Origin: an uncultured Planctomycetota bacterium
GTDB lineage: Bacteria > Planctomycetota > Planctomycetia > Gemmatales > Gemmataceae
DNA length: 64,000 nucleotides
Assembly: GCA_963849325.1 (NCBI GenBank)
Contig: CAWKHF010000002.1
Span: 448,001-512,000, forward strand
Reading direction: 5' to 3'
The notes under the pieces are model-generated. The model was given only the letters and a program-made list of their open reading frames with translations, was not told where the DNA came from and ran no database searches. Shown here one piece after another: positions 1 through 64,000 of the stretch. Position 1 is the stretch's first letter; each line of letters opens with the position of its first letter. The position numbers were made by a program, and so were the translations under genes.

Positions 1-390
1 CTTCGGTGATGGCGGCGGACTGCCGGGAGCGCGTCAGTATGCTCTCGGTGCTGGCGTGCAGCACTCGCTGGACTCCGGAAGCCAGCGCCGCCTCGATCAC
101 ATTGACCGTCCCGACGTAATTCACCTGCCGGAATAGTCCGCGTTGCTGCACCCACAAGTGCGGGTTGCCGGCCAGGTGATACACCTCCCGACAGTCGCGC
201 ACCGCGCCCGGACGGCTGATTTGTCGCGGATGTCCCCTGGCACCACTTCGATGCGGTCACAAGGAAGGTGGGCGATGGGCGCCTGCGGCAGATCGAGGAC
301 GCGCACCTTCTCGCCGCGCTCGACCAGGAGACGCACCAGATGACTACCGATGAAGCCGGCCCCGCCGGTGACAAGAATGGTGGACTTCAT
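1..390 (-). CDS. NAD-dependent epimerase/dehydratase (HpnA/dihydroflavonol reductase-like SDR); apparent frameshift near 200, runs off window
   Basis: N-terminus ILVTGGAGFIGSHLV (GxxGxxG). The other frame continues VYHLAGNPHLW...VNYVGTVNVIEAA...VLHASTES. Confidence 0.8.
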
Positions 391-414
391 GAATCTGTAA
401 TAGAAGGGTACGCC

Positions 415-1656
415 TTACTTCTTGCGAAATTCAGGATTGAGCTTACCGGCGAGGAGGGTGAATACGTCACGGACCTGCTCGAAGCCGGCTCGAAGGAGAA
501 AGTTCGAGTTGCGCCCGTAGCTTTTGGCACCGAGAATGTAGAAGTTCGGCTCCGGGTTGCGCAGCGTCGCCGCACCCGGCGATGCACCGGCCGGATTCTC
601 CCCGGCGGGTTGCTTGAGCAGGGCGGTCGCCAGGTTCATCGGCCCCAGCGTGGCGTAACATTCGTGGATTTGCAGCTCCCGATATAAGTCAGTGTTGGGC
701 GTGTAACCCACGTTGGCAATCAGGCGATCGGCGTCCCACGTCATGGCCCGACCGGCGCACAGGGCGCGGACCTTGAAGCCGCGATCGGCGCCGGCGCACT
801 CGACGGAGGTCACGACGGTCTGCGGATGAAATTCCACATTGCCGTCGCCGCGTGTGGCGAGTCGGTTAGCGCGGACGGCCAGCTGGTCGCGTTCCTTGAA
901 AGTGTCGTTGACGAAACGCTTGATCGGCTGCGTCCCACTGCCGCGTGCCAGCCAGATGACCCACGAGCCGGGATGCTTCTCCGCCAGCGTCGTCAGGTTG
1001 CAGACCGTGGTGGCCGCGGAGTAGCCGGCGCCGACAACTAGGGTCGTCTTGTCGGCGTAAGTGTTGCGCTTCTCGCCGAGAACGTCTTCCAGCCCCCAGG
1101 CGATGTGCGTCCGAGACGCCATTTCCCCGAAGGCAGGGATACCGCCCTCACCGAGAAAACGCGGTTGGCCGTAGGTGCCCGTGCAGTCGAGCACCACGTC
1201 GGCCTCCTCCATCGTTTCCCGGTTGCCGTGGCGCAGCAGCAACAAGAACGGTTGCTGACCGCGCCGCGCATCGCCAGGAAGGTCTTCCTTAAAGAAGCCG
1301 CGTCGCCCGATGTGCAACACCGTCGTCTCCGCTCGAATGTGCTCGCGCAAGAGCGGCGACTGGGCCAACGGTTCGAGGTAGGCGGCAAGATGTTCGCGGC
1401 CGGTGAGGAGGTCGCCGTCGGCCGGCATCTCGTGACCGGGTTGATCGGCGCGGAGTCGTGCTCGACCCAGGGCCGTGCTGTTCATACCGAAAGGACTGAA
1501 CAAACGGACGTGCCCCCAGAGCTGCAGGTGTTCTCCGACTCGGCCGCGTTCGTAGATGGTGAAGGGGAGTTTCAGCGTGGCCGCCTGAAGAGCGGCTTCC
1601 AGGCCGATCGGACCGGCACCGAGTATGGCGAGGCGAGGTTGATCGCCGCGAGACAT
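415..1656 (-). CDS. FAD-dependent oxidoreductase / flavoprotein monooxygenase-like
   Basis: GAGPIG (FAD) and GAGYSA (NADPH) motifs, DCTGTY, C-terminal GAKSYGR; GGAGG RBS upstream. Confidence 0.8.
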   Translation of the reverse strand: MSRGDQPRLAILGAGPIGLEAALQAATLKLPFTIYERGRVGEHLQLWGHVRLFSPFGMNSTALGRARLRADQPGHEMPADGDLLTGREHLAAYLEPLAQSPLLREHIRAETTVLHIGRRGFFKEDLPGDARRGQQPFLLLLRHGNRETMEEADVVLDCTGTYGQPRFLGEGGIPAFGEMASRTHIAWGLEDVLGEKRNTYADKTTLVVGAGYSAATTVCNLTTLAEKHPGSWVIWLARGSGTQPIKRFVNDTFKERDQLAVRANRLATRGDGNVEFHPQTVVTSVECAGADRGFKVRALCAGRAMTWDADRLIANVGYTPNTDLYRELQIHECYATLGPMNLATALLKQPAGENPAGASPGAATLRNPEPNFYILGAKSYGRNSNFLLRAGFEQVRDVFTLLAGKLNPEFRKK

Positions 1657-1673
1657 GTTGTCCTCCCTGCACG

Positions 1674-1759
1674 AAAAAAGGGACTAGGGACTAGGGACAA
1701 GGGACTGGAGAAGAAGCCTCTTCTTCAGTCCCTTGTCCCTAGTCCCTAGTCCCTTTTTT
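1674..1759. repeat. Inverted heptamer tandem repeat (GGGACTA-type) hairpin with A6/T6 flanks; likely terminator
   Basis: AAAAAAGGGACTAGGGACTAGGGACAAGGGACTG (1674-1707) is the exact reverse complement of 1726-1759. Confidence 0.9.
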
Positions 1760-3082
1760 TCAGACAAATTTCGTCACGCCCGGACGAGCCACTGGCGGGA
1801 CCGGCAGCGACCCGAACTCGTAGGTCGGCGGCGACAGGTCTTCCTTGGAATTCAGCGCCATGTCCCAGGTGATGACCTGGCCGGTATACGTGGCCATGCG
1901 GCCCATGATCGCCATGAGCGTGCTCTTGGCCATCCATTCGCCGTTGTTGATCGGCTTGCCGGCGCGGATGCTGGCGAACAGATCGTCGTGTTCGTTTTGA
2001 TACATGTTCTCGGCATTCCGCCGGCCGCCGCGCGAACGCCAGAGAACATTGCGGCCGGGAACCGAAACGATCGAGCCTTGGGCCGCCAAAGCGTCGATGT
2101 GGCAGGTGCCTATGGTGCCCATAATGTGATCGGACACATCATTGGCACAGCCCTTTTGCTGACGGCAGGCGCTGAACAGCTTGACGCCGTTGGCGTATTC
2201 GTAAGTGACCGTGTGATGGTCGAAGATGTGACCATACTCAGGCTCGGTCCGCACCTGCCGGCCTCCGCTGCCGACGGCGCTGACGGGATATTCGTTTTTC
2301 ATCGCCCAGGCCATCTTGTCGAGGCTGTGGACATGCTGCTCGACATTGAAATCGCCAGACAGCCAGGTGAAGTACAGCCAGTTGCGCAGCTGCCATTCCA
2401 TGTCGCTCCAGCCAGGTTGCCTTTCGCGCTTCCACAAGGGTCCGATGTTGTAGGTACATTGAAGGGCGGTTATGTCGCCGATCGTGCCTTCGTGAACGCG
2501 CTTCATCGTCTCCTGCATGCCGTGGTGATAGCGCCAGCACAGGCCGGCTACGACCGCGAGGTTCTTCGCCTTGGCTTCCGCGCAGGCTTTCAGTACGGCG
2601 CGGACGCCGGGTCCATCAACGGCGCACGGCTTCTCGGCGAAGATGTGCTTGCCCGCCTCAACCGCCGCCTGGAGATGGATCGGCCGGAAGTGCGGAGGCG
2701 TTGTCAGCAGTACCACGTCCACCAGCGGAATGACCTGCTTGTAAGCGTTGAAGCCGGTGAAACAGCATTCCGGCTCGACCTCGACGCGGCTGCCGACGGT
2801 CTTACTTTTCTGGAGGCGTGTCAGGCTGTCTTGCAGACGGTCGGAAAACATGTCGCCCATGGCGACGAGCTTCGTGTTCTTGTCGGCGGTCAGCGCCTGC
2901 TCGGCGGCGCCGGTGCCTCGGCTGCCGCAGCCGATCAGGCCGATGCGGAGGACGTCGCTGCCGCCGGCGTGGACGTTAGGGGCCAGCGAGGTAAACGTGG
3001 CGGCGGCGGCCGCCGCCGCGGCGCCGGCCAGGAAATCGCGCCGCGTGGCCGCGGCTTTCGTCGAGGAGGTTTCGTGCGTCAA
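1760..3082 (-). CDS. Tat-exported Gfo/Idh/MocA family oxidoreductase
   Basis: TRRDFL twin-arginine signal, IGLIGCGSRG, EKP motif; TTG start after AGGAG RBS. Confidence 0.9.
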   Translation of the reverse strand: MTHETSSTKAAATRRDFLAGAAAAAAAATFTSLAPNVHAGGSDVLRIGLIGCGSRGTGAAEQALTADKNTKLVAMGDMFSDRLQDSLTRLQKSKTVGSRVEVEPECCFTGFNAYKQVIPLVDVVLLTTPPHFRPIHLQAAVEAGKHIFAEKPCAVDGPGVRAVLKACAEAKAKNLAVVAGLCWRYHHGMQETMKRVHEGTIGDITALQCTYNIGPLWKRERQPGWSDMEWQLRNWLYFTWLSGDFNVEQHVHSLDKMAWAMKNEYPVSAVGSGGRQVRTEPEYGHIFDHHTVTYEYANGVKLFSACRQQKGCANDVSDHIMGTIGTCHIDALAAQGSIVSVPGRNVLWRSRGGRRNAENMYQNEHDDLFASIRAGKPINNGEWMAKSTLMAIMGRMATYTGQVITWDMALNSKEDLSPPTYEFGSLPVPPVARPGVTKFV

Positions 3083-3162
3083 GGTCGGATCTCCTATTGC
3101 GGAGGGAGGAAGGCGAGGCAAGCCATCGTAGATTGTATTAGGCGCATCCGGGCCTGTCCCTG

Positions 3163-4710
3163 TCAAGGATTGGCCTCTGCTTCGCCGCGCGGAAAGATCT
3201 CCCCAGCGAGGCGAGCGGCCTCCCTCGCCGTGGCGAGGAGCTGGTGAAAGACTTTACGGACCTTGCTCTCATCGATCTCGGCGCGGAGGCAGCGCAGCAG
3301 GGCGACCCCGTGGGCCTCGGCCAGCTGCCCGGCCACGGCGGGCAACAGCCACTCCTCGATACCATATACCTTCCCGGCCATCGTACAGATGGGAACCACT
3401 CCCGTCGCGTAGGCGCCGACTTGCTCCCACACCGCCGCCAGCGCTTGCTGGATGTTCTCTTCTTTGCGGCGAGACGGCTGCCGCCAGTCGTAGGGGGGCG
3501 ACCACTCCAGGGCCGGCGAAAGCAGATCAATGTGTGTCACCACGACGAGCAGAGGCGGTTGCTTCAACTCCGGGTGGGAGGCGAACCATTCTCGCAGCTC
3601 GTGCAGCACTTGCACGTCGGCTTGCCGGGCCGGGTTGCGCGCGTGCAGTACCAACAGCATCAAGTCCGACTGCCGGGCGCTGTCGCAGGTCACGGCGAGT
3701 TGATCGGCCTTGGCCCCCTCGTGTCCGTAACCGACCGTATCGAGAAGGACCAAATCGGCAGGGACGCCCTGGGGGTGCAAGTGATACCGCGTCACTCCCG
3801 CAGTCGCCGGCAGCACGTCCGTCAGAGCCTGTTGCTCACCGAGCAAGGCGTTGATGAGGCTGGATTTCCCCGCCTTCACCTGCCCGAGTACCGTCACCGT
3901 TACCTGGCGGGCGGACGGCGCCGGTTGAGTTGTCGTAGGCTGTGCGGCGCTCGGGAGCAACTCGCGGAAGCGGTCGGCGCCGATTCGGAGCCGGCCGCTG
4001 TTCAGCTCCACCAGATACGTTCCGAGGCGATGGACGTAGGCGGTGTAAAACCACAGGATCAAGTTCTGTTGCAGCATTTGCCAGGGCTGCGACAGACCCA
4101 GCTTCGACGCGGTAAAACGCGCTCCCGTTTCCAGGGGCGAGAACAGGGCCGTGATCGCCCAGTACACGTTGCTTGCCGGCTGATACCAGTCGAGGGCCTT
4201 CTTGGCGCGGCGCCAGTCCTTGATGGTCAGCAGATGGCCGCCGGGTACGTAGCGATCCACCAACTCCGCGAGATCGTGCGCGGCCAACTCAATGACGGCC
4301 AGGATTTCCGGCACGGTCAAGTTGGAGATGGGATCGCTTGTCCCCGGATGATAGAAGACGGCCAACTCGGCAGCCATTTCCTCCGCCGTGGTCAGATAAT
4401 GGCCCAGATTGCTCATTTTCTCCGTCGGCAGGGAATTGGCCGCCTCCGCCCGCGCCTCGACCAAGCGCCAGGCTTGCTGGTCGCGCTCGGTCCAGTGGCG
4501 GGGGGCACTGAAATCGGGGGGATGCAGCAGCACGCGCTTGCGCTGCCAGTACCAGCCAAGGGTGTAGCCGAGTCCCACGCACAGGGCCAGAGGCCACCAG
4601 GCGAAGAATCCCCAGCGCAGCGTCCATAGATAGTAGGAACCGGCGCCTGCCAGGAACAGGAAAGGTACGACCGTTAGGCCAATTACCAGCAGGATACGCC
4701 AGCGGCTCAT
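3163..4710 (-). CDS. Membrane-anchored P-loop GTPase (Era/YeeP-like G domain)
   Basis: Two N-terminal TM segments; G1 GQVKAGKSS, G3 DTVG, G4-like THID. Confidence 0.8.
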   Translation of the reverse strand: MSRWRILLVIGLTVVPFLFLAGAGSYYLWTLRWGFFAWWPLALCVGLGYTLGWYWQRKRVLLHPPDFSAPRHWTERDQQAWRLVEARAEAANSLPTEKMSNLGHYLTTAEEMAAELAVFYHPGTSDPISNLTVPEILAVIELAAHDLAELVDRYVPGGHLLTIKDWRRAKKALDWYQPASNVYWAITALFSPLETGARFTASKLGLSQPWQMLQQNLILWFYTAYVHRLGTYLVELNSGRLRIGADRFRELLPSAAQPTTTQPAPSARQVTVTVLGQVKAGKSSLINALLGEQQALTDVLPATAGVTRYHLHPQGVPADLVLLDTVGYGHEGAKADQLAVTCDSARQSDLMLLVLHARNPARQADVQVLHELREWFASHPELKQPPLLVVVTHIDLLSPALEWSPPYDWRQPSRRKEENIQQALAAVWEQVGAYATGVVPICTMAGKVYGIEEWLLPAVAGQLAEAHGVALLRCLRAEIDESKVRKVFHQLLATAREAARLAGEIFPRGEAEANP

Positions 4711-4730
4711 GGGGCGAGCCTCCCTCGGTG

Positions 4731-5917
4731 TCAGGACTTGTTCGTCTTCCAGGCTTGCTCGGCGCGGGTGAGTTGGCCGCGGTAATAGCGACGCAACTCC
4801 TCCGGTTGCGGTACGTGGCCCTGGTGGACGGCCTGGTAGTAAAAACAGAACGCCTTGCCCAGCGCGAAGGTGGATGCACTGGCCAGGGCGCTGCTGGCCA
4901 TCGTACCCAGCACCGGCCCGACATAAGGGACGTACTTGAGCAGCAGCCGCGAACCCTGCCGCAACAACATGCCCAGGCCGAGCGTGCTGGCGATCTCCAG
5001 GAAACGCGGTGCGGTCAGAGGTTGGCCGTACAGCTGCGCCAGGTGATATACCATCCGCGACTGAATGCCGGACAGCAGGACCAGATCGACGATAGGCACC
5101 GGCATGGCGCCGGCGCTGCCGGCGAGGGTGCTGTAACCGACGATGTACGGCAGCGCCTGCCGGGCGTAGAAGTCTTGCAAGTCGCGGCTGGCCTCTCCCA
5201 GCGAGAGCAAGGTCTGGCGGTAGGCTGCGGGCAGTAATTCGAGCAGTGCATCGCGCAGCGGCGCTCCGCCGTAGTCGGGATCGTTAAAGCCTTCCTCGGC
5301 CGTCGTCAGGTCCACCGCGACGACGCGATCGATCAGACCCTCGAAACGCCGGCGCTGTTCCGCGAGGCTGCGCAACAGATCAGACGGCAGGGCAGGGGAG
5401 TCGGTCCTCGGTTCGGCGTTTGGCCCGAAAGGGTAGGGGAGGGGGTGCTGCTGTTGCGGATACGCTTCGTGCAGGCACGTCAGCACCAGCAGCACCGGCC
5501 GAGCGACCTTCGCCGCGCGGATGGTGCGCAGGTGCGTCAGGACGTTCGCCTGAGCATGATCCAACGCCTTGACGGTGACGATCAACACCTGCGCCTGGTC
5601 GTTGAACGCGCGAGATCCTCGGCCGGATCGTAGCCCGGCTCATCGAGTCCGCGCGTGTCGAGAAAGGTGAGCAGCGGCGCCTCCCGCAGCGGAAACTGGT
5701 ACTGACGCGAGAAGCGCGTGCAGGGTTGAAAACCCTTACCGATCTCGGCGGATTCGGCGCCGGTCAGCGATCGGATCAGCGACGTTTTGCCGCTTTGGGT
5801 CTTGCCCAGCAGCCAGAAGACCGGCACGGGCATCTGTTGCCGCAGTCGTTCGAGGTACTCCTGCAAGCGCGACTCCCGCGCCGAGGCCGAAAATAGGTGC
5901 TTGATGCGCTCGAACAT
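4731..5917 (-). CDS. GTPase with C-terminal YcjF/DUF697-like membrane domain; frameshift near 5600
   Basis: G1 GKTQSGKTS, G3 DTRG. C-terminal AGAMPVPIVDLVLLSGIQSRMVYHLAQLYG is typical of DUF697. Confidence 0.75.
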
Positions 5918-6177
5918 CACGCGATCTCGGCGACCAAGCGGGACCGCATCGGCCTGATGGGAGGGCGAAACGGCGCCGCTTGAGGGGACTGGGGCCTTCA
6001 CGGACTTTATTGTAAGCACCCTCCGCCGCCCAGTGTCCAGAAGCGCGGCGAATCTCGAATTGAAGGCGACAGATCGTCTTGACGCGCCTGGGGGAATGGG
6101 CTATGTCCGCAGGTGTTTGGGGGGACGACCGCCGGCACCGAGCGGCGGAGGGACCGATTCGGAACGAGGGCAGAGGC

Positions 6178-7065
6178 ATGGCGGAATCCTATTCCCGTAA
6201 GCTGCAACTCTGGGAAGGCTGGATGCCGGCGCTCGTCAAGGGGCCGTCGCCGCCCGTACTCGGCGAGCGCGTTTTGGCCGGACCGCAGCACGTCCCCGAG
6301 TTCGCCGACCGCCTCTACGCCGGCGAGACGCTGCACGCCAATGGCCGTCTCCCGGAAGGGGCGGCGCCGTTCACCTTGCAATGGTTCCTCGACATCGAGA
6401 ACGCCCGCCACAGCCGGCAGGGCCGCTGGATTCCGCGTCTCCTGGAGTTCGCCAAGCACGGCGGAGAGACACTCCTGGGCCTGGGCAATGGTCTGGGCAC
6501 CGACTGGATTCAATACGCCCGCCACGGTGCCGATGTCATCGCTTGCTCTCCTTCCGCCGAACAACTCACCCTGATTCAGCGCAATTTCGAGCTGCGTGGT
6601 CTCCGCGGCGTCTTCCTGCACGCCAATCCGCGGGCCATCCCCCTCGAATCGGCCTCGATCGACGTGGTGTGTGTGACCAATCTCTTGCAGGACATTCCCG
6701 ATCCGCCGAGTGTCATTGAGGAGATTTATCGCCTGCTCAAACCCGGCGGCAAGGTGCTGGCCGTTACGCCGGCTCGTTACGACATCGATTTCTGGCGCCG
6801 CCGCTTTCTGCCCTGGCACGCCTGGTTGCGCTCGCGGCGCAGGCCAACCCTGCCGGCGGCTGCCTGCAGCGGTCGAGGTCTCCGTCAGCAGTTCAGCCGG
6901 TTTGTCGAAGCGCGTGTCTACAAGCGTCACCTGCGCCGCTCCGAGGTGCCCCATCTGTGGCGGTGGATGCCGCATCCGCTCCTGGAACGGCTGTTCGGAC
7001 GAGTCCTGGTCATCAAGGCTTTCAAACCCCTGAGTGCCGCGACCGCGGTGCAGATGGCCGCATAA
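6178..7065 (+). CDS. Class I SAM-dependent methyltransferase
   Basis: LGLGNGLGTD motif I-like, IPLESASIDVV, EIYRLLKPGGK. Confidence 0.8.
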   Translation: MAESYSRKLQLWEGWMPALVKGPSPPVLGERVLAGPQHVPEFADRLYAGETLHANGRLPEGAAPFTLQWFLDIENARHSRQGRWIPRLLEFAKHGGETLLGLGNGLGTDWIQYARHGADVIACSPSAEQLTLIQRNFELRGLRGVFLHANPRAIPLESASIDVVCVTNLLQDIPDPPSVIEEIYRLLKPGGKVLAVTPARYDIDFWRRRFLPWHAWLRSRRRPTLPAAACSGRGLRQQFSRFVEARVYKRHLRRSEVPHLWRWMPHPLLERLFGRVLVIKAFKPLSAATAVQMAA

Positions 7066-7069
7066 ACCT

Positions 7070-7151
7070 GAATAGGGAATAGGGAATAGGGAATAGGGAA
7101 TAGAGGCGAGAAATGACGGTCCCTATTCCCTATTCCCTATTCCCTATTCCC
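7070..7151. repeat. Inverted heptamer tandem repeat (GAATAGG)n / (CCCTATT)n
   Basis: About 5 copies at 7070-7103 and about 4 inverted copies at 7121-7151, directly after the stop codon. Confidence 0.9.
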
Positions 7152-7157
7152 TCTCTT

Positions 7158-7436
7158 GGAAAACACAGCAGGCCCACGAACCGAAGTTCGTGGGCCTGTG
7201 CGTTGGGATAAACTCGAGGTAGTGGCTCCCAGCGCGAGGTGGCGACTCAACGCGAGCGCCACCCAGCCACTACCTCGATGGCTCAGAGTCGGAGCGCCTG
7301 TCTGACTGAACCCTAGCCGACACCGGAGGGACCAGCAAGGCGATAGATCGAGTTGGAGTCTCTTTTCCGGCATCTAGAGTTCCGAAGGTGACGGTTGCGT
7401 CAGCTGGCCCGATTGCAGGGATCGCAACGGCCACCT
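7158..7436 (-). ncRNA. Candidate structured non-coding RNA with terminator-like end; family unknown, strand tentative
   Basis: Four consecutive stems (7169-7198, 7214-7278, 7309-7381, 7386-7436). The last minus-strand stem has a C(UUCG)G loop followed by a U-rich tail. No credible ORF. Confidence 0.4.
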
Positions 7437-7459
7437 GCTAGCACGGAGTATTCCGCATC

Positions 7460-7819
7460 ATGCCGCGTTTCGTCATTTTGGAACACGATCATCCGTTGCT
7501 GCACTGGGACTTCATGCTGGACTCGGGAGCGGCCTTGAGGACGTGGCGGTTGGCGACGTCACCCCGCACCGGCGAGGCAATCGACGCCCTCGCCATTTTC
7601 GATCATCGCTTGATGTACCTGGATTACGAAGGCCCCATCCACGGAGATCGCGGCCGGGTCGTCCGCTGGGAGCACGGCACATTTGACTGGGAGATTCAGG
7701 AAGCGGACCGGATTGTGGTGCGTCTGCACGGTGAACAGCTGCGGGGTGTTCTGCGGTTGGAACAGGTGACGGAGGACAACTGGCGCGGCGCGTTTCTGGC
7801 TGACACGCCCGACTCGTGA
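7460..7819 (+). CDS. Stand-alone LigD-type 3'-phosphoesterase domain protein
   Basis: RFVILEH..PLLHWDFML, TWRL, DHRLMYLDYEGPI..DRG.V..WE.G motifs. Confidence 0.8.
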   Translation: MPRFVILEHDHPLLHWDFMLDSGAALRTWRLATSPRTGEAIDALAIFDHRLMYLDYEGPIHGDRGRVVRWEHGTFDWEIQEADRIVVRLHGEQLRGVLRLEQVTEDNWRGAFLADTPDS

Positions 7820-7855
7820 ACAGGGCAGGGGAGAGGGGAGCGGAGCCTTCTGGAA

Positions 7856-8590
7856 TCAATCGGTCTGGAACTTGAAACCGAGAAGGGGGTTGGCCAGGAA
7901 CGCCCGCAGCGATGCCGGATCCTTGGTGCGGCCCTGGATGTGGATGGCCCCCTGGTCCAGTTTGATCAGCTCCAGTTCCAGGGTCGGGTGAGGCTGTTCG
8001 GCCTGGAAGCGGAGCAGAGCGACGGGGAAACCCTCATCTCGATACCAATCCACGCCGATGCCGTTGTCCTGGCAGGTCTTGGTGATGTTCTCCAACAGCG
8101 ATTGCGCCGAGATCGGCAGGGCGCCGGCGTGAAAGCCCACCAGTTTCAGGGCGACGACATTCGGCTCGCCTTTGACCAGCCACAGGCGCAGGTCGATGGA
8201 GATGACGGTACTCCATAGACCACTGCCGTAGCGGAAGGCCACGCGAACCTTGTCCGGTTCAATGACGAGGCGCGGTTGGCTGATGCCCTCGGGCAGCAGT
8301 TGTTTGTCGAGTCGGGTCTGCACGAAATGCTCGGCCAGGTAACTGTTGATCTCGCCGTCACTGAAACAATGTCCCCATTCTTGATCGTCATGGTCGGTGA
8401 CGGAGTTGAGCAGCTTCATCAATTCGCGTTGGCACTTCTCCGAGAGTTGGTGCCGCGTTTCGCCGGGAGGCACGGCCGCCCGCAGATACAGACGCGGTTC
8501 GTAGCGGACCAGCATCCACAAAGTCGTGCCCACCCCGCAGGTCAGGCAGAAGAAAATGCCGATTGCCAGGAAAAACGATCGACGACTCAT
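7856..8590 (-). CDS. Hypothetical protein with N-terminal membrane anchor
   Basis: 244-aa ORF with a hydrophobic N-terminus and globular composition. Confidence 0.65.
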   Translation of the reverse strand: MSRRSFFLAIGIFFCLTCGVGTTLWMLVRYEPRLYLRAAVPPGETRHQLSEKCQRELMKLLNSVTDHDDQEWGHCFSDGEINSYLAEHFVQTRLDKQLLPEGISQPRLVIEPDKVRVAFRYGSGLWSTVISIDLRLWLVKGEPNVVALKLVGFHAGALPISAQSLLENITKTCQDNGIGVDWYRDEGFPVALLRFQAEQPHPTLELELIKLDQGAIHIQGRTKDPASLRAFLANPLLGFKFQTD

Positions 8591-8689
8591 CCGTGGGCCT
8601 CCTGCCGAACGAAGCGGCCGCGCTCCGTCGATTGCGGAGCGACCCGCGGACGGGATAATCTATCTTCGGAAAAAGATCAACGGCGACCT

Positions 8690-8868
8690 CGCTGCCTTCC
8701 GGCGACTGCGGATGACAAGGTGACAAGGTGACAAGGTGACAAGGTGACAAGGTGACAAGGTGACAAGGTGAAGAGAGGAAAACGAGGAGGGGTGGCAGAC
8801 TGCGAAGACTGTCACCCCTCATCCTGTCACCTTGTCACCTTGTCATCCGCAGTCGCCGGAAGGCAGCG
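8690..8868. repeat. Inverted repeat: (TGACAAGG)x7 plus an inverted copy of the neighbouring gene's last 26 nt
   Basis: 8690-8715 is the reverse complement of 8843-8868. Octamer array at 8713-8768; degenerate inverted array at about 8810-8845. Confidence 0.9.
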
Positions 8869-10249
8869 CACTCAACAATCGTCCCATCAAGCCGACGGAC
8901 TCGTCCGCTTGCGCTTCCGTGAGGACCAGCGGCGGGGCGATGCGGACGACCTTTCGCGCCAGCGGTCCCAGAAGGTGGATGCCGTCGCCTCCCGGAGTCT
9001 CGCCGAGGTAACAGGCCAGCACGGCGGCGTTGGCCCATTCGCCGGCCGTGCGGCCGGCGTGGTCGCGGAACTCGAGGCCCCAGACCATGCCGCCCTTCTC
9101 GCCGCGGACGCGGGCGACGAAAGGCAATTCCTTCAAACGCAGCAGTCCTCGCTCGAGGATGGCGGAGCTGCGGCGGGCGCGGGCGAGCACGTCGCCGGCG
9201 GCGAACTCTTCCAGCGTGGCCAGGACGGCCGCACAGCACAACGGATTGGCGCTCCAGGTGTCGGAGCCTTCGCCATAATCGAGACTGGCCAGCACATCGG
9301 AACGGCCCACGGCCGCGGCAACCGGCACACCGTTGCCGAGTCCCTTGCCCAGGACCACAATGTCCGGCTCCAGTCCGTAGGTCTCGTAAGCGAACAGATC
9401 GCCGGTACGGCCGAAGTTGGCCTGGACCTCGTCGAGAATAAAGATCAGGTCGTGTTCGCGGCAAAACGCCTGCAACATCCGCAAATAGGAAGCAGGGGGG
9501 TGGTAGGAGCCACCGCCGCCGAGGTAAGGTTCCGTGACGAGTATGCTCAATCGCCGTCCGAATTGATGCACCAGCGCATCCAGCTCTCGACGGTAAGGGG
9601 CTGGGTCGAACGGTTGCCCGCGCTGGCTGACGTCGGCGCACTCGGTCATCGGGAAGCTGAGGAAGCGCACACGGGGGTCGCGGTCGTGATCCGTCTCGCA
9701 GCCCGTGACGGCGCCGGCCAATCCTTTTTTGCCGTGAAAGCCGTAGCGCGTGGCCACGATCATGTCGCGGGTTCGGTCGCGGGCCAGGGCGGCCCACAGA
9801 GCTTTCTGGATGGCCTCGGAGCCGGACGCGGCCCACAATACTTGTTGCAGACGGCTTCCGCCGGGCCGGCCTTGCAGCACCTCGAGCAAGCGCTGGCTGG
9901 CGTCGATCTCCACGGGGGTCACGGCGTTGTACGCGGTCAAGGGCAGGGCGGTGAAATACTCGCCGCCCGCGTCCGCTGCCGAGAGCGACCCGGCAGCCGG
10001 CCATTTCATGTACTGGATGAAGCGCCGCATCCACGACTGCGGATTGTGCCCCAGGTTGGCGACGAGCACTCCCGACGTGAAGTCGTACAGCCGGCGTCCC
10101 TCGGGAGTCCAGTGGAAGACGCCGGCACTTTTGGCGAGGACGGCCAACGTCGGCGTATAAGTCCGCAAGGCGCGCGGCTCGCAGCCCAGGAGACCGTCGC
10201 GGATCGTGTTGGAAGACGCCTCCTGGGGGTGATGGAGCGGGTCAGTCAT
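8843..10249 (-). CDS. Class III PLP-dependent aminotransferase
   Basis: YDFTSGV..NLGH, SGSEAIQKAL, GFHG, ILDEVQANFGRTG, PDIVVLGKGLGNG (PLP lysine). Confidence 0.9.
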   Translation of the reverse strand: MTDPLHHPQEASSNTIRDGLLGCEPRALRTYTPTLAVLAKSAGVFHWTPEGRRLYDFTSGVLVANLGHNPQSWMRRFIQYMKWPAAGSLSAADAGGEYFTALPLTAYNAVTPVEIDASQRLLEVLQGRPGGSRLQQVLWAASGSEAIQKALWAALARDRTRDMIVATRYGFHGKKGLAGAVTGCETDHDRDPRVRFLSFPMTECADVSQRGQPFDPAPYRRELDALVHQFGRRLSILVTEPYLGGGGSYHPPASYLRMLQAFCREHDLIFILDEVQANFGRTGDLFAYETYGLEPDIVVLGKGLGNGVPVAAAVGRSDVLASLDYGEGSDTWSANPLCCAAVLATLEEFAAGDVLARARRSSAILERGLLRLKELPFVARVRGEKGGMVWGLEFRDHAGRTAGEWANAAVLACYLGETPGGDGIHLLGPLARKVVRIAPPLVLTEAQADESVGLMGRLLSALPSGDCG

Positions 10250-10269
10250 GGCAACTCCCGGAATAGAGA

Positions 10270-11574
10270 TCAAACCGGATCCGCATAGAGTACGACAGGC
10301 TCGGGCTGTGCCGGAGTTTTGAGGACCAATCCCCCGCGGGGATCGTTCACCATCACGATACAACCCGGTTGGCCGGCGGCGTGACGCTGTAAGATCGCTT
10401 CGAGGGCTTGGATCGTAGCCACCGTCGCCCGGTCGGCCGATAGCTCGTTGTAAGCCAGACCGCGCATCCGCTGCACGCGCTGCTCGCGTTCGCCCGTTGG
10501 TCCGCCGAATTCAACATGGGCCACTTCCTCGAAGAAATGCCTCAATACCTCGACTCCGTAGCCGCGCTGGCTCCGCTCGTCCCACGGCTCCAGGAACGCC
10601 GCGTTGTAATGATGGTTGGGCGTGTATTTCATATCGATTGGCGTCTTCCCTTCCACGGTCACCTCGACGCCGCGCTTGCGCTGATGCGCCAGCCAGATGC
10701 CGTTGTCGAACCGGAACTGCACTTCCTGTTCGACGTAACCGGGGAAGTTGTCGGGCGTGACCCAGCTCGTATGGATGTCGAAGGCCGCTTCGCGGCCGTC
10801 GGGGTAGACATAGACCATTTGCAGCTGCACCGAGTCCCAGGTGGGGCCGTTGGCTGGCCCAACGAGGCCGCGTTGTCCGGTGGCGCTGACGCGGCCCAGA
10901 CGCGGCCCTCCGGCCAGGGAAGCGGCGAACGTGAAATCGATCAGCTTGACGTAATGCACGGCCACGTACGTCCCCGGATTGCGTCCGCTGATCCATTCGG
11001 CGAACTGCTGGCCGCTAATCTGCTTCGGTTCCAGCAGGGAACAGTATCCGTTGTTGACGTGACAAAGGACGCCATCGACGACGTGGGTACGCAGTTTTTT
11101 GTGATCGGGGTCGGCGAGCTTGTGATAGACGACCTTGGCGAGCACCCCCTGCCGGCGTGCGAGGGCGTTCAGCTCATCTAGTTCCTGAAGACGCAGTACT
11201 GAGGGTTTCTCGATGAGGACGTGTTTGCCCGCCTGAAGGACGCGGTGCGCGGCATCGAAGTGTCGATCGTCCGGCGTGGCGACGCAGACGGCATCAACGC
11301 CCCGGGCGAGAAGTTGCTCGATCGCATCGGGACCGCTGCAATTGGCGAACGGCCCCAGTCTCGCACCGGCGCTTTGCCGCAAACGCTCGCCGCGCTGACC
11401 CGTCCGACTGGCGACAGCAGTCAACGCCACGTCCACGAAACCGAAGTCCCGCCGATACAGTCCCTCGGCGTGCAGCTGCTCGAAGAGCGGCCGATAGGTC
11501 TCCTCAAAGATCATGCCCAGGCCGACCATTCCCGCGCGGAGCTGATTACGGCCGAGGTTCGCGGTTATTTGCAT
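10270..11574 (-). CDS. Cytoplasmic Gfo/Idh/MocA family oxidoreductase
   Basis: GMVGLGMI, VCVATPDDRH, GKHVLIEKP; 20 nt upstream of the aminotransferase. Confidence 0.85.
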   Translation of the reverse strand: MQITANLGRNQLRAGMVGLGMIFEETYRPLFEQLHAEGLYRRDFGFVDVALTAVASRTGQRGERLRQSAGARLGPFANCSGPDAIEQLLARGVDAVCVATPDDRHFDAAHRVLQAGKHVLIEKPSVLRLQELDELNALARRQGVLAKVVYHKLADPDHKKLRTHVVDGVLCHVNNGYCSLLEPKQISGQQFAEWISGRNPGTYVAVHYVKLIDFTFAASLAGGPRLGRVSATGQRGLVGPANGPTWDSVQLQMVYVYPDGREAAFDIHTSWVTPDNFPGYVEQEVQFRFDNGIWLAHQRKRGVEVTVEGKTPIDMKYTPNHHYNAAFLEPWDERSQRGYGVEVLRHFFEEVAHVEFGGPTGEREQRVQRMRGLAYNELSADRATVATIQALEAILQRHAAGQPGCIVMVNDPRGGLVLKTPAQPEPVVLYADPV

Positions 11575-11772
11575 GTGGGCATCATAGGCCGCTTCGTGGG
11601 GAAGAAAAGTCCGGGAGAGGTTCACTTGCGGGTGCCCCGCTTTCGCGTCCATTGCAAGCTATAGTTGAAACACAACCCCGCGGGGAGACAAGGGCCATCG
11701 GCCACGAGGGCACCGTCCGCTCTTCGCACCCCGAGAGGGAATGACAACGCCTTGACAGAGAAGGCAGGTATC

Positions 11773-12810
11773 ATGAGCGGCCCTCCATCCCCGGCAGCGC
11801 CGGTGCTGAGCATCGTCATTCCGCTGCTTAATGAGGAGGCGGTGCTCGACGAGACCTATCGCCGACTCAAGGAACAGCTCGACCGCCTGGGCGAGAGCTA
11901 CGAAATCATCTTCGTCGATGACGGCAGCACGGATCGTTCGCGCGCCCTTCTGGCCGCGAAAGCCCTGATCGATCCCGCCGTCCGCGTCGTCGGCCTGTCG
12001 CGCAACTTCGGCCACGAGATGGCGACGACGGCCGGCTTGCAGTATGCCCGCGGCCAAGCCGCGGTCGTCATGGACGCTGACCTGCAAGACCCACCCGAAC
12101 TCATCGAGCAGTTCCTCGCCCGCTGGCGCGAAGGCTATCAAGTCGTTTATGGGGTGCGTCAGGAGCGCAGAGGAGAAAGCCTTCTAAAAAAAGTTACCTC
12201 CTATCTTTTTTATCGCCTTATGGGTCGCATCGCTGACGTACCCATCCCGGCGGACACCGGCGACTTTCGCTTGATGGACCGCCGTGTCCTGGAGGTGTAT
12301 CGCCAGTTTCACGAGGAACCCCGTTTCTTCCGTGGTCTGATTGGCTGGGTCGGGTTCCGACAGGTCGGCGTCCCGTTTGTGCGATGTCACAGGGCAGGGG
12401 GCCATACCAAGTATCGCTATGGCCGTCTGATCAAGCTCGCCTTCGACACCATCACGGCATTCTCAACGCTGCCGGCCCTGTGTATTACCTTGTTGGCCGG
12501 AAGTTTGGCGGGGCTGAGCATGCTTTTCTTGGGCGTGGTCGTCCTGCTCTGGGCGGTGGGATGGCTCGCCCTGGAAGGCTGGATGGGAGCTGCCCTTGGT
12601 TTCTTGTTGCTGTGGAACGTGCAATTCCTGAGTCTGGCGATCCTTGGCGAGTACGTGGTGCGGACTCATCGTCACACGCAGCGCCGGCCTCTGTTCGTCG
12701 TGGACACCGTCATCGAAAACCTAGCCCCGGTTGACGATGGCCGAGCGGCAAAGCCGGAGCGGGATGAGGTGACACTCATCTGTCACCCTTCCTCCCTTTG
12801 CGCTCGGTGA
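11773..12810 (+). CDS. GT2 polyprenol-phosphate glycosyltransferase (GtrB/ArnC-like)
   Basis: SIVIPLLNEE, VDDGSTD, LSRNFGHE, MDADLQDPPE, TGDFRLMDR, two C-terminal TMs. Confidence 0.92.
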   Translation: MSGPPSPAAPVLSIVIPLLNEEAVLDETYRRLKEQLDRLGESYEIIFVDDGSTDRSRALLAAKALIDPAVRVVGLSRNFGHEMATTAGLQYARGQAAVVMDADLQDPPELIEQFLARWREGYQVVYGVRQERRGESLLKKVTSYLFYRLMGRIADVPIPADTGDFRLMDRRVLEVYRQFHEEPRFFRGLIGWVGFRQVGVPFVRCHRAGGHTKYRYGRLIKLAFDTITAFSTLPALCITLLAGSLAGLSMLFLGVVVLLWAVGWLALEGWMGAALGFLLLWNVQFLSLAILGEYVVRTHRHTQRRPLFVVDTVIENLAPVDDGRAAKPERDEVTLICHPSSLCAR

Positions 12811-12843
12811 CACATCGAACTCGAGTCTCGAAGGATTGTTCCC

Positions 12844-14526
12844 ATGCAGACCTCGGCCTGCTCGCCTGCGGAACCCGTTCGCGTTCTCCGTGATCCTCCC
12901 GACAGCATCTCGCCGCGTGCTGACAATTCGTCGTCCGTTCCTCTCCGTTGGTATCGGCTCAGCGGGGCCGACGTGGTTTTTTTCGTGCTGGCGTTTATTG
13001 TCTTCCTGACAGCGCGGCAGGGATTGTTGGATGATCCCGGCCTGGGTTGGCACCTGCGGAATATCGATGCGATGTTGGCGGAGGGCGGTTGGCTGACGGT
13101 GGATTCGTTCTCGGAGCCGCGCGAAGGCCAACCGCGTCCGTGGCGCAGTAATCAATGGCTCGGCGAAATACCATTCTGGCTGGGCGAGCGTTGGGCGGGT
13201 TTGGAAGGCATCGCGGCCGTCGCCGCGGTCGTCATCGCTTTCACCATGCGCTGTCTGTACCGCATGTCTCTCCGCGACGGTTCACCCTGGCCGGTAGCCG
13301 TCTTCTGGACCTCGCAAGCAGCGATGGGCGTTTCTTGCTCGTGGGTTGCCCGACCGAATTTATTCACCATGCTCTTCGTGCTGGTGACGGCCCGGATCTG
13401 CGTTCGCTTCCACGAGGGCCGCTGCTCTCGTCGCAAGACCCTCTGGCTGGTCCCCTTGTTTGGCCTCTGGGCCAACATCCACGGTGGGTTCGTGGCCGGC
13501 TTCACTCTCCTCGCCGCCACCACGTTGATCGAGATGGCCCTGACCCTCTTCGCGGGAAATGCGGAAGCCAGACTGGCAGCGCGAGGCCGTGCCGTCCATC
13601 TTCTTCTGCTGCTGTCCGGCGCGTTTCTCGCCACGCTCGTCAATCCTTACGGTCTGTCGCTTTATCCGTGGATCTTCCAACTTCTCGGCGATCCATTCTT
13701 CATGGATCTGCATCTCGAATGGAAGTCGCCGGACTTCCACGGCAAGGGGGCGATCCGCTTCGAGTTGCTGATGCTCCTCTTTCCGATGTTGCTGGCACTG
13801 AGCAAGCGCCGGCCGAACCTCGTGGAGTTGGGACTCGCCCTGTTGTGGTTCCACTTCGCGTTGACTGGGTTCCGCTACGTGCCGTTGTGGGTGGTTATCG
13901 TCGTCCCTCTGCTGGCGCGTTCCAGTCTCGAAGTGCCCTGGTGCCGAAACCTGGCCCAGCGCCTTGTCTCTTCGGGGAAGGAGGGAAGAGGGTCGTTGTT
14001 CTCCTTCGCGCCGACTGGGGTGCCGTGGATGGGGACGTTGCTCGGCGTCGTGGTCCTCTTTGGAATGGCCCGCTGCGCCGAGGGACGCCTGGCCCGTCAT
14101 CAACCTGAGATCATTGCGGCAGATGCCCTCGACCGCTTCTTGCAGATTCATGCCGAGTGGAGGCAAACGCATGGCCGGCGACCTGTCGTCTTCCATTCCT
14201 ACGACTGGGGCGGCTACCTCACCTGGCATGGCGGCCCCGACTTCCGCAACTGGATCGACGACCGCAACGAGGTCCAGGGCAAGGAACACGTCCAGGAGTA
14301 TTTCTCCATCCTTGAAACGGACCCCGGCTGGAACGACAAGCTCGATCGCGCCGGCGTTCAGCTCATCTGCATCCAGGCGAATGCACCGTTGACCTTCCGC
14401 CTTGCCGAGAGCCGGTCGTGGCGCGAACGGTATCGGGACTCGTGGGCGGTCATCTTTGAACGGCGAAGCCATATCGAGGAATGCTCAAGACCCACCGACC
14501 TCGCCGTTCCTAAGTTCCTGCCCTGA
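12844..14526 (+). CDS. Polytopic membrane protein, GT-C-fold glycosyltransferase-like
   Basis: DDPGLGWHL after TM1, ARPNLFT, LWANIHGGF, NPYG, YDWGGYL, IDDRNEV; follows the GT2 gene. Confidence 0.7.
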   Translation: MQTSACSPAEPVRVLRDPPDSISPRADNSSSVPLRWYRLSGADVVFFVLAFIVFLTARQGLLDDPGLGWHLRNIDAMLAEGGWLTVDSFSEPREGQPRPWRSNQWLGEIPFWLGERWAGLEGIAAVAAVVIAFTMRCLYRMSLRDGSPWPVAVFWTSQAAMGVSCSWVARPNLFTMLFVLVTARICVRFHEGRCSRRKTLWLVPLFGLWANIHGGFVAGFTLLAATTLIEMALTLFAGNAEARLAARGRAVHLLLLLSGAFLATLVNPYGLSLYPWIFQLLGDPFFMDLHLEWKSPDFHGKGAIRFELLMLLFPMLLALSKRRPNLVELGLALLWFHFALTGFRYVPLWVVIVVPLLARSSLEVPWCRNLAQRLVSSGKEGRGSLFSFAPTGVPWMGTLLGVVVLFGMARCAEGRLARHQPEIIAADALDRFLQIHAEWRQTHGRRPVVFHSYDWGGYLTWHGGPDFRNWIDDRNEVQGKEHVQEYFSILETDPGWNDKLDRAGVQLICIQANAPLTFRLAESRSWRERYRDSWAVIFERRSHIEECSRPTDLAVPKFLP

Positions 14527-14570
14527 CTCACGTTCTGTCCGTTCGGGCGTCCCAAAACGCTATCCATTTA

Positions 14571-14598
14571 ATTAAACATAAGATCTCTTATCGGACGT
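14571..14598 (-). other. dif-like XerC/XerD recombination site (11-6-11); candidate chromosomal dif
   Basis: Minus strand ACGTCCGATAA-GAGATC-TTATGTTTAAT. The XerD arm differs by 1 nt from E. coli TTATGTTAAAT. AT-rich intergenic position where KOPS-like polarity switches. Confidence 0.75.
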
Positions 14599-14647
14599 TA
14601 CCCTTTCGACCGCGTTTCTATCTTTGAAATCGAAGGGCCAACGAGTA

Positions 14648-14676
14648 ACGTCCGATAAGAGTTCATTATGTTTAAT
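14648..14676 (+). other. Second, inverted dif-like site with a 7-nt central region
   Basis: ACGTCCGATAA-GAGTTCA-TTATGTTTAAT; both arms are identical to those of the 14571-14598 site. Confidence 0.7.
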
Positions 14677-14836
14677 TAATGCTTGGTTCGCCGCTCGTCA
14701 CAACTTCCGAAAGCACAAGGGTTTATCTATGTTCTCCAGAAGACCGGCAACGCCTGAGAACTGACCTTGACCGAGATGTCGCTAAACGCGATACAGCCCA
14801 GAGCCGAACCGAGTTCGCGCCGCATGGAGGAGAGGC

Positions 14837-16573
14837 ATGGCTGGTTGGAGCAAGAGCCGACTGCTGGAGGGAACGTGGCTGCTGTTCTGGATCGTGGCCA
14901 GTTCCGCCTGGTGCGTCTCGGCATCGGCACGCCTTGGGGCCACCTTCGACGAACCGACATATCTCAACCTGGGACTGGAGAACTGGCGTTCGGGTAGCTC
15001 GAAGCGCTTGCTCGATCTGGGAACCATGCCCCTACCCGCCCATGTTCAGACGCTCCCCCTTCATCTCTGGGAGCGCTGGTGCGGAGAGCCGTTGGATACG
15101 AGTCGGAACCTGGACCCGTTGTTGCCGGTGGCCCGGCTGGGTACCCTGCCGTTCTGGTGGCTTCTGCTTGTCTATGGCTGGCTGGCGGGTCGCCAGATGG
15201 CCGGTCCCTGGGGCGGAAGGTTGTCGGTGGCCCTTCTGGCCTGCGAGCCAAACTTGCTGGCTCATGCAAGCCTGGCGACCACCGATGTCGCGGTGTCGGC
15301 GTGTTTGCTGGCCTTGCTGTACCACTTCAAAATCGGCAGGGATTGTTCGTGGTGGCGTCGCGTCCTGGTGCCCGCTGGGTGGTTCACCCTGGCCGTGTTG
15401 ACCAAGGCGTCCGGCCTCGTGTTCGGAGTGATCGGCCTGGCCATGGTCGAACTGGAGCATTACCTCACCACGTTCGGGGAGAAGGAAAGTCTGACCTCAC
15501 GAGTGCGAATTGCCATCGCCTCCTTATTTCGGCCTCCGTTTCGGCGCGATTTGTTCCACATCGTTACCCTGGCTCTGATAGCGGTGTTCTGGTATTGCGG
15601 CTCGGACTGGATCGTGTCCCCCTCCTTCGTCGCCTGGGCGAAACAGCTGCCCGAGGGGCCGGCCCGATCCGGGCTGCTGTGGTTCGCGGAGCATCTGCGA
15701 ATTTTTAGCAACGCCGGAGTGGCCCTCGTTCGTCAAGTCCGCCACAACGTCCAGGGCCACGGCGTCTTTCTGCTGGAACAAGTGGAAAGACGGGCCATCT
15801 GGTACTATTTCCCGCTGGCGCTGACCATCAAATCGCCCCTGCCTCTACTGGTGCTGCCGCTGTTGCTTGCCGCGACGTGTCGCCAAGCCCTGCGGAACTG
15901 GGCCTGCCTCGCGGCCGGCGCTCTTTTCCTGTTCAGTTTCGTGTGTCGCGTCCAGACGGGCATCCGCCTGGTGTTACCTCTCGTCAGCCTCGCCGTGGTC
16001 GGACTCTCGGCCGCCCTGATCGTGGCCCGGCACAACCTCACGTCGAGCCGCTTGCGCCCTGTCCTGACGGCGACCGCGGTCCTGAGCGGGGGCTGGCTCA
16101 TCTGGGCCGCCGTGTCGGTCTGGCCGCATGGTTTGTGTTACACGAACGAGCTGTGGGGTGGAACGGCGAACGGTTATCGCCGCCTCAGCGATTCCAATTA
16201 CGATTGGGGCCAGGGATTGAAGGAGCTGGCGCGCTGGCAGCAGACGCATCAGGTGCGCGATCTGGATGTGTTATATTACGGCACGGACACGACCCTTAGG
16301 CAACTGCCCATGCGTCCGATCGCCATAGCGAAACTGGAACTGGGACCGGATCAGCTGCCCCTCGCCTTTCAAGGTCGCACGGTCGCCGTGGGCACCTCGA
16401 TCGTCTACGGCAGCGTGAGCGACACTCAAGACAAGCTGCGGGCGCTGGCTCACTCGTTGCGGCGCCATACGCCCGTGGACCGAACTACGACGTTCCTTAT
16501 CTACCGCTTCCCTGCCAGCGACGAAATGGCCACGGCCCAGGCCCAAGAGCGGCTGAACCAAGAAACTCCCTGA
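14837..16573 (+). CDS. GT-C glycosyltransferase (ArnT/PMT_2-like)
   Basis: ATFDEPTY, EPNLLAHASLATTD, LTKASG, GIRLVLP, LSDSNYDWGQGL. Confidence 0.85.
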   Translation: MAGWSKSRLLEGTWLLFWIVASSAWCVSASARLGATFDEPTYLNLGLENWRSGSSKRLLDLGTMPLPAHVQTLPLHLWERWCGEPLDTSRNLDPLLPVARLGTLPFWWLLLVYGWLAGRQMAGPWGGRLSVALLACEPNLLAHASLATTDVAVSACLLALLYHFKIGRDCSWWRRVLVPAGWFTLAVLTKASGLVFGVIGLAMVELEHYLTTFGEKESLTSRVRIAIASLFRPPFRRDLFHIVTLALIAVFWYCGSDWIVSPSFVAWAKQLPEGPARSGLLWFAEHLRIFSNAGVALVRQVRHNVQGHGVFLLEQVERRAIWYYFPLALTIKSPLPLLVLPLLLAATCRQALRNWACLAAGALFLFSFVCRVQTGIRLVLPLVSLAVVGLSAALIVARHNLTSSRLRPVLTATAVLSGGWLIWAAVSVWPHGLCYTNELWGGTANGYRRLSDSNYDWGQGLKELARWQQTHQVRDLDVLYYGTDTTLRQLPMRPIAIAKLELGPDQLPLAFQGRTVAVGTSIVYGSVSDTQDKLRALAHSLRRHTPVDRTTTFLIYRFPASDEMATAQAQERLNQETP

Positions 16574-16578
16574 GCCGG

Positions 16579-17577
16579 TCAAGAGGCTCCGCCGGCGATA
16601 CCCTGAGAGTCGTTCCCGGAGAGGAAGAAGCCCATCTTGCGGAACTTCTGGTAACGACCTTCCAGCAGCTCCTCCACCGGCAGCGGTCGAAGCTCGCGGA
16701 GATAGCGGAGAAGGTACGACTTCAAGGTCGTCGCCATTTCCCGTTGATCGCGGTGAGCGCCGCCGAGTGGTTCCGGGATGATGTCATCGATGACGCCCAG
16801 GCGCAGCAGGTCGCGCGCGGTCAGGCGCAACGCCTCGGCGGCGAGCGGCTTGGTCGTCTCGGTAGCGACCTTCCACAGAATGCCAGCGCAGCCCTCGGGA
16901 CTGATGACGGAATAGTAGGCGTGCTCCAGCAGACTAACGCGATCGCCGATGCCGATGCCCAGGGCACCGCCCGATCCTCCTTCACCGATGACCACGCAGA
17001 TGATGGGCGTCTCCAGGCGCGACATCTCCAGAAGGTTCGTGGCGATCAGCTGGGCCTGGCCGCGCTCCTCGGCGCCGATGCCGGGGAAGGCGCCGGGCGT
17101 GTCGATCAGGCACACGATGGGCAAGCGAAACTTGGCGGCCAGACGCATGTTCTTGAGCGCCTTGCGATAGCCCTCGGGATGGGCACAGCCATAGAAACAG
17201 TCAGTGCGTTCCTGCAGGGTGTGGCCCTTCTGATGGCCCAGGAGCACGACGCGGAAATCGCCCAGGCGCGCGAAGCCGCACCGCAGCGCGCGGTCGTCGC
17301 CGATGGCTCGGTCGCCGTGCAGCTCCACGAATTCCTCAAAGATGAGATCGACGTAATCCATCGTCTGCGGCCGATCGGCGTGCCGCGAGACCAGCACCGT
17401 TTGCCAGGGGTTCAGGCTGCTGTAGATCTTGCGCTTGAGGTTGACCAGTTCGCGGCGAATACGGCGGATTTCCTCGCTGCTGCCGAGTTGGCCGTTGGAC
17501 CCCGCTTCCAGACGCTCCAGCAGGTCTTCCAACTCGTAAATGTCGGACTCAAAAGGCAAACGATTGCGCGGAGGCAT
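16579..17577 (-). CDS. accA: Acetyl-CoA carboxylase carboxyltransferase subunit alpha
   Basis: LPFESDI, ELHGDR, PEGYRKA, IDTPGAFPGIGAEERGQ, GEGGSGGALGIG, YSVISPEGCA. Confidence 0.97.
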   Translation of the reverse strand: MPPRNRLPFESDIYELEDLLERLEAGSNGQLGSSEEIRRIRRELVNLKRKIYSSLNPWQTVLVSRHADRPQTMDYVDLIFEEFVELHGDRAIGDDRALRCGFARLGDFRVVLLGHQKGHTLQERTDCFYGCAHPEGYRKALKNMRLAAKFRLPIVCLIDTPGAFPGIGAEERGQAQLIATNLLEMSRLETPIICVVIGEGGSGGALGIGIGDRVSLLEHAYYSVISPEGCAGILWKVATETTKPLAAEALRLTARDLLRLGVIDDIIPEPLGGAHRDQREMATTLKSYLLRYLRELRPLPVEELLEGRYQKFRKMGFFLSGNDSQGIAGGAS

Positions 17578-17740
17578 GATTCGCTCCTCGACCCTCGGCC
17601 CGGCAACCGACTCCAGGCTGCGGAGTACAGGATACCGAAGAGACCCGATTGGGTCCAACTGCTCTTGCCCGTTCGACGAAGGCCGTGTTATCGACTATCC
17701 GCCGGCGGTGCAGGATCGAACGCCGATGCGGAGTCTCGAA

Positions 17741-19084
17741 ATGAACTCGTCCTCCTGGCAGGGTCCGGTCGGACACTGGCTCAAGGGCCACCCGTACACC
17801 GCGGGCGCGGTCCTTGTGCTGAGCGTCGTCGCTCTCTCCTTTGGCCGGCGTCAACAGTCGGAATGGCGCGAAGTGTACGTCCCCGCCGCGGCCCGTCTGT
17901 GGCTGGGGGAGGACGTCTATCGTCCGGACGGCGGCTACCTCTATCCCCCGTTCATGGCCTGGACCGTCCTGCCCTTTCTGACCTTGCCCGATGCCCTCGG
18001 GCGCGGAGCCTGGTTCCTCGTCAACCTGATCTGCCTGCTTGGCTTGCTCCGTTGGAGTTGGCGTCTGGCCGGAGGCGGCCGACTCGAAGGTGTCGGGGCA
18101 GCGAAACTCGCCGAACACGTGGCCGCTGTGCTCGGCGGTCTTTGTGGGGGATTCTACATTCAGAATTGCCTGGCCCACCAGCAGACGGATGTCGTCATTG
18201 GAGCGGCCCTGGCGGGTGGTTGCTTGTTGTTAATGCGCGGGCGCGTCCTTCTGGCCGCCACCTCGTTCGGATTGGCGGCGGCTTGCAAATGCACGGGGCT
18301 GCTCTGGGCGCCGTATCTCCTCTGGCGCGGCCGGCCCTTCGCGGCGGCGTGGCTGCTCGCCGTCGCCCTCGGCGTCAACCTGTTGCCGGACTTCGTCAGC
18401 ACGTCGCCGTCGGGACAGCCGTGGTTGGAAGTCTACACGTCGCGCTTTCTGAAACCTCTCACCGATTCCGAGTACCTCGTCGGCGCCTGGCGCAGCGAGC
18501 CGGTTTACAATCAGTCGCTCGCCGGACTCGGGCGGCGCTGGTTCACGACTTCCTGGACGTGGGCACCGGACGATTGCACGGTCGAACTGTGTACGCCGCG
18601 CGTTTCCCCGCTCGCCCTCCGAAGCGGCGTCTATGGATTGCAGATGGTGCTGCTGCTGGCCGTGCTCTGGAATTGTGGCCGGCCCTTTCAGCGGCTCTCC
18701 CAGGGCGCGGATGGGTGCCGTCAAGGTCTGGAGTGCGGCGTCGTCTTGCTTCTCATGGTGCTGTTGTCGCCCATGTCCAGCAAGGCCCACTTCGGGACTC
18801 TTGTCTTGCCTGGTTTCTGCCTGGCCCGCGCCGCAATCGCCTCGCGCAGCCGTCTGCTGGCGTCGGTGTTGGTGGGGGCCGTACTGCTCGCTGTTCTGTC
18901 GAACAAGGATCCTCTCGGCGAGAAACTATACACGCTCAGTCTGTGGTACGGCGTCGTCACCTGGCAATCGCTCCTTCTGCTGGCGGGATGCCTGATCGCG
19001 CTGCCGTCCAACTCTCCAAAGACAACCACGGATTACACGGATAAAGACGAAAAGAGTCTTTCTTTATCCGTGCTATCCGTGTAA
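17741..19084 (+). CDS. GT87/DUF2029-like membrane glycosyltransferase
   Basis: GYLYPPFMA, QQTD, AAACK, NQSLAG, LLSPMSSKAHF; multiple TMs. Start uncertain (17726 or 17741). Confidence 0.8.
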   Translation: MNSSSWQGPVGHWLKGHPYTAGAVLVLSVVALSFGRRQQSEWREVYVPAAARLWLGEDVYRPDGGYLYPPFMAWTVLPFLTLPDALGRGAWFLVNLICLLGLLRWSWRLAGGGRLEGVGAAKLAEHVAAVLGGLCGGFYIQNCLAHQQTDVVIGAALAGGCLLLMRGRVLLAATSFGLAAACKCTGLLWAPYLLWRGRPFAAAWLLAVALGVNLLPDFVSTSPSGQPWLEVYTSRFLKPLTDSEYLVGAWRSEPVYNQSLAGLGRRWFTTSWTWAPDDCTVELCTPRVSPLALRSGVYGLQMVLLLAVLWNCGRPFQRLSQGADGCRQGLECGVVLLLMVLLSPMSSKAHFGTLVLPGFCLARAAIASRSRLLASVLVGAVLLAVLSNKDPLGEKLYTLSLWYGVVTWQSLLLLAGCLIALPSNSPKTTTDYTDKDEKSLSLSVLSV

Positions 19085-19092
19085 TCCGTAGT
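19025..19092. repeat. Inverted ACGGAT-core (about 9-nt unit) repeat overlapping the end of the GT87 gene
   Basis: ACCACGGATTACACGGATAAAGA ... TCTTTATCCGTGCTATCCGTGTAATCCGT. Confidence 0.8.
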
Positions 19093-19103
19093 CCTCTTTC
19101 TGG

Positions 19104-19946
19104 TCACTCCTTTTTCGGCCCGAACAGGCGCATTGCGCGCATCTTCATGAGGACCTGGTGGAAATCGCGCGGTCGGTCCTCTTTCTTCTTGGCCAGCATA
19201 CGCAGAACCAGGTCGGCGAACTGCTCGGTCACTTCCGGGTTCAATTGCCGCGGCGTGACTGGTTTCTCGACGATGTGCTTGGTCAGCAGTTCCTGAAAGC
19301 TGGCAGCGCGGAAAGGCGGCCGGCCGGTCACCATTTCGTAGCACATGGCGCCAAAACTGTAAATGTCGGATCGGCCGTCCAGCGGCTGACTGCGGATCTG
19401 TTCGGGCGACATGTAACTGTGCGTGCCCTGCGGCTTGCTCTTGCGCCAGAAGAACTTGGCCCAACCCGTCGGCATCTTCTGAGCGATGGCGAAGTCAATG
19501 ATGCGAACATCGCCGCTGCTGGCGACCAGGATGTTATCCGGTTTCACGTCGCGGTGGACCCAGCCCTTGGCGTTCATGAAGGCCAGTCCGGTGGCCACCT
19601 GCTTGAGGATGTCTTGCCCCTTCTCCCGCAGAAAATCGTACTCCTTGCGCATGAGGCGCACCTTCATGCTTCCGGCCGGGAAATACTCCATGGCGAAATA
19701 AGGATTGCTGGCGCTGCGATCCACCTTGACGATGCGGATGATATTGGGATGGGCGAGCTGCTGGCCAACCTCCGCTTCATGAAAAAGAAACTGGCGGTGG
19801 GCCGAATCCTGGGCCTTCTCCGGCAACAGCAGCTTCATGGCGAAATGCCGCCCGCTGTGGACCTCGACGACCTCCCAGACCTGGCTGGCCTGGCCCGTCA
19901 CAATATGGCGGAGTAGGCGGTATCCGCCGATCGTTTCTTCTGACAC
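19104..19946 (-). CDS. Hanks-type Ser/Thr protein kinase (kinase domain only)
   Basis: FAMKLL, HRDVKPDNIL, IIDFAIA, GTHSYMSPEQ, SDIYSFG. Confidence 0.95.
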   Translation of the reverse strand: MSEETIGGYRLLRHIVTGQASQVWEVVEVHSGRHFAMKLLLPEKAQDSAHRQFLFHEAEVGQQLAHPNIIRIVKVDRSASNPYFAMEYFPAGSMKVRLMRKEYDFLREKGQDILKQVATGLAFMNAKGWVHRDVKPDNILVASSGDVRIIDFAIAQKMPTGWAKFFWRKSKPQGTHSYMSPEQIRSQPLDGRSDIYSFGAMCYEMVTGRPPFRAASFQELLTKHIVEKPVTPRQLNPEVTEQFADLVLRMLAKKKEDRPRDFHQVLMKMRAMRLFGPKKE

Positions 19947-19963
19947 GTCCGCCTCCCCACTTC

Positions 19964-20012
19964 AGTTCTGAGTTCTGAGTTCTGAGTTCTGAGTGAAGAC
20001 AGAACTCAGGAC
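19964..20012. repeat. (AGTTCTG)n heptamer array with a short inverted arm
   Basis: AGTTCTG x4, then CAGAACTCAG; same unit as at 47402. Confidence 0.8.
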
Positions 20013-20025
20013 TTTGACAGAACCG

Positions 20026-20957
20026 CTACCAGTATTCTTCGTAATGCAGGTTGCCTTTGATCTTTAAGCTCGGCTGGTCCGTCTCGAAGCCGCGTTTTTC
20101 CAGGATCTCGATGACGCCCGGCGGCTGCGGGAAGATGCGTTCGCCGGTTTCGCGATTTTTTTCGGGCACGCCGATCATCTTGGGATTGCCGCACAAAAAG
20201 ACGTGCGTCCGCTTCGGGTCGAGCGGTTCGCCAAGGCGTTCCTCCAGTTGTCCGCTCGTCAAGAGATCCTGAATGTAAACTTTATGGCCCTTGCTCTCGG
20301 CCTCGCGCGTGGTCAGCGACAGGTAGATGTAATTCGGATAGCGCCGCATCAGCTCGTCGTGAATGGAGTGATAACCGAGGTCTCGGCGATAACGCACGCA
20401 GCAGGCCGAGAGAATGCGGCCGCGATGCCCGCGTCGCAGCAACTCCCACAACATATAGTTGTGCGGCGCCTCGCCCGTGCCGGTGGCCAGGAAGACACGG
20501 CATCCTCGGGCCGTACCGGATCGAGGGTGAAGTTGCCGCTGATCTTCTCGCCCAGGAAGAGACGCTCGCCCTCGCGCAGCAGGAACAGGCGCGGCGTCAG
20601 GGCCGGAGGCAGGGTCTTTTCGGTCTCGCGCACCAGGACGATGTAAAACTCCAGCCAGTCGGCTTTGTCGCGGTCGAGGAGACGCCCCTCGTCGTCGAGC
20701 ACCGAGCAGCTGATGGAATAGGAACGGCGGGCCAGTTTCGTCAGGTCCGCTTCCATCAGATCCTCCTCCGCGCTGCCCGGAAAGCGCGGCTCCCAGTAGC
20801 CCAGCCCGAGCGCGGCGTACTGGCCCGGTTTGTGGAGATGAAGCGTGTAGTCGGGACGTACCCGCATGATGAGCAGGTCGCTGTGGATCTTGACCAACCG
20901 GGCCACGGTGGCGTTGTACTTCTGACGACGCAGGTCCGCGATCTGTTCGGGTGTCAT
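20026..20957 (-). CDS. Ferredoxin-NADP+ reductase family; frameshift near 20500
   Basis: PGQYAALGL, RRSYSIS, LATGTGEAP, VFLCGNPKMI, C-terminal HYEEYW. Confidence 0.88.
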
Positions 20958-21124
20958 GCTTCTCTCGATCCCACCGACGCAAACAAGCGGCCCCGGCACC
21001 CCCCGCCCCGCCGCAGTGCCGCTGGGAAATGGCGTCCGAGGTGGAGAGGGAATGGACCACTCCTCCAATGTATTATAGGGAACAGCGCCGAAAGCACTGA
21101 AGGGCTTTTCGGCCGGTGCATCGG

Positions 21125-21193
21125 TCTCACGTTTAGCCGCGACGCGCGGCGGAGCGCGATGCGCTCTGCCGCGCGTCGCGGCTAAACGTGAGA
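21125..21193. repeat. REP-like palindrome family A (GTTTAGCCGCG...CGCGGCTAAAC)
   Basis: Near-perfect 33-bp arms; related copies at 38919 and 47923. Confidence 0.85.
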
Positions 21194-21250
21194 GAATGGT
21201 TGGACGAGTGCTTTCGAGACGCCGAGATAAACGGGCAGGCCGGTTCGCCC

Positions 21251-22129
21251 TCAACTTCGTTTCTTGACCGCTTCCTTGACGACGTGCCACACATGCCTTC
21301 ACGTCCGCCGAGGGATCTTCGGGATGGGCCTCATACTCGATACTGATCATCCCCTTGAATCGGACCTCCCGCAGCGCCTGGAGGACGCCGCTCACGTCGA
21401 GGACGCCCTTGCCGAAGATGACATCCTCGTGCTTCGCATTGTCGTGGTCCTTCAAGTGAATGCCGAAATTGCGTGTCGCCCATGAGGCGGATTTGCTCGG
21501 CCGGATCAAGCTTGTCGCCGAGCTGGGCGGCGCGAATGAGATGGCCGGTGTCCAGGCAAGTCCCGATGAGCGGATTATGGTCCTTGACCGCCTTGAGGAT
21601 GACTTGCGCCGAATACCAGCGATGCTCCTTCTTTCCTTGCGGCCCGTGCGGATGAATGCCGATGGCGATCTGGTATTCCTCACACAGCTTATCGAGGCTG
21701 TCGAAGCTGTCCGGGTCGGGATCGGCGCTGAACATCTTCACTCCCAGCGCCTTGCCGAACTCGAAGACCTTGCGGTTGGCGTCGGTATTCTTCGAGAAGT
21801 GCTGTACTCCCCAGGCCAACGGCGTGACCTGATATTCCCTGCACAGTTTCAACAGGGCCTCGATCTGCTTGGGAGAACTCCCCAGCAGGGGCGTGTTTCT
21901 GGAAGAACTCGACGTAGTGCAGGCCGAGATCCTGCATCCTCTTGAGGGCTTGCTCCGTATCGAACTCACGGAAGGTGTAGCTCTGGGCCCCGAACTTGAA
22001 ACCCCCGAAGGCGTCGTCCTTTTTCTCCTCGGCGTGGAGGAGATTCGGCGCGATGGCCAGGCCGAGAGCGGAGGCGCTCCCGGCCTGGAGGAAACGACGG
22101 CGATCCAATGTGTGACGGTCCCCGATCAT
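21251..22129 (-). CDS. Tat-exported sugar phosphate isomerase/epimerase (xylose isomerase-like TIM barrel); several frameshifts
   Basis: DRRRFL signal, GAQSYTFR, IHPHGP, CLDTGH, HLKD, SIEYE across frames. Confidence 0.85.
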
Positions 22130-22237
22130 GGCGGTCTTCTCCTGCGAAGAGGAACGTGGCGAGCGTGCATCGAGCTATTGGGTTATCACGACGCGCGGGG
22201 AGTGTCAAGGAGTGGCCCGTTTTTGCGGAGAGAGAAG

Positions 22238-22273
22238 AAAAACCCCACGCCGGTTGGGCGTGCCGGCGTGGGG
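22238..22273 (-). terminator. Rho-independent terminator of the VIT/vWA gene
   Basis: Minus-strand stem CCCCACGCCGG/CCGGCGTGGGG followed by TTTTT. Confidence 0.75.
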
Positions 22274-22305
22274 GAACGGATCGCGTCATCCCTGGCGAGG
22301 GCGGC

Positions 22306-24744
22306 TCACTTGCGGGCGACGAAGAGATTGCGAACTTCCTCGTCGCTCAGTTTCTCCTTGCCATTGCTCGTATCGATCACGAGGGCGGTCCCGCTTGGGG
22401 CGACCCAGACGAGATGATTGCCGAGCTTGAAGACCTCCTTGAGTTTCGGCTGGCGTTCGAGCAGCTTGAAGTAGGCGTCGCTCTGCGCCTTGACGACGAG
22501 CGGTCTTCATCTTGGCGTCAAAGCCTTCGTCGATCCAGACGCCGCCGACCTCCAGGCAGTTGCGGCCATAGACGTTGCGCAAGGCCGTCTGTTCCAGCCG
22601 CGTCTGATTGCGGAGGTTTTGCATCTGCACGGATAGATCGACGCCGAGTTTGCCGGCCTGCACGCCGTCAATGGCCCGCCGACGAGAGCAACTCCCGAGC
22701 GCGATCGTAGGCTCGCCTTCTTGTCGCGGGCTTCGGCGAGGGCCTTGCCTTCGGCGCCCTTGTCGCCGCTTCGGCGACAGATCCTTCTCGGCTCGATGGC
22801 CACGGTTGATCGGCCAGGTCGCCGGGCTTGGACTGGTTCTGCTTGGCGAATTCGAGTACCGGGACGGGCGCAGCTCGTCGGTGCCGCCGGAGCCAGTCCT
22901 GCCGGGACTCCGCCCCTGCCCGTGCCGCCCATCATACCGCCGAAGCCGACAGCCGGACGACCGCGGCTGTGGTCGCATTCTCGGATCGCGCACGACCGGC
23001 ATGGGTCCGTCGGGCACGACGAGATAGCTGGTATACGGCGTGGTGATGCCGTACTTCTTGGCCAGGGACACCACTTCCTCCACCAACTCCTTCTTCTCGC
23101 CGTTGGCGCGAATCTGATCGAGCAAGAAACCGACCTTGCGCCGTGCCCACAGTTGCTCCACAAACTCACGCTCCTCGCCCGTCTTGTCCGGGAACGTCAA
23201 CTCGTAGACAAACTCCTTCGACTCCTTGCCCACTTGACCCGACAGCTTGATCGCCGCCGCACCCTGGCCCGAGTAGCGGCCCAGAACCACCAGCTGACTG
23301 CCATGGAACAAGTCCGGCAACTCCGGCGGATACACCTCGCTGAACTTGACGCCGTTGGTCGCCGACAGCTTCAGGTTCGTCAAGCACCGGATTGCTGATC
23401 TTGCCGTACAAACCACTCACCTTGTTCTCGATGTCCTCCGCCGGACGAACGTAGGTGGACAGGGCGCGCGTCTTCTCCGCCAACTGATCCAGCATGGTGG
23501 CGTTGACGTCGTCGCCCACGCCGAAGGTGAAAATACGCGTGTTCGGCGGTGTTCCGGGCCGACGGTGTTCTTGAGGATCTTGTCGGCGTCGGTCTCGCCG
23601 ATGGTCGGCTGACCATCGGTGAAGAATACCACCGTGAACGAACGCCCCTCATCCTTGCCGCTACGCAACTCCAAGGCCGAGGCCAGGGCGTCGTTGATGG
23701 CCGTGCCGCCGGTCGCCTCCAGCTCCTCCACCCACTTCTTGGCCCGGCCGACCTGCTCCGCGTTGGCCTCCAGCAGCTTGTCCTCGTAGCGATTGACCGT
23801 CGTGGCGAAGTTGATCAGGCCGAAGCGGTCCTTGGGTCCGAGGTTGTCCAGGCAGTATTTGAGCGCCTTGCGGGCCTGCTCCATCTTCGGACCACGCATG
23901 GAGCCGGAAGTATCCAGCACCAGCACCATATCGCGCGGCACCTGATATTCCTTGGAGATTTCGACCCGCGGCGTGATCAGCAGCGTGAAGTAGCCGTTCT
24001 CGCTGCTGAGGGGCCGATGCGTCAGGGCGGTCAGTCCCACGTCCTTGTCGCCGGTGGCGTAGAACAGTTGGAAGTCCTTGTCGAGCAGTCCCTGGTTCTT
24101 GTCGAAGGTGACGGTGACTTCCTTGTCATTGTTTCGTCTTGAGGGAGATGGCGTGAGTGGGACTGTAGACGTTGGTGACGTGGTGCTCCGACTTGATGGT
24201 CGCCGTGATGGAGAACTCTTCGAGGGTGCGGGTGGCCTTGCCGTCGGTCTTGAGCGGATAGACGTACTCGACGAGCTTGCCTTCTTTGCTGGCGACGGCG
24301 GTGAAGCTCAGGGCGACTTGCTGATCGCCTTTGGGTGGGATGGGGAAGACGCGCAGTCGCAGCAGGTTGTTGCCCATGTATTCGAGCAGTCCGGGGTCTT
24401 GGGTGCGTCGGACGATGGAGGTGTAGATGTCGCGTGGCTTTTTTGGCTTCGACGAGTTCGCCCTTGGTTTCCTTGCCGTCGACCCACATGGCGAAGCGGT
24501 TGACGGAGGCGCCTTTGGGTACGGGGAAGACGTAGGTGGCTTCGAGCTGTCGGTCGGTGTGATTGCGGAAGGTCTGCTCGACGCGGGTGACGGCAGACTT
24601 GATCGTCGATGGTGATGGTGACTTTGTGGTTGAGCATGGCCAGGGGCGGCAGGCTCTTGTCTTCGGGGATCAGCAGGCCGTGAGCGTGGACTGTTCCCTG
24701 CCGGCCAGTACGAAAACGGCCATAACCAGTACAGAGCGGCGCAT
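22306..24744 (-). CDS. Secreted VIT + von Willebrand A domain protein; multiple frameshifts
   Basis: HGLLIP..LAMLNHKV, EATYVFPVP, MIDAS VLDTSGSM, GGTAINDAL, FFTDGQPT, LWARRKVGFLL, KYGITTPYTSYLV. Confidence 0.88.
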
Positions 24745-24889
24745 GGCGAACCCTTTCTTGGAATGGATCGCAGGTTCCCCTCACTCCATTAGACGAATGG
24801 AAGGGCCGTTGGATTGCCTGAACCGCGAGCGGCCGACGACAGAGCTGGATGTTACCGGGCCGTTACATGGCGGATTGAGGCGAGACGAC

Positions 24890-26251
24890 TCAGCTACGCA
24901 AGACGAGCAGAACGCGGATCGTGCCGGGTTTGGTCGGCTTGCGGCTGTCCAGGAACCGCTTGATCTCGGCGAGATCCGGGAGAGGGCCGAACTGGATTGT
25001 AAGCCAGGACAAGGGCGAGATGTTCGGGCAGCTTGGCGGCGGCTTACCCGCTCCGGGCCGCGGCGTCCCCCCCTGCCCTGCCAGGGTCTGGGCGACCTGC
25101 AGCGCGGTCAGGTCCGAGAGCGGCTTGCGCGGATCGGTGCCGAGCGGTCCCTTCGCGGCTGGTTCCGATGTCGTGGGATCGACGCCCAGGAGGGTGGACA
25201 ATTCCTTGTGGTGTTCGGGTGTCATGCGCGTCAGCACCAGGCGATCGAACTGAGCATCCGTCCGGCTTGCGGGCCGCGATCTTCTTGTCCTCCGCGCCGA
25301 TCCGCTGGACGAACTGAGCCAGTTCTTCCGGCGTGAGATTCTCCATATAGACGACATAATTCGTCTTCCATGGTCGGCATCTTGAGCCGATCCTGCGCTC
25401 GTTTCTCGATCAGCAGGCCGAGGTTCAGGGTCCGGGCGGCGGTCTGAACGTGCTCGAAGGCCTTCGTGCCATTTTGACACGGCAGCTCCAGCCGGAAGTT
25501 GGTGTCCTTTCTCAGTTCGGCGACAGAGTCTTCGCGAACGGCTTCCTGGTCGAGATCGTGCACCTTGAGCACGACGGGCAGGATAGCCTCGACCTCGCGG
25601 AACCGAAACATCTCCATGCGATCGGTGAGGATCGTTTCATCCTTCGGAGGAGGCGGAGGCACTTCCGGCGCGGCTTTGTCGGATTGCCGGTCGGCCCTTG
25701 GACGACTTCGGGGGCCTCGGCCACCGAGGGCTTATCAAGTTCGGGCGAGACGGCCGATGGATCTCGGTGACGAGGGAGTCCGCTCCTTGGCGACCGACCT
25801 TCGAGGGCGTCTTCTCCGGCACGTTCGGCGAGGACAGCGTGTCGGGTTCGTTGCTGGGCGAGGTCGGGCTTGAGCGAACGGCGTCAGGGAAGCGGCGAAG
25901 TAGAGATAAGAGGCGAGGCCCAGCAAGGCGAGTACGGCGGCGGCGGCTGCCCAGGCGGCCAGGGGGCCGATCCCAGAACGTGGACGACGCGAAGCCTGGC
26001 GGACCCGGCGCTGCGCCGGGCGTCAAGCGGCGCTCGACGATGGTGCGGAGGACTTCTCCCGTCAGATCGACCGGCAAATGGGGCGAAAGGCAGATGGCGA
26101 AGTGTAGCGAGCATCTTCGCTGGAGTTGCTGGAGCAGTTGACGGGCCTCCGGCGAGCGGCGCAGCAGCCGCGCGACGTGACGGCGCTGACGGGCGGTCAG
26201 TTCGCCATCGACGTAGGCGGTCAACAACTCGCGGTAACGATCGAGAAGCAT
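24890..26251 (-). CDS. Anti-sigma factor-like membrane protein; frameshifted
   Basis: ELLTAYVDGELT N-terminus, a TM segment and a Pro-rich linker; directly downstream of the ECF sigma gene. Confidence 0.7.
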
Positions 26252-26278
26252 GGACGCCGGTCCTTTCGCTCAGGACAT

Positions 26279-26851
26279 CTACTCGGCCCGTTCACTCTTC
26301 TCCAGCAACTCGCGCAACTCCAGCCGAGCGCGGTGCAATCGGCTGCGGATGGTGCCGATGGGCACTTGCAAAATCTCGGCCATCGTCTCGTACTTCTGCC
26401 CTTCCATGTCCTTCATGACCAGCACCGCCCGGTGTTCCGGCGACAAGCCGGCTGAGCGCTTCGTGGATCCGGCGCCCCTGCTCGGCCTGCTCCAGGGCGT
26501 GGCCCGGCCGGCTCTCGTCGGAGGGGTCGAGCGGCTCGATGGCCGTGCTCGCCGTCTCGGCCCAGTCTCCATGCGGACCATGACCCGCTGTTTCCGCTTC
26601 AGGCTGATGGCCGTGTTGACGGCGATGCGGTACAGCCAGGTGAAAAACAGCGAGTCACCCTTGAAACCGTCGAGCGACTGATAGGCGTTGAGGAACGCCT
26701 CCTGCACCACGTCCTGAGCATCCTCGGCGTTATCGACCAGGCGATAAACGCTGTTGTACAGACGCTCCTGGTAGCGGCGTACCAACACCCCAAAGGCGGC
26801 CGTGTTGCCTTGCAGACAATCAGCGATGAGGCGTTGGTCGTCGGCGCTGAC
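26279..26851 (-). CDS. ECF RNA polymerase sigma factor
   Basis: DAQDVVQEAF, FFTWLYRIAVN, YETMAEILQVPIGTIRSRLHRAR. Start uncertain: first canonical codon at 26788, homologous sequence extends to about 26851. Confidence 0.92.
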   Translation of the reverse strand, partial: VSADDQRLIADCLQGNTAAFGVLVRRYQERLYNSVYRLVDNAEDAQDVVQEAFLNAYQSLDGFKGDSLFFTWLYRIAVNTAISLKRKQRVMVRMETGPRRRARPSSRSTPPTRAGRATPWSRPSRGAGSTKRSAGLSPEHRAVLVMKDMEGQKYETMAEILQVPIGTIRSRLHRARLELRELLEKSERAE

Positions 26852-27143
26852 GGTTCCCTACCGCTCTTGGACGATGGCGGCGCCGCGGAAGTTCCCGAAA
26901 GGCGGATTCGCCGAGCCGACAGCCCCCTGTGCGGCCGACGGCGTATCCGGAGCGGGTCGCGCGCTATGGAAGAGATCGATACCCGAAGCCGAAGGCGAAG
27001 CGCTAGTCATGATGCCACATCTCGCTTGATCCTGTCAAAAGGAACTGGTGAAGTCCCAGCTTCTTGTCTTCCCAGGGACCGCCTGCGGAGTTATAGACGG
27101 GTAATCCGTGTCCTGTCGGCCACGATCGGTCAGGGAGGATGCG

Positions 27144-28695
27144 ATGACGAGATGGACAAACGGTTCGCCGGAAAGGATGGGATCGACTTGTCGAGGCTCT
27201 CCTCGCTCGCCGTCGCCGCTCGCCATCGCCGTTTGCAGTGCCCGCCCCTACGCCGGCGGCTGGAACGACGGCAGCCGACTGGCCACCGTCGAATCCCTGG
27301 TCGATCAGCATACTTGGATCATCGATCGTTCTATCTTCGTCCAGGTGCCGCCAGCCTACGATGGCACTACCCCCCTGCCCTACGATCCCGCCGAGCCAGG
27401 CTTCTGCAGCACGGCACCCTCGACAAATTATTCATCGAGGGACACTATTACTCCGACAAATCGCCGGTTCCCGCCCTGCTGATGGCCGGCTGCTATCGAG
27501 TCTGTGCAAGTGGATGACCGGCTGGACCGCACGCACTCACCCGGATCAGTTCTGCCGGGCGATGACGCTGGCCTCTTCGGGACTGGCTTACGTCGTGGCC
27601 GTGCTGTGCATCTACCGTCTGGGCCGACCTCTGCGTTTGTCCCTGTCCGTGCGACTAGGTCCTGACCGCCAGTTTCGCCTTGGCCACGGTGGCCCTGCCC
27701 TACGTCCAGCACGTCAACAATCACATCCTCCTCCTCGGCGTGACGGCCGCGCTGGTTCTGGGCGTCGCGCGGTTAGTGGAAGACAAGAACGAGGGCCGGG
27801 TGTCGGGCTGGCGCTTCGCCGTCCTGGGCACGCTGGCGGGACTTGGGATACACGATCGATCTGGGCGTCGGTCCAGTGGTCCTGGTTTCGTACGTCGCTC
27901 TTCTGTCCTGAGTCTCTGCCGCCTCCCGTGGCCTGCGGAGCGGCGTCGGCTTCACCTGGTCCCCCTGTCATGTCTCTCTTCGTGCTGGGTGCCCTGCCCT
28001 GGCTGGTGCTGCATCATGCCCTCAACTACGCGATCGGCGGAACGTTCCAGCCGGCGAACGCGAACCCCGAGTATTTCTGCTGGCCAGGTTCGCCCTTCAG
28101 CGCTCGCAATCTTACCGGGAAGCTGGGTCCACGACGAGCCCGGGGTCGTTCCTCCTCTACGCCGCCAGCATGATGGCAGGCAAACGCGGCTTTCTGGGCC
28201 ACAACCTGCCTCTGTTCCTGGCCCTGCCGGCGCTGGTCGTTCTCTTGCGGCGTCACCGCGAATGTCGGCGCGAAGTGCTCTGGGCCGTGGGATGCTGTGC
28301 GGGCACCTGGCTGCTGTACGCCGCTACGTCGAATAATTCTTCGGGACAGTGCTGCTCCATCCGCTGGTTCGTGCCGCTGCTGGCTCCGGCCTATTACGTC
28401 CTGGCCCTGTTCTTGCAGCGCTATCCGCGATACCGCATGGATTTCCTCGTTCTCAGTGCCTGGGGAGTGCTTCTCGTCCTGTTGATGCGAGATGGACCTT
28501 GGCTGACGCACATGGTTCCCTTCTTCTGGCCGATCCAGGCCGCCGCCCTGGGCAGTTGGGCGTTGTGTTCTTACCTGCGCCGCCGAGTTGCGCGGACAGG
28601 CTCGCCTTGGCCTCATCCTCTTGCGGCCTCTACGCGACATCCGTATACTAATGAGTATGCCAAGAATCTCTCTCCAGGAGCGGCGGCCTCTCGTT

Positions 28696-28703
<8 letters not shown>
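27144..28703 (+). CDS. Polytopic membrane protein, GT-C-like; several frameshifts
   Basis: GGWNDGSRLATVESLVD, DKLFIEGHYYSDKSP, VNNH, SIRWFVPL; GGAGG RBS. Confidence 0.6.
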
Positions 28704-35712
<7,009 letters not shown>

Positions 35713-35744
35713 CGATATGGTCTCGGGAGGCGGGCGAATGGTCC

Positions 35745-36720
35745 TTACTTCGGCAAGGACCACACACGCAACGTCGCGTCATCGCCGGAGGAAACAGCCT
35801 GTGTACCGTCCGGCGCGAACGCCGCCGTCCACAGCGGTTGCCGATGCCCCTTGAAACATTCGAGCTGCCGCCCGGTGCGGACGTTCCAGATCCGCAGGGT
35901 CAGGTCGAAGCCGGCCGACAAGCGCACCGCCCATCCGGCGCGAAGGCGACGCTCCATATCGAATTGGTGTGTCCCACGAACGTGCGGACTTGCCGGCCGC
36001 TGTCGATGTCCCACAGGCGCATCGTCCGGTCCCAGCTGCCGGTCAGCAGGGATTGCCCGTCCGGCGAGACGGCCACGCTGACGAGGCCTTGCTGGTGGCC
36101 GGTGAAAACGCGGACACGCCGTCCGGTGCTCAGATCCCACAGACAGGCCGTGCCATCCGCACTGCCGGAGACCGCATGGCCCCCCGCCGGACAGAACGCC
36201 ACGCTGTAAACGCGGTCGGCGTGTCCTGCCAAGCGGCGCAGCTCTCGGCCGGTTCGAACGTCCCACAATCGCACCGTGCGATCATCGCCGCCCGTCAAGA
36301 CGTGTCGCCCATCCCGCGACAAGGCGACCGCATTCACGTCGCCGGCGTGCCCCTCGAAACGACGTACCTCCAGCCCGCGTAGCACGTCCCACAGCCGCAC
36401 CGTCCGATCGTAGCTGGCCGACAGTGCCTGCGAACCATCGGCGTTGAACACCACGCAGCGCACCAGCGACGTATGACCCCGCAACTGCAGCAGCTCCTGA
36501 CCCGTGGTCACGCTCCACAGTCGGATTGTTCGGTCCTGACTGCCGGACAGGACATGCCGGCCATTCGGTGAAAAGACCACCGACATCACTCGTTCGGTGT
36601 GCCCTTTCATTTCCCGCAGGGGATCGCCCCTTGGGGCCGGGCGGGTGGCAGGCGGTGCATCCCCGCCTCCGAGCGCCGCAAGAGTTACCGCGAGCAACAG
36701 GCATAGGGATGCGAACGCTT
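35745..36720 (-). CDS. Secreted WD40 beta-propeller protein; frameshift near 35920, start uncertain
   Basis: About 7 GH...V.FS.DG...LSGS.D.T.RLW repeats and a hydrophobic leader. Confidence 0.85.
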
Positions 36721-36743
36721 GTCCTTGGAAAAATCCGTCCCTG

Positions 36744-36770
36744 GTATGACGAATTGCGAAATCGTATGAT
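36744..36770 (+). promoter_or_regulatory. Candidate NikR-like operator overlapping a TATGAT -10 element
   Basis: GTATGACGAATTGCGAAATCGTATGAT resembles the E. coli nik operator GTATGACGAATACTTAAAATCGTCATAC; 45 nt upstream of the metal uptake genes. Confidence 0.4.
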
Positions 36771-36815
36771 GACGCTGGCAGCGGGGCAGCGACAACGGGA
36801 AAAAGGGAGACGAAC

Positions 36816-37602
36816 ATGCGGTTGGCGGTAAGCTCGGCGCTGGCGTGGCTCGGTCTGTTCGCCGGTTCGGCCGCGGCACATTTCCACATGCTGTTGCCTC
36901 AAACCGCCACGGCGAAGAAGGGCGAAATCGTCGTTTTCACCTACCAATGGGGCCATCCCTTCGAGCATCAACTGTTCGACGCTCCCCAACCCCTGAGCCT
37001 AACCGTTCGCGCCCCGATGGCAAGAAAAGCCGATTTGACGGATCATTTGCAGAAGGCCAAGCGTCAGTCGGGGTCGAAGGAGGTGGTGGTCTATCAGTTG
37101 CGTTTCCATCCCGACCAGCGCGGCGATTACGGGTTCGTGCTCCAGACGCCGCCGATCTGGATGGAGGAGGACGGCGAGTATCTGCAAGACACGGTCAAAG
37201 TGGTGCTGCACGTCCAGGCGCAGAAAGGCTGGGACGCCGCGGAGCGGAAGGATTTCGATTTTATGCCGCTGACGCGGCCTTACGGACTGCGGCCGGGCAT
37301 GGTTTTTCAGGCCCAACTTCAGGGACAGGAGAAGGAACGCGGCGGCGTGTCGGATTCCCTTGTGGAAATCGAGCACTACAATCCCCGCCCTCCCGCGAAA
37401 CTGCCGCCGGACGAGCACATCACGCCGCACGGTCAAGACCGACCCCAACGGCATCGTGACGACGACACTGACGGAGGCGGGCTGGTGGTGCCTGACTGCC
37501 GCCCGTCCGGCAGGTCAGCGGATGCGCGACGGCAAGAGTTATCCGGTGCGGCAGCGCTGCACCTTGTGGGTCTTCGTGGACGAACCGGCGCGGAGCGAGT
37601 GA
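36816..37602 (+). CDS. DUF4198-like periplasmic Ni/Co uptake protein; frameshift near 37425
   Basis: Signal peptide then AHFHMLLP, WGHPFE, PLTRPYGL, VEIEHYN, VKTDPNG; upstream of cbiM. Confidence 0.8.
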
Positions 37603-37615
37603 GCCGAGGGACGAC

Positions 37616-38906
37616 ATGGGTACGATGCCGATTTCCTTGTCGCTGCCCTGGGCGATGCACATCTCCGACGGGGTGCTGAGCGTTCCCTGGTTGGTCGGCG
37701 GTTTCGTGCTCTCGGGGTTGCTCGTCCTGCTGGCCGCGTACCGCGTGCGCGACGAGGAGGTTCCCCGCATCGCCCTGCTCAGCGCGGCGTTCTTTGTCGC
37801 CTCGCTTCTGCACATCCGCCTGGGACCGACGAGCGTACACTTGCTGCTCAATGGCCTGGTCGGCGTCGTGCTCGGCCGACGGGCGCCGCTCGCCATCCTG
37901 ATCGGCCTCGGTCCTGCAAGCGGTGCTCCTGGGCCACGGCGGGTTCACGACCATCGGCGTCAACGCCGCGATTCAGACACTGCCCGCGCTGCTCGCCGGA
38001 TGGATGTATGCCGTGCTGTCCCATCTGCCCTGGATACGGCGGGCGAAGACCTCTCTCCTCTGGCCGCTCGGCTGCGTCATCGGCATGACCTCCGTGCTGG
38101 CGACATTGCTTCTGGCCGCCGTTGTCTTGCTGTGGGGCGGCGCGGAGGACTGGCATCAAATTGTTTGGCTGGTGTTTTACGCTCATTTACCCATCGTCGG
38201 AATCGAGGGCGTCGTGCTCGGCTTCACGGTCAGCTTTCTGGCACGGGTGAAACCGGACATGCTCGACAGGAGGGTGGAGGGTGGAGGGTGGAGGGTGGAG
38301 GGTGAAGTGGTCCCTCCACCCTCCACCCTCCACCCTCCACCTCTGCTGCTGCTGGCCATACTCAGCACCCTACTCGCCGCCAATCCCGCGCAGGCGCATC
38401 GTCTCGATGCCGGCTATTTCGTGTTGCCCGATCGCCAGGTGCGCATCGAAAGTTGGTTCGATCTGGGCGGTATCCCTCATGGGGCGAAAGTCCAGGTGTT
38501 TCGGCCCAGTCGGGAGTTGCTCGCGGAAGGCCAGCTCGACGCGAACGGCTACTTCGTTTTTCATTTCACCGAGGCCGAGCCGCTGGAGGTGATCGTTTCG
38601 GCCGGCGCGGGACATCGCAAAACTTTTGTCATCCCACGAGAGGAGCTTGAACAAACCCACGACCCGACGGTCACTCCCGAGGCCGTGCCCGCAGGTGGAG
38701 CAAAGGAGTCCTTCCGTCCGGCAGGCTCGGAGGCGGCGTGGCGCGAGCGGAGCAAGGACGCTTTACTCGGTATCACCTTTTTGTTGGCGCTGGCGGCGTT
38801 CGTCCTCGGCTGGCGCAATGGCCGTAAACTAAAATCCATTCGGCAGACTGACGATCCGGAACCGATGGATCGTCCCACCGAACAACCTTCACCCCCCCTG
38901 CCCTAA
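37616..38906 (+). CDS. cbiM: CbiM/NikM ECF substrate component fused to a CbiL/NikL-like domain; frameshift near 37910
   Basis: MHISDG, AAFFVASLLH, SVHLLLNGLVG, GHGGFTTIGVN, IEGVV. The frame continues into AQAHRL...GAGHRK and a C-terminal TM. Confidence 0.85.
38269..38341. repeat. In-frame inverted heptamer repeat (GGAGGGT)x5 / (CCCTCCA)x4 inside the cbiM fusion
   Basis: Directly visible; encodes RRVEGGGWRVEGEVVPPPSTLHPPP. Confidence 0.9.
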
Positions 38907-38918
38907 GAGCAAGTCCCT

Positions 38919-38983
38919 GTTTCGCCGCGCCGCGCAGCGGAGCGCGGGGTGCTCTCGCGCTCCGCTGCGCGGCGCGGCTAAAC
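38919..38983. repeat. REP-like palindrome family A
   Basis: GTTTCGCCGCGCCGCGCAGCGGAGCGCG ... CGCGCTCCGCTGCGCGGCGCGGCTAAAC. Confidence 0.85.
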
Positions 38984-39101
38984 GAGAAGGATGTGGTTGG
39001 ATAAGCGCAAACTCTTACTTGTATCTGGCGCGGCTTGCGGTAATCTCAAGGAGCGCCCGCCAGGGGACGACCAACTGTTTCCAGCCATCGAGAGGACCGC
39101 C

Positions 39102-40433
39102 ATGAGTCAACACCATCGCGGGATCACCCGCCGCCACTTCGTCCAAGGGGCCGCTGCCACGGCCCTGTCCCTCCCGCTCATCAAGCCCGCCTCCGCCCTC
39201 GCCGCGGACAAGAAGGAGACTCCTCCCAGCGAACGCATCACGCTGGGGTTCATCGGCGTCGGCACCCAGAATCGCGGTCATCTCGGCCATTTCCTCGGCC
39301 AGGGCGACGTGCAGATTGTCGCCGTCTGCGACGTGGACACCACCCGGCGCGAGGACGCGCAGAAGACCGTGGAAAAGCGCTACGCCGACAGGCAGAAGAG
39401 TGGCCAGTACAAGGGCTGCGAAGGCTACAATGACTTCCGCGAGCTGCTGGCGCGCAAGGACATCGACGCCGTGGTCATCGCCACGCCGGACCACTGGCAC
39501 GCCATCCCCGCCATCGAAGCGTGCAAGGCCGGCATGGATGTCTACTGTGAAAAGCCGCTGTCGCTGACCATTCACGAGGCGAAGACCATGCGCGATGCCG
39601 CGCGCAAATACGAGCGTGTCTTCCAGACCGGCAGTCAGCAGCGTTCGAGCAAGGAGTTTCGCCTGGCCTGCCAACTGGTGCGCAGCGGGCGTATCGGCAC
39701 GTTGAAAGCCGTCTACGTCAACGTCGGCGGTCCCAGCCGACCCTGCGATCTGCCCGAGGAGAAGGCGGAACCCGGCCTCGACTGGGACCGCTGGCTGGGG
39801 CCGGCGCCGATGCGGCCGTACAACTCGGTCCTCAGCCCGCGCGGCGTTCACAAGCACTTCCCCAACTGGCGCAACTACCGCGAATACTCCGGCGGCATGA
39901 TGACCGACTGGGGAGCACATCACTTCGACATCGCCCAGTGGGGACTCGGCATGGACGGCAGCGGTCCCGTCGAGATCATCCCACCGGACGATCCCAAGGC
40001 GCAGAAGGGCCTCAAGTACGTCTACGATAATGGCGTCGTGGTCCTCCATGCCGAGCAGTACGAACCGGGCAAGAAGGTGAACGGTCTCGCCTTCGTCGGC
40101 AGCGAGGGCAAGGTATTCGTCAACCGCGGCTACCTCGCCAGTGATCCGGCCGACATTATCAAGCAACCGCTTGGCGTCCACGACGTCCGGCTGTACCAAT
40201 CGCCGGGCCACCAGCGCAACTGGATTGAGTGCGTCCGCGCGCGTCGCCGGCCCATCGCCGACGTGGAGATCGGCGCCCGCTCGGTGACGGTCTGCCACCT
40301 GGGCAACCTGGCATACTGGAACCATCGCAAGCTGCGCTGGGATCCGCAGCACTGGCAGTTCGTTGGCGATGTCGAGGCCAACAAGTGGCTCGACCGCGAA
40401 CACCGCGATCCCTGGAAACTGCCAGCGATCTGA
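39102..40433 (+). CDS. Tat-exported Gfo/Idh/MocA family oxidoreductase
   Basis: TRRHFV, GFIGVG, IATPDHWH, DVYCEKP, QTGSQQRS, DWGAHHFD. Confidence 0.93.
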   Translation: MSQHHRGITRRHFVQGAAATALSLPLIKPASALAADKKETPPSERITLGFIGVGTQNRGHLGHFLGQGDVQIVAVCDVDTTRREDAQKTVEKRYADRQKSGQYKGCEGYNDFRELLARKDIDAVVIATPDHWHAIPAIEACKAGMDVYCEKPLSLTIHEAKTMRDAARKYERVFQTGSQQRSSKEFRLACQLVRSGRIGTLKAVYVNVGGPSRPCDLPEEKAEPGLDWDRWLGPAPMRPYNSVLSPRGVHKHFPNWRNYREYSGGMMTDWGAHHFDIAQWGLGMDGSGPVEIIPPDDPKAQKGLKYVYDNGVVVLHAEQYEPGKKVNGLAFVGSEGKVFVNRGYLASDPADIIKQPLGVHDVRLYQSPGHQRNWIECVRARRRPIADVEIGARSVTVCHLGNLAYWNHRKLRWDPQHWQFVGDVEANKWLDREHRDPWKLPAI

Positions 40434-40483
40434 ACGACTGTTCTCACCGACCGACCGCACCCAAGCAAAGGAGCGAAACAATC

Positions 40484-40585
40484 ATGGCCCGTTCCAGTCC
40501 GAAGACGATGCGCAAGCGCCGGCGCATCCGCAACAAACGACTGCGACATCTGAAGCCGACAAGAAAGGGATGGAAAATCTTGTGA
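40484..40585 (+). CDS. 33-aa Arg/Lys-rich small protein
   Basis: AAAGGAG RBS 9 nt before ATG; MARSSPKTMRKRRRIRNKRLRHLKPTRKGWKIL; followed by a perfect hairpin at 40628-40663. Confidence 0.6.
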   Translation: MARSSPKTMRKRRRIRNKRLRHLKPTRKGWKIL

Positions 40586-40704
40586 ACCGCCGGGGTGGCC
40601 GTCAGGTCTCCCCGGCTCGGAGTGATGGAACCAAGCCGGTGACGACGGTCACCGGCTTGGTTCGTTTCCGGGACGGACGGCCGCAAGTCGCTCGTCTGGC
40701 GGCG

Positions 40705-40733
40705 TTGACAAGAAGGTCGATCGGTGGTAATTT
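40705..40733 (+). promoter_or_regulatory. Sigma70-type promoter of rnc
   Basis: TTGACA-17 nt-TAATTT with an extended -10 TG. Confidence 0.65.
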
Positions 40734-40769
40734 CGAGTCAAGCTCGCATTTATTCTGGCGATAGAGACC

Positions 40770-41504
40770 ATGCCGCAGGATTTGACGACTAACCACGAAA
40801 CCGAGATTCTGGACGAGTGCCAGAAGGCCATCGGTTATCAGTTTCGCCAGCCAGAGTTGCTCCGCGCTTCCCTCACGCACGCCTCGGGAGCCAATACGCG
40901 CCTAGCGTCCAATGAGCGCATGGAGTTCCTCGGCGACTCGGTGCTTGGCCTGGTAACCTGCGAGCAGCTGTATCTGCGATTCCCCGACTATCAGGAAGGC
41001 GACCTGACCAAGATCAAGTCGGTGGTGGTCAGCCGCCGTACCTGCGCACGTTTCAGCAAGGTTCTGGACCTGGGAGCGTTCATCTTCCTGGGCAAAGGCA
41101 TGAACCACCTGCACTCGTCGGCGGTGCCGTCGAGCATGTTGGCCGACGTGTACGAATCGCTGGTGGCGGCGATCTATCTCGACGGCGGCCTGGAGGCGGC
41201 ACGGACGTTCATCCTCAAGCAGCTCGGACCCGAGATCGAGGAAGTGGCCGAGAGCGCTCACGGCGGCAACTTCAAGTCGTTGTTGCAGCAGGTGGCCCAG
41301 CGCGAGTTCAACGCCACGCCGCTATACGTCCTTCTCGACGAGAAGGGTCCCGATCACGGCAAATGCTTCAAGATCGCCGCCGTCATCGGCCGGCACACCT
41401 ACGCCGGTGCCTGGGGCCGCAACAAGAAGGAAGCCGAGCAGCGAGCCGCCATGAACGCGCTGGCCCAGGTCAACGGCGATCCCCTGCCGTACGAGCACGA
41501 TTAG
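40770..41504 (+). CDS. rnc: Ribonuclease III
   Basis: SNERMEFLGDSVLG, EGDLT, ADVYESLVAAIYLDGG, dsRBD FKSLLQ...GPDH...KKEAEQ. Confidence 0.97.
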   Translation: MPQDLTTNHETEILDECQKAIGYQFRQPELLRASLTHASGANTRLASNERMEFLGDSVLGLVTCEQLYLRFPDYQEGDLTKIKSVVVSRRTCARFSKVLDLGAFIFLGKGMNHLHSSAVPSSMLADVYESLVAAIYLDGGLEAARTFILKQLGPEIEEVAESAHGGNFKSLLQQVAQREFNATPLYVLLDEKGPDHGKCFKIAAVIGRHTYAGAWGRNKKEAEQRAAMNALAQVNGDPLPYEHD

Positions 41505-41516
41505 GGCTGCTCCACC

Positions 41517-41813
41517 ATGCCCATGCCCTCCTACCCCGTTCGCTGCTCCACCTCCGGCTGTTTGGAATTGGCCGTCTACAAGATCGCCGCGCGCTGGAGC
41601 GACGGCGCAACCGAGGAGCTGAAGACCTATGCTTTGAGCTGCTCGACGTGCCTGGCCGCTTCGTTCCGCCACAGTCGCCTCAAGCAAGCGGCCTGTCGTC
41701 TCGCTCCCGGTGAGACGCTGGACACGCCGGGCATTTACGAACTCGTTCGCGGACGCCGTGATCCGCAGCTCGTGCGCCGCCCCGACCTCGAACAGCCATT
41801 GCTATCCGAATGA
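41517..41813 (+). CDS. Hypothetical small Cys-containing (possibly zinc-binding) protein
   Basis: CSTSGC ... CSTC; YKIAARWSDG; 12 nt after rnc. Confidence 0.65.
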   Translation: MPMPSYPVRCSTSGCLELAVYKIAARWSDGATEELKTYALSCSTCLAASFRHSRLKQAACRLAPGETLDTPGIYELVRGRRDPQLVRRPDLEQPLLSE

Positions 41814-41819
41814 ATCATC

Positions 41820-41871
41820 AGCCCGGAGCACGAGCGACGGGTGGAAACATCCGTCGCTCGCGCTCCGGGCT
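41820..41871. repeat. REP-like palindrome family B (A[A/G]CCCG.AGC...GCT.CGGG[C/T]T)
   Basis: Related copies at 46125-46176 and 51904-51954. Confidence 0.75.
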
Positions 41872-41894
41872 TATCGGCAAACCTTCGTACTTTC

Positions 41895-43610
41895 TCAAAA
41901 CCCCGACACCTTGCCATTGATGCGTCGGTCCTCGGCGCCGACGTATTGGCCCGTCTTCGGATCGAGCCAGATCGAATGAGCGTCGCCCTGGCGCGTGCCG
42001 CGGACGGAGTGCCCCATCGCTTCGAGGCACTGCACGGACTTGCCGTACTCGTCGGTCCCCTCGAACGAGGCCGTGTCGGGGAACCACGGGTGATGTAGGC
42101 GCGGCGCGTCCACGGCGGCACGGATGTCCATGTCATAGTCGATGACGTTGACGATCACACACAGCACCGTGTTGATGATGGTACGGCTGCCGGGGCTGCC
42201 GGTGACCAGGACGACCTTGCCGTTCTTCGTCACGATGGTCGGCGTCTGCGATGACAACATGCGTTTGCCCGGAGCGACCTGGTTCGCCTCCGTGCCGATG
42301 CCCCCGGAGCGCGTCGTCTCGCCGGGGAACCAGTTGAAGTCCATCATCTCGTTGTTGAGCAGGAAGCCGGCCCCCGGAACCACGATGCGCGAACCGTAGC
42401 TGCGTTCGAGCGTGTAGGTGTTGGCAACCGCCATGCCGTCGCCGTCGAGGACGCTGAAGTGGGTCGTACTGTCGCCCTCGCCCTTAAGGGGAATGTCGCG
42501 GGCCAGGTCGGCGCTGGGGGTGGCCTTGCAGCGGTCAATGGAGCAAGCCAGCTTGCGGGCGTAGTCCTTGCTGGTCAGGAAGTCGGGGATCGTGACAAAG
42601 TCGCTGTCGCCCAGGTAGCGGGCGCGGTCGCAGTAGGCGCGGCGCATGGTCTCGATCATCAGGTGCAGCGTCTCGGCGGAGAAGCGGCCGTGCCGGCGCA
42701 GGTCGAAGTTCTCCAGCACGTTGAGCATCTCGACCAGGCAGGTTCCGCCCGAACTGGGCGGCGGAGGACCATACACGTCATAACTCCGGTACGTCCCGTG
42801 AACCGGCTTGCGTTCCTTGGCCTGGTAAGCGGCCAGGTCCGCCGTGGTGATCAGACCGCCGCCGCGCCGCATCTCAGCCGCCACTAACTCGGCGACCGCT
42901 CCCTTGTAGAAACCGTCCGGGCCGTGCTCGGCGACCAGTCGCAGGGTCTTCGCCAGATCCTTCTGCACCAGCCGATCGCCGGCCTGCCAGGTCGTATTGC
43001 CGCCATCCTTGCCCAGGACGCGCCGCAACTCGGGGAACTCCGGCGAACTGCCGACGATCCAGTTCAGCGAGCCGGCCAGCGGTTGATCGATGACAAAGCC
43101 TTCCTCGGCGAGCTTGACGGCCGGCGTCACCACGTCTTTCCAGGGCAGCTTGCCGAAGCGAGTATGGGCCAGGGCCAGGCCGCGCACCGTGCCGGGCACA
43201 CCGACGGCCTTGTGGCTGTACCAGCTGTCCTTCTGGGTGAACATGGTCTTGCCGGCGGTCAGCGGCGCTTTCTCGCGGTAATCGATGAGGACAGGTTCGG
43301 CCTTGCCGCTTGGATAAATGAGCATGAAGCCGCCGCCGCCGATGTTGCCGGCCGCCGGATAGGTAACGGCCATCGCAAAGGCCGTCGCCACCGCCGCGTC
43401 CACCGCGTTGCCGCCCTGGCGTAGAATGGCGCATCCGGTGTCCGCTCCAGGCGGTGAAACCGCTACCACTATCCCATGCCTCTGCGGCGTTTCCGCTTCC
43501 GCACTGTGAACGGGATAGCTCGTGGTCCCCGCACAGACGAGCAAGGACAGGCTCCAGGAGAGCAGGGAGCGAGCGTGGCGACAAACGGGGGAAGACCCGA
43601 ACATGGACAT
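41895..43610 (-). CDS. ggt: Gamma-glutamyltransferase
   Basis: GGNAVDAAVA, GNIGGGGF, PPPSSGG, TTHFS nucleophile, LNNEMMDF, PGKRMLSSQTP. Confidence 0.96.
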   Translation of the reverse strand: MSMFGSSPVCRHARSLLSWSLSLLVCAGTTSYPVHSAEAETPQRHGIVVAVSPPGADTGCAILRQGGNAVDAAVATAFAMAVTYPAAGNIGGGGFMLIYPSGKAEPVLIDYREKAPLTAGKTMFTQKDSWYSHKAVGVPGTVRGLALAHTRFGKLPWKDVVTPAVKLAEEGFVIDQPLAGSLNWIVGSSPEFPELRRVLGKDGGNTTWQAGDRLVQKDLAKTLRLVAEHGPDGFYKGAVAELVAAEMRRGGGLITTADLAAYQAKERKPVHGTYRSYDVYGPPPPSSGGTCLVEMLNVLENFDLRRHGRFSAETLHLMIETMRRAYCDRARYLGDSDFVTIPDFLTSKDYARKLACSIDRCKATPSADLARDIPLKGEGDSTTHFSVLDGDGMAVANTYTLERSYGSRIVVPGAGFLLNNEMMDFNWFPGETTRSGGIGTEANQVAPGKRMLSSQTPTIVTKNGKVVLVTGSPGSRTIINTVLCVIVNVIDYDMDIRAAVDAPRLHHPWFPDTASFEGTDEYGKSVQCLEAMGHSVRGTRQGDAHSIWLDPKTGQYVGAEDRRINGKVSGF

Positions 43611-43922
43611 TTCCTCAAGGCAAGGACGGCAGTATGGAGGAACGATGGCGAGGGCGGCTTGTTGCTACTGACATCGTATCGGTCTCGTCAATCGATTCAG
43701 GGAATTCGCCAGCCTCCAGCGAAGACGGCAACTCCGCTTGCCGGTTGCGACGAGACTTACATGCGTACCGCGCTCGGCGTCCGTCCAGACAAGGGGGCAT
43801 GAGGAGAGACCCCGGATCGCATCGGCAACGAGCAGACGCTTGCAAAACGCGCGCGGCGGCCTGACAATCACAATCCCTGGCTCCCGTCCGTATCCGCGAC
43901 AACAGAACAAAGGTGGTCTGTC

Positions 43923-44903
43923 ATGAAACAACGGCGTATGTGGTGGTTTAGCGTGGGATGCTTCGCGCTGGGCGTGCTCGCGGGAGGTTGGTTCCTACGG
44001 CCGACGGCTGCGCCGGTGCTTGCACAAGCCTCGGTCGAAAAGCCAGCCGCGCCTCGCGCGGCGCCGCCGGACGACGGCAAACTGCGCATCCTGTGTTTTG
44101 GCGCACACCCCGACGACTGCGAGTTGCAAGCGGGCGGTGTGACCGCGATGTGGGCGGCGCAGGGACATCACGTCAAGTTCGTCTCCGTGACCAACGGCGA
44201 CATCGGCCACTGGCGCGAGGCCGGCGGCCCGCTGGCCCGCCGGCGCACCGCCGAGGTCGAGCGGGCCGCCCGCATCCTCGGCATCGCCACGCAAGTGCTT
44301 GACATCCACGACGGCGAACTGCTGCCCACCCTGGAGAATCGCCGCACGCTCACCCGTCTCATCCGCCAGTGGAAGGCCGATGTCGTCATGAGCCATCGGC
44401 CCAACGACTACCACCCCGATCACCGTTACACCGGCATTCTGGTGCAGGATTCGGCGTACATGGTCACCGTACCGTTTTTCTGTCCCGATACGCCCATCCT
44501 GAAGAACAATCCCGTCTACCTCTTCTATCCCGATCGCTTTCGGAAACCGAACCCGTTCCAGCCCGACATCGCCGTGGACATTGATGTAGTGATCGATCGG
44601 AAACTCGACGCCCTCGACACGCTCGTGTCGCAGTTCTACGAGGGCGGCGCCAACGGCTCCGCCGATCTGCTGCCGAGCGAACCGACCAAGCAGCAGGACC
44701 GCCGCCGTCGGGTGCGCGAGGCCCACGCCGCGCGCTTCCGCGACGTCGCGGGGCGCTATCGGACCAAGTTGGCCGACTGGTACGGCAAGGACCGGGCGAG
44801 CAAGGTGCGGCACGCCGAGGCGTTCGAGATCTGCGAGTACGGACGCCGGCCGAATCGAGAGGAATTGGCCCAACTTTTTCCGTTCTTCGAGAAAAAGGAA
44901 TGA
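43923..44903 (+). CDS. PIG-L/LmbE family deacetylase, exported
   Basis: GAHPDDCE, VTNGD, YHPDH, AEAF. Confidence 0.9.
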   Translation: MKQRRMWWFSVGCFALGVLAGGWFLRPTAAPVLAQASVEKPAAPRAAPPDDGKLRILCFGAHPDDCELQAGGVTAMWAAQGHHVKFVSVTNGDIGHWREAGGPLARRRTAEVERAARILGIATQVLDIHDGELLPTLENRRTLTRLIRQWKADVVMSHRPNDYHPDHRYTGILVQDSAYMVTVPFFCPDTPILKNNPVYLFYPDRFRKPNPFQPDIAVDIDVVIDRKLDALDTLVSQFYEGGANGSADLLPSEPTKQQDRRRRVREAHAARFRDVAGRYRTKLADWYGKDRASKVRHAEAFEICEYGRRPNREELAQLFPFFEKKE

Positions 44904-45067
44904 GGCGGAACAGGGATGGAACCATTTCGCGTCTCCGGGTACAGTCTGGGGTTGAGTTGTCCCGACGAGCGCTACGAGCTATGTTACCGGCGGGACACTT
45001 TTCCGGCGTCCTGGTTGTTGACGGAGTAAGGCCCGTGACTCGCGTTCTTCGGGGCGGAATTGAGGCG

Positions 45068-46126
45068 GTGCAACAGTCAAACGGAAGAGAACGAAATGAC
45101 TACCCCACCTACTCCGGAGGGAGAGGGTGGTCCGGCCGGGCGAGCACGGCGGTCGCCGTGGGCAGCTGGTTGTGCCTGGGGGCGACCTTGAGCTTGTGGC
45201 TTCTCCTGCACCTGGGAGACCTGTGGTGGCCGGCCACGCTGCTGATGTTCAGCCCGCGCTGGCTCTTGATTGTTCCGCCATCCTTCCTGCTCCTCGCGGC
45301 GGCTTTGCTGCGCCGCCGGATGATGGGGGTGCTGCTGCTCAACCTCCTGCTAATCGTCGGACCCATCATGGGTTTCTGCTTCTCCTGGTCGGCTTCCGAG
45401 ATGGAATCAACGTCGGCGCGGAGCTTGCGCCTGATGACGTGCAATGCGCACCATCAGAAGCCGGACATCCACCGCTTCAAGAAACTGCTCGCCGAAGCCC
45501 GGCCGGACATCGTCGTGGTCCAGGAGTGGCCCGGTTCCGCACAGGCCGAGGTCTTCCCCGCAAGCGAATGGCATGTCCACAAGGTTTACGGACTTTTCCT
45601 GGCCAGTCGCTTTCCGATTCGAGGGTCCACGCAACTCGGTGAGGACTCGATGGATGAGGTGGGGTTGGTCATCCGCTATGAGTTGGATGCCCCCGCGGCG
45701 CCCATTACCTTGTTCAGCCTGCACCTGGCCTCGCCGCGAGAGGGATTGTACCAGGCGACGCACCATCCCTGGAAGGGAGTGGACGATCTCGACGAAGGCT
45801 CGACGGTGCGTTGGGCCCAGTGCGGAAATCTGGCCCGCGCGGCGGAGGAGGCTTCAGGTCCGGTACTGCTCGCCGGAGACTTCAATACTCCGTCGGAGAG
45901 CGCCATCTTCCGTCGTCTATGGCCGCGATACACGGACGCCTTTTCCTCCGCCGGATTCGGCTGGGGCTACACTTTCTTCGGTGGCCGGACGGCCGTGCGC
46001 ATCGATCACATCCTGGCCAGTCCCGGCTGGCGCTGCGAGCGCTGCTGGGTCAGATCGAGCATCGGCTCTCCGCATCACCCTGTCCTCGCCGACCTGACCT
46101 GGCTCGGTTCGTCGCAAGGCCGCTAA
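45068..46126 (+). CDS. Membrane-anchored endonuclease/exonuclease/phosphatase (EEP) family protein
   Basis: N-terminal TMs, MTCN, PDIVVVQE, LAGDFNT, RIDHIL, SPHHPV. Start tentative (GTG). Confidence 0.85.
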   Translation: MQQSNGRERNDYPTYSGGRGWSGRASTAVAVGSWLCLGATLSLWLLLHLGDLWWPATLLMFSPRWLLIVPPSFLLLAAALLRRRMMGVLLLNLLLIVGPIMGFCFSWSASEMESTSARSLRLMTCNAHHQKPDIHRFKKLLAEARPDIVVVQEWPGSAQAEVFPASEWHVHKVYGLFLASRFPIRGSTQLGEDSMDEVGLVIRYELDAPAAPITLFSLHLASPREGLYQATHHPWKGVDDLDEGSTVRWAQCGNLARAAEEASGPVLLAGDFNTPSESAIFRRLWPRYTDAFSSAGFGWGYTFFGGRTAVRIDHILASPGWRCERCWVRSSIGSPHHPVLADLTWLGSSQGR

Positions 46127-46580
46127 CCCGGAGCGTCCGCGACAGGCTTGTCCGCCCGTCGCTGTCGCTCCGGGTTCGTGAGGAAACCGCTTCGTAACCG
46201 CAGCCAGCGTTTCCAGGTGAGGGCCAAACCGAGGAGAAGGCCGACGTGATCGATGAGGACGTCGGTCACTTTGCCGGTGCGAAGGGGGACGAATTGCTGC
46301 AGGTACTCAGTGCCGGCGGCGTGCAGCGACAGCAAGGCCAGCAGCAGCCAGCGCCCGCGCCGAGCGGCAGCCACGACAGGAAGACGGTCAGGAAGGCATA
46401 GGCGACGACATGCAGGATCTTCGCCGCCGGGAAGAACGACCCCGACGGAGCGAACTCCTTGCCGATTTCGGCCGGGTACGTTGTCAGCAGGGCGACTGTC
46501 CAAACGCCGAGACAGAGAAACCAGCCGAAGCCGCGCACCATCAACTTCCGTCTCCGTTCTCGGTCCTCCGTATCGTCCAT
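46123..46580 (-). CDS. VanZ family membrane protein; frameshift near 46360
   Basis: KILHVVAYAFL, TEYLQQFVPLRTG...DVLID. Confidence 0.8.
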
Positions 46581-46757
46581 GTCTTCCTCCCGCAAGTTGT
46601 TCGCTGTTGTGTAACAGGCCGTCTCCGCGGCTGTCAAGGGCACGGGCGCTTTGACGACACGAAGCAGGGCGGCCAAGGCGCAGCGATCGCCGGATGGATT
46701 TGCTAGAATAGGCCGGGTATACCATTGAGGAAACAAGTTAGCGACGAGACACCAAAC

Positions 46758-47396
46758 ATGATCGAACCGGAAGAGACCGATCGCTGGCGGGCATTGGCCG
46801 AGGAGTTGGGCTTGCCGCAAGAACCGGAGGCGCCCCCGCCGCATCCCACTCCGCGCGCGGAAACGCCTCCGCGAGCGGAGCCGGCGGAAGCGCCCATCGA
46901 GGCGGAGTCGGCGGAAGCGCCGACCGTGCGCGCGGAGGAAGCGCCATCCCGCGGCCGTCGGCGGCGCGGTCAGACGGCCGCTCCCGAAAGGAAGGTCGAG
47001 GAGCTGGCGGAAACGTCGGCCGCCGCCGAGACAACCGAGACAGCGGAACCGTCCACGAAGGAAGAACGGCCGCGCCGCGGCCGTCGGCGCCGCCGCGGCG
47101 GCAATCAAGCCGCTGAGGAAACCAGCACCACCCAGACGGCCGCTCCCGTCGCCGAGTCGGAGGACGAGAGCGGCGAGGAACGGCCGCGTCGTCGCCGACG
47201 TCGCCGTGGCAAGAATGCGGAGCCGGAGAGCGAGCCGGCCCCCGCCGCCCAGGCCGAGGAAGAAGACGATGCCGTCGTGGAGGAGCCTGCCGCCGAAGAG
47301 GAAGACGATTCCGAGGAGGAGAGCGAGGATTTCTCGACCTGGAACGTGCCCTCCTGGGCCGAGATCATCGCCTCGCTTTATCGTCCCGAACGCTGA
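46758..47396 (+). CDS. Hypothetical disordered acidic protein with Arg-rich patches
   Basis: WRALAEELGL N-terminus, three RRGRRRR-type patches, C-terminal VPSWAEIIASLY; strong codon bias. Confidence 0.7.
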   Translation: MIEPEETDRWRALAEELGLPQEPEAPPPHPTPRAETPPRAEPAEAPIEAESAEAPTVRAEEAPSRGRRRRGQTAAPERKVEELAETSAAAETTETAEPSTKEERPRRGRRRRRGGNQAAEETSTTQTAAPVAESEDESGEERPRRRRRRRGKNAEPESEPAPAAQAEEEDDAVVEEPAAEEEDDSEEESEDFSTWNVPSWAEIIASLYRPER

Positions 47397-47401
47397 CGAA
47401 A

Positions 47402-47465
47402 AGTTCTGAGTTCTGAGTTCTGAGTGCAAAAAGAGAACTCCTTTTTGCACTCAGAACTCAGAACT
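47402..47465. repeat. Inverted (AGTTCTG)n heptamer hairpin
   Basis: (AGTTCTG)x3 AGTGCAAAAAG ... CTTTTTGCACT (CAGAACT)x2. Confidence 0.88.
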
Positions 47466-47481
47466 AGGGGAGGGGCAGCCC

Positions 47482-47928
47482 ATGGCCGACGCGATCATTG
47501 ACATCCTCGGACCGGAGGACGTGGCCGAGATCGTCAAGCTCTACAACCAGATTTTTCGCCCGTCCAAGGACGCGGAGTTCTTCAACCGCCGTTACCTGGG
47601 TCGCCATAACGTGCTGCAAATGGTGGCCCGTATTCAGGATCTGCCGGTCGGCTTCTTCCTCGGTTTCGAGCTGAAGCCGAGCGTGTTCTTCGCCTGGTTT
47701 TACGGTGTGCTGCCCGACTTCCGCCGCCAGGGCATCGCCTCGCAGTTGATCGAGGCCGTCCACGACTGGGCGCGGATGAACGACTACGAGGCCATTCGCT
47801 TCGAGTGTCATAACCAGCATCGGCCGATGCTGCACCTGGGCATTGCCCTGGGATACGACATCGTCGGCATTCGCTGGGATCCCGACCGCGGCGCCAACCT
47901 CGTGCTGTTCCAGAAGGCGCTCGTTTAG
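47482..47928 (+). CDS. GNAT family N-acetyltransferase
   Basis: GVLPDFRRQGIASQL (motif A). Confidence 0.88.
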   Translation: MADAIIDILGPEDVAEIVKLYNQIFRPSKDAEFFNRRYLGRHNVLQMVARIQDLPVGFFLGFELKPSVFFAWFYGVLPDFRRQGIASQLIEAVHDWARMNDYEAIRFECHNQHRPMLHLGIALGYDIVGIRWDPDRGANLVLFQKALV

Positions 47929-47974
47929 CCGCGACGCGCAGCGGAGCGCGCTCCGCCGCGCGTCGCGGCTAAAC
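47923..47974. repeat. REP-like palindrome family A providing both convergent stop codons
   Basis: GTTTAG contains the GNAT stop (47926-47928); CTAAAC contains the trpG stop (47969-47971). Confidence 0.88.
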
Positions 47975-48553
47975 AGGATATGTCATATCCAAAAAGTTCT
48001 TGAGAAGTCGCGGCCCTTCGATCGTCAGAAAGCTCTCGGGATGGAACTGGACGCCGTGCAGCGGCCAGGTGCGGTGTCGCACGCCCATGATCTCGCCTTC
48101 CTCGGTCCAGGCGCTGATGACGAAGTCCGGATTGTGGAACGTGTCGCGGCGAATGACCAGGCTGTGATAGCGCGTCGCCTCGAACGGATTGGACATGCCG
48201 CGAAAGACGCCCTGGTTGTCGTGGTGGATCGGCGAGGTCTTGCCGTGCATGATGCGGACATTGCGCACCACTTCACCGCCGAAAACATGGCCAATGCACT
48301 GGTGCCCCAGGCATACACCGAGGATCGGCACCGTCGGCGCGAAGCGGCGCAGCACGTCGTTGGAGATGCCGGCCTCGCGCGGCGTACACGGGCCGGGCGA
48401 AAGGATGATGCGCGACGGCTTCAGTTCCGCCACCTGCTCGACCGTGATCTGATCGTTGCGGAAGACGCGCACGTCGATGCCGCCGTCCAGTTCCCCCAGG
48501 CGCTGCACCACGTTGTAGGTGAACGAATCGTAGTTGTCGATGAGAAGAATCAA
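47969..48553 (-). CDS. trpG: Anthranilate/aminodeoxychorismate synthase component II (TrpG/PabA)
   Basis: IDNYDSFTYN, LSPGPCTP, GVCLGHQ, RYHSL, GVQFHPES. Cannot distinguish trpG from pabA. Confidence 0.92.
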   Translation of the reverse strand: MILLIDNYDSFTYNVVQRLGELDGGIDVRVFRNDQITVEQVAELKPSRIILSPGPCTPREAGISNDVLRRFAPTVPILGVCLGHQCIGHVFGGEVVRNVRIMHGKTSPIHHDNQGVFRGMSNPFEATRYHSLVIRRDTFHNPDFVISAWTEEGEIMGVRHRTWPLHGVQFHPESFLTIEGPRLLKNFLDMTYPV

Positions 48554-48560
48554 TTCGGGG

Positions 48561-48845
48561 TTAGCCTTGTTTTTCGGGATAGGGTTGGGCGCTGTTGACG
48601 TCGCCCTTGTACTTGGCCTTGGCCACGGCGGGATCGAGTTTGCGCAGATACTGCTCGGAAGCGTTGATGTCGTACCAGCCGCCGTCCTGAAAATCGATCA
48701 GCGCCTTGTTGTTGTGATTGACGGTGACGACTCGACCCACGATGCCGGCGAACCGTTTCAATTCCGGGCGCTCGGGGTTGACCTCGACGTACTGGTCGGT
48801 CCATTCGTGCTTGAGCGCCTCGTAACGCAGGTCCGCGGGTTCCAT
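48561..48845 (-). CDS. Hypothetical small protein, possibly an SH3-like beta-barrel
   Basis: AGGAG RBS; YVEV..RPELKRF...GRVVTVN...ALIDF..GWYDI. Confidence 0.7.
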   Translation of the reverse strand: MEPADLRYEALKHEWTDQYVEVNPERPELKRFAGIVGRVVTVNHNNKALIDFQDGGWYDINASEQYLRKLDPAVAKAKYKGDVNSAQPYPEKQG

Positions 48846-48883
48846 CGGGCCGTCTCCTCGCTTGCCGAAAAAAGGGTCTAAGG

Positions 48884-49876
48884 TCAATGAAACGCTTGTT
48901 CGCCGGAGGGCGGCGGTGCCTCGAAGTCGAGCCGCTTGACGAACTTGCAGGCTTCCTCCGCTCCGAAGGCGCGATCCATGCCGGGATCCTTCCACTCCAC
49001 CGTCAGCGCTCCATCATAGCCGATGTCGTTGAGGGCGCGAATAATCGACTCCCAGTCGATGCCGCCGCGGCCGGGCGAACGCGGTTGCCAGCCGCGCCGC
49101 GCGTCGCCGTAGGGCAGATACGAACCCAGCAGGCTCGTTCGCCCATTGAGCGTCAGTGCCAGATCCTTGACGTGGACGTGGAAAATCCGTTCGGGAAAGC
49201 GGCGGAGGAACTCGACCGGATCGACGCCCTGCCAGTGCAGATGGCTGGCGTCGAAGGTGAAACCGAACTCCTCGCGGCCATGTAATGCATCCAGAACGCG
49301 CTCGGCACTGTACAGGTCGAAGGCGATCTGTCCGGGGTGGACCTCGAAGGCATACTTCAAACCGCAGTCGCGGCACACGTCCAGAATGGGGTTCCACTGG
49401 CGAGCGAAGTCGCGCAGGGCGTCCTCGACGACGGCCGCGCTCGGGGCCGGATAGCCCAGCACGTACGACCAGATCGGCGAGCCGGTGAAGCCGCTGAGGA
49501 CCGATACGCCCAGCTTCTGGGCCGCCCGCGCCGTGTCCATCATCTCCTGCACCGCGCGCTCGCGCACTCCATCGGGCGAGCCGTCGCCCCAGACGTAATC
49601 GGGAACCAGGTCGCGGTGCCGGTCGTCGATGACGTCACAGACGGCCTGGCTGACGCGATGAGCGCTGACGACGGGCACCATCAGTTCCAGGCGGTTGAGC
49701 AGCTCCAGTTTTTGCGGAGCGTAGTCTTCCGCGCTGAGGGCGCGCTGCACCTCGAAATGATCGCCCCAGCAGCACAGATCGAGTCCGTTATAGCCCCATT
49801 CGGCGGCCTGGGCGGCCAACTCTTCGAGCGGCACATCCGCGCAGGAACCACTGAACAGGAGGATCGGCCGGGGCAT
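48884..49876 (-). CDS. Sugar phosphate isomerase/epimerase (TIM barrel)
   Basis: CWGDHF, GFTGSPIW, FEVHPGQIAFD, FDASHL, HVHVKD, VEWKD. Confidence 0.9.
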   Translation of the reverse strand: MPRPILLFSGSCADVPLEELAAQAAEWGYNGLDLCCWGDHFEVQRALSAEDYAPQKLELLNRLELMVPVVSAHRVSQAVCDVIDDRHRDLVPDYVWGDGSPDGVRERAVQEMMDTARAAQKLGVSVLSGFTGSPIWSYVLGYPAPSAAVVEDALRDFARQWNPILDVCRDCGLKYAFEVHPGQIAFDLYSAERVLDALHGREEFGFTFDASHLHWQGVDPVEFLRRFPERIFHVHVKDLALTLNGRTSLLGSYLPYGDARRGWQPRSPGRGGIDWESIIRALNDIGYDGALTVEWKDPGMDRAFGAEEACKFVKRLDFEAPPPSGEQAFH

Positions 49877-49907
49877 AGAGTTTCGGGTTTACAAAGTGTT
49901 TCAATGT

Positions 49908-49970
49908 GGCGAGCGGGGGGCGTAAGCCCCCTGTTGCTTCTCAACAGGGGGCTTACGCCCCCCGCTCGCC
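49908..49970. repeat. REPIN-like palindrome family C with internal GTAA hairpins
   Basis: Perfect 29-bp arms GGCGAGCGGGGGGCGTAAGCCCCCTGTTG; related copy at 59173-59238. Confidence 0.88.
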
Positions 49971-51863
49971 GAGTTTTCTACTCGGTTGTTCCGCCGTCCC
50001 GTTGAGGCGGCAACTCACCCAGCGGCGACGGAGGCGGCAGCGGGGCCGGCTCCGGCGTCCGAGGCAATTCGCTGGCCGGCGTGGGGACCACGGCGCCGGC
50101 GGCGTTGGCGTCGTCAGAGGAGCGACCGGCGCGGGTATGGTGGCTGGTGTCCGCAGCGTCGGCGCCTCCACCATCGTCATCGGCTCCGGCGGCTTCACGG
50201 CCGACGATGCCGGCGGCGCGGGCGGCGTGAAGTGGCCGCCATACGGACCTTCCTGATCGTCTTCCTCCAGATAAACCTCGTCCAGTTCCGCCGCATCGAC
50301 GTGGCGACGCATCAACAGGTAAATGATCGTACTCGCACTCCAGAAGTAGCTGTAGCCGAAGCCGAGCATGAGCAGGAAGACGATGAACAGCCAGATGGCC
50401 ACGAGGAAGGCGCCGGCCTTGTTCCAGCCGCGCAGCCGGTCCTTCGACTGCTCCGGCTCGCCCAGGTAATCGGCGTAGACGTTCGGTTGAATCTCGCCGT
50501 TGTCCACCAGTTTGCGGCCCTCGACCGTCGTGCCCTCCAGCAGCAGCGTGCGCCAGCCGAACGATGTCGGGGCGTAGACGAACAGGAACGACGGTTCGCG
50601 GTTGGCCTTGGAGATGAACGGCGTTTCCGACACGCCCCACTTGGCCAGGTACACCGTCAGCGAACCCATGAAGCCGACGAAGAACACCAGTACGGCGCCA
50701 TAGACGATAGCGACCAGGCTGTACCAGATGTAATGCCACGGCTTCTGATAGACGTAACTGTAGGATCGGCTGACGGCCTCCCAGCTATCGGTGCCCTCGG
50801 TGCTGATGGTCGCCGACATGAGCGGCCAGCCGACCAGGCCGACCAGGGTGACGGCCATCACCAGTCCGAAGATAAGCATGACCCACCACAGCAGGCCGTC
50901 CACGACGATGTCGCCGAAGACCGGGATCATGTGAAAAACGCCGAAGATCACCATGATAATCAGCAACAAAAAGACGAACGCCATCGGGAACAGCGGAGCC
51001 ATCAGGTAGGAAGCGATGCGCTTGAGGGTGAAGCGCATGGCCTCGCGCAGACCGATCTTCTCGCCGCGCGCCACCTGCACGGCGGCGATGCGCGTGATGG
51101 CGCCGCCGAAGAGCGCCCAGGTAGCCAACGTCCACAACATCACGCACAGGAAGTAGAGCGACGTGAAGAAGGTGGAACGCGGACTGAAGAAGTAGATGAT
51201 CGGCTGCACGAACTTGACGAGCGGCTCGATCATGACCAGGAGCTGATCGCGGACAAACCAGTCCCAGAAGCGGCCGGCCTCCCAGGGGATGCCAGCCTGG
51301 CCGGTCACGAGCAAATAGGGATTGGGACCGCGGTCCTCGAACCACGGCCAGGTCGCCAGCCGGGCATACGGTTTGTCCTTGCCCAGCTTCGCCACGTAGA
51401 CGCGCCCCTTGGCCTCGGTAAGTTTGCCTTCGCGCACCAACTCGACGACGGCCGGACCTAGGTTGGGTCCGGCGTTGTCCAGGTTCTTGACGGTCTCGTA
51501 CTCTTCGCGGCTGTTGGCCAGGTCGAGGACCTGGACCTTCTGCCCCGACTGGCCCAGTCCAGCCGACTCGTGCATGAGGTTCCATTCATCCCGCTCGCGC
51601 TTGAACTGCTCCCAGCCTTTCTTGGGATCGTCCTGGGCCTGATACTTCCCCGGCCAACCGGGGGGAATCTTGTCATCGAAGCCGCCGGCGTTGCGGAAGA
51701 CGACGGCGAGCATCCACCAGCCGAAGGCCATCACCAGGATGCCGGCGGCGGCGAGCAACAACTTGTTGAGGTCCAACGCCACCTGAAAGCCGCGGAACAG
51801 CTCCGTCCAGGGCAGCAACTGCCGCCACGTCACCTCGCGTCCCTCGATTTTGTCCTCGGCCAT
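49953..51863 (-). CDS. Hypothetical polytopic membrane protein with Pro-rich tail
   Basis: About 7 TMs, GGAITRIAA, DSWEAVSRSYSYVYQKPW, IYLLMRR; AAGGAG RBS. The exact 3' end may be affected by an indel. Confidence 0.8.
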   Translation of the reverse strand: MAEDKIEGREVTWRQLLPWTELFRGFQVALDLNKLLLAAAGILVMAFGWWMLAVVFRNAGGFDDKIPPGWPGKYQAQDDPKKGWEQFKRERDEWNLMHESAGLGQSGQKVQVLDLANSREEYETVKNLDNAGPNLGPAVVELVREGKLTEAKGRVYVAKLGKDKPYARLATWPWFEDRGPNPYLLVTGQAGIPWEAGRFWDWFVRDQLLVMIEPLVKFVQPIIYFFSPRSTFFTSLYFLCVMLWTLATWALFGGAITRIAAVQVARGEKIGLREAMRFTLKRIASYLMAPLFPMAFVFLLLIIMVIFGVFHMIPVFGDIVVDGLLWWVMLIFGLVMAVTLVGLVGWPLMSATISTEGTDSWEAVSRSYSYVYQKPWHYIWYSLVAIVYGAVLVFFVGFMGSLTVYLAKWGVSETPFISKANREPSFLFVYAPTSFGWRTLLLEGTTVEGRKLVDNGEIQPNVYADYLGEPEQSKDRLRGWNKAGAFLVAIWLFIVFLLMLGFGYSYFWSASTIIYLLMRRHVDAAELDEVYLEEDDQEGPYGGHFTPPAPPASSAVKPPEPMTMVEAPTLRTPATIPAPVAPLTTPTPPAPWSPRRPANCLGRRSRPRCRLRRRWVSCRLNGTAEQPSRKLGERGA

Positions 51864-52088
51864 GAATGCTCCTTATTTACCCCGGCACGGAGGGTTCTTA
51901 TCCGAGCCCGCAGCGTGAGCGAGGGAAATCGCCCCCGCGCTCACGATCGGGTTCTTTCCTGCCGGGGTAATATAAGAGGTTGGCGAGCCTTTGGAAACGG
52001 GATCGGCTGACAAACCGGCCCCCCTGGCATCGTGGGAAGCGGGTTGGTCAGCCGAACGGAGGCCGAACGAGGCGGACAGGGTCGCCGC

Positions 52089-53387
52089 TCAGAAGATCAG
52101 AGCGATGCTGGCCTGGAAGCCGGTGAACCAGCGGAAGACGTCCTCGTAACCCGGCGCCAGGGCGCTGTAGTTGAAATCGATAGGCTGCGTCGAGGCGACG
52201 GTGTTGGCGAAGGCGAAGAAGTCCCAGCCGAGGTTGAGCTGAATGCCCTCCAGGGGATACCACATCAAGCTGGGCGTGACCTGGACTTCGGGCACGGCCC
52301 GGAACTGCGTACGCGAACGCTTGTTCTCCGGGCCGCCCCGGTCGCCACGCTCGTAATCGACCCGCATTTTGACGACATCCACGAAGGCGGCGCCTTCGGT
52401 GGTGAGCATGGCGGCGAAGCCGCAGCCCAGATACCACTCCTGCTGCAAGCCCACGTGGACGCCGTACATCTGGTTGTCCACCTGGTTGTTATAGACGCCC
52501 ACGTAGATCGGCGACGAGTTGCCGAAGGCGTCGAGGTCCGTGGTCGTCCAGCGGAATTTCTCCTGGATCCAGCTATAGCGCGGGCCGACGACATACGAGG
52601 CCCGGTAGGTCTCGGTCTCATAGAAGGGCTTGCGATAGGTGACCTGGAGTTGCTCGAAGCGCTGCAAGAACAGCAGCGTCTGAGTGCTGGCGCCGTTCCA
52701 GATGCCGAAGACGGACCCCGGGGCGGGGATGAGTACCGGCACCCCGAGCGGGTTGGGCACCTGAATCTTGTTGAGGGGGCCGGCGAAATCGCTGGGGAAG
52801 TTGTAGACCGGCGACGTCAGAAACGTGTCCTGCTGCTGATTGCCGAACAACTGCGTCGGCGTGTTGACCAGGGTGGCGGCGGCCGTGTACTGGGCTTCGG
52901 CGATGTACAGGAAGCCGATGGTCAGGGCCGAGCCGTCGCGGAATTTCCAGCCGCCCTCGACCTGGAAGCCGGGCTGAAAGCTCTGCGGCCCGGTCACCTG
53001 GTTGGTGTCCAGGGCCAGCGCTCGGCTGCCGATGAACTGACCCTGGAAGGCCTGGTTGCCGGTGACGGGGTCCGGGACCGTGACGAAGGTAGCGCCGCCG
53101 GTCTCTGGATTGGGAACGCTGGGCTGAGAGGCGATGAAGCCGCGGTAGGCGACCGGCTGGTCCTTGATGGGATTGCTTTGCTCATACATCACGTAACCGC
53201 CGGTCACGAAGAGACCGCCGACGTCGGGTCGGTTGCTGTACAGCGGATACGGCAGCTGATGGTCGGGAGGCGAATAATCCCCTGCTAGCCCGCCCGGTAT
53301 CTGAGCCAGCGCCGCCCCCGGCGCCAGCGCGGCGAGCGCGGCCAGCAATCCTGCTCTCCAAACGCTCTTGGTTCGCATAAGCCCCAT
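52089..53387 (-). CDS. Outer-membrane beta-barrel protein (BBP7-like)
   Basis: Signal peptide, alternating aromatic/glycine strands, C-terminal GFQASIALIF ending in Phe. Confidence 0.75.
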   Translation of the reverse strand: MGLMRTKSVWRAGLLAALAALAPGAALAQIPGGLAGDYSPPDHQLPYPLYSNRPDVGGLFVTGGYVMYEQSNPIKDQPVAYRGFIASQPSVPNPETGGATFVTVPDPVTGNQAFQGQFIGSRALALDTNQVTGPQSFQPGFQVEGGWKFRDGSALTIGFLYIAEAQYTAAATLVNTPTQLFGNQQQDTFLTSPVYNFPSDFAGPLNKIQVPNPLGVPVLIPAPGSVFGIWNGASTQTLLFLQRFEQLQVTYRKPFYETETYRASYVVGPRYSWIQEKFRWTTTDLDAFGNSSPIYVGVYNNQVDNQMYGVHVGLQQEWYLGCGFAAMLTTEGAAFVDVVKMRVDYERGDRGGPENKRSRTQFRAVPEVQVTPSLMWYPLEGIQLNLGWDFFAFANTVASTQPIDFNYSALAPGYEDVFRWFTGFQASIALIF

Positions 53388-53522
53388 CTCCTCCGTGACC
53401 CGGGCGCGTGGCCCGTCCCCCGTGCGGCGTTTCCCCCCGGCCGCGACCCCGTTGTCGGACAGAACGTCCGCGCCGTCTCACGACGGCGGACTGTTCTCGC
53501 GACAAGAATTGAAGGGAGGCGG

Positions 53523-53550
53523 AATATAGCAATCGCCTTCATCCTGTCAA
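53523..53550 (-). promoter_or_regulatory. Sigma70-type promoter of the beta-barrel gene
   Basis: Minus strand TTGACA-16 nt-TATATT with a TG extension. Confidence 0.6.
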
Positions 53551-53598
53551 GAGGACTTTTTGGCGATTGCCGAAAGAAGATGCGAACGGCCGGAGACG

Positions 53599-54129
53599 TC
53601 ACCCGGCCGCTCGCTCGCCTTGCTCCGCGGTGTAGCGCTCGGCGAGGCGGACCTCCTCTTGAAGGGATTCGGCCGCCGGCCGAGAGCTGGCGTGCGGATC
53701 GAGGCAAAACAGCTCCCAGCGCTCGCCCTCGTAGCCGTGCTGGCGCACGTACCACTCATCCTTGTCGTTGCGGGCCAGGGGGAACAGGGAGCAAGCGGCG
53801 GGCTTGTAGCGGTAGGAGTCGCCCTCGGCGGCGCCAACCTTGTGCAGCACGCAGCCACCGTGGAAGAAGACACACCAACCGTCCACCACGCGGAGCATCG
53901 GCAGGTCCATCCGTCGCCGGCCGCTCAGATAGCCCTTCTTCTCCACAAGCTGCCGGGCCTCGGGACGCAGGTGCGGCAGGAACTTTTCCCGGTTGGCATC
54001 GAGACGTTCAATCTCGTCGGGGTAAACGGGAGGCCGGCCGTTGCGGCAGCAAATGCCGTCACAGCCGCGACCGAAGATACACTCAAACTTCGCTTCCGAC
54101 AGGTTGACGACCGGCAGGCTGTTCCGCAT
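53599..54129 (-). CDS. Cys-cluster protein (YkgJ/DUF3109-like)
   Basis: FECIFGRGCDGICC, WCVFF..GCVLH, KPAACSLFP. Confidence 0.8.
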   Translation of the reverse strand: MRNSLPVVNLSEAKFECIFGRGCDGICCRNGRPPVYPDEIERLDANREKFLPHLRPEARQLVEKKGYLSGRRRMDLPMLRVVDGWCVFFHGGCVLHKVGAAEGDSYRYKPAACSLFPLARNDKDEWYVRQHGYEGERWELFCLDPHASSRPAAESLQEEVRLAERYTAEQGERAAG

Positions 54130-54309
54130 AGAGGGAAGCCTCCGCGACGAAAGGGTGAAACACGCTCCGCTGTTTCCATCCGCAGGATAGCGGATGTCGC
54201 CGTTTTTTTCCAGCCCGCCGGAGCGTCTTCCCGTCGCGCATCCTTCCGATCTCGCCGAGCAATCGATACCTTTTGCCCGGTTGACGGTCCCGGATCGTCA
54301 CGGAAGAAC

Positions 54310-55690
54310 CTACGGGTGTACGTCGCCGCGGCGGATGCGCGGCAAGAGAGGCAGCATGACGAACAGCAACGCGGCGCCGAAGACGTAGGGCAGCAGGTGA
54401 CTGGGGGTGAGTTTGTACAGGCCCAAGCCGAAGATCGGCCCGAGGATGCGCCAGCGATGCCGCTGACTGGTTGACGCCGAGGATTTCGCCCTGCTTGTCC
54501 GGATCACTGCGGCGCGAAATCAGCGCCTGCGCCGACGGCGTCAGGAAAGCGAAACCGACCACGGCCAGGGTCATGCTTACCAGCATCCAGACCAGCAGAA
54601 CGAGATCGACCGAGGACGGGGTTTCCGCAACCGAGAGCGTTTTCTCGTAGCCCATCCACGTCACGCCGCCCAGCAGGAGCAGTCCCAGGGCCATGAGGCT
54701 AATGCCCATCGCCATGAACGTCACTTCGCTGAGGCGATTGGCCAGGCGGCGATACAGAAAACCCTGCGTCATCACCAGCACGAAACCGACGTAGGCGAAC
54801 ATCAGGAAGCTGTTGCGTTCGCTCAGGTGCAGCACGTCCTCGATGAGCAGGGCCAAGGTCGGCTCGAAGCCGCCGAAGCCGAGCGTCGCCAGGAAGAAGA
54901 TCAGCACAATCGGAGCCAGCACCGGCGAACGCAGCACGTTGGACATGGCGCGGCTGTCGAACCACCTGCGTTGAAGCGGCGGAGCGGCATCGAAGCGCCG
55001 TGTCTCCGGCAGCAGGAGGATGCCGAGCACCAGGGCGAGGAGAGACAAAGCGGCGGCGGAGTAGCCGATCACGCCGTAATGGGCGGGGAACAGGTAGAGC
55101 GAAGCGAAGCCGACCAACGGGCCGAACGTGAAGCCGATGCCGAAAGCGGCGCCGATCAAGGCCATGCCGTGTTTGCGCCGCTGCGGTGTCGTGCAGTCGG
55201 CGATGACGGCCTGGGCCGTGGCGATGGTGGCGCCGGCCACGCCGGCGCCGATGCGCGAGACGAACAACAGCGCCAGGGCCAACGGCGCCCAGTCGCGCTC
55301 CGCCGGCAGGTCCGAGGCGTAGCCGAACAGCAGGTAGAAGAAGACCGAACCGACGAGTCCAATCAGCAGGATCGGCCGTCGTCCGACACGATCAGAGATG
55401 CGGCCCCAGACAGGAGCGAAAAAGAACTGCATGGCCGAGAACGACGCCATGAGCAGGCCGAGGATGGCGCCGCCGAGAGGAGCCTTCTTGCCGCCCTCGA
55501 TAAGGGTGTTGACGTAGCGTTCGCCGTAGCGCGACAGCAAAGGAATGACGATGCCGAAGCCGAGCAGATCGATGAAGACGACCAGAAAGACAATCATCAG
55601 GGCCGACTTGGAGGCGGAACTGCCGGGCGGCGTCGAGGGACCGGGAATCGCGGAGGCGGAGGTTTGAATCGAGGTCGAGGGATCAGACAT
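54310..55690 (-). CDS. MFS transporter (TetA-like DHA1); frameshift near 54450
   Basis: VFIDLLGFGIVIP, WGRISDRVGRRP, GAAFGIGFTFGP, QGEILG. Confidence 0.92.
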
Positions 55691-55853
55691 GGCTGACATT
55701 CTTCCTGCGGATTAAGGCGTCCAGGCACGGAGGGCGTATTCCGGTTTTATACCGGCTTGCGCGGGAGGAAGACAGGGCAAGGAAAATCGCATGTCGCGGA
55801 CGGGGAGCGTGCGCAGTATCTTGGTAGTACACCATTCACCGAGGGAACGAGGC

Positions 55854-58800
55854 ATGTCCGCCGGAGTTCTGTCCTACCTGCGTCATCTGCTGCCCACGGT
55901 GGACTCCCAGCTCTCCGACGGTGAATTGCTCCGTCGCTTCGCCGTCGCCGGGGATCAAGCCGCGTTCACGGAGTTGTTGCGCCGCCACGGCCCGCTGGTG
56001 TGGGGCGTGTGCCGGCGCGTCCTGCGCGACGCCCACGACGCCGAGGACGCCTTTCAGGCGACGTTCCTGCAACTCGCCCGCCGGGCCGCATCGCTGCGGC
56101 GCGACGGCTCGCTGGCCGGTTGGCTGCATACGGTGGCGACGCGACTCGCCGGCCGCGCCGCCCGCGCCGAGCAGCGTCGCCGCCGCCGCGACCGTGTCCA
56201 CGCACACGCAACTTCGACGTCGGCCGACGAGCTGACCTGGCGCGAGCTTCAACAAATGCTCGATAGGGAAATCGCCCGCTTGCCGGAGCCGTATCGTCAG
56301 CCGCTTATTCTGTGCTATCTCGAAAACCGTCCGCAGATCGAGGCCGCCCATCGCCTTGGCATCACCCCTGGGGTGTTGCGCGGCCGGCTGGAGCGCGGCC
56401 GACAAAAACTGCGGCAGCGACTGGAGAAGCTCGGTCTGCCGTTGGCCGCTACTCTGTTGCTGACGAGGACCGATCCCGTCCCGGCGGCGCTGGGCGAGAC
56501 AACCTGCCGCATGGTGTTCGGCGTCCTCACCGGCGGCCCAGTGCCGCGCAGCGTCGCGATCCTGGCGGCGGGAGGGACGTTCGCTGCGCGCCTCAAGCTC
56601 GGCGTCGTCACCGTGGTCCTGCTCGTCGCCGGAGGAATCAGCATCGGGGAAGGCCGTCGGCCGGAGCCGTCCGCCGCGCCTCCGCCGCGTCAGCCGGCGA
56701 CGCCAGCACGTCCGGGCGTCGATGCGCTCGGCGATCCACTGCCACCGGGGGCGATCCGTCGCCTCGGCACGGAACGCCATCGCGTCCAGGCCTGGCCGGT
56801 CCCCTGGCAAGACCTGCCCGGCGGAGCGTCGTACCTGGTGAATCGGAATCTCATCCACGGCAGCGACATTCGCCGCCTCGATGCCGCGACGGGGCGCGTC
56901 CTCGAAACGTGGCCTGTACCCAAGGGACACCATGTCGCCGGCTTCTCTGCCAACGGACGTTACGCCCTGATGGCGAATGGCTTCCTCGTTAACATTACAT
57001 TTCTCCGGGGAGTGCCCCCACAGAAGGAAGAGCAGGAATGGGTGGTGATTTTGTATGACCTGGTGAAACGCAAGACGGTTTGGGAGAAGCGACAAAAACG
57101 GGAAGCGAAAGATTGGAAGCGCATCGATGAGGCGTACTTCTCGGCGGATGGCAAGTGGATCGCCACGACCGGCGAGTACGCCAGTGGCATGCTGTGCCTG
57201 TGGGACGCCGCGACCGGCAAGGAACTCTGGGAGCGCAAACAGGAGGTCGGCCATTTGACGCCGCTTGGCTTCGCCGACAACGGCGCCGTCCTGGTGCTCC
57301 GCGAGCGCAACGACAGCAGCATCTACCTTCTCGACCGCGCCACCGGAAAGGAACGACGGACGTTCCGAACGATGAAGCAAGGAGAGGCACGTCAGGGCGG
57401 CCTGTCCCCGGACGGATCGGCGGTCCTGCTGGGCTGGGTCGGCCCGTCGGTGCGTGTCTGGGATCTGGCCACCGGCCGCGAGCAAACGCCGCTGGATGGA
57501 CACAAGGACGCGGCGCACAGCTTCGCCTTCTCTCCGGACGGCAAGACCGTCGTCACCGGCGGCGACGATTCGTTCGTGCTGGTGCGTGCCTGGCCCTCGG
57601 GAGAGATCACCCACAAACTCGACCTGGGGCGATGGAGCCTTCAGCGGATGGCGATTTCGGGAGACGGCCGACGGTTGGAAGTCCTGTTCACCGGTGAGTC
57701 AACATTGCACTTTTACGATCTGCAGACGGGCAAATCGCTACCGGCGCAGGCGCCGGGCCACAAGGGCGGCGTCTGGGGCGTGGCGGGGACGCCGGACGGC
57801 CGACTGCTCTCCTTCGGCAGCGACGCCACGGTCCTCACCTGGGACGTGGCGACGGGAAAGATCGTCGGCCGGCTGGCGATCGAGCGGGACCACACCGCCG
57901 CCACCTTCGCCGTCAGCTCGGACGGCCGGCTGCTGGCGACGCCGAGCGAGGATAACCAGGGGATCAACATCTACGAGGGGGCCACGGGCAAACGACTACG
58001 CCGTGTGCAGGTCGGGCACAACGTCGGCAATCACGTGGTCTTGTCGCCCGACGGCCGTTTTTTGGCCAACGATCAGCACGGCGGTCGTCTTCTGGAAGTA
58101 TGGGACGTGAGCAACGGACGCACGCTATTGCGGCACGAGTGCGTCAACCCTTCGGTTTATTGGGTTCCTTCCGCGTTCAGCCCGGACGGCCGGCAGTTCG
58201 CCGTTGCGGACTATGATACGGTGCGTTTATGGGACACGAGCACCTGGAAAGAGCAAACGACGTTGGCCGCGTATGCCTCCCAAGGACTGGCGTACAGCCC
58301 CGATGGCCGAACCGTGGCCGCCGCCAGTGTGGAAGGCGTTCGACTCTTCGAGTTGGCCAGTCATCAAGAACGGGTACACCTGCGACCGGACGGCTACCCG
58401 TCGGGCGCTCTGCACTTTTCTCCTACCGGCAGCCGATTGGCCTGGGTGAACGGCCTCAAGACCATTCACGTCTGGGACGCGACTCGCGGCGAAATGCTCG
58501 CCTCGTTCGCCGGTCACGATGGTCGAATCAGCGACTTGGCCTTCCCGGCCGATGAGCGCGCCCTGGTGTCGGCCAGCGATGATTCGACCTTGCTGGTGTG
58601 GGATCTGGCCGGACCCGCAGCGAAGCAACTCCCGCCGCGAAGCGGCGACATGAGCGAAGCGTGGAAGTCCCTGGCCGGTGAAGACGCCAAGGCCGCCTAC
58701 GAGGCGATCCGTGTGCTGGCCTCGAACTCGGACGCTGCCGTGCCGCTGCTCGCCCGGCACCTCAAGCCCGCCGCGCCGATCGACCGGAAACGAATCGAGG

Positions 58801-59171
58801 CCAGCCTGCGCGACCTGGATAGCTCGCGCTTCGAGGACCGCGAACGAGCGATGGGCGAACTGCAACAGCTCGGCGAACAGGCCGAGCCGGCGGTGAAGCG
58901 CTTTCTGGCCGACCGCCCGAGCCTGGAGGCGCGGCGACGGGTCGAGCAGGTGCTCGAAAAGGTGAGCGGTTTGCCCCCGCCCCCGGAGCGTCTGCGCGAG
59001 GTCCGAGCGCTGGAGGCACTGGAGCGGATGGGCAGTGGCGACGCCCGCCGATTGGTTGAAACCCTGGCGAAAGGCGCCGCGGACGCGCGGCTGACGCGCG
59101 ACGCTGAGGCGGCGCTGGCGCGGATGCGGCGCGAAGCGTCATCTCCCCGCCCTCATCCCCGTTCCCGTTGA
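55854..59171 (+). CDS. ECF sigma factor fused to a TM helix, WD40 propellers and a helical C-terminal domain
   Basis: SDGELLRRF, RHGPLVWGVCRR, DAEDAFQATF, region 4, then DALGDPLPPGAIRRLGT, many FSPDG repeats, and RALEALE. Confidence 0.92.
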   Translation: MSAGVLSYLRHLLPTVDSQLSDGELLRRFAVAGDQAAFTELLRRHGPLVWGVCRRVLRDAHDAEDAFQATFLQLARRAASLRRDGSLAGWLHTVATRLAGRAARAEQRRRRRDRVHAHATSTSADELTWRELQQMLDREIARLPEPYRQPLILCYLENRPQIEAAHRLGITPGVLRGRLERGRQKLRQRLEKLGLPLAATLLLTRTDPVPAALGETTCRMVFGVLTGGPVPRSVAILAAGGTFAARLKLGVVTVVLLVAGGISIGEGRRPEPSAAPPPRQPATPARPGVDALGDPLPPGAIRRLGTERHRVQAWPVPWQDLPGGASYLVNRNLIHGSDIRRLDAATGRVLETWPVPKGHHVAGFSANGRYALMANGFLVNITFLRGVPPQKEEQEWVVILYDLVKRKTVWEKRQKREAKDWKRIDEAYFSADGKWIATTGEYASGMLCLWDAATGKELWERKQEVGHLTPLGFADNGAVLVLRERNDSSIYLLDRATGKERRTFRTMKQGEARQGGLSPDGSAVLLGWVGPSVRVWDLATGREQTPLDGHKDAAHSFAFSPDGKTVVTGGDDSFVLVRAWPSGEITHKLDLGRWSLQRMAISGDGRRLEVLFTGESTLHFYDLQTGKSLPAQAPGHKGGVWGVAGTPDGRLLSFGSDATVLTWDVATGKIVGRLAIERDHTAATFAVSSDGRLLATPSEDNQGINIYEGATGKRLRRVQVGHNVGNHVVLSPDGRFLANDQHGGRLLEVWDVSNGRTLLRHECVNPSVYWVPSAFSPDGRQFAVADYDTVRLWDTSTWKEQTTLAAYASQGLAYSPDGRTVAAASVEGVRLFELASHQERVHLRPDGYPSGALHFSPTGSRLAWVNGLKTIHVWDATRGEMLASFAGHDGRISDLAFPADERALVSASDDSTLLVWDLAGPAAKQLPPRSGDMSEAWKSLAGEDAKAAYEAIRVLASNSDAAVPLLARHLKPAAPIDRKRIEASLRDLDSSRFEDRERAMGELQQLGEQAEPAVKRFLADRPSLEARRRVEQVLEKVSGLPPPPERLREVRALEALERMGSGDARRLVETLAKGAADARLTRDAEAALARMRREASSPRPHPRSR

Positions 59172-59172
59172 A

Positions 59173-59238
59173 GGCGAACGGCCGGCGTAAGCCGGCTGGT
59201 AAGAGCCGCCACCAGCCGGCTTACGCCGGCCGTTCGCC
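59173..59238. repeat. REPIN-like palindrome family C
   Basis: Perfect 28-bp arms GGCGAACGGCCGGCGTAAGCCGGCTGGT. Confidence 0.88.
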
Positions 59239-59276
59239 ATTCGATCCGCTAGGACAAGACGGTTCGTGTCGAGCAG

Positions 59277-59503
59277 CCTGGGAACCCTGGCCAAGTGGCA
59301 GAGTGGGACTCCATCTCACGGCGCAAGTGGCACCGAGGCGACGGAAAAGGGTTAGGACGCTCCTGGAAGGTTCCTGTACGGACATGGTAGGTGAACTTTC
59401 CACGTCATGGCAGCGCATCCCCTTTCTTTTGTCCACCCAGCCCTCGTCTTCAGGGGGCAGTTTGAGATAGAGTCCGTCTTTGCCATCTTGCGGGGGTCTC
59501 AGG
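59277..59503 (+). ncRNA. Candidate rod-shaped structured RNA (about 227 nt; 6S-like architecture, unconfirmed)
   Basis: Nested pairings from the ends to the apex, with several G-U pairs on the + strand (see findings). Confidence 0.45.
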
Positions 59504-59630
59504 GAAACGAGTGCGACTCTCAACTCACGCATCTTCTGGCTGGCCCCGGCGCCGCATCTGCGGTACAAGGATAAGGTGGGGTATTCAGGGCGATGTCCGC
59601 CCGCACACGACGAAGCGCCTGCAAGGATCC

Positions 59631-61016
59631 ATGACACTTCCTGAGATCAACTCGGTCCCTCCTTCCGTTTTCTGGGACCGCCGCGAGCTGCTCCGGGTCG
59701 GCGGCGTCGGCCTCGGACTGTTGCTGCCTGCCAGCTTGTCCGCACGGAGCATCGCTCCCGCGGCGCACCAAAGGACTTTCGGTCGGGCGCGCTCGGTCAT
59801 CATCCTCTACCTGCACGGCGGACATGCTCAACAAGAGACCTGGGATCCCAAGCCGGACGGACCCTCACCCGAACGCGGCGAGTTCGGGGCCATCGCCACC
59901 AGCGTTCCCGGCGTGCGCGTTAGCGAACTGCTGCCGCGCTCGGCCCGCATCATGCACCGGCTGACCGTCCTGCGTTCGCTCAGCCACGGCAATGCCAACC
60001 ACGTCCAGGCCAGCCTGACAGCGATGACAGGTCATTCGCACCCGCCGGCGACCGAGGCGCGCGGCGACTTCCCGCCGACGCCGAGCGATCCGCCCCCGTT
60101 CGGGGCCGTATGCAGCCGGCTGCGCCGACCAGGACCGCTACCGGCGTGGGTGCAGATCGGCCCGCTCATGCGTCGCTTCAATGGCACCGTGCTGCACGGC
60201 CAATCGCCGGGCTTCCTCGGCAGTCGTTACGCCCCGCTCGTCATCGATCAGGATCTGCGCGCGGCGGACGTGCGCGTACAAGCCGTGGCCGCCGACGCCG
60301 ACGTGCCGGCTCGGCGACTGGACGGGCGACGGAAATTGCTTGCCAGCCTCGACCGGCAACGGCGGACGCTCAACGGCGTCGCCGATGTGGCGACCTTCGA
60401 CGCCCACCAGCAGCGCGCTCTCAACCTGCTGGCCGGCTCTGCCACCGCTCGCGCCTTCGACCTGGCCGCCGAGCCAGCTGTGGTGCGCGAGCGCTACGGT
60501 CATACGGCTTTCGGTCAGCGCTGCCTGCTGGCCCGGCGTCTGGCGGAAGCCGGTGTGCCGATCGTCAACGTGCATTACTGCCTGACGCCGCAGGGTTCGT
60601 GGGACACGCACGGCCGGCACTTTCCGCAGATGAAGGAGTCGCTGTGTCCGACATTCGACCAGGCATTCTCCGCCCTGGTCGAAGACCTGGCCCAGCGCGG
60701 CCTGCTGGGGCAGACGTTGGTGCTGGCGACGGCGGAGTTCGGTCGCACGCCGAAGATCAATCGCGGCGGCGGCCGCGATCATTGGCCGTGGGTCTATTCC
60801 GTCGCCCTGGCCGGCGCCGGCACCGTGCCCGGCCGCGTCGTCGGCGCCTCCGATAAAATCGCCGCTCATCCCGCCGATTCTCCCCATCAACCCGCCGACC
60901 TCGCCGCCACCGTCTATCATCTGCTCGGCGTACCGCCCGACACGCATCTGTACGACCAAACCGGCCGGCCGCACGCCCTGCTCGCCGGCAAGCTCCTTCA
61001 CGATGTGCTCACGTAG
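59631..61016 (+). CDS. DUF1501 family protein
   Basis: RRELLRVG, LYLHGGHAQQETWDPKP, ARRLAEAGV, WDTH, EFGRTP, GRDHWP. Confidence 0.92.
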   Translation: MTLPEINSVPPSVFWDRRELLRVGGVGLGLLLPASLSARSIAPAAHQRTFGRARSVIILYLHGGHAQQETWDPKPDGPSPERGEFGAIATSVPGVRVSELLPRSARIMHRLTVLRSLSHGNANHVQASLTAMTGHSHPPATEARGDFPPTPSDPPPFGAVCSRLRRPGPLPAWVQIGPLMRRFNGTVLHGQSPGFLGSRYAPLVIDQDLRAADVRVQAVAADADVPARRLDGRRKLLASLDRQRRTLNGVADVATFDAHQQRALNLLAGSATARAFDLAAEPAVVRERYGHTAFGQRCLLARRLAEAGVPIVNVHYCLTPQGSWDTHGRHFPQMKESLCPTFDQAFSALVEDLAQRGLLGQTLVLATAEFGRTPKINRGGGRDHWPWVYSVALAGAGTVPGRVVGASDKIAAHPADSPHQPADLAATVYHLLGVPPDTHLYDQTGRPHALLAGKLLHDVLT

Positions 61017-61191
61017 GATCATCCGTGGCGGTGAATATTCATCCCGGAGGAAGCGTCCAGCACTTCGGGACGGATGGGACGGCCACACGCTTTCGTTTGC
61101 GATTGACGGCCACCGTCCGATGTCTTTACCATGCCATTTGGATTGACACGCCTTTCGATGCCCTCCCGATGAAACGTCAAAGGACAAGCGT

Positions 61192-61797
61192 ATGTATCGT
61201 TCTGCCATTGCCATGCTGCTGCTCGCCGGTTTGTCGGTCAGCCCGGCCCTGGCCGGCAAATACAACCGCAAGCTGAGCCTCGGCGATGCCGCGCCCGCCT
61301 TCAAGGATCTCGAAGGCATCGACGGCAAGAAGTACAGCCTTGAGGACTTCAAGGGCAAGGATCTGGTCGTCATCGCCATTACCTGCACCGAATGCCCGGT
61401 GGCGCGGGTTTACGAGGACCGTCTCGTCGCCTTCGCCAAGAAGTACGAGGGCAAGGTCGCCGTGGTGGCCATCAACGTCAACACCGGCGAAGAGGAGACC
61501 CTCGCCCCGATGCGGGAACGCGCCAAAAAGAAGGGCTACAACTTCGTGTACCTCCGCGACCCCAGCCAGCGAATCGGCCGGGCCTACGGCGCCAGCAAAA
61601 CGCCGGAATTTTTCGTCCTCGACAAGGGCCGCAAGGTGGTCTACATGGGCGCCCTCGATGACGACATGAACCCGGCCAAGGTCAAGGACAAGTATCTGGG
61701 GGATGCCGTCGAGTCGGTCCTCAAGGGCGACAAGCCGGCCCGGATGGAAACGCCCGCCTTCGGTTGCAGCATCGAATATCGGAAAGCAAAGGATTAA
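61192..61797 (+). CDS. Exported thioredoxin-like (AhpC/TSA redoxin) protein
   Basis: CTECP, YGASKTPEFFV, YMGALDD, FGCSI. Confidence 0.9.
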   Translation: MYRSAIAMLLLAGLSVSPALAGKYNRKLSLGDAAPAFKDLEGIDGKKYSLEDFKGKDLVVIAITCTECPVARVYEDRLVAFAKKYEGKVAVVAINVNTGEEETLAPMRERAKKKGYNFVYLRDPSQRIGRAYGASKTPEFFVLDKGRKVVYMGALDDDMNPAKVKDKYLGDAVESVLKGDKPARMETPAFGCSIEYRKAKD

Positions 61798-61811
61798 GAG
61801 AGGACCAGCGC

Positions 61812-62351
61812 ATGTCCATGACCGCGCGAATGGCGGCAGGGGTTCTTCTGGCAGGGTTCGCTGGCTGGTTCGCCTTGGTCCCAGCCGACGCGGGAGCGCC
61901 AACCAACGGCAGCAGCGTCGAACTGAAGGTAGTCAAGTATCGCGATCTCGTCCAGGCCGTCCGCGATCAGCGCGGCAAGGTCGTCGTCATCGACGTGTGG
62001 GGAGACTTTTGTCCCCCTTGCAAACGGGAATTTCATAACCTGGTCGAACTGCACCAGCAATACGGCGACAAGGGGTTGGTGTGCATGTCCGTCACCCTCG
62101 ACCCGCCGGATAACAAGGACGCGGCGCTGAAGTTCCTCGTACAGAAGAAGGCCACGTTCGCCAACTACCTGCTCGATGAGAAGCCGGAGGTATGGGCGGA
62201 GCGCTGGCACATCCAGGGACCGCCGACCGTGTTCGTGTTCGACCGCCAGGGTCGGCGCGCCGCTCGGTTCGATTCGGAGAACCCCGATAAGCCTCTCAGC
62301 TATGAGGATGTCAAGAAACTGATCCAGAAACTGCTCGCGCCGGCGCCGTGA
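61812..62351 (+). CDS. TlpA/ResA-like disulfide reductase
   Basis: GKVVVIDVWGDFCPPCKREF, PTVFVFDRQG. Confidence 0.9.
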   Translation: MSMTARMAAGVLLAGFAGWFALVPADAGAPTNGSSVELKVVKYRDLVQAVRDQRGKVVVIDVWGDFCPPCKREFHNLVELHQQYGDKGLVCMSVTLDPPDNKDAALKFLVQKKATFANYLLDEKPEVWAERWHIQGPPTVFVFDRQGRRAARFDSENPDKPLSYEDVKKLIQKLLAPAP

Positions 62352-62510
62352 CCGCGCGAATTCGGCCATACGAGAAAAGAGTGGACCGAAGGGGTCCGCT
62401 TGAATAGTTCGACGGGTCTCGGCGTCTAGACGGCGGGATCTTATCCGTTTGCGTGTGGGATCTCCCGAGTTTTGTTTTTCCGTTTCGTCGCCCCCAGGAG
62501 AAGGTAGCGT

Positions 62511-63074
62511 ATGAAGATGCACCGAATCGTTGGGTTGAGCCTGAGCTGCGCGTTGTTGGCGGGTGCCGTGTTCGCGGCCGAGGCCGTGAAGTCGGGTCCG
62601 CAGGTGAATGAGCCGGTCCCCGGCCCGTTCCATCCGCTGAACGTCACCGGCGAGGCCGCCGGCAAGAAGCACTGCCTGTTCTGCCAGAACGGCAGCAACC
62701 CCGTGGCGATGGTCTTCGCCCGTGAAGCCACTCCCGAAGTGGCCAAGCTCATCAAGAAGCTGGACGCCTGCACGGCCAAGCACAGCGATTGCAAAATGGG
62801 CAGCTTCGTCGTCTTCCTCAGCGACAAGGAAGGGCTGGACAAGGAGCTGAAGTCGCTGGCCGACAAGCAAGACCTCAAAAAGATCGTACTCAGCATCGAC
62901 AACCCGGCCGGCCCGGAGCGCTACAACGTCTCCAAGGACGCCGCCGTCACGGTCGTGCTCTACACCGACCACACCGTCAAGGCCAATCATTCCTTCAAGA
63001 AGGGTCAGCTCAAGGACAAGGACATCGACGCCATCGCCCAGGACGTCAACAAGATCCTGCCCGAGAAGAAGTAA
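62511..63074 (+). CDS. Exported hypothetical protein with a probable thioredoxin-like fold
   Basis: Signal peptide, SGPQV, HCLFC, VAMVFAR; strong codon bias. Confidence 0.75.
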   Translation: MKMHRIVGLSLSCALLAGAVFAAEAVKSGPQVNEPVPGPFHPLNVTGEAAGKKHCLFCQNGSNPVAMVFAREATPEVAKLIKKLDACTAKHSDCKMGSFVVFLSDKEGLDKELKSLADKQDLKKIVLSIDNPAGPERYNVSKDAAVTVVLYTDHTVKANHSFKKGQLKDKDIDAIAQDVNKILPEKK

Positions 63075-63171
63075 GCTGTATCCGGCAGCCGATTCCCTCA
63101 CCCTTCAACGGCCGCGGGCAACCGAATGCTCGCGGCCGTTGCCGTTTCTCTGCCGACCTTTCTCTGTCTTC

Positions 63172-64000
63172 TCAGGCCAAAGGGAAACCTGAGTCCGCCC
63201 GTGTGAGTTCATCGTGGAGAGCGACCACGGGTCTCACGGCCAAATCGATGCTCTCGTTGCCCAGGACGTCCAGCAACGCACAGGTGGCCCAGCCCTCGGT
63301 GGACAAGGCATATTGCGCCTCCCAGGCACGCATCGCCCGCTCTTCGCTCTCGTCTGTCCACGGGTAACGTACCGGAGGAGGGCCGACGCCGCAACGCCAC
63401 GGCTTGGGCGAGAGGCGTGCGCGGAAACTCTTCTGCGACCGACACAGCTGCACGTAACGCGGGTCGCACCCCAGGTACTCCATCGCGACCTCGCTCGGTG
63501 TGCTCCCCGGCTCGAACGGCGCATGGGTTACCAGGTAGCGCAGCCCCGACCGCGTGCGGTAGACGCGCACGCCCCAGTCGGGGTGTTCGACGATCCATTC
63601 TCGCAATCGGGAGAGAGCGGCCGTCGCCGGGTCGCGCGGTGGGGGAATGAGGCGGCGGAAGAGCACGTGGGCCAGGCGCCGCAGAAGGACGAGGGACCGC
63701 AAAGGCTCGGCAAGGTCCACGTCGATGAAGAGAACACGTGCGGCATTGAGTATCCGCGCTCCGTAAGCGTTGCGGGTCAGCACCGCCAAGGGTTCTCCGA
63801 AGGGTCCATCGATCTGACCGAGGATCTCTTCGCGTAGCGGGCGCTCCCCGTAGGCATAGCGCTCGGGGAAGCCCTCACCTCGGTTAATTCGGGAGGCGAT
63901 GCGTTCGGCGGCCTCCCGAGCGAGCGCCTGCGCTTCGGCCTCGCTGTTGAGGGAACTACGCCAGCAGCGGAAGGGAACAACTTTCCCACGAGGGGTCTCT
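63172..64000 (-). CDS. Hypothetical protein with primase-polymerase (AEP)-like motifs; 5' end beyond window
   Basis: The frame is open to the window edge. LFIDVD, VRVYRTRSGLRYL, DPRY, FRARLSPKP. Confidence 0.7.
   Translation of the reverse strand, partial: ETPRGKVVPFRCWRSSLNSEAEAQALAREAAERIASRINRGEGFPERYAYGERPLREEILGQIDGPFGEPLAVLTRNAYGARILNAARVLFIDVDLAEPLRSLVLLRRLAHVLFRRLIPPPRDPATAALSRLREWIVEHPDWGVRVYRTRSGLRYLVTHAPFEPGSTPSEVAMEYLGCDPRYVQLCRSQKSFRARLSPKPWRCGVGPPPVRYPWTDESEERAMRAWEAQYALSTEGWATCALLDVLGNESIDLAVRPVVALHDELTRADSGFPLA

Follow-up and report, generated by a model that had tools for sequence, protein, structure and literature searches.

The canonical chromosomal dif system of E. coli (dif, XerC, XerD, FtsK and KOPS) is built on one site per chromosome, in which two 11-nt arms enclose a short centre and which lies in intergenic DNA of low G+C, with copies of GGGNAGGG converging on it. 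Carnoy and Roten list four hallmarks of dif: its arms form a palindrome, it lies between genes, its G+C is low and it is close to the terminus (PMC2731167). In vitro, FtsK50C of E. coli activates Xer recombination only if it is loaded on the XerD side of the site, and not from the XerC side (PMC2673442); FtsK halts at XerCD-dif from both sides (79% for XerD-first and 83% for XerC-first approach; PMC2800217). For the Planctomycetes, the phylum-wide dif survey of Kono et al., 2011, records 0 predicted sites in the 1 genome tried (PMC3025954). Our literature search, within the partial texts that it returned, turned up neither a planctomycete dif nor any conserved head-to-head (inverted) pair of chromosomal dif sites.

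Three described systems contain more than one dif-like site. CTX attP, of the IMEX type, is carried on a phage genome and has two inverted sites (attP1 and attP2) 90 bp apart, with centres of 12 and 5-7 bp that are incompatible as duplexes (PMC4246890). The 'C modules' of Acinetobacter plasmids, which belong to the pdif family of modules, are defined by inverse XerC/XerD sites with the XerC sides internal; they carry genes, alternate with D modules and rearrange via matching centres (PMC13141974). Finally, dif-flanked microvirus proviruses of Bacteroidetes have extra dif-like sequences beside the chromosomal dif, an arrangement that has been likened to CTX; these extra sites are imperfect and flank 4.6-6.3 kb (PMC3091885).

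Here we describe a locus in a 64-kb stretch of planctomycete DNA (the window) that resembles each of these systems in part. Like the canonical site, it has 11-nt arms and short centres, is intergenic and low in G+C, and has GGGNAGGG converging on it; unlike the canonical site, it consists of two complete head-to-head sites, which lie 26-59 bp apart across five loci, and the centres of the two sites differ, one of those in the window being 7 nt long. Like CTX attP, the inverted pair is predicted to fold into a hairpin in which the centre is partly mismatched and one centre is off-size, but it lies on the chromosome, is shared by several species, has arms that match the host type perfectly and comes without an element. 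Like the C modules, it has inverse sites with the XerC sides internal, but its interior of 26-59 bp is gene-less, its place is a predicted chromosome terminus and its centres are unmatched. It shares with the Bacteroidetes proviruses the presence of an additional dif-like sequence, but it has no cargo and its arms are perfect. The unit is probably the chromosome dimer resolution site (dif) native to a planctomycete close to Gemmataceae; its bipartite form would be specific to a Gemmatales lineage, with selection keeping both copies.

The double site in the window

Table 1. Features at and around the double site, with positions in the window.
Feature	Position	Strand	Remarks
KOPS-type GGGNAGGG, six copies	5390-12399	+	left of the dif unit, reading toward it
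GFO/IDH/MocA oxidoreductase	10270-11652	-	conserved left neighbour of the double dif
GT2 glycosyltransferase	11665-12810	+	conserved left neighbour of the double dif
560-aa protein	12844-14526	+	separates GT2 from the dif unit; without a Pfam or NCBIfam match
Bipartite dif unit (predicted), whole interrupted inverted repeat	14568-14679		repeat halves 14568-14601 and 14645-14679
Left dif site (predicted)	14571-14598	-	arms ACGTCCGATAA (XerC-type) and TTATGTTTAAT (XerD-type), 6-nt centre GAGATC
Spacer	14599-14647		49 bp separating the inward XerC-type arms
Right dif site (predicted)	14648-14676	+	ACGTCCGATAA-GAGTTCA-TTATGTTTAAT; arms same as in the left site, 7-nt centre
578-aa protein	14837-16573	+	separates the dif unit from accA; weak PMT_2 likeness (24.3 bits; cut-off 26.1)
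KOPS-type GGGNAGGG, eleven copies	15030-38903	-	right of the dif unit, reading toward it
accA (acetyl-CoA carboxylase carboxyltransferase alpha)	16579-17658	-	conserved right neighbour of dif
Sole opposite-strand motif right of the unit, GGGGAGGG	47467	+	

The unit lies between a stop codon at 14526 and a start codon at 14837 (Table 1). On the + strand its left site reads ATTAAACATAA-GATCTC-TTATCGGACGT, which on the - strand is ACGTCCGATAA-GAGATC-TTATGTTTAAT. We assign the XerC and XerD arms by analogy with E. coli dif, and with this presumed identity the two XerC-type arms face each other, while those of XerD type point outward, to the left in the left site and to the right in the right site. 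When up to three mismatches were allowed, the pattern of each full site had a single match in 64 kb, and no match of any kind was found in 100 shuffled sequences. The XerD-type arm, with up to one mismatch, was found in 64 kb at these two places only, and two or more occurrences were seen in 0 of 100 shuffles. The XerC-type arm alone is less telling, with two or more occurrences in 13 of 100 shuffles. The locus presents two 11-nt arms, a centre of about 6 nt, the conserved XerD-arm consensus, an intergenic position and low G+C (39% in the element vs 64% in the window); the arm pair, the intergenic position and the low G+C are the first three hallmarks of PMC2731167. It departs from the rule of one site per chromosome, since two complete sites stand 49 bp apart, and four related loci also have two sites.

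Folded as single-stranded DNA, positions 14560-14690 reached -33.3 kcal/mol (z = -9.8), a value that none of 200 shuffles equalled. Within the folded hairpin the centres pair over 3 bp, then meet a T-T mismatch, and after 2 further bp an A is bulged out. A preliminary description of this DNA had reported two inverted dif-like sites with their XerC arms facing each other across 49 bp, set in an AT-rich island and able to form an ssDNA hairpin with a T-T mismatch and a 1-nt bulge in the centres; all of this was borne out. The long inverted repeat is also present, and extends slightly further than had been reported. In contrast, an inverted repeat that had been proposed for the 49-bp core itself did not rise above chance: its stem had z = -0.91, 32 of 200 shuffles folded equally well, and the spacer inverted repeat was likewise at chance in each of the four related loci. 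The island had also been placed between two glycosyltransferase genes. The gene on the right agrees with this at a sub-threshold score (PMT_2), whereas the gene on the left has no family, and the clear GT2 gene is found one gene further left. NCBIfam gave no name for either of the two flanking proteins, of 560 and 578 aa, and the genes showed no paralogy to one another (best E = 1.1).

A long AT-rich hairpin between genes could in principle belong to a MITE (a dispersed repeat), encode a structured RNA or result from faulty assembly. Dispersed copies, which the preliminary description had named as the sign of a MITE, were sought in the 64-kb window, which contained one unit and none dispersed; target-site duplication was absent from the ends of the unit. 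A search of Rfam returned only miRNA-precursor models far under their cut-offs (33 bits vs 94-140), and no tRNA lies in the window. The same layout recurs in five independent assemblies, among them a 2.9-Mb contig, which makes misassembly unlikely. Explanations of this kind are thus scarcely credible.

Conservation of the pair and of its neighbours

We scanned a genome collection with the pattern TCCGATAA-N6-8-TTATGTTWAAT and obtained at least 118 loci, from Sphingomonadales, Acidobacteriota, Bacteroidota, Nitrospirota, Planctomycetota and others. The genome of the window was not among the matches listed. Almost every one of these loci had a single exact site, as a chromosomal dif should, and the arms therefore belong to a widespread dif type. 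Three of the matches listed (L026, L034 and L067, labelled Gemmatales or Gemmataceae) contained two exact sites in - then + order. A relaxed scan added L021 (labelled Planctomycetota), whose second site has two arm changes. All four related pairs are laid out as in the window, with the XerC arms inward and the XerD arms outward. Among the matches listed, the arm variant of the window (ACGTCCGATAA with TTATGTTTAAT) was accompanied by a double site in 4 of the 4 loci having it; a second site was found in 0 of 9 other Planctomycetota loci, where the best inverted candidates had 6-10 mismatches in 18 positions. Given a sample of five genomes, Gemmatales with a single site may exist. In the Chryseobacterium loci L009, L011 and L029, the pattern-matched sites have a centre of 8 nt, not 6 nt.

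Over the 10 sites of the window and the four related loci, 218 of 220 arm positions are identical, and the 2 exceptions both fall in the XerD arm of the left site of L021. In an alignment of the five loci, every XerC arm was preceded by an invariant A and every XerD arm was followed by an invariant T; apart from these arm-abutting bases, no column was invariant in the spacers or the outer flanks. The spacers measure 49 bp in the window and 26, 27, 46 and 59 bp in the relatives, and their sequences are unrelated. No two of the 10 centres are alike; in L026, the closest relative, the site on the same side as the right site of the window has a 6-nt centre, TAGTTA. Left and right centres were unequal in 5 of 5 pairs, including the base adjoining the XerD arm (5 of 5, an outcome expected by chance about 1/4 of the time). 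In the hairpin, 2 to 5 of 6 centre positions pair over the five loci, without a fixed pattern. The distances from centre to centre are 54, 55, 74, 77.5 and 87 bp. These spacings fall within about 1/3 of a helical turn (Rayleigh-type Monte Carlo p = 0.044-0.060, n = 5), a result that supports no claim.

The neighbouring genes were compared by tblastn. The GT2 protein is 72% identical in L026 and 68% in L021, the GFO protein is 76% identical in L026 and 59% in L067, and accA is 77% identical in L034, which has the double site, and 59-62% in L045 and L073, which have a single site. Neither the 560-aa nor the 578-aa protein had a match in the four related loci. Judged from these sequence comparisons, the double-dif locus is orthologous, and partly syntenic, across five species-level genomes. 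With neighbour proteins only 59-77% identical, neutral DNA should have diverged, and the spacers are indeed unalignable. Because the arms are near-invariant all the same, both arm sets appear to be under purifying selection. A native double-dif architecture had been put forward in the preliminary description as the alternative reading, and the near-invariant arms, the five genomes and the partly syntenic locus support it.

Some further features of the neighbourhood were observed. Synteny breaks exactly at the dif unit. Each relative retains, of the neighbours seen in the window, those to one side of the unit but not those to the other. Two membrane proteins that are missing from the relatives (those of 560 and 578 aa) separate the unit from its conserved neighbours in the window. 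In two more distant Planctomycetia MAGs, a single dif is found beside accA (L045, 4350-5372; L073, 4714-7052), and the linkage of dif to accA thus seems older than the doubling. Elsewhere in the window, a 1126-aa protein (55791-59171, +) has sigma-70 regions 2 and 4 fused to long WD40 beta-propeller arrays, and a separate WD40 protein is encoded at 35900-36889 (-).

We considered whether the pair could be the scar of a CTX-type integration through a single-stranded hairpin, in which one site would come from an inverted attP half and the spacer would be the former loop. By our derivation, such an event would produce, in this order, an inverted half of attP, then the loop, then a rebuilt dif, with the XerC arms inward. 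The observed pair of inverted dif-like sites, which folds into a hairpin with a bulged centre, has this form; the inverted sites and the 5-7 bp centre of CTX attP (PMC4246890) and the extra dif-like sites of the Bacteroidetes microvirus proviruses (PMC3091885) also speak for it, as do the weaker head-to-head pairs that lie next to dif in L033, L099 and L103, three loci of Bacteroidota. However, the five genomes differ in how the centres pair within the hairpin, and the arms are perfect, unlike degenerate attP-like arms. Of the genomes with this arm variant, albeit a small sample, 5 of 5 contained the pair, at a partly syntenic locus, and no variable presence among hosts was seen. A third dif-like site (attL; up to 4 mismatches in 18) was found neither in the 64-kb window nor in L021, L026, L034 or L067. 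Pfam detected no integrase, Rep, phage or IS/transposase domain in the 53 window proteins or in the 21 proteins scanned from related loci, and the 131-bp element had no match at E up to 1 in phage and plasmid collections. The preliminary description had itself remarked that the window holds no element genes and no third site, which is correct and applies equally to the four related loci. Its headline, an IMEX attP-like hairpin or junction scar, is not supported by a conserved pair with near-invariant arms and neither cargo nor a third site. Since related species share the double arrangement, the pair does not look like the trace of a virus, and we regard integration as a distinctly improbable origin.

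Clusters of dif-like sites were seen in four other loci. L033 (Bacteroidales) has a direct copy and an abutting inverted pair at 7815-7927; L099 (Cyclobacteriaceae) has a head-to-head pair with one centre of about 9 nt at 3062-3135; L103 (Flavobacteriales) has several sites in about 1.4 kb without an ORF of at least 70 aa (2304-3557); and L118 (Methylococcaceae) has three or four direct copies at 165-3660. These clusters look like IMEX footprints. When the 111 loci with enough flank were examined, a good second site stood head-to-head in 9 and in direct orientation on the XerC side in 4, and was found in none of the 111 tail-to-tail or on the XerD side. This bias fits the idea that the side of FtsK approach matters, but it also fits IMEX biology.

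The pair might instead be a gene-less dif module of the C type, or an invertible switch, with XerC and XerD flipping or moving the 49-bp core. Inverse sites with internal XerC sides are exactly what defines the C modules of Acinetobacter plasmids (PMC13141974). In the five loci, however, the 26-59 bp interior holds no gene, the context is chromosomal and housekeeping, and the centres are unequal within every pair. Looping by tyrosine recombinases has a minimum of roughly 80 bp; the centres are 54-87 bp apart in the five pairs, and two of these pairs lie under that minimum. We found no conserved sequence and no promoter-like or terminator-like site in the core, nor any promoter-like or terminator-like site in the surrounding 14300-14950. 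A module or switch is, in our view, very improbable.

Finally, one of the sites could be the working dif and the other a tolerated inverted duplicate in slow decay. The off-size 7-nt centre of the right site in the window, the two substitutions in the XerD arm of the left site of L021, and the sufficiency of one site in every other phylum sampled are all compatible with this. Yet just 2 of 220 arm positions differ over five genomes whose spacers cannot be aligned, and the imperfect copy lies toward accA in the window but toward GT2 in L021, so that neither copy is dispensable throughout. Sites that are presumably functional, such as those of Chryseobacterium (L009, L011 and L029), can likewise have centres of 7 or 8 nt. 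Decay of a redundant copy is thus unlikely as a general account, although one copy may be weakened in some lineages, as the 7-nt centre in the window and the XerD-arm changes in L021 suggest.

Strand polarity of octamers and GC skew

The flanks of the five loci were read toward the site, and the two strands were compared in an octamer search without a prior motif (2157 octamers tested). The most strand-skewed of all 2157 was GGGCAGGG, with 19 copies toward the site and 0 away (pooled from the window, L026, L034 and L067). This octamer matches the E. coli KOPS consensus GGGNAGGG, as quoted in PMC2800217. In the window, GGGNAGGG was on the + strand in 6 of 6 copies to the left of the unit and on the - strand in 11 of 12 copies to the right (Fisher p = 3.8e-4), and the flip between strands occurs between 12392 (+) and 15030 (-), bracketing the dif unit. 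This was also true for the related loci, with 8 copies toward the site and 0 away, giving a pooled ratio of 25:1 for the five loci (p = 8e-7). The polarity is not an effect of gene strand, because most copies of GGGNAGGG and GGGCAGGG are antisense to the genes that hold them. The B. subtilis-type SRS word had no polarity (2:2). The density of KOPS copies dropped beyond about 39 kb in the window.

Thus, the double site lies at a point of converging FtsK-orienting polarity, and the flip of GGGNAGGG at the site supports the earlier suggestion of a likely replication terminus. An E. coli-type KOPS word is found polarised here in a planctomycete, which implies, at the level of sequence, that FtsK loading would be KOPS-guided in such a bacterium.

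GC skew was weak and noisy in the window (+0.022 in the left flank and -0.000 in the right); it lends the terminus weak support without settling its place. It was higher on the left than on the right in all five double-site loci, by small margins, and in 82% of the 51 loci with at least 2 kb on both flanks. A region at about 27000-35000 is richer in G+C (67-70%) than the rest of the window (about 63%), and its GC skew is strongly negative; apart from one partial UvrA-interaction domain, most ORFs there lack a Pfam match.

Possible workings of a bipartite dif

If the unit is the native dif, XerC and XerD are predicted to occupy both of its sites. None of xerC, xerD and ftsK is encoded in the 64-kb window, and the native reading assumes that they are present elsewhere in the genome. 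Sister chromosomes would then recombine at sites of the same side, left with left and right with right, whose centres match. Exchange of left with right would be disfavoured, because the centres differ in every pair and the sites are only 54-87 bp apart. Two crossovers would cancel if both sites fired on one dimer. In the least certain step, FtsK loaded at KOPS on either replichore would meet an outward XerD first, making the unit a symmetrised dif; with its XerD arms pointing outward, a head-to-head pair would offer XerD to both replichores.

By analogy with the behaviour of FtsK in E. coli, the purpose of the pair may be that FtsK from either chromosome arm meets XerD first, an explanation that we put forward tentatively. 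A symmetric unit has no obvious advantage, because E. coli works well with one dif and dif works in either orientation in vivo. A stronger version, in which an obligate 'symmetric dif' evolved in Gemmatales, with FtsK from either replichore docking on an outward XerD and mismatched centres enforcing like-with-like exchange, is somewhat more doubtful.

The double dif has consequences of a practical kind. It provides a sequence marker of the terminus in genomes with weak GC skew, and dif predictors built to find one hit would mis-call or reject double-site loci. It also offers a natural test of whether the side of FtsK approach at XerCD-dif matters in vivo. If the symmetric arrangement is real, a rule known solely from in vitro work on E. 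coli, that of the side of approach, would be a selective force on a natural chromosome. These planctomycetes are budding bacteria that lack FtsZ, and a symmetric dif, if confirmed, might relate to the transfer of DNA via the bud neck.
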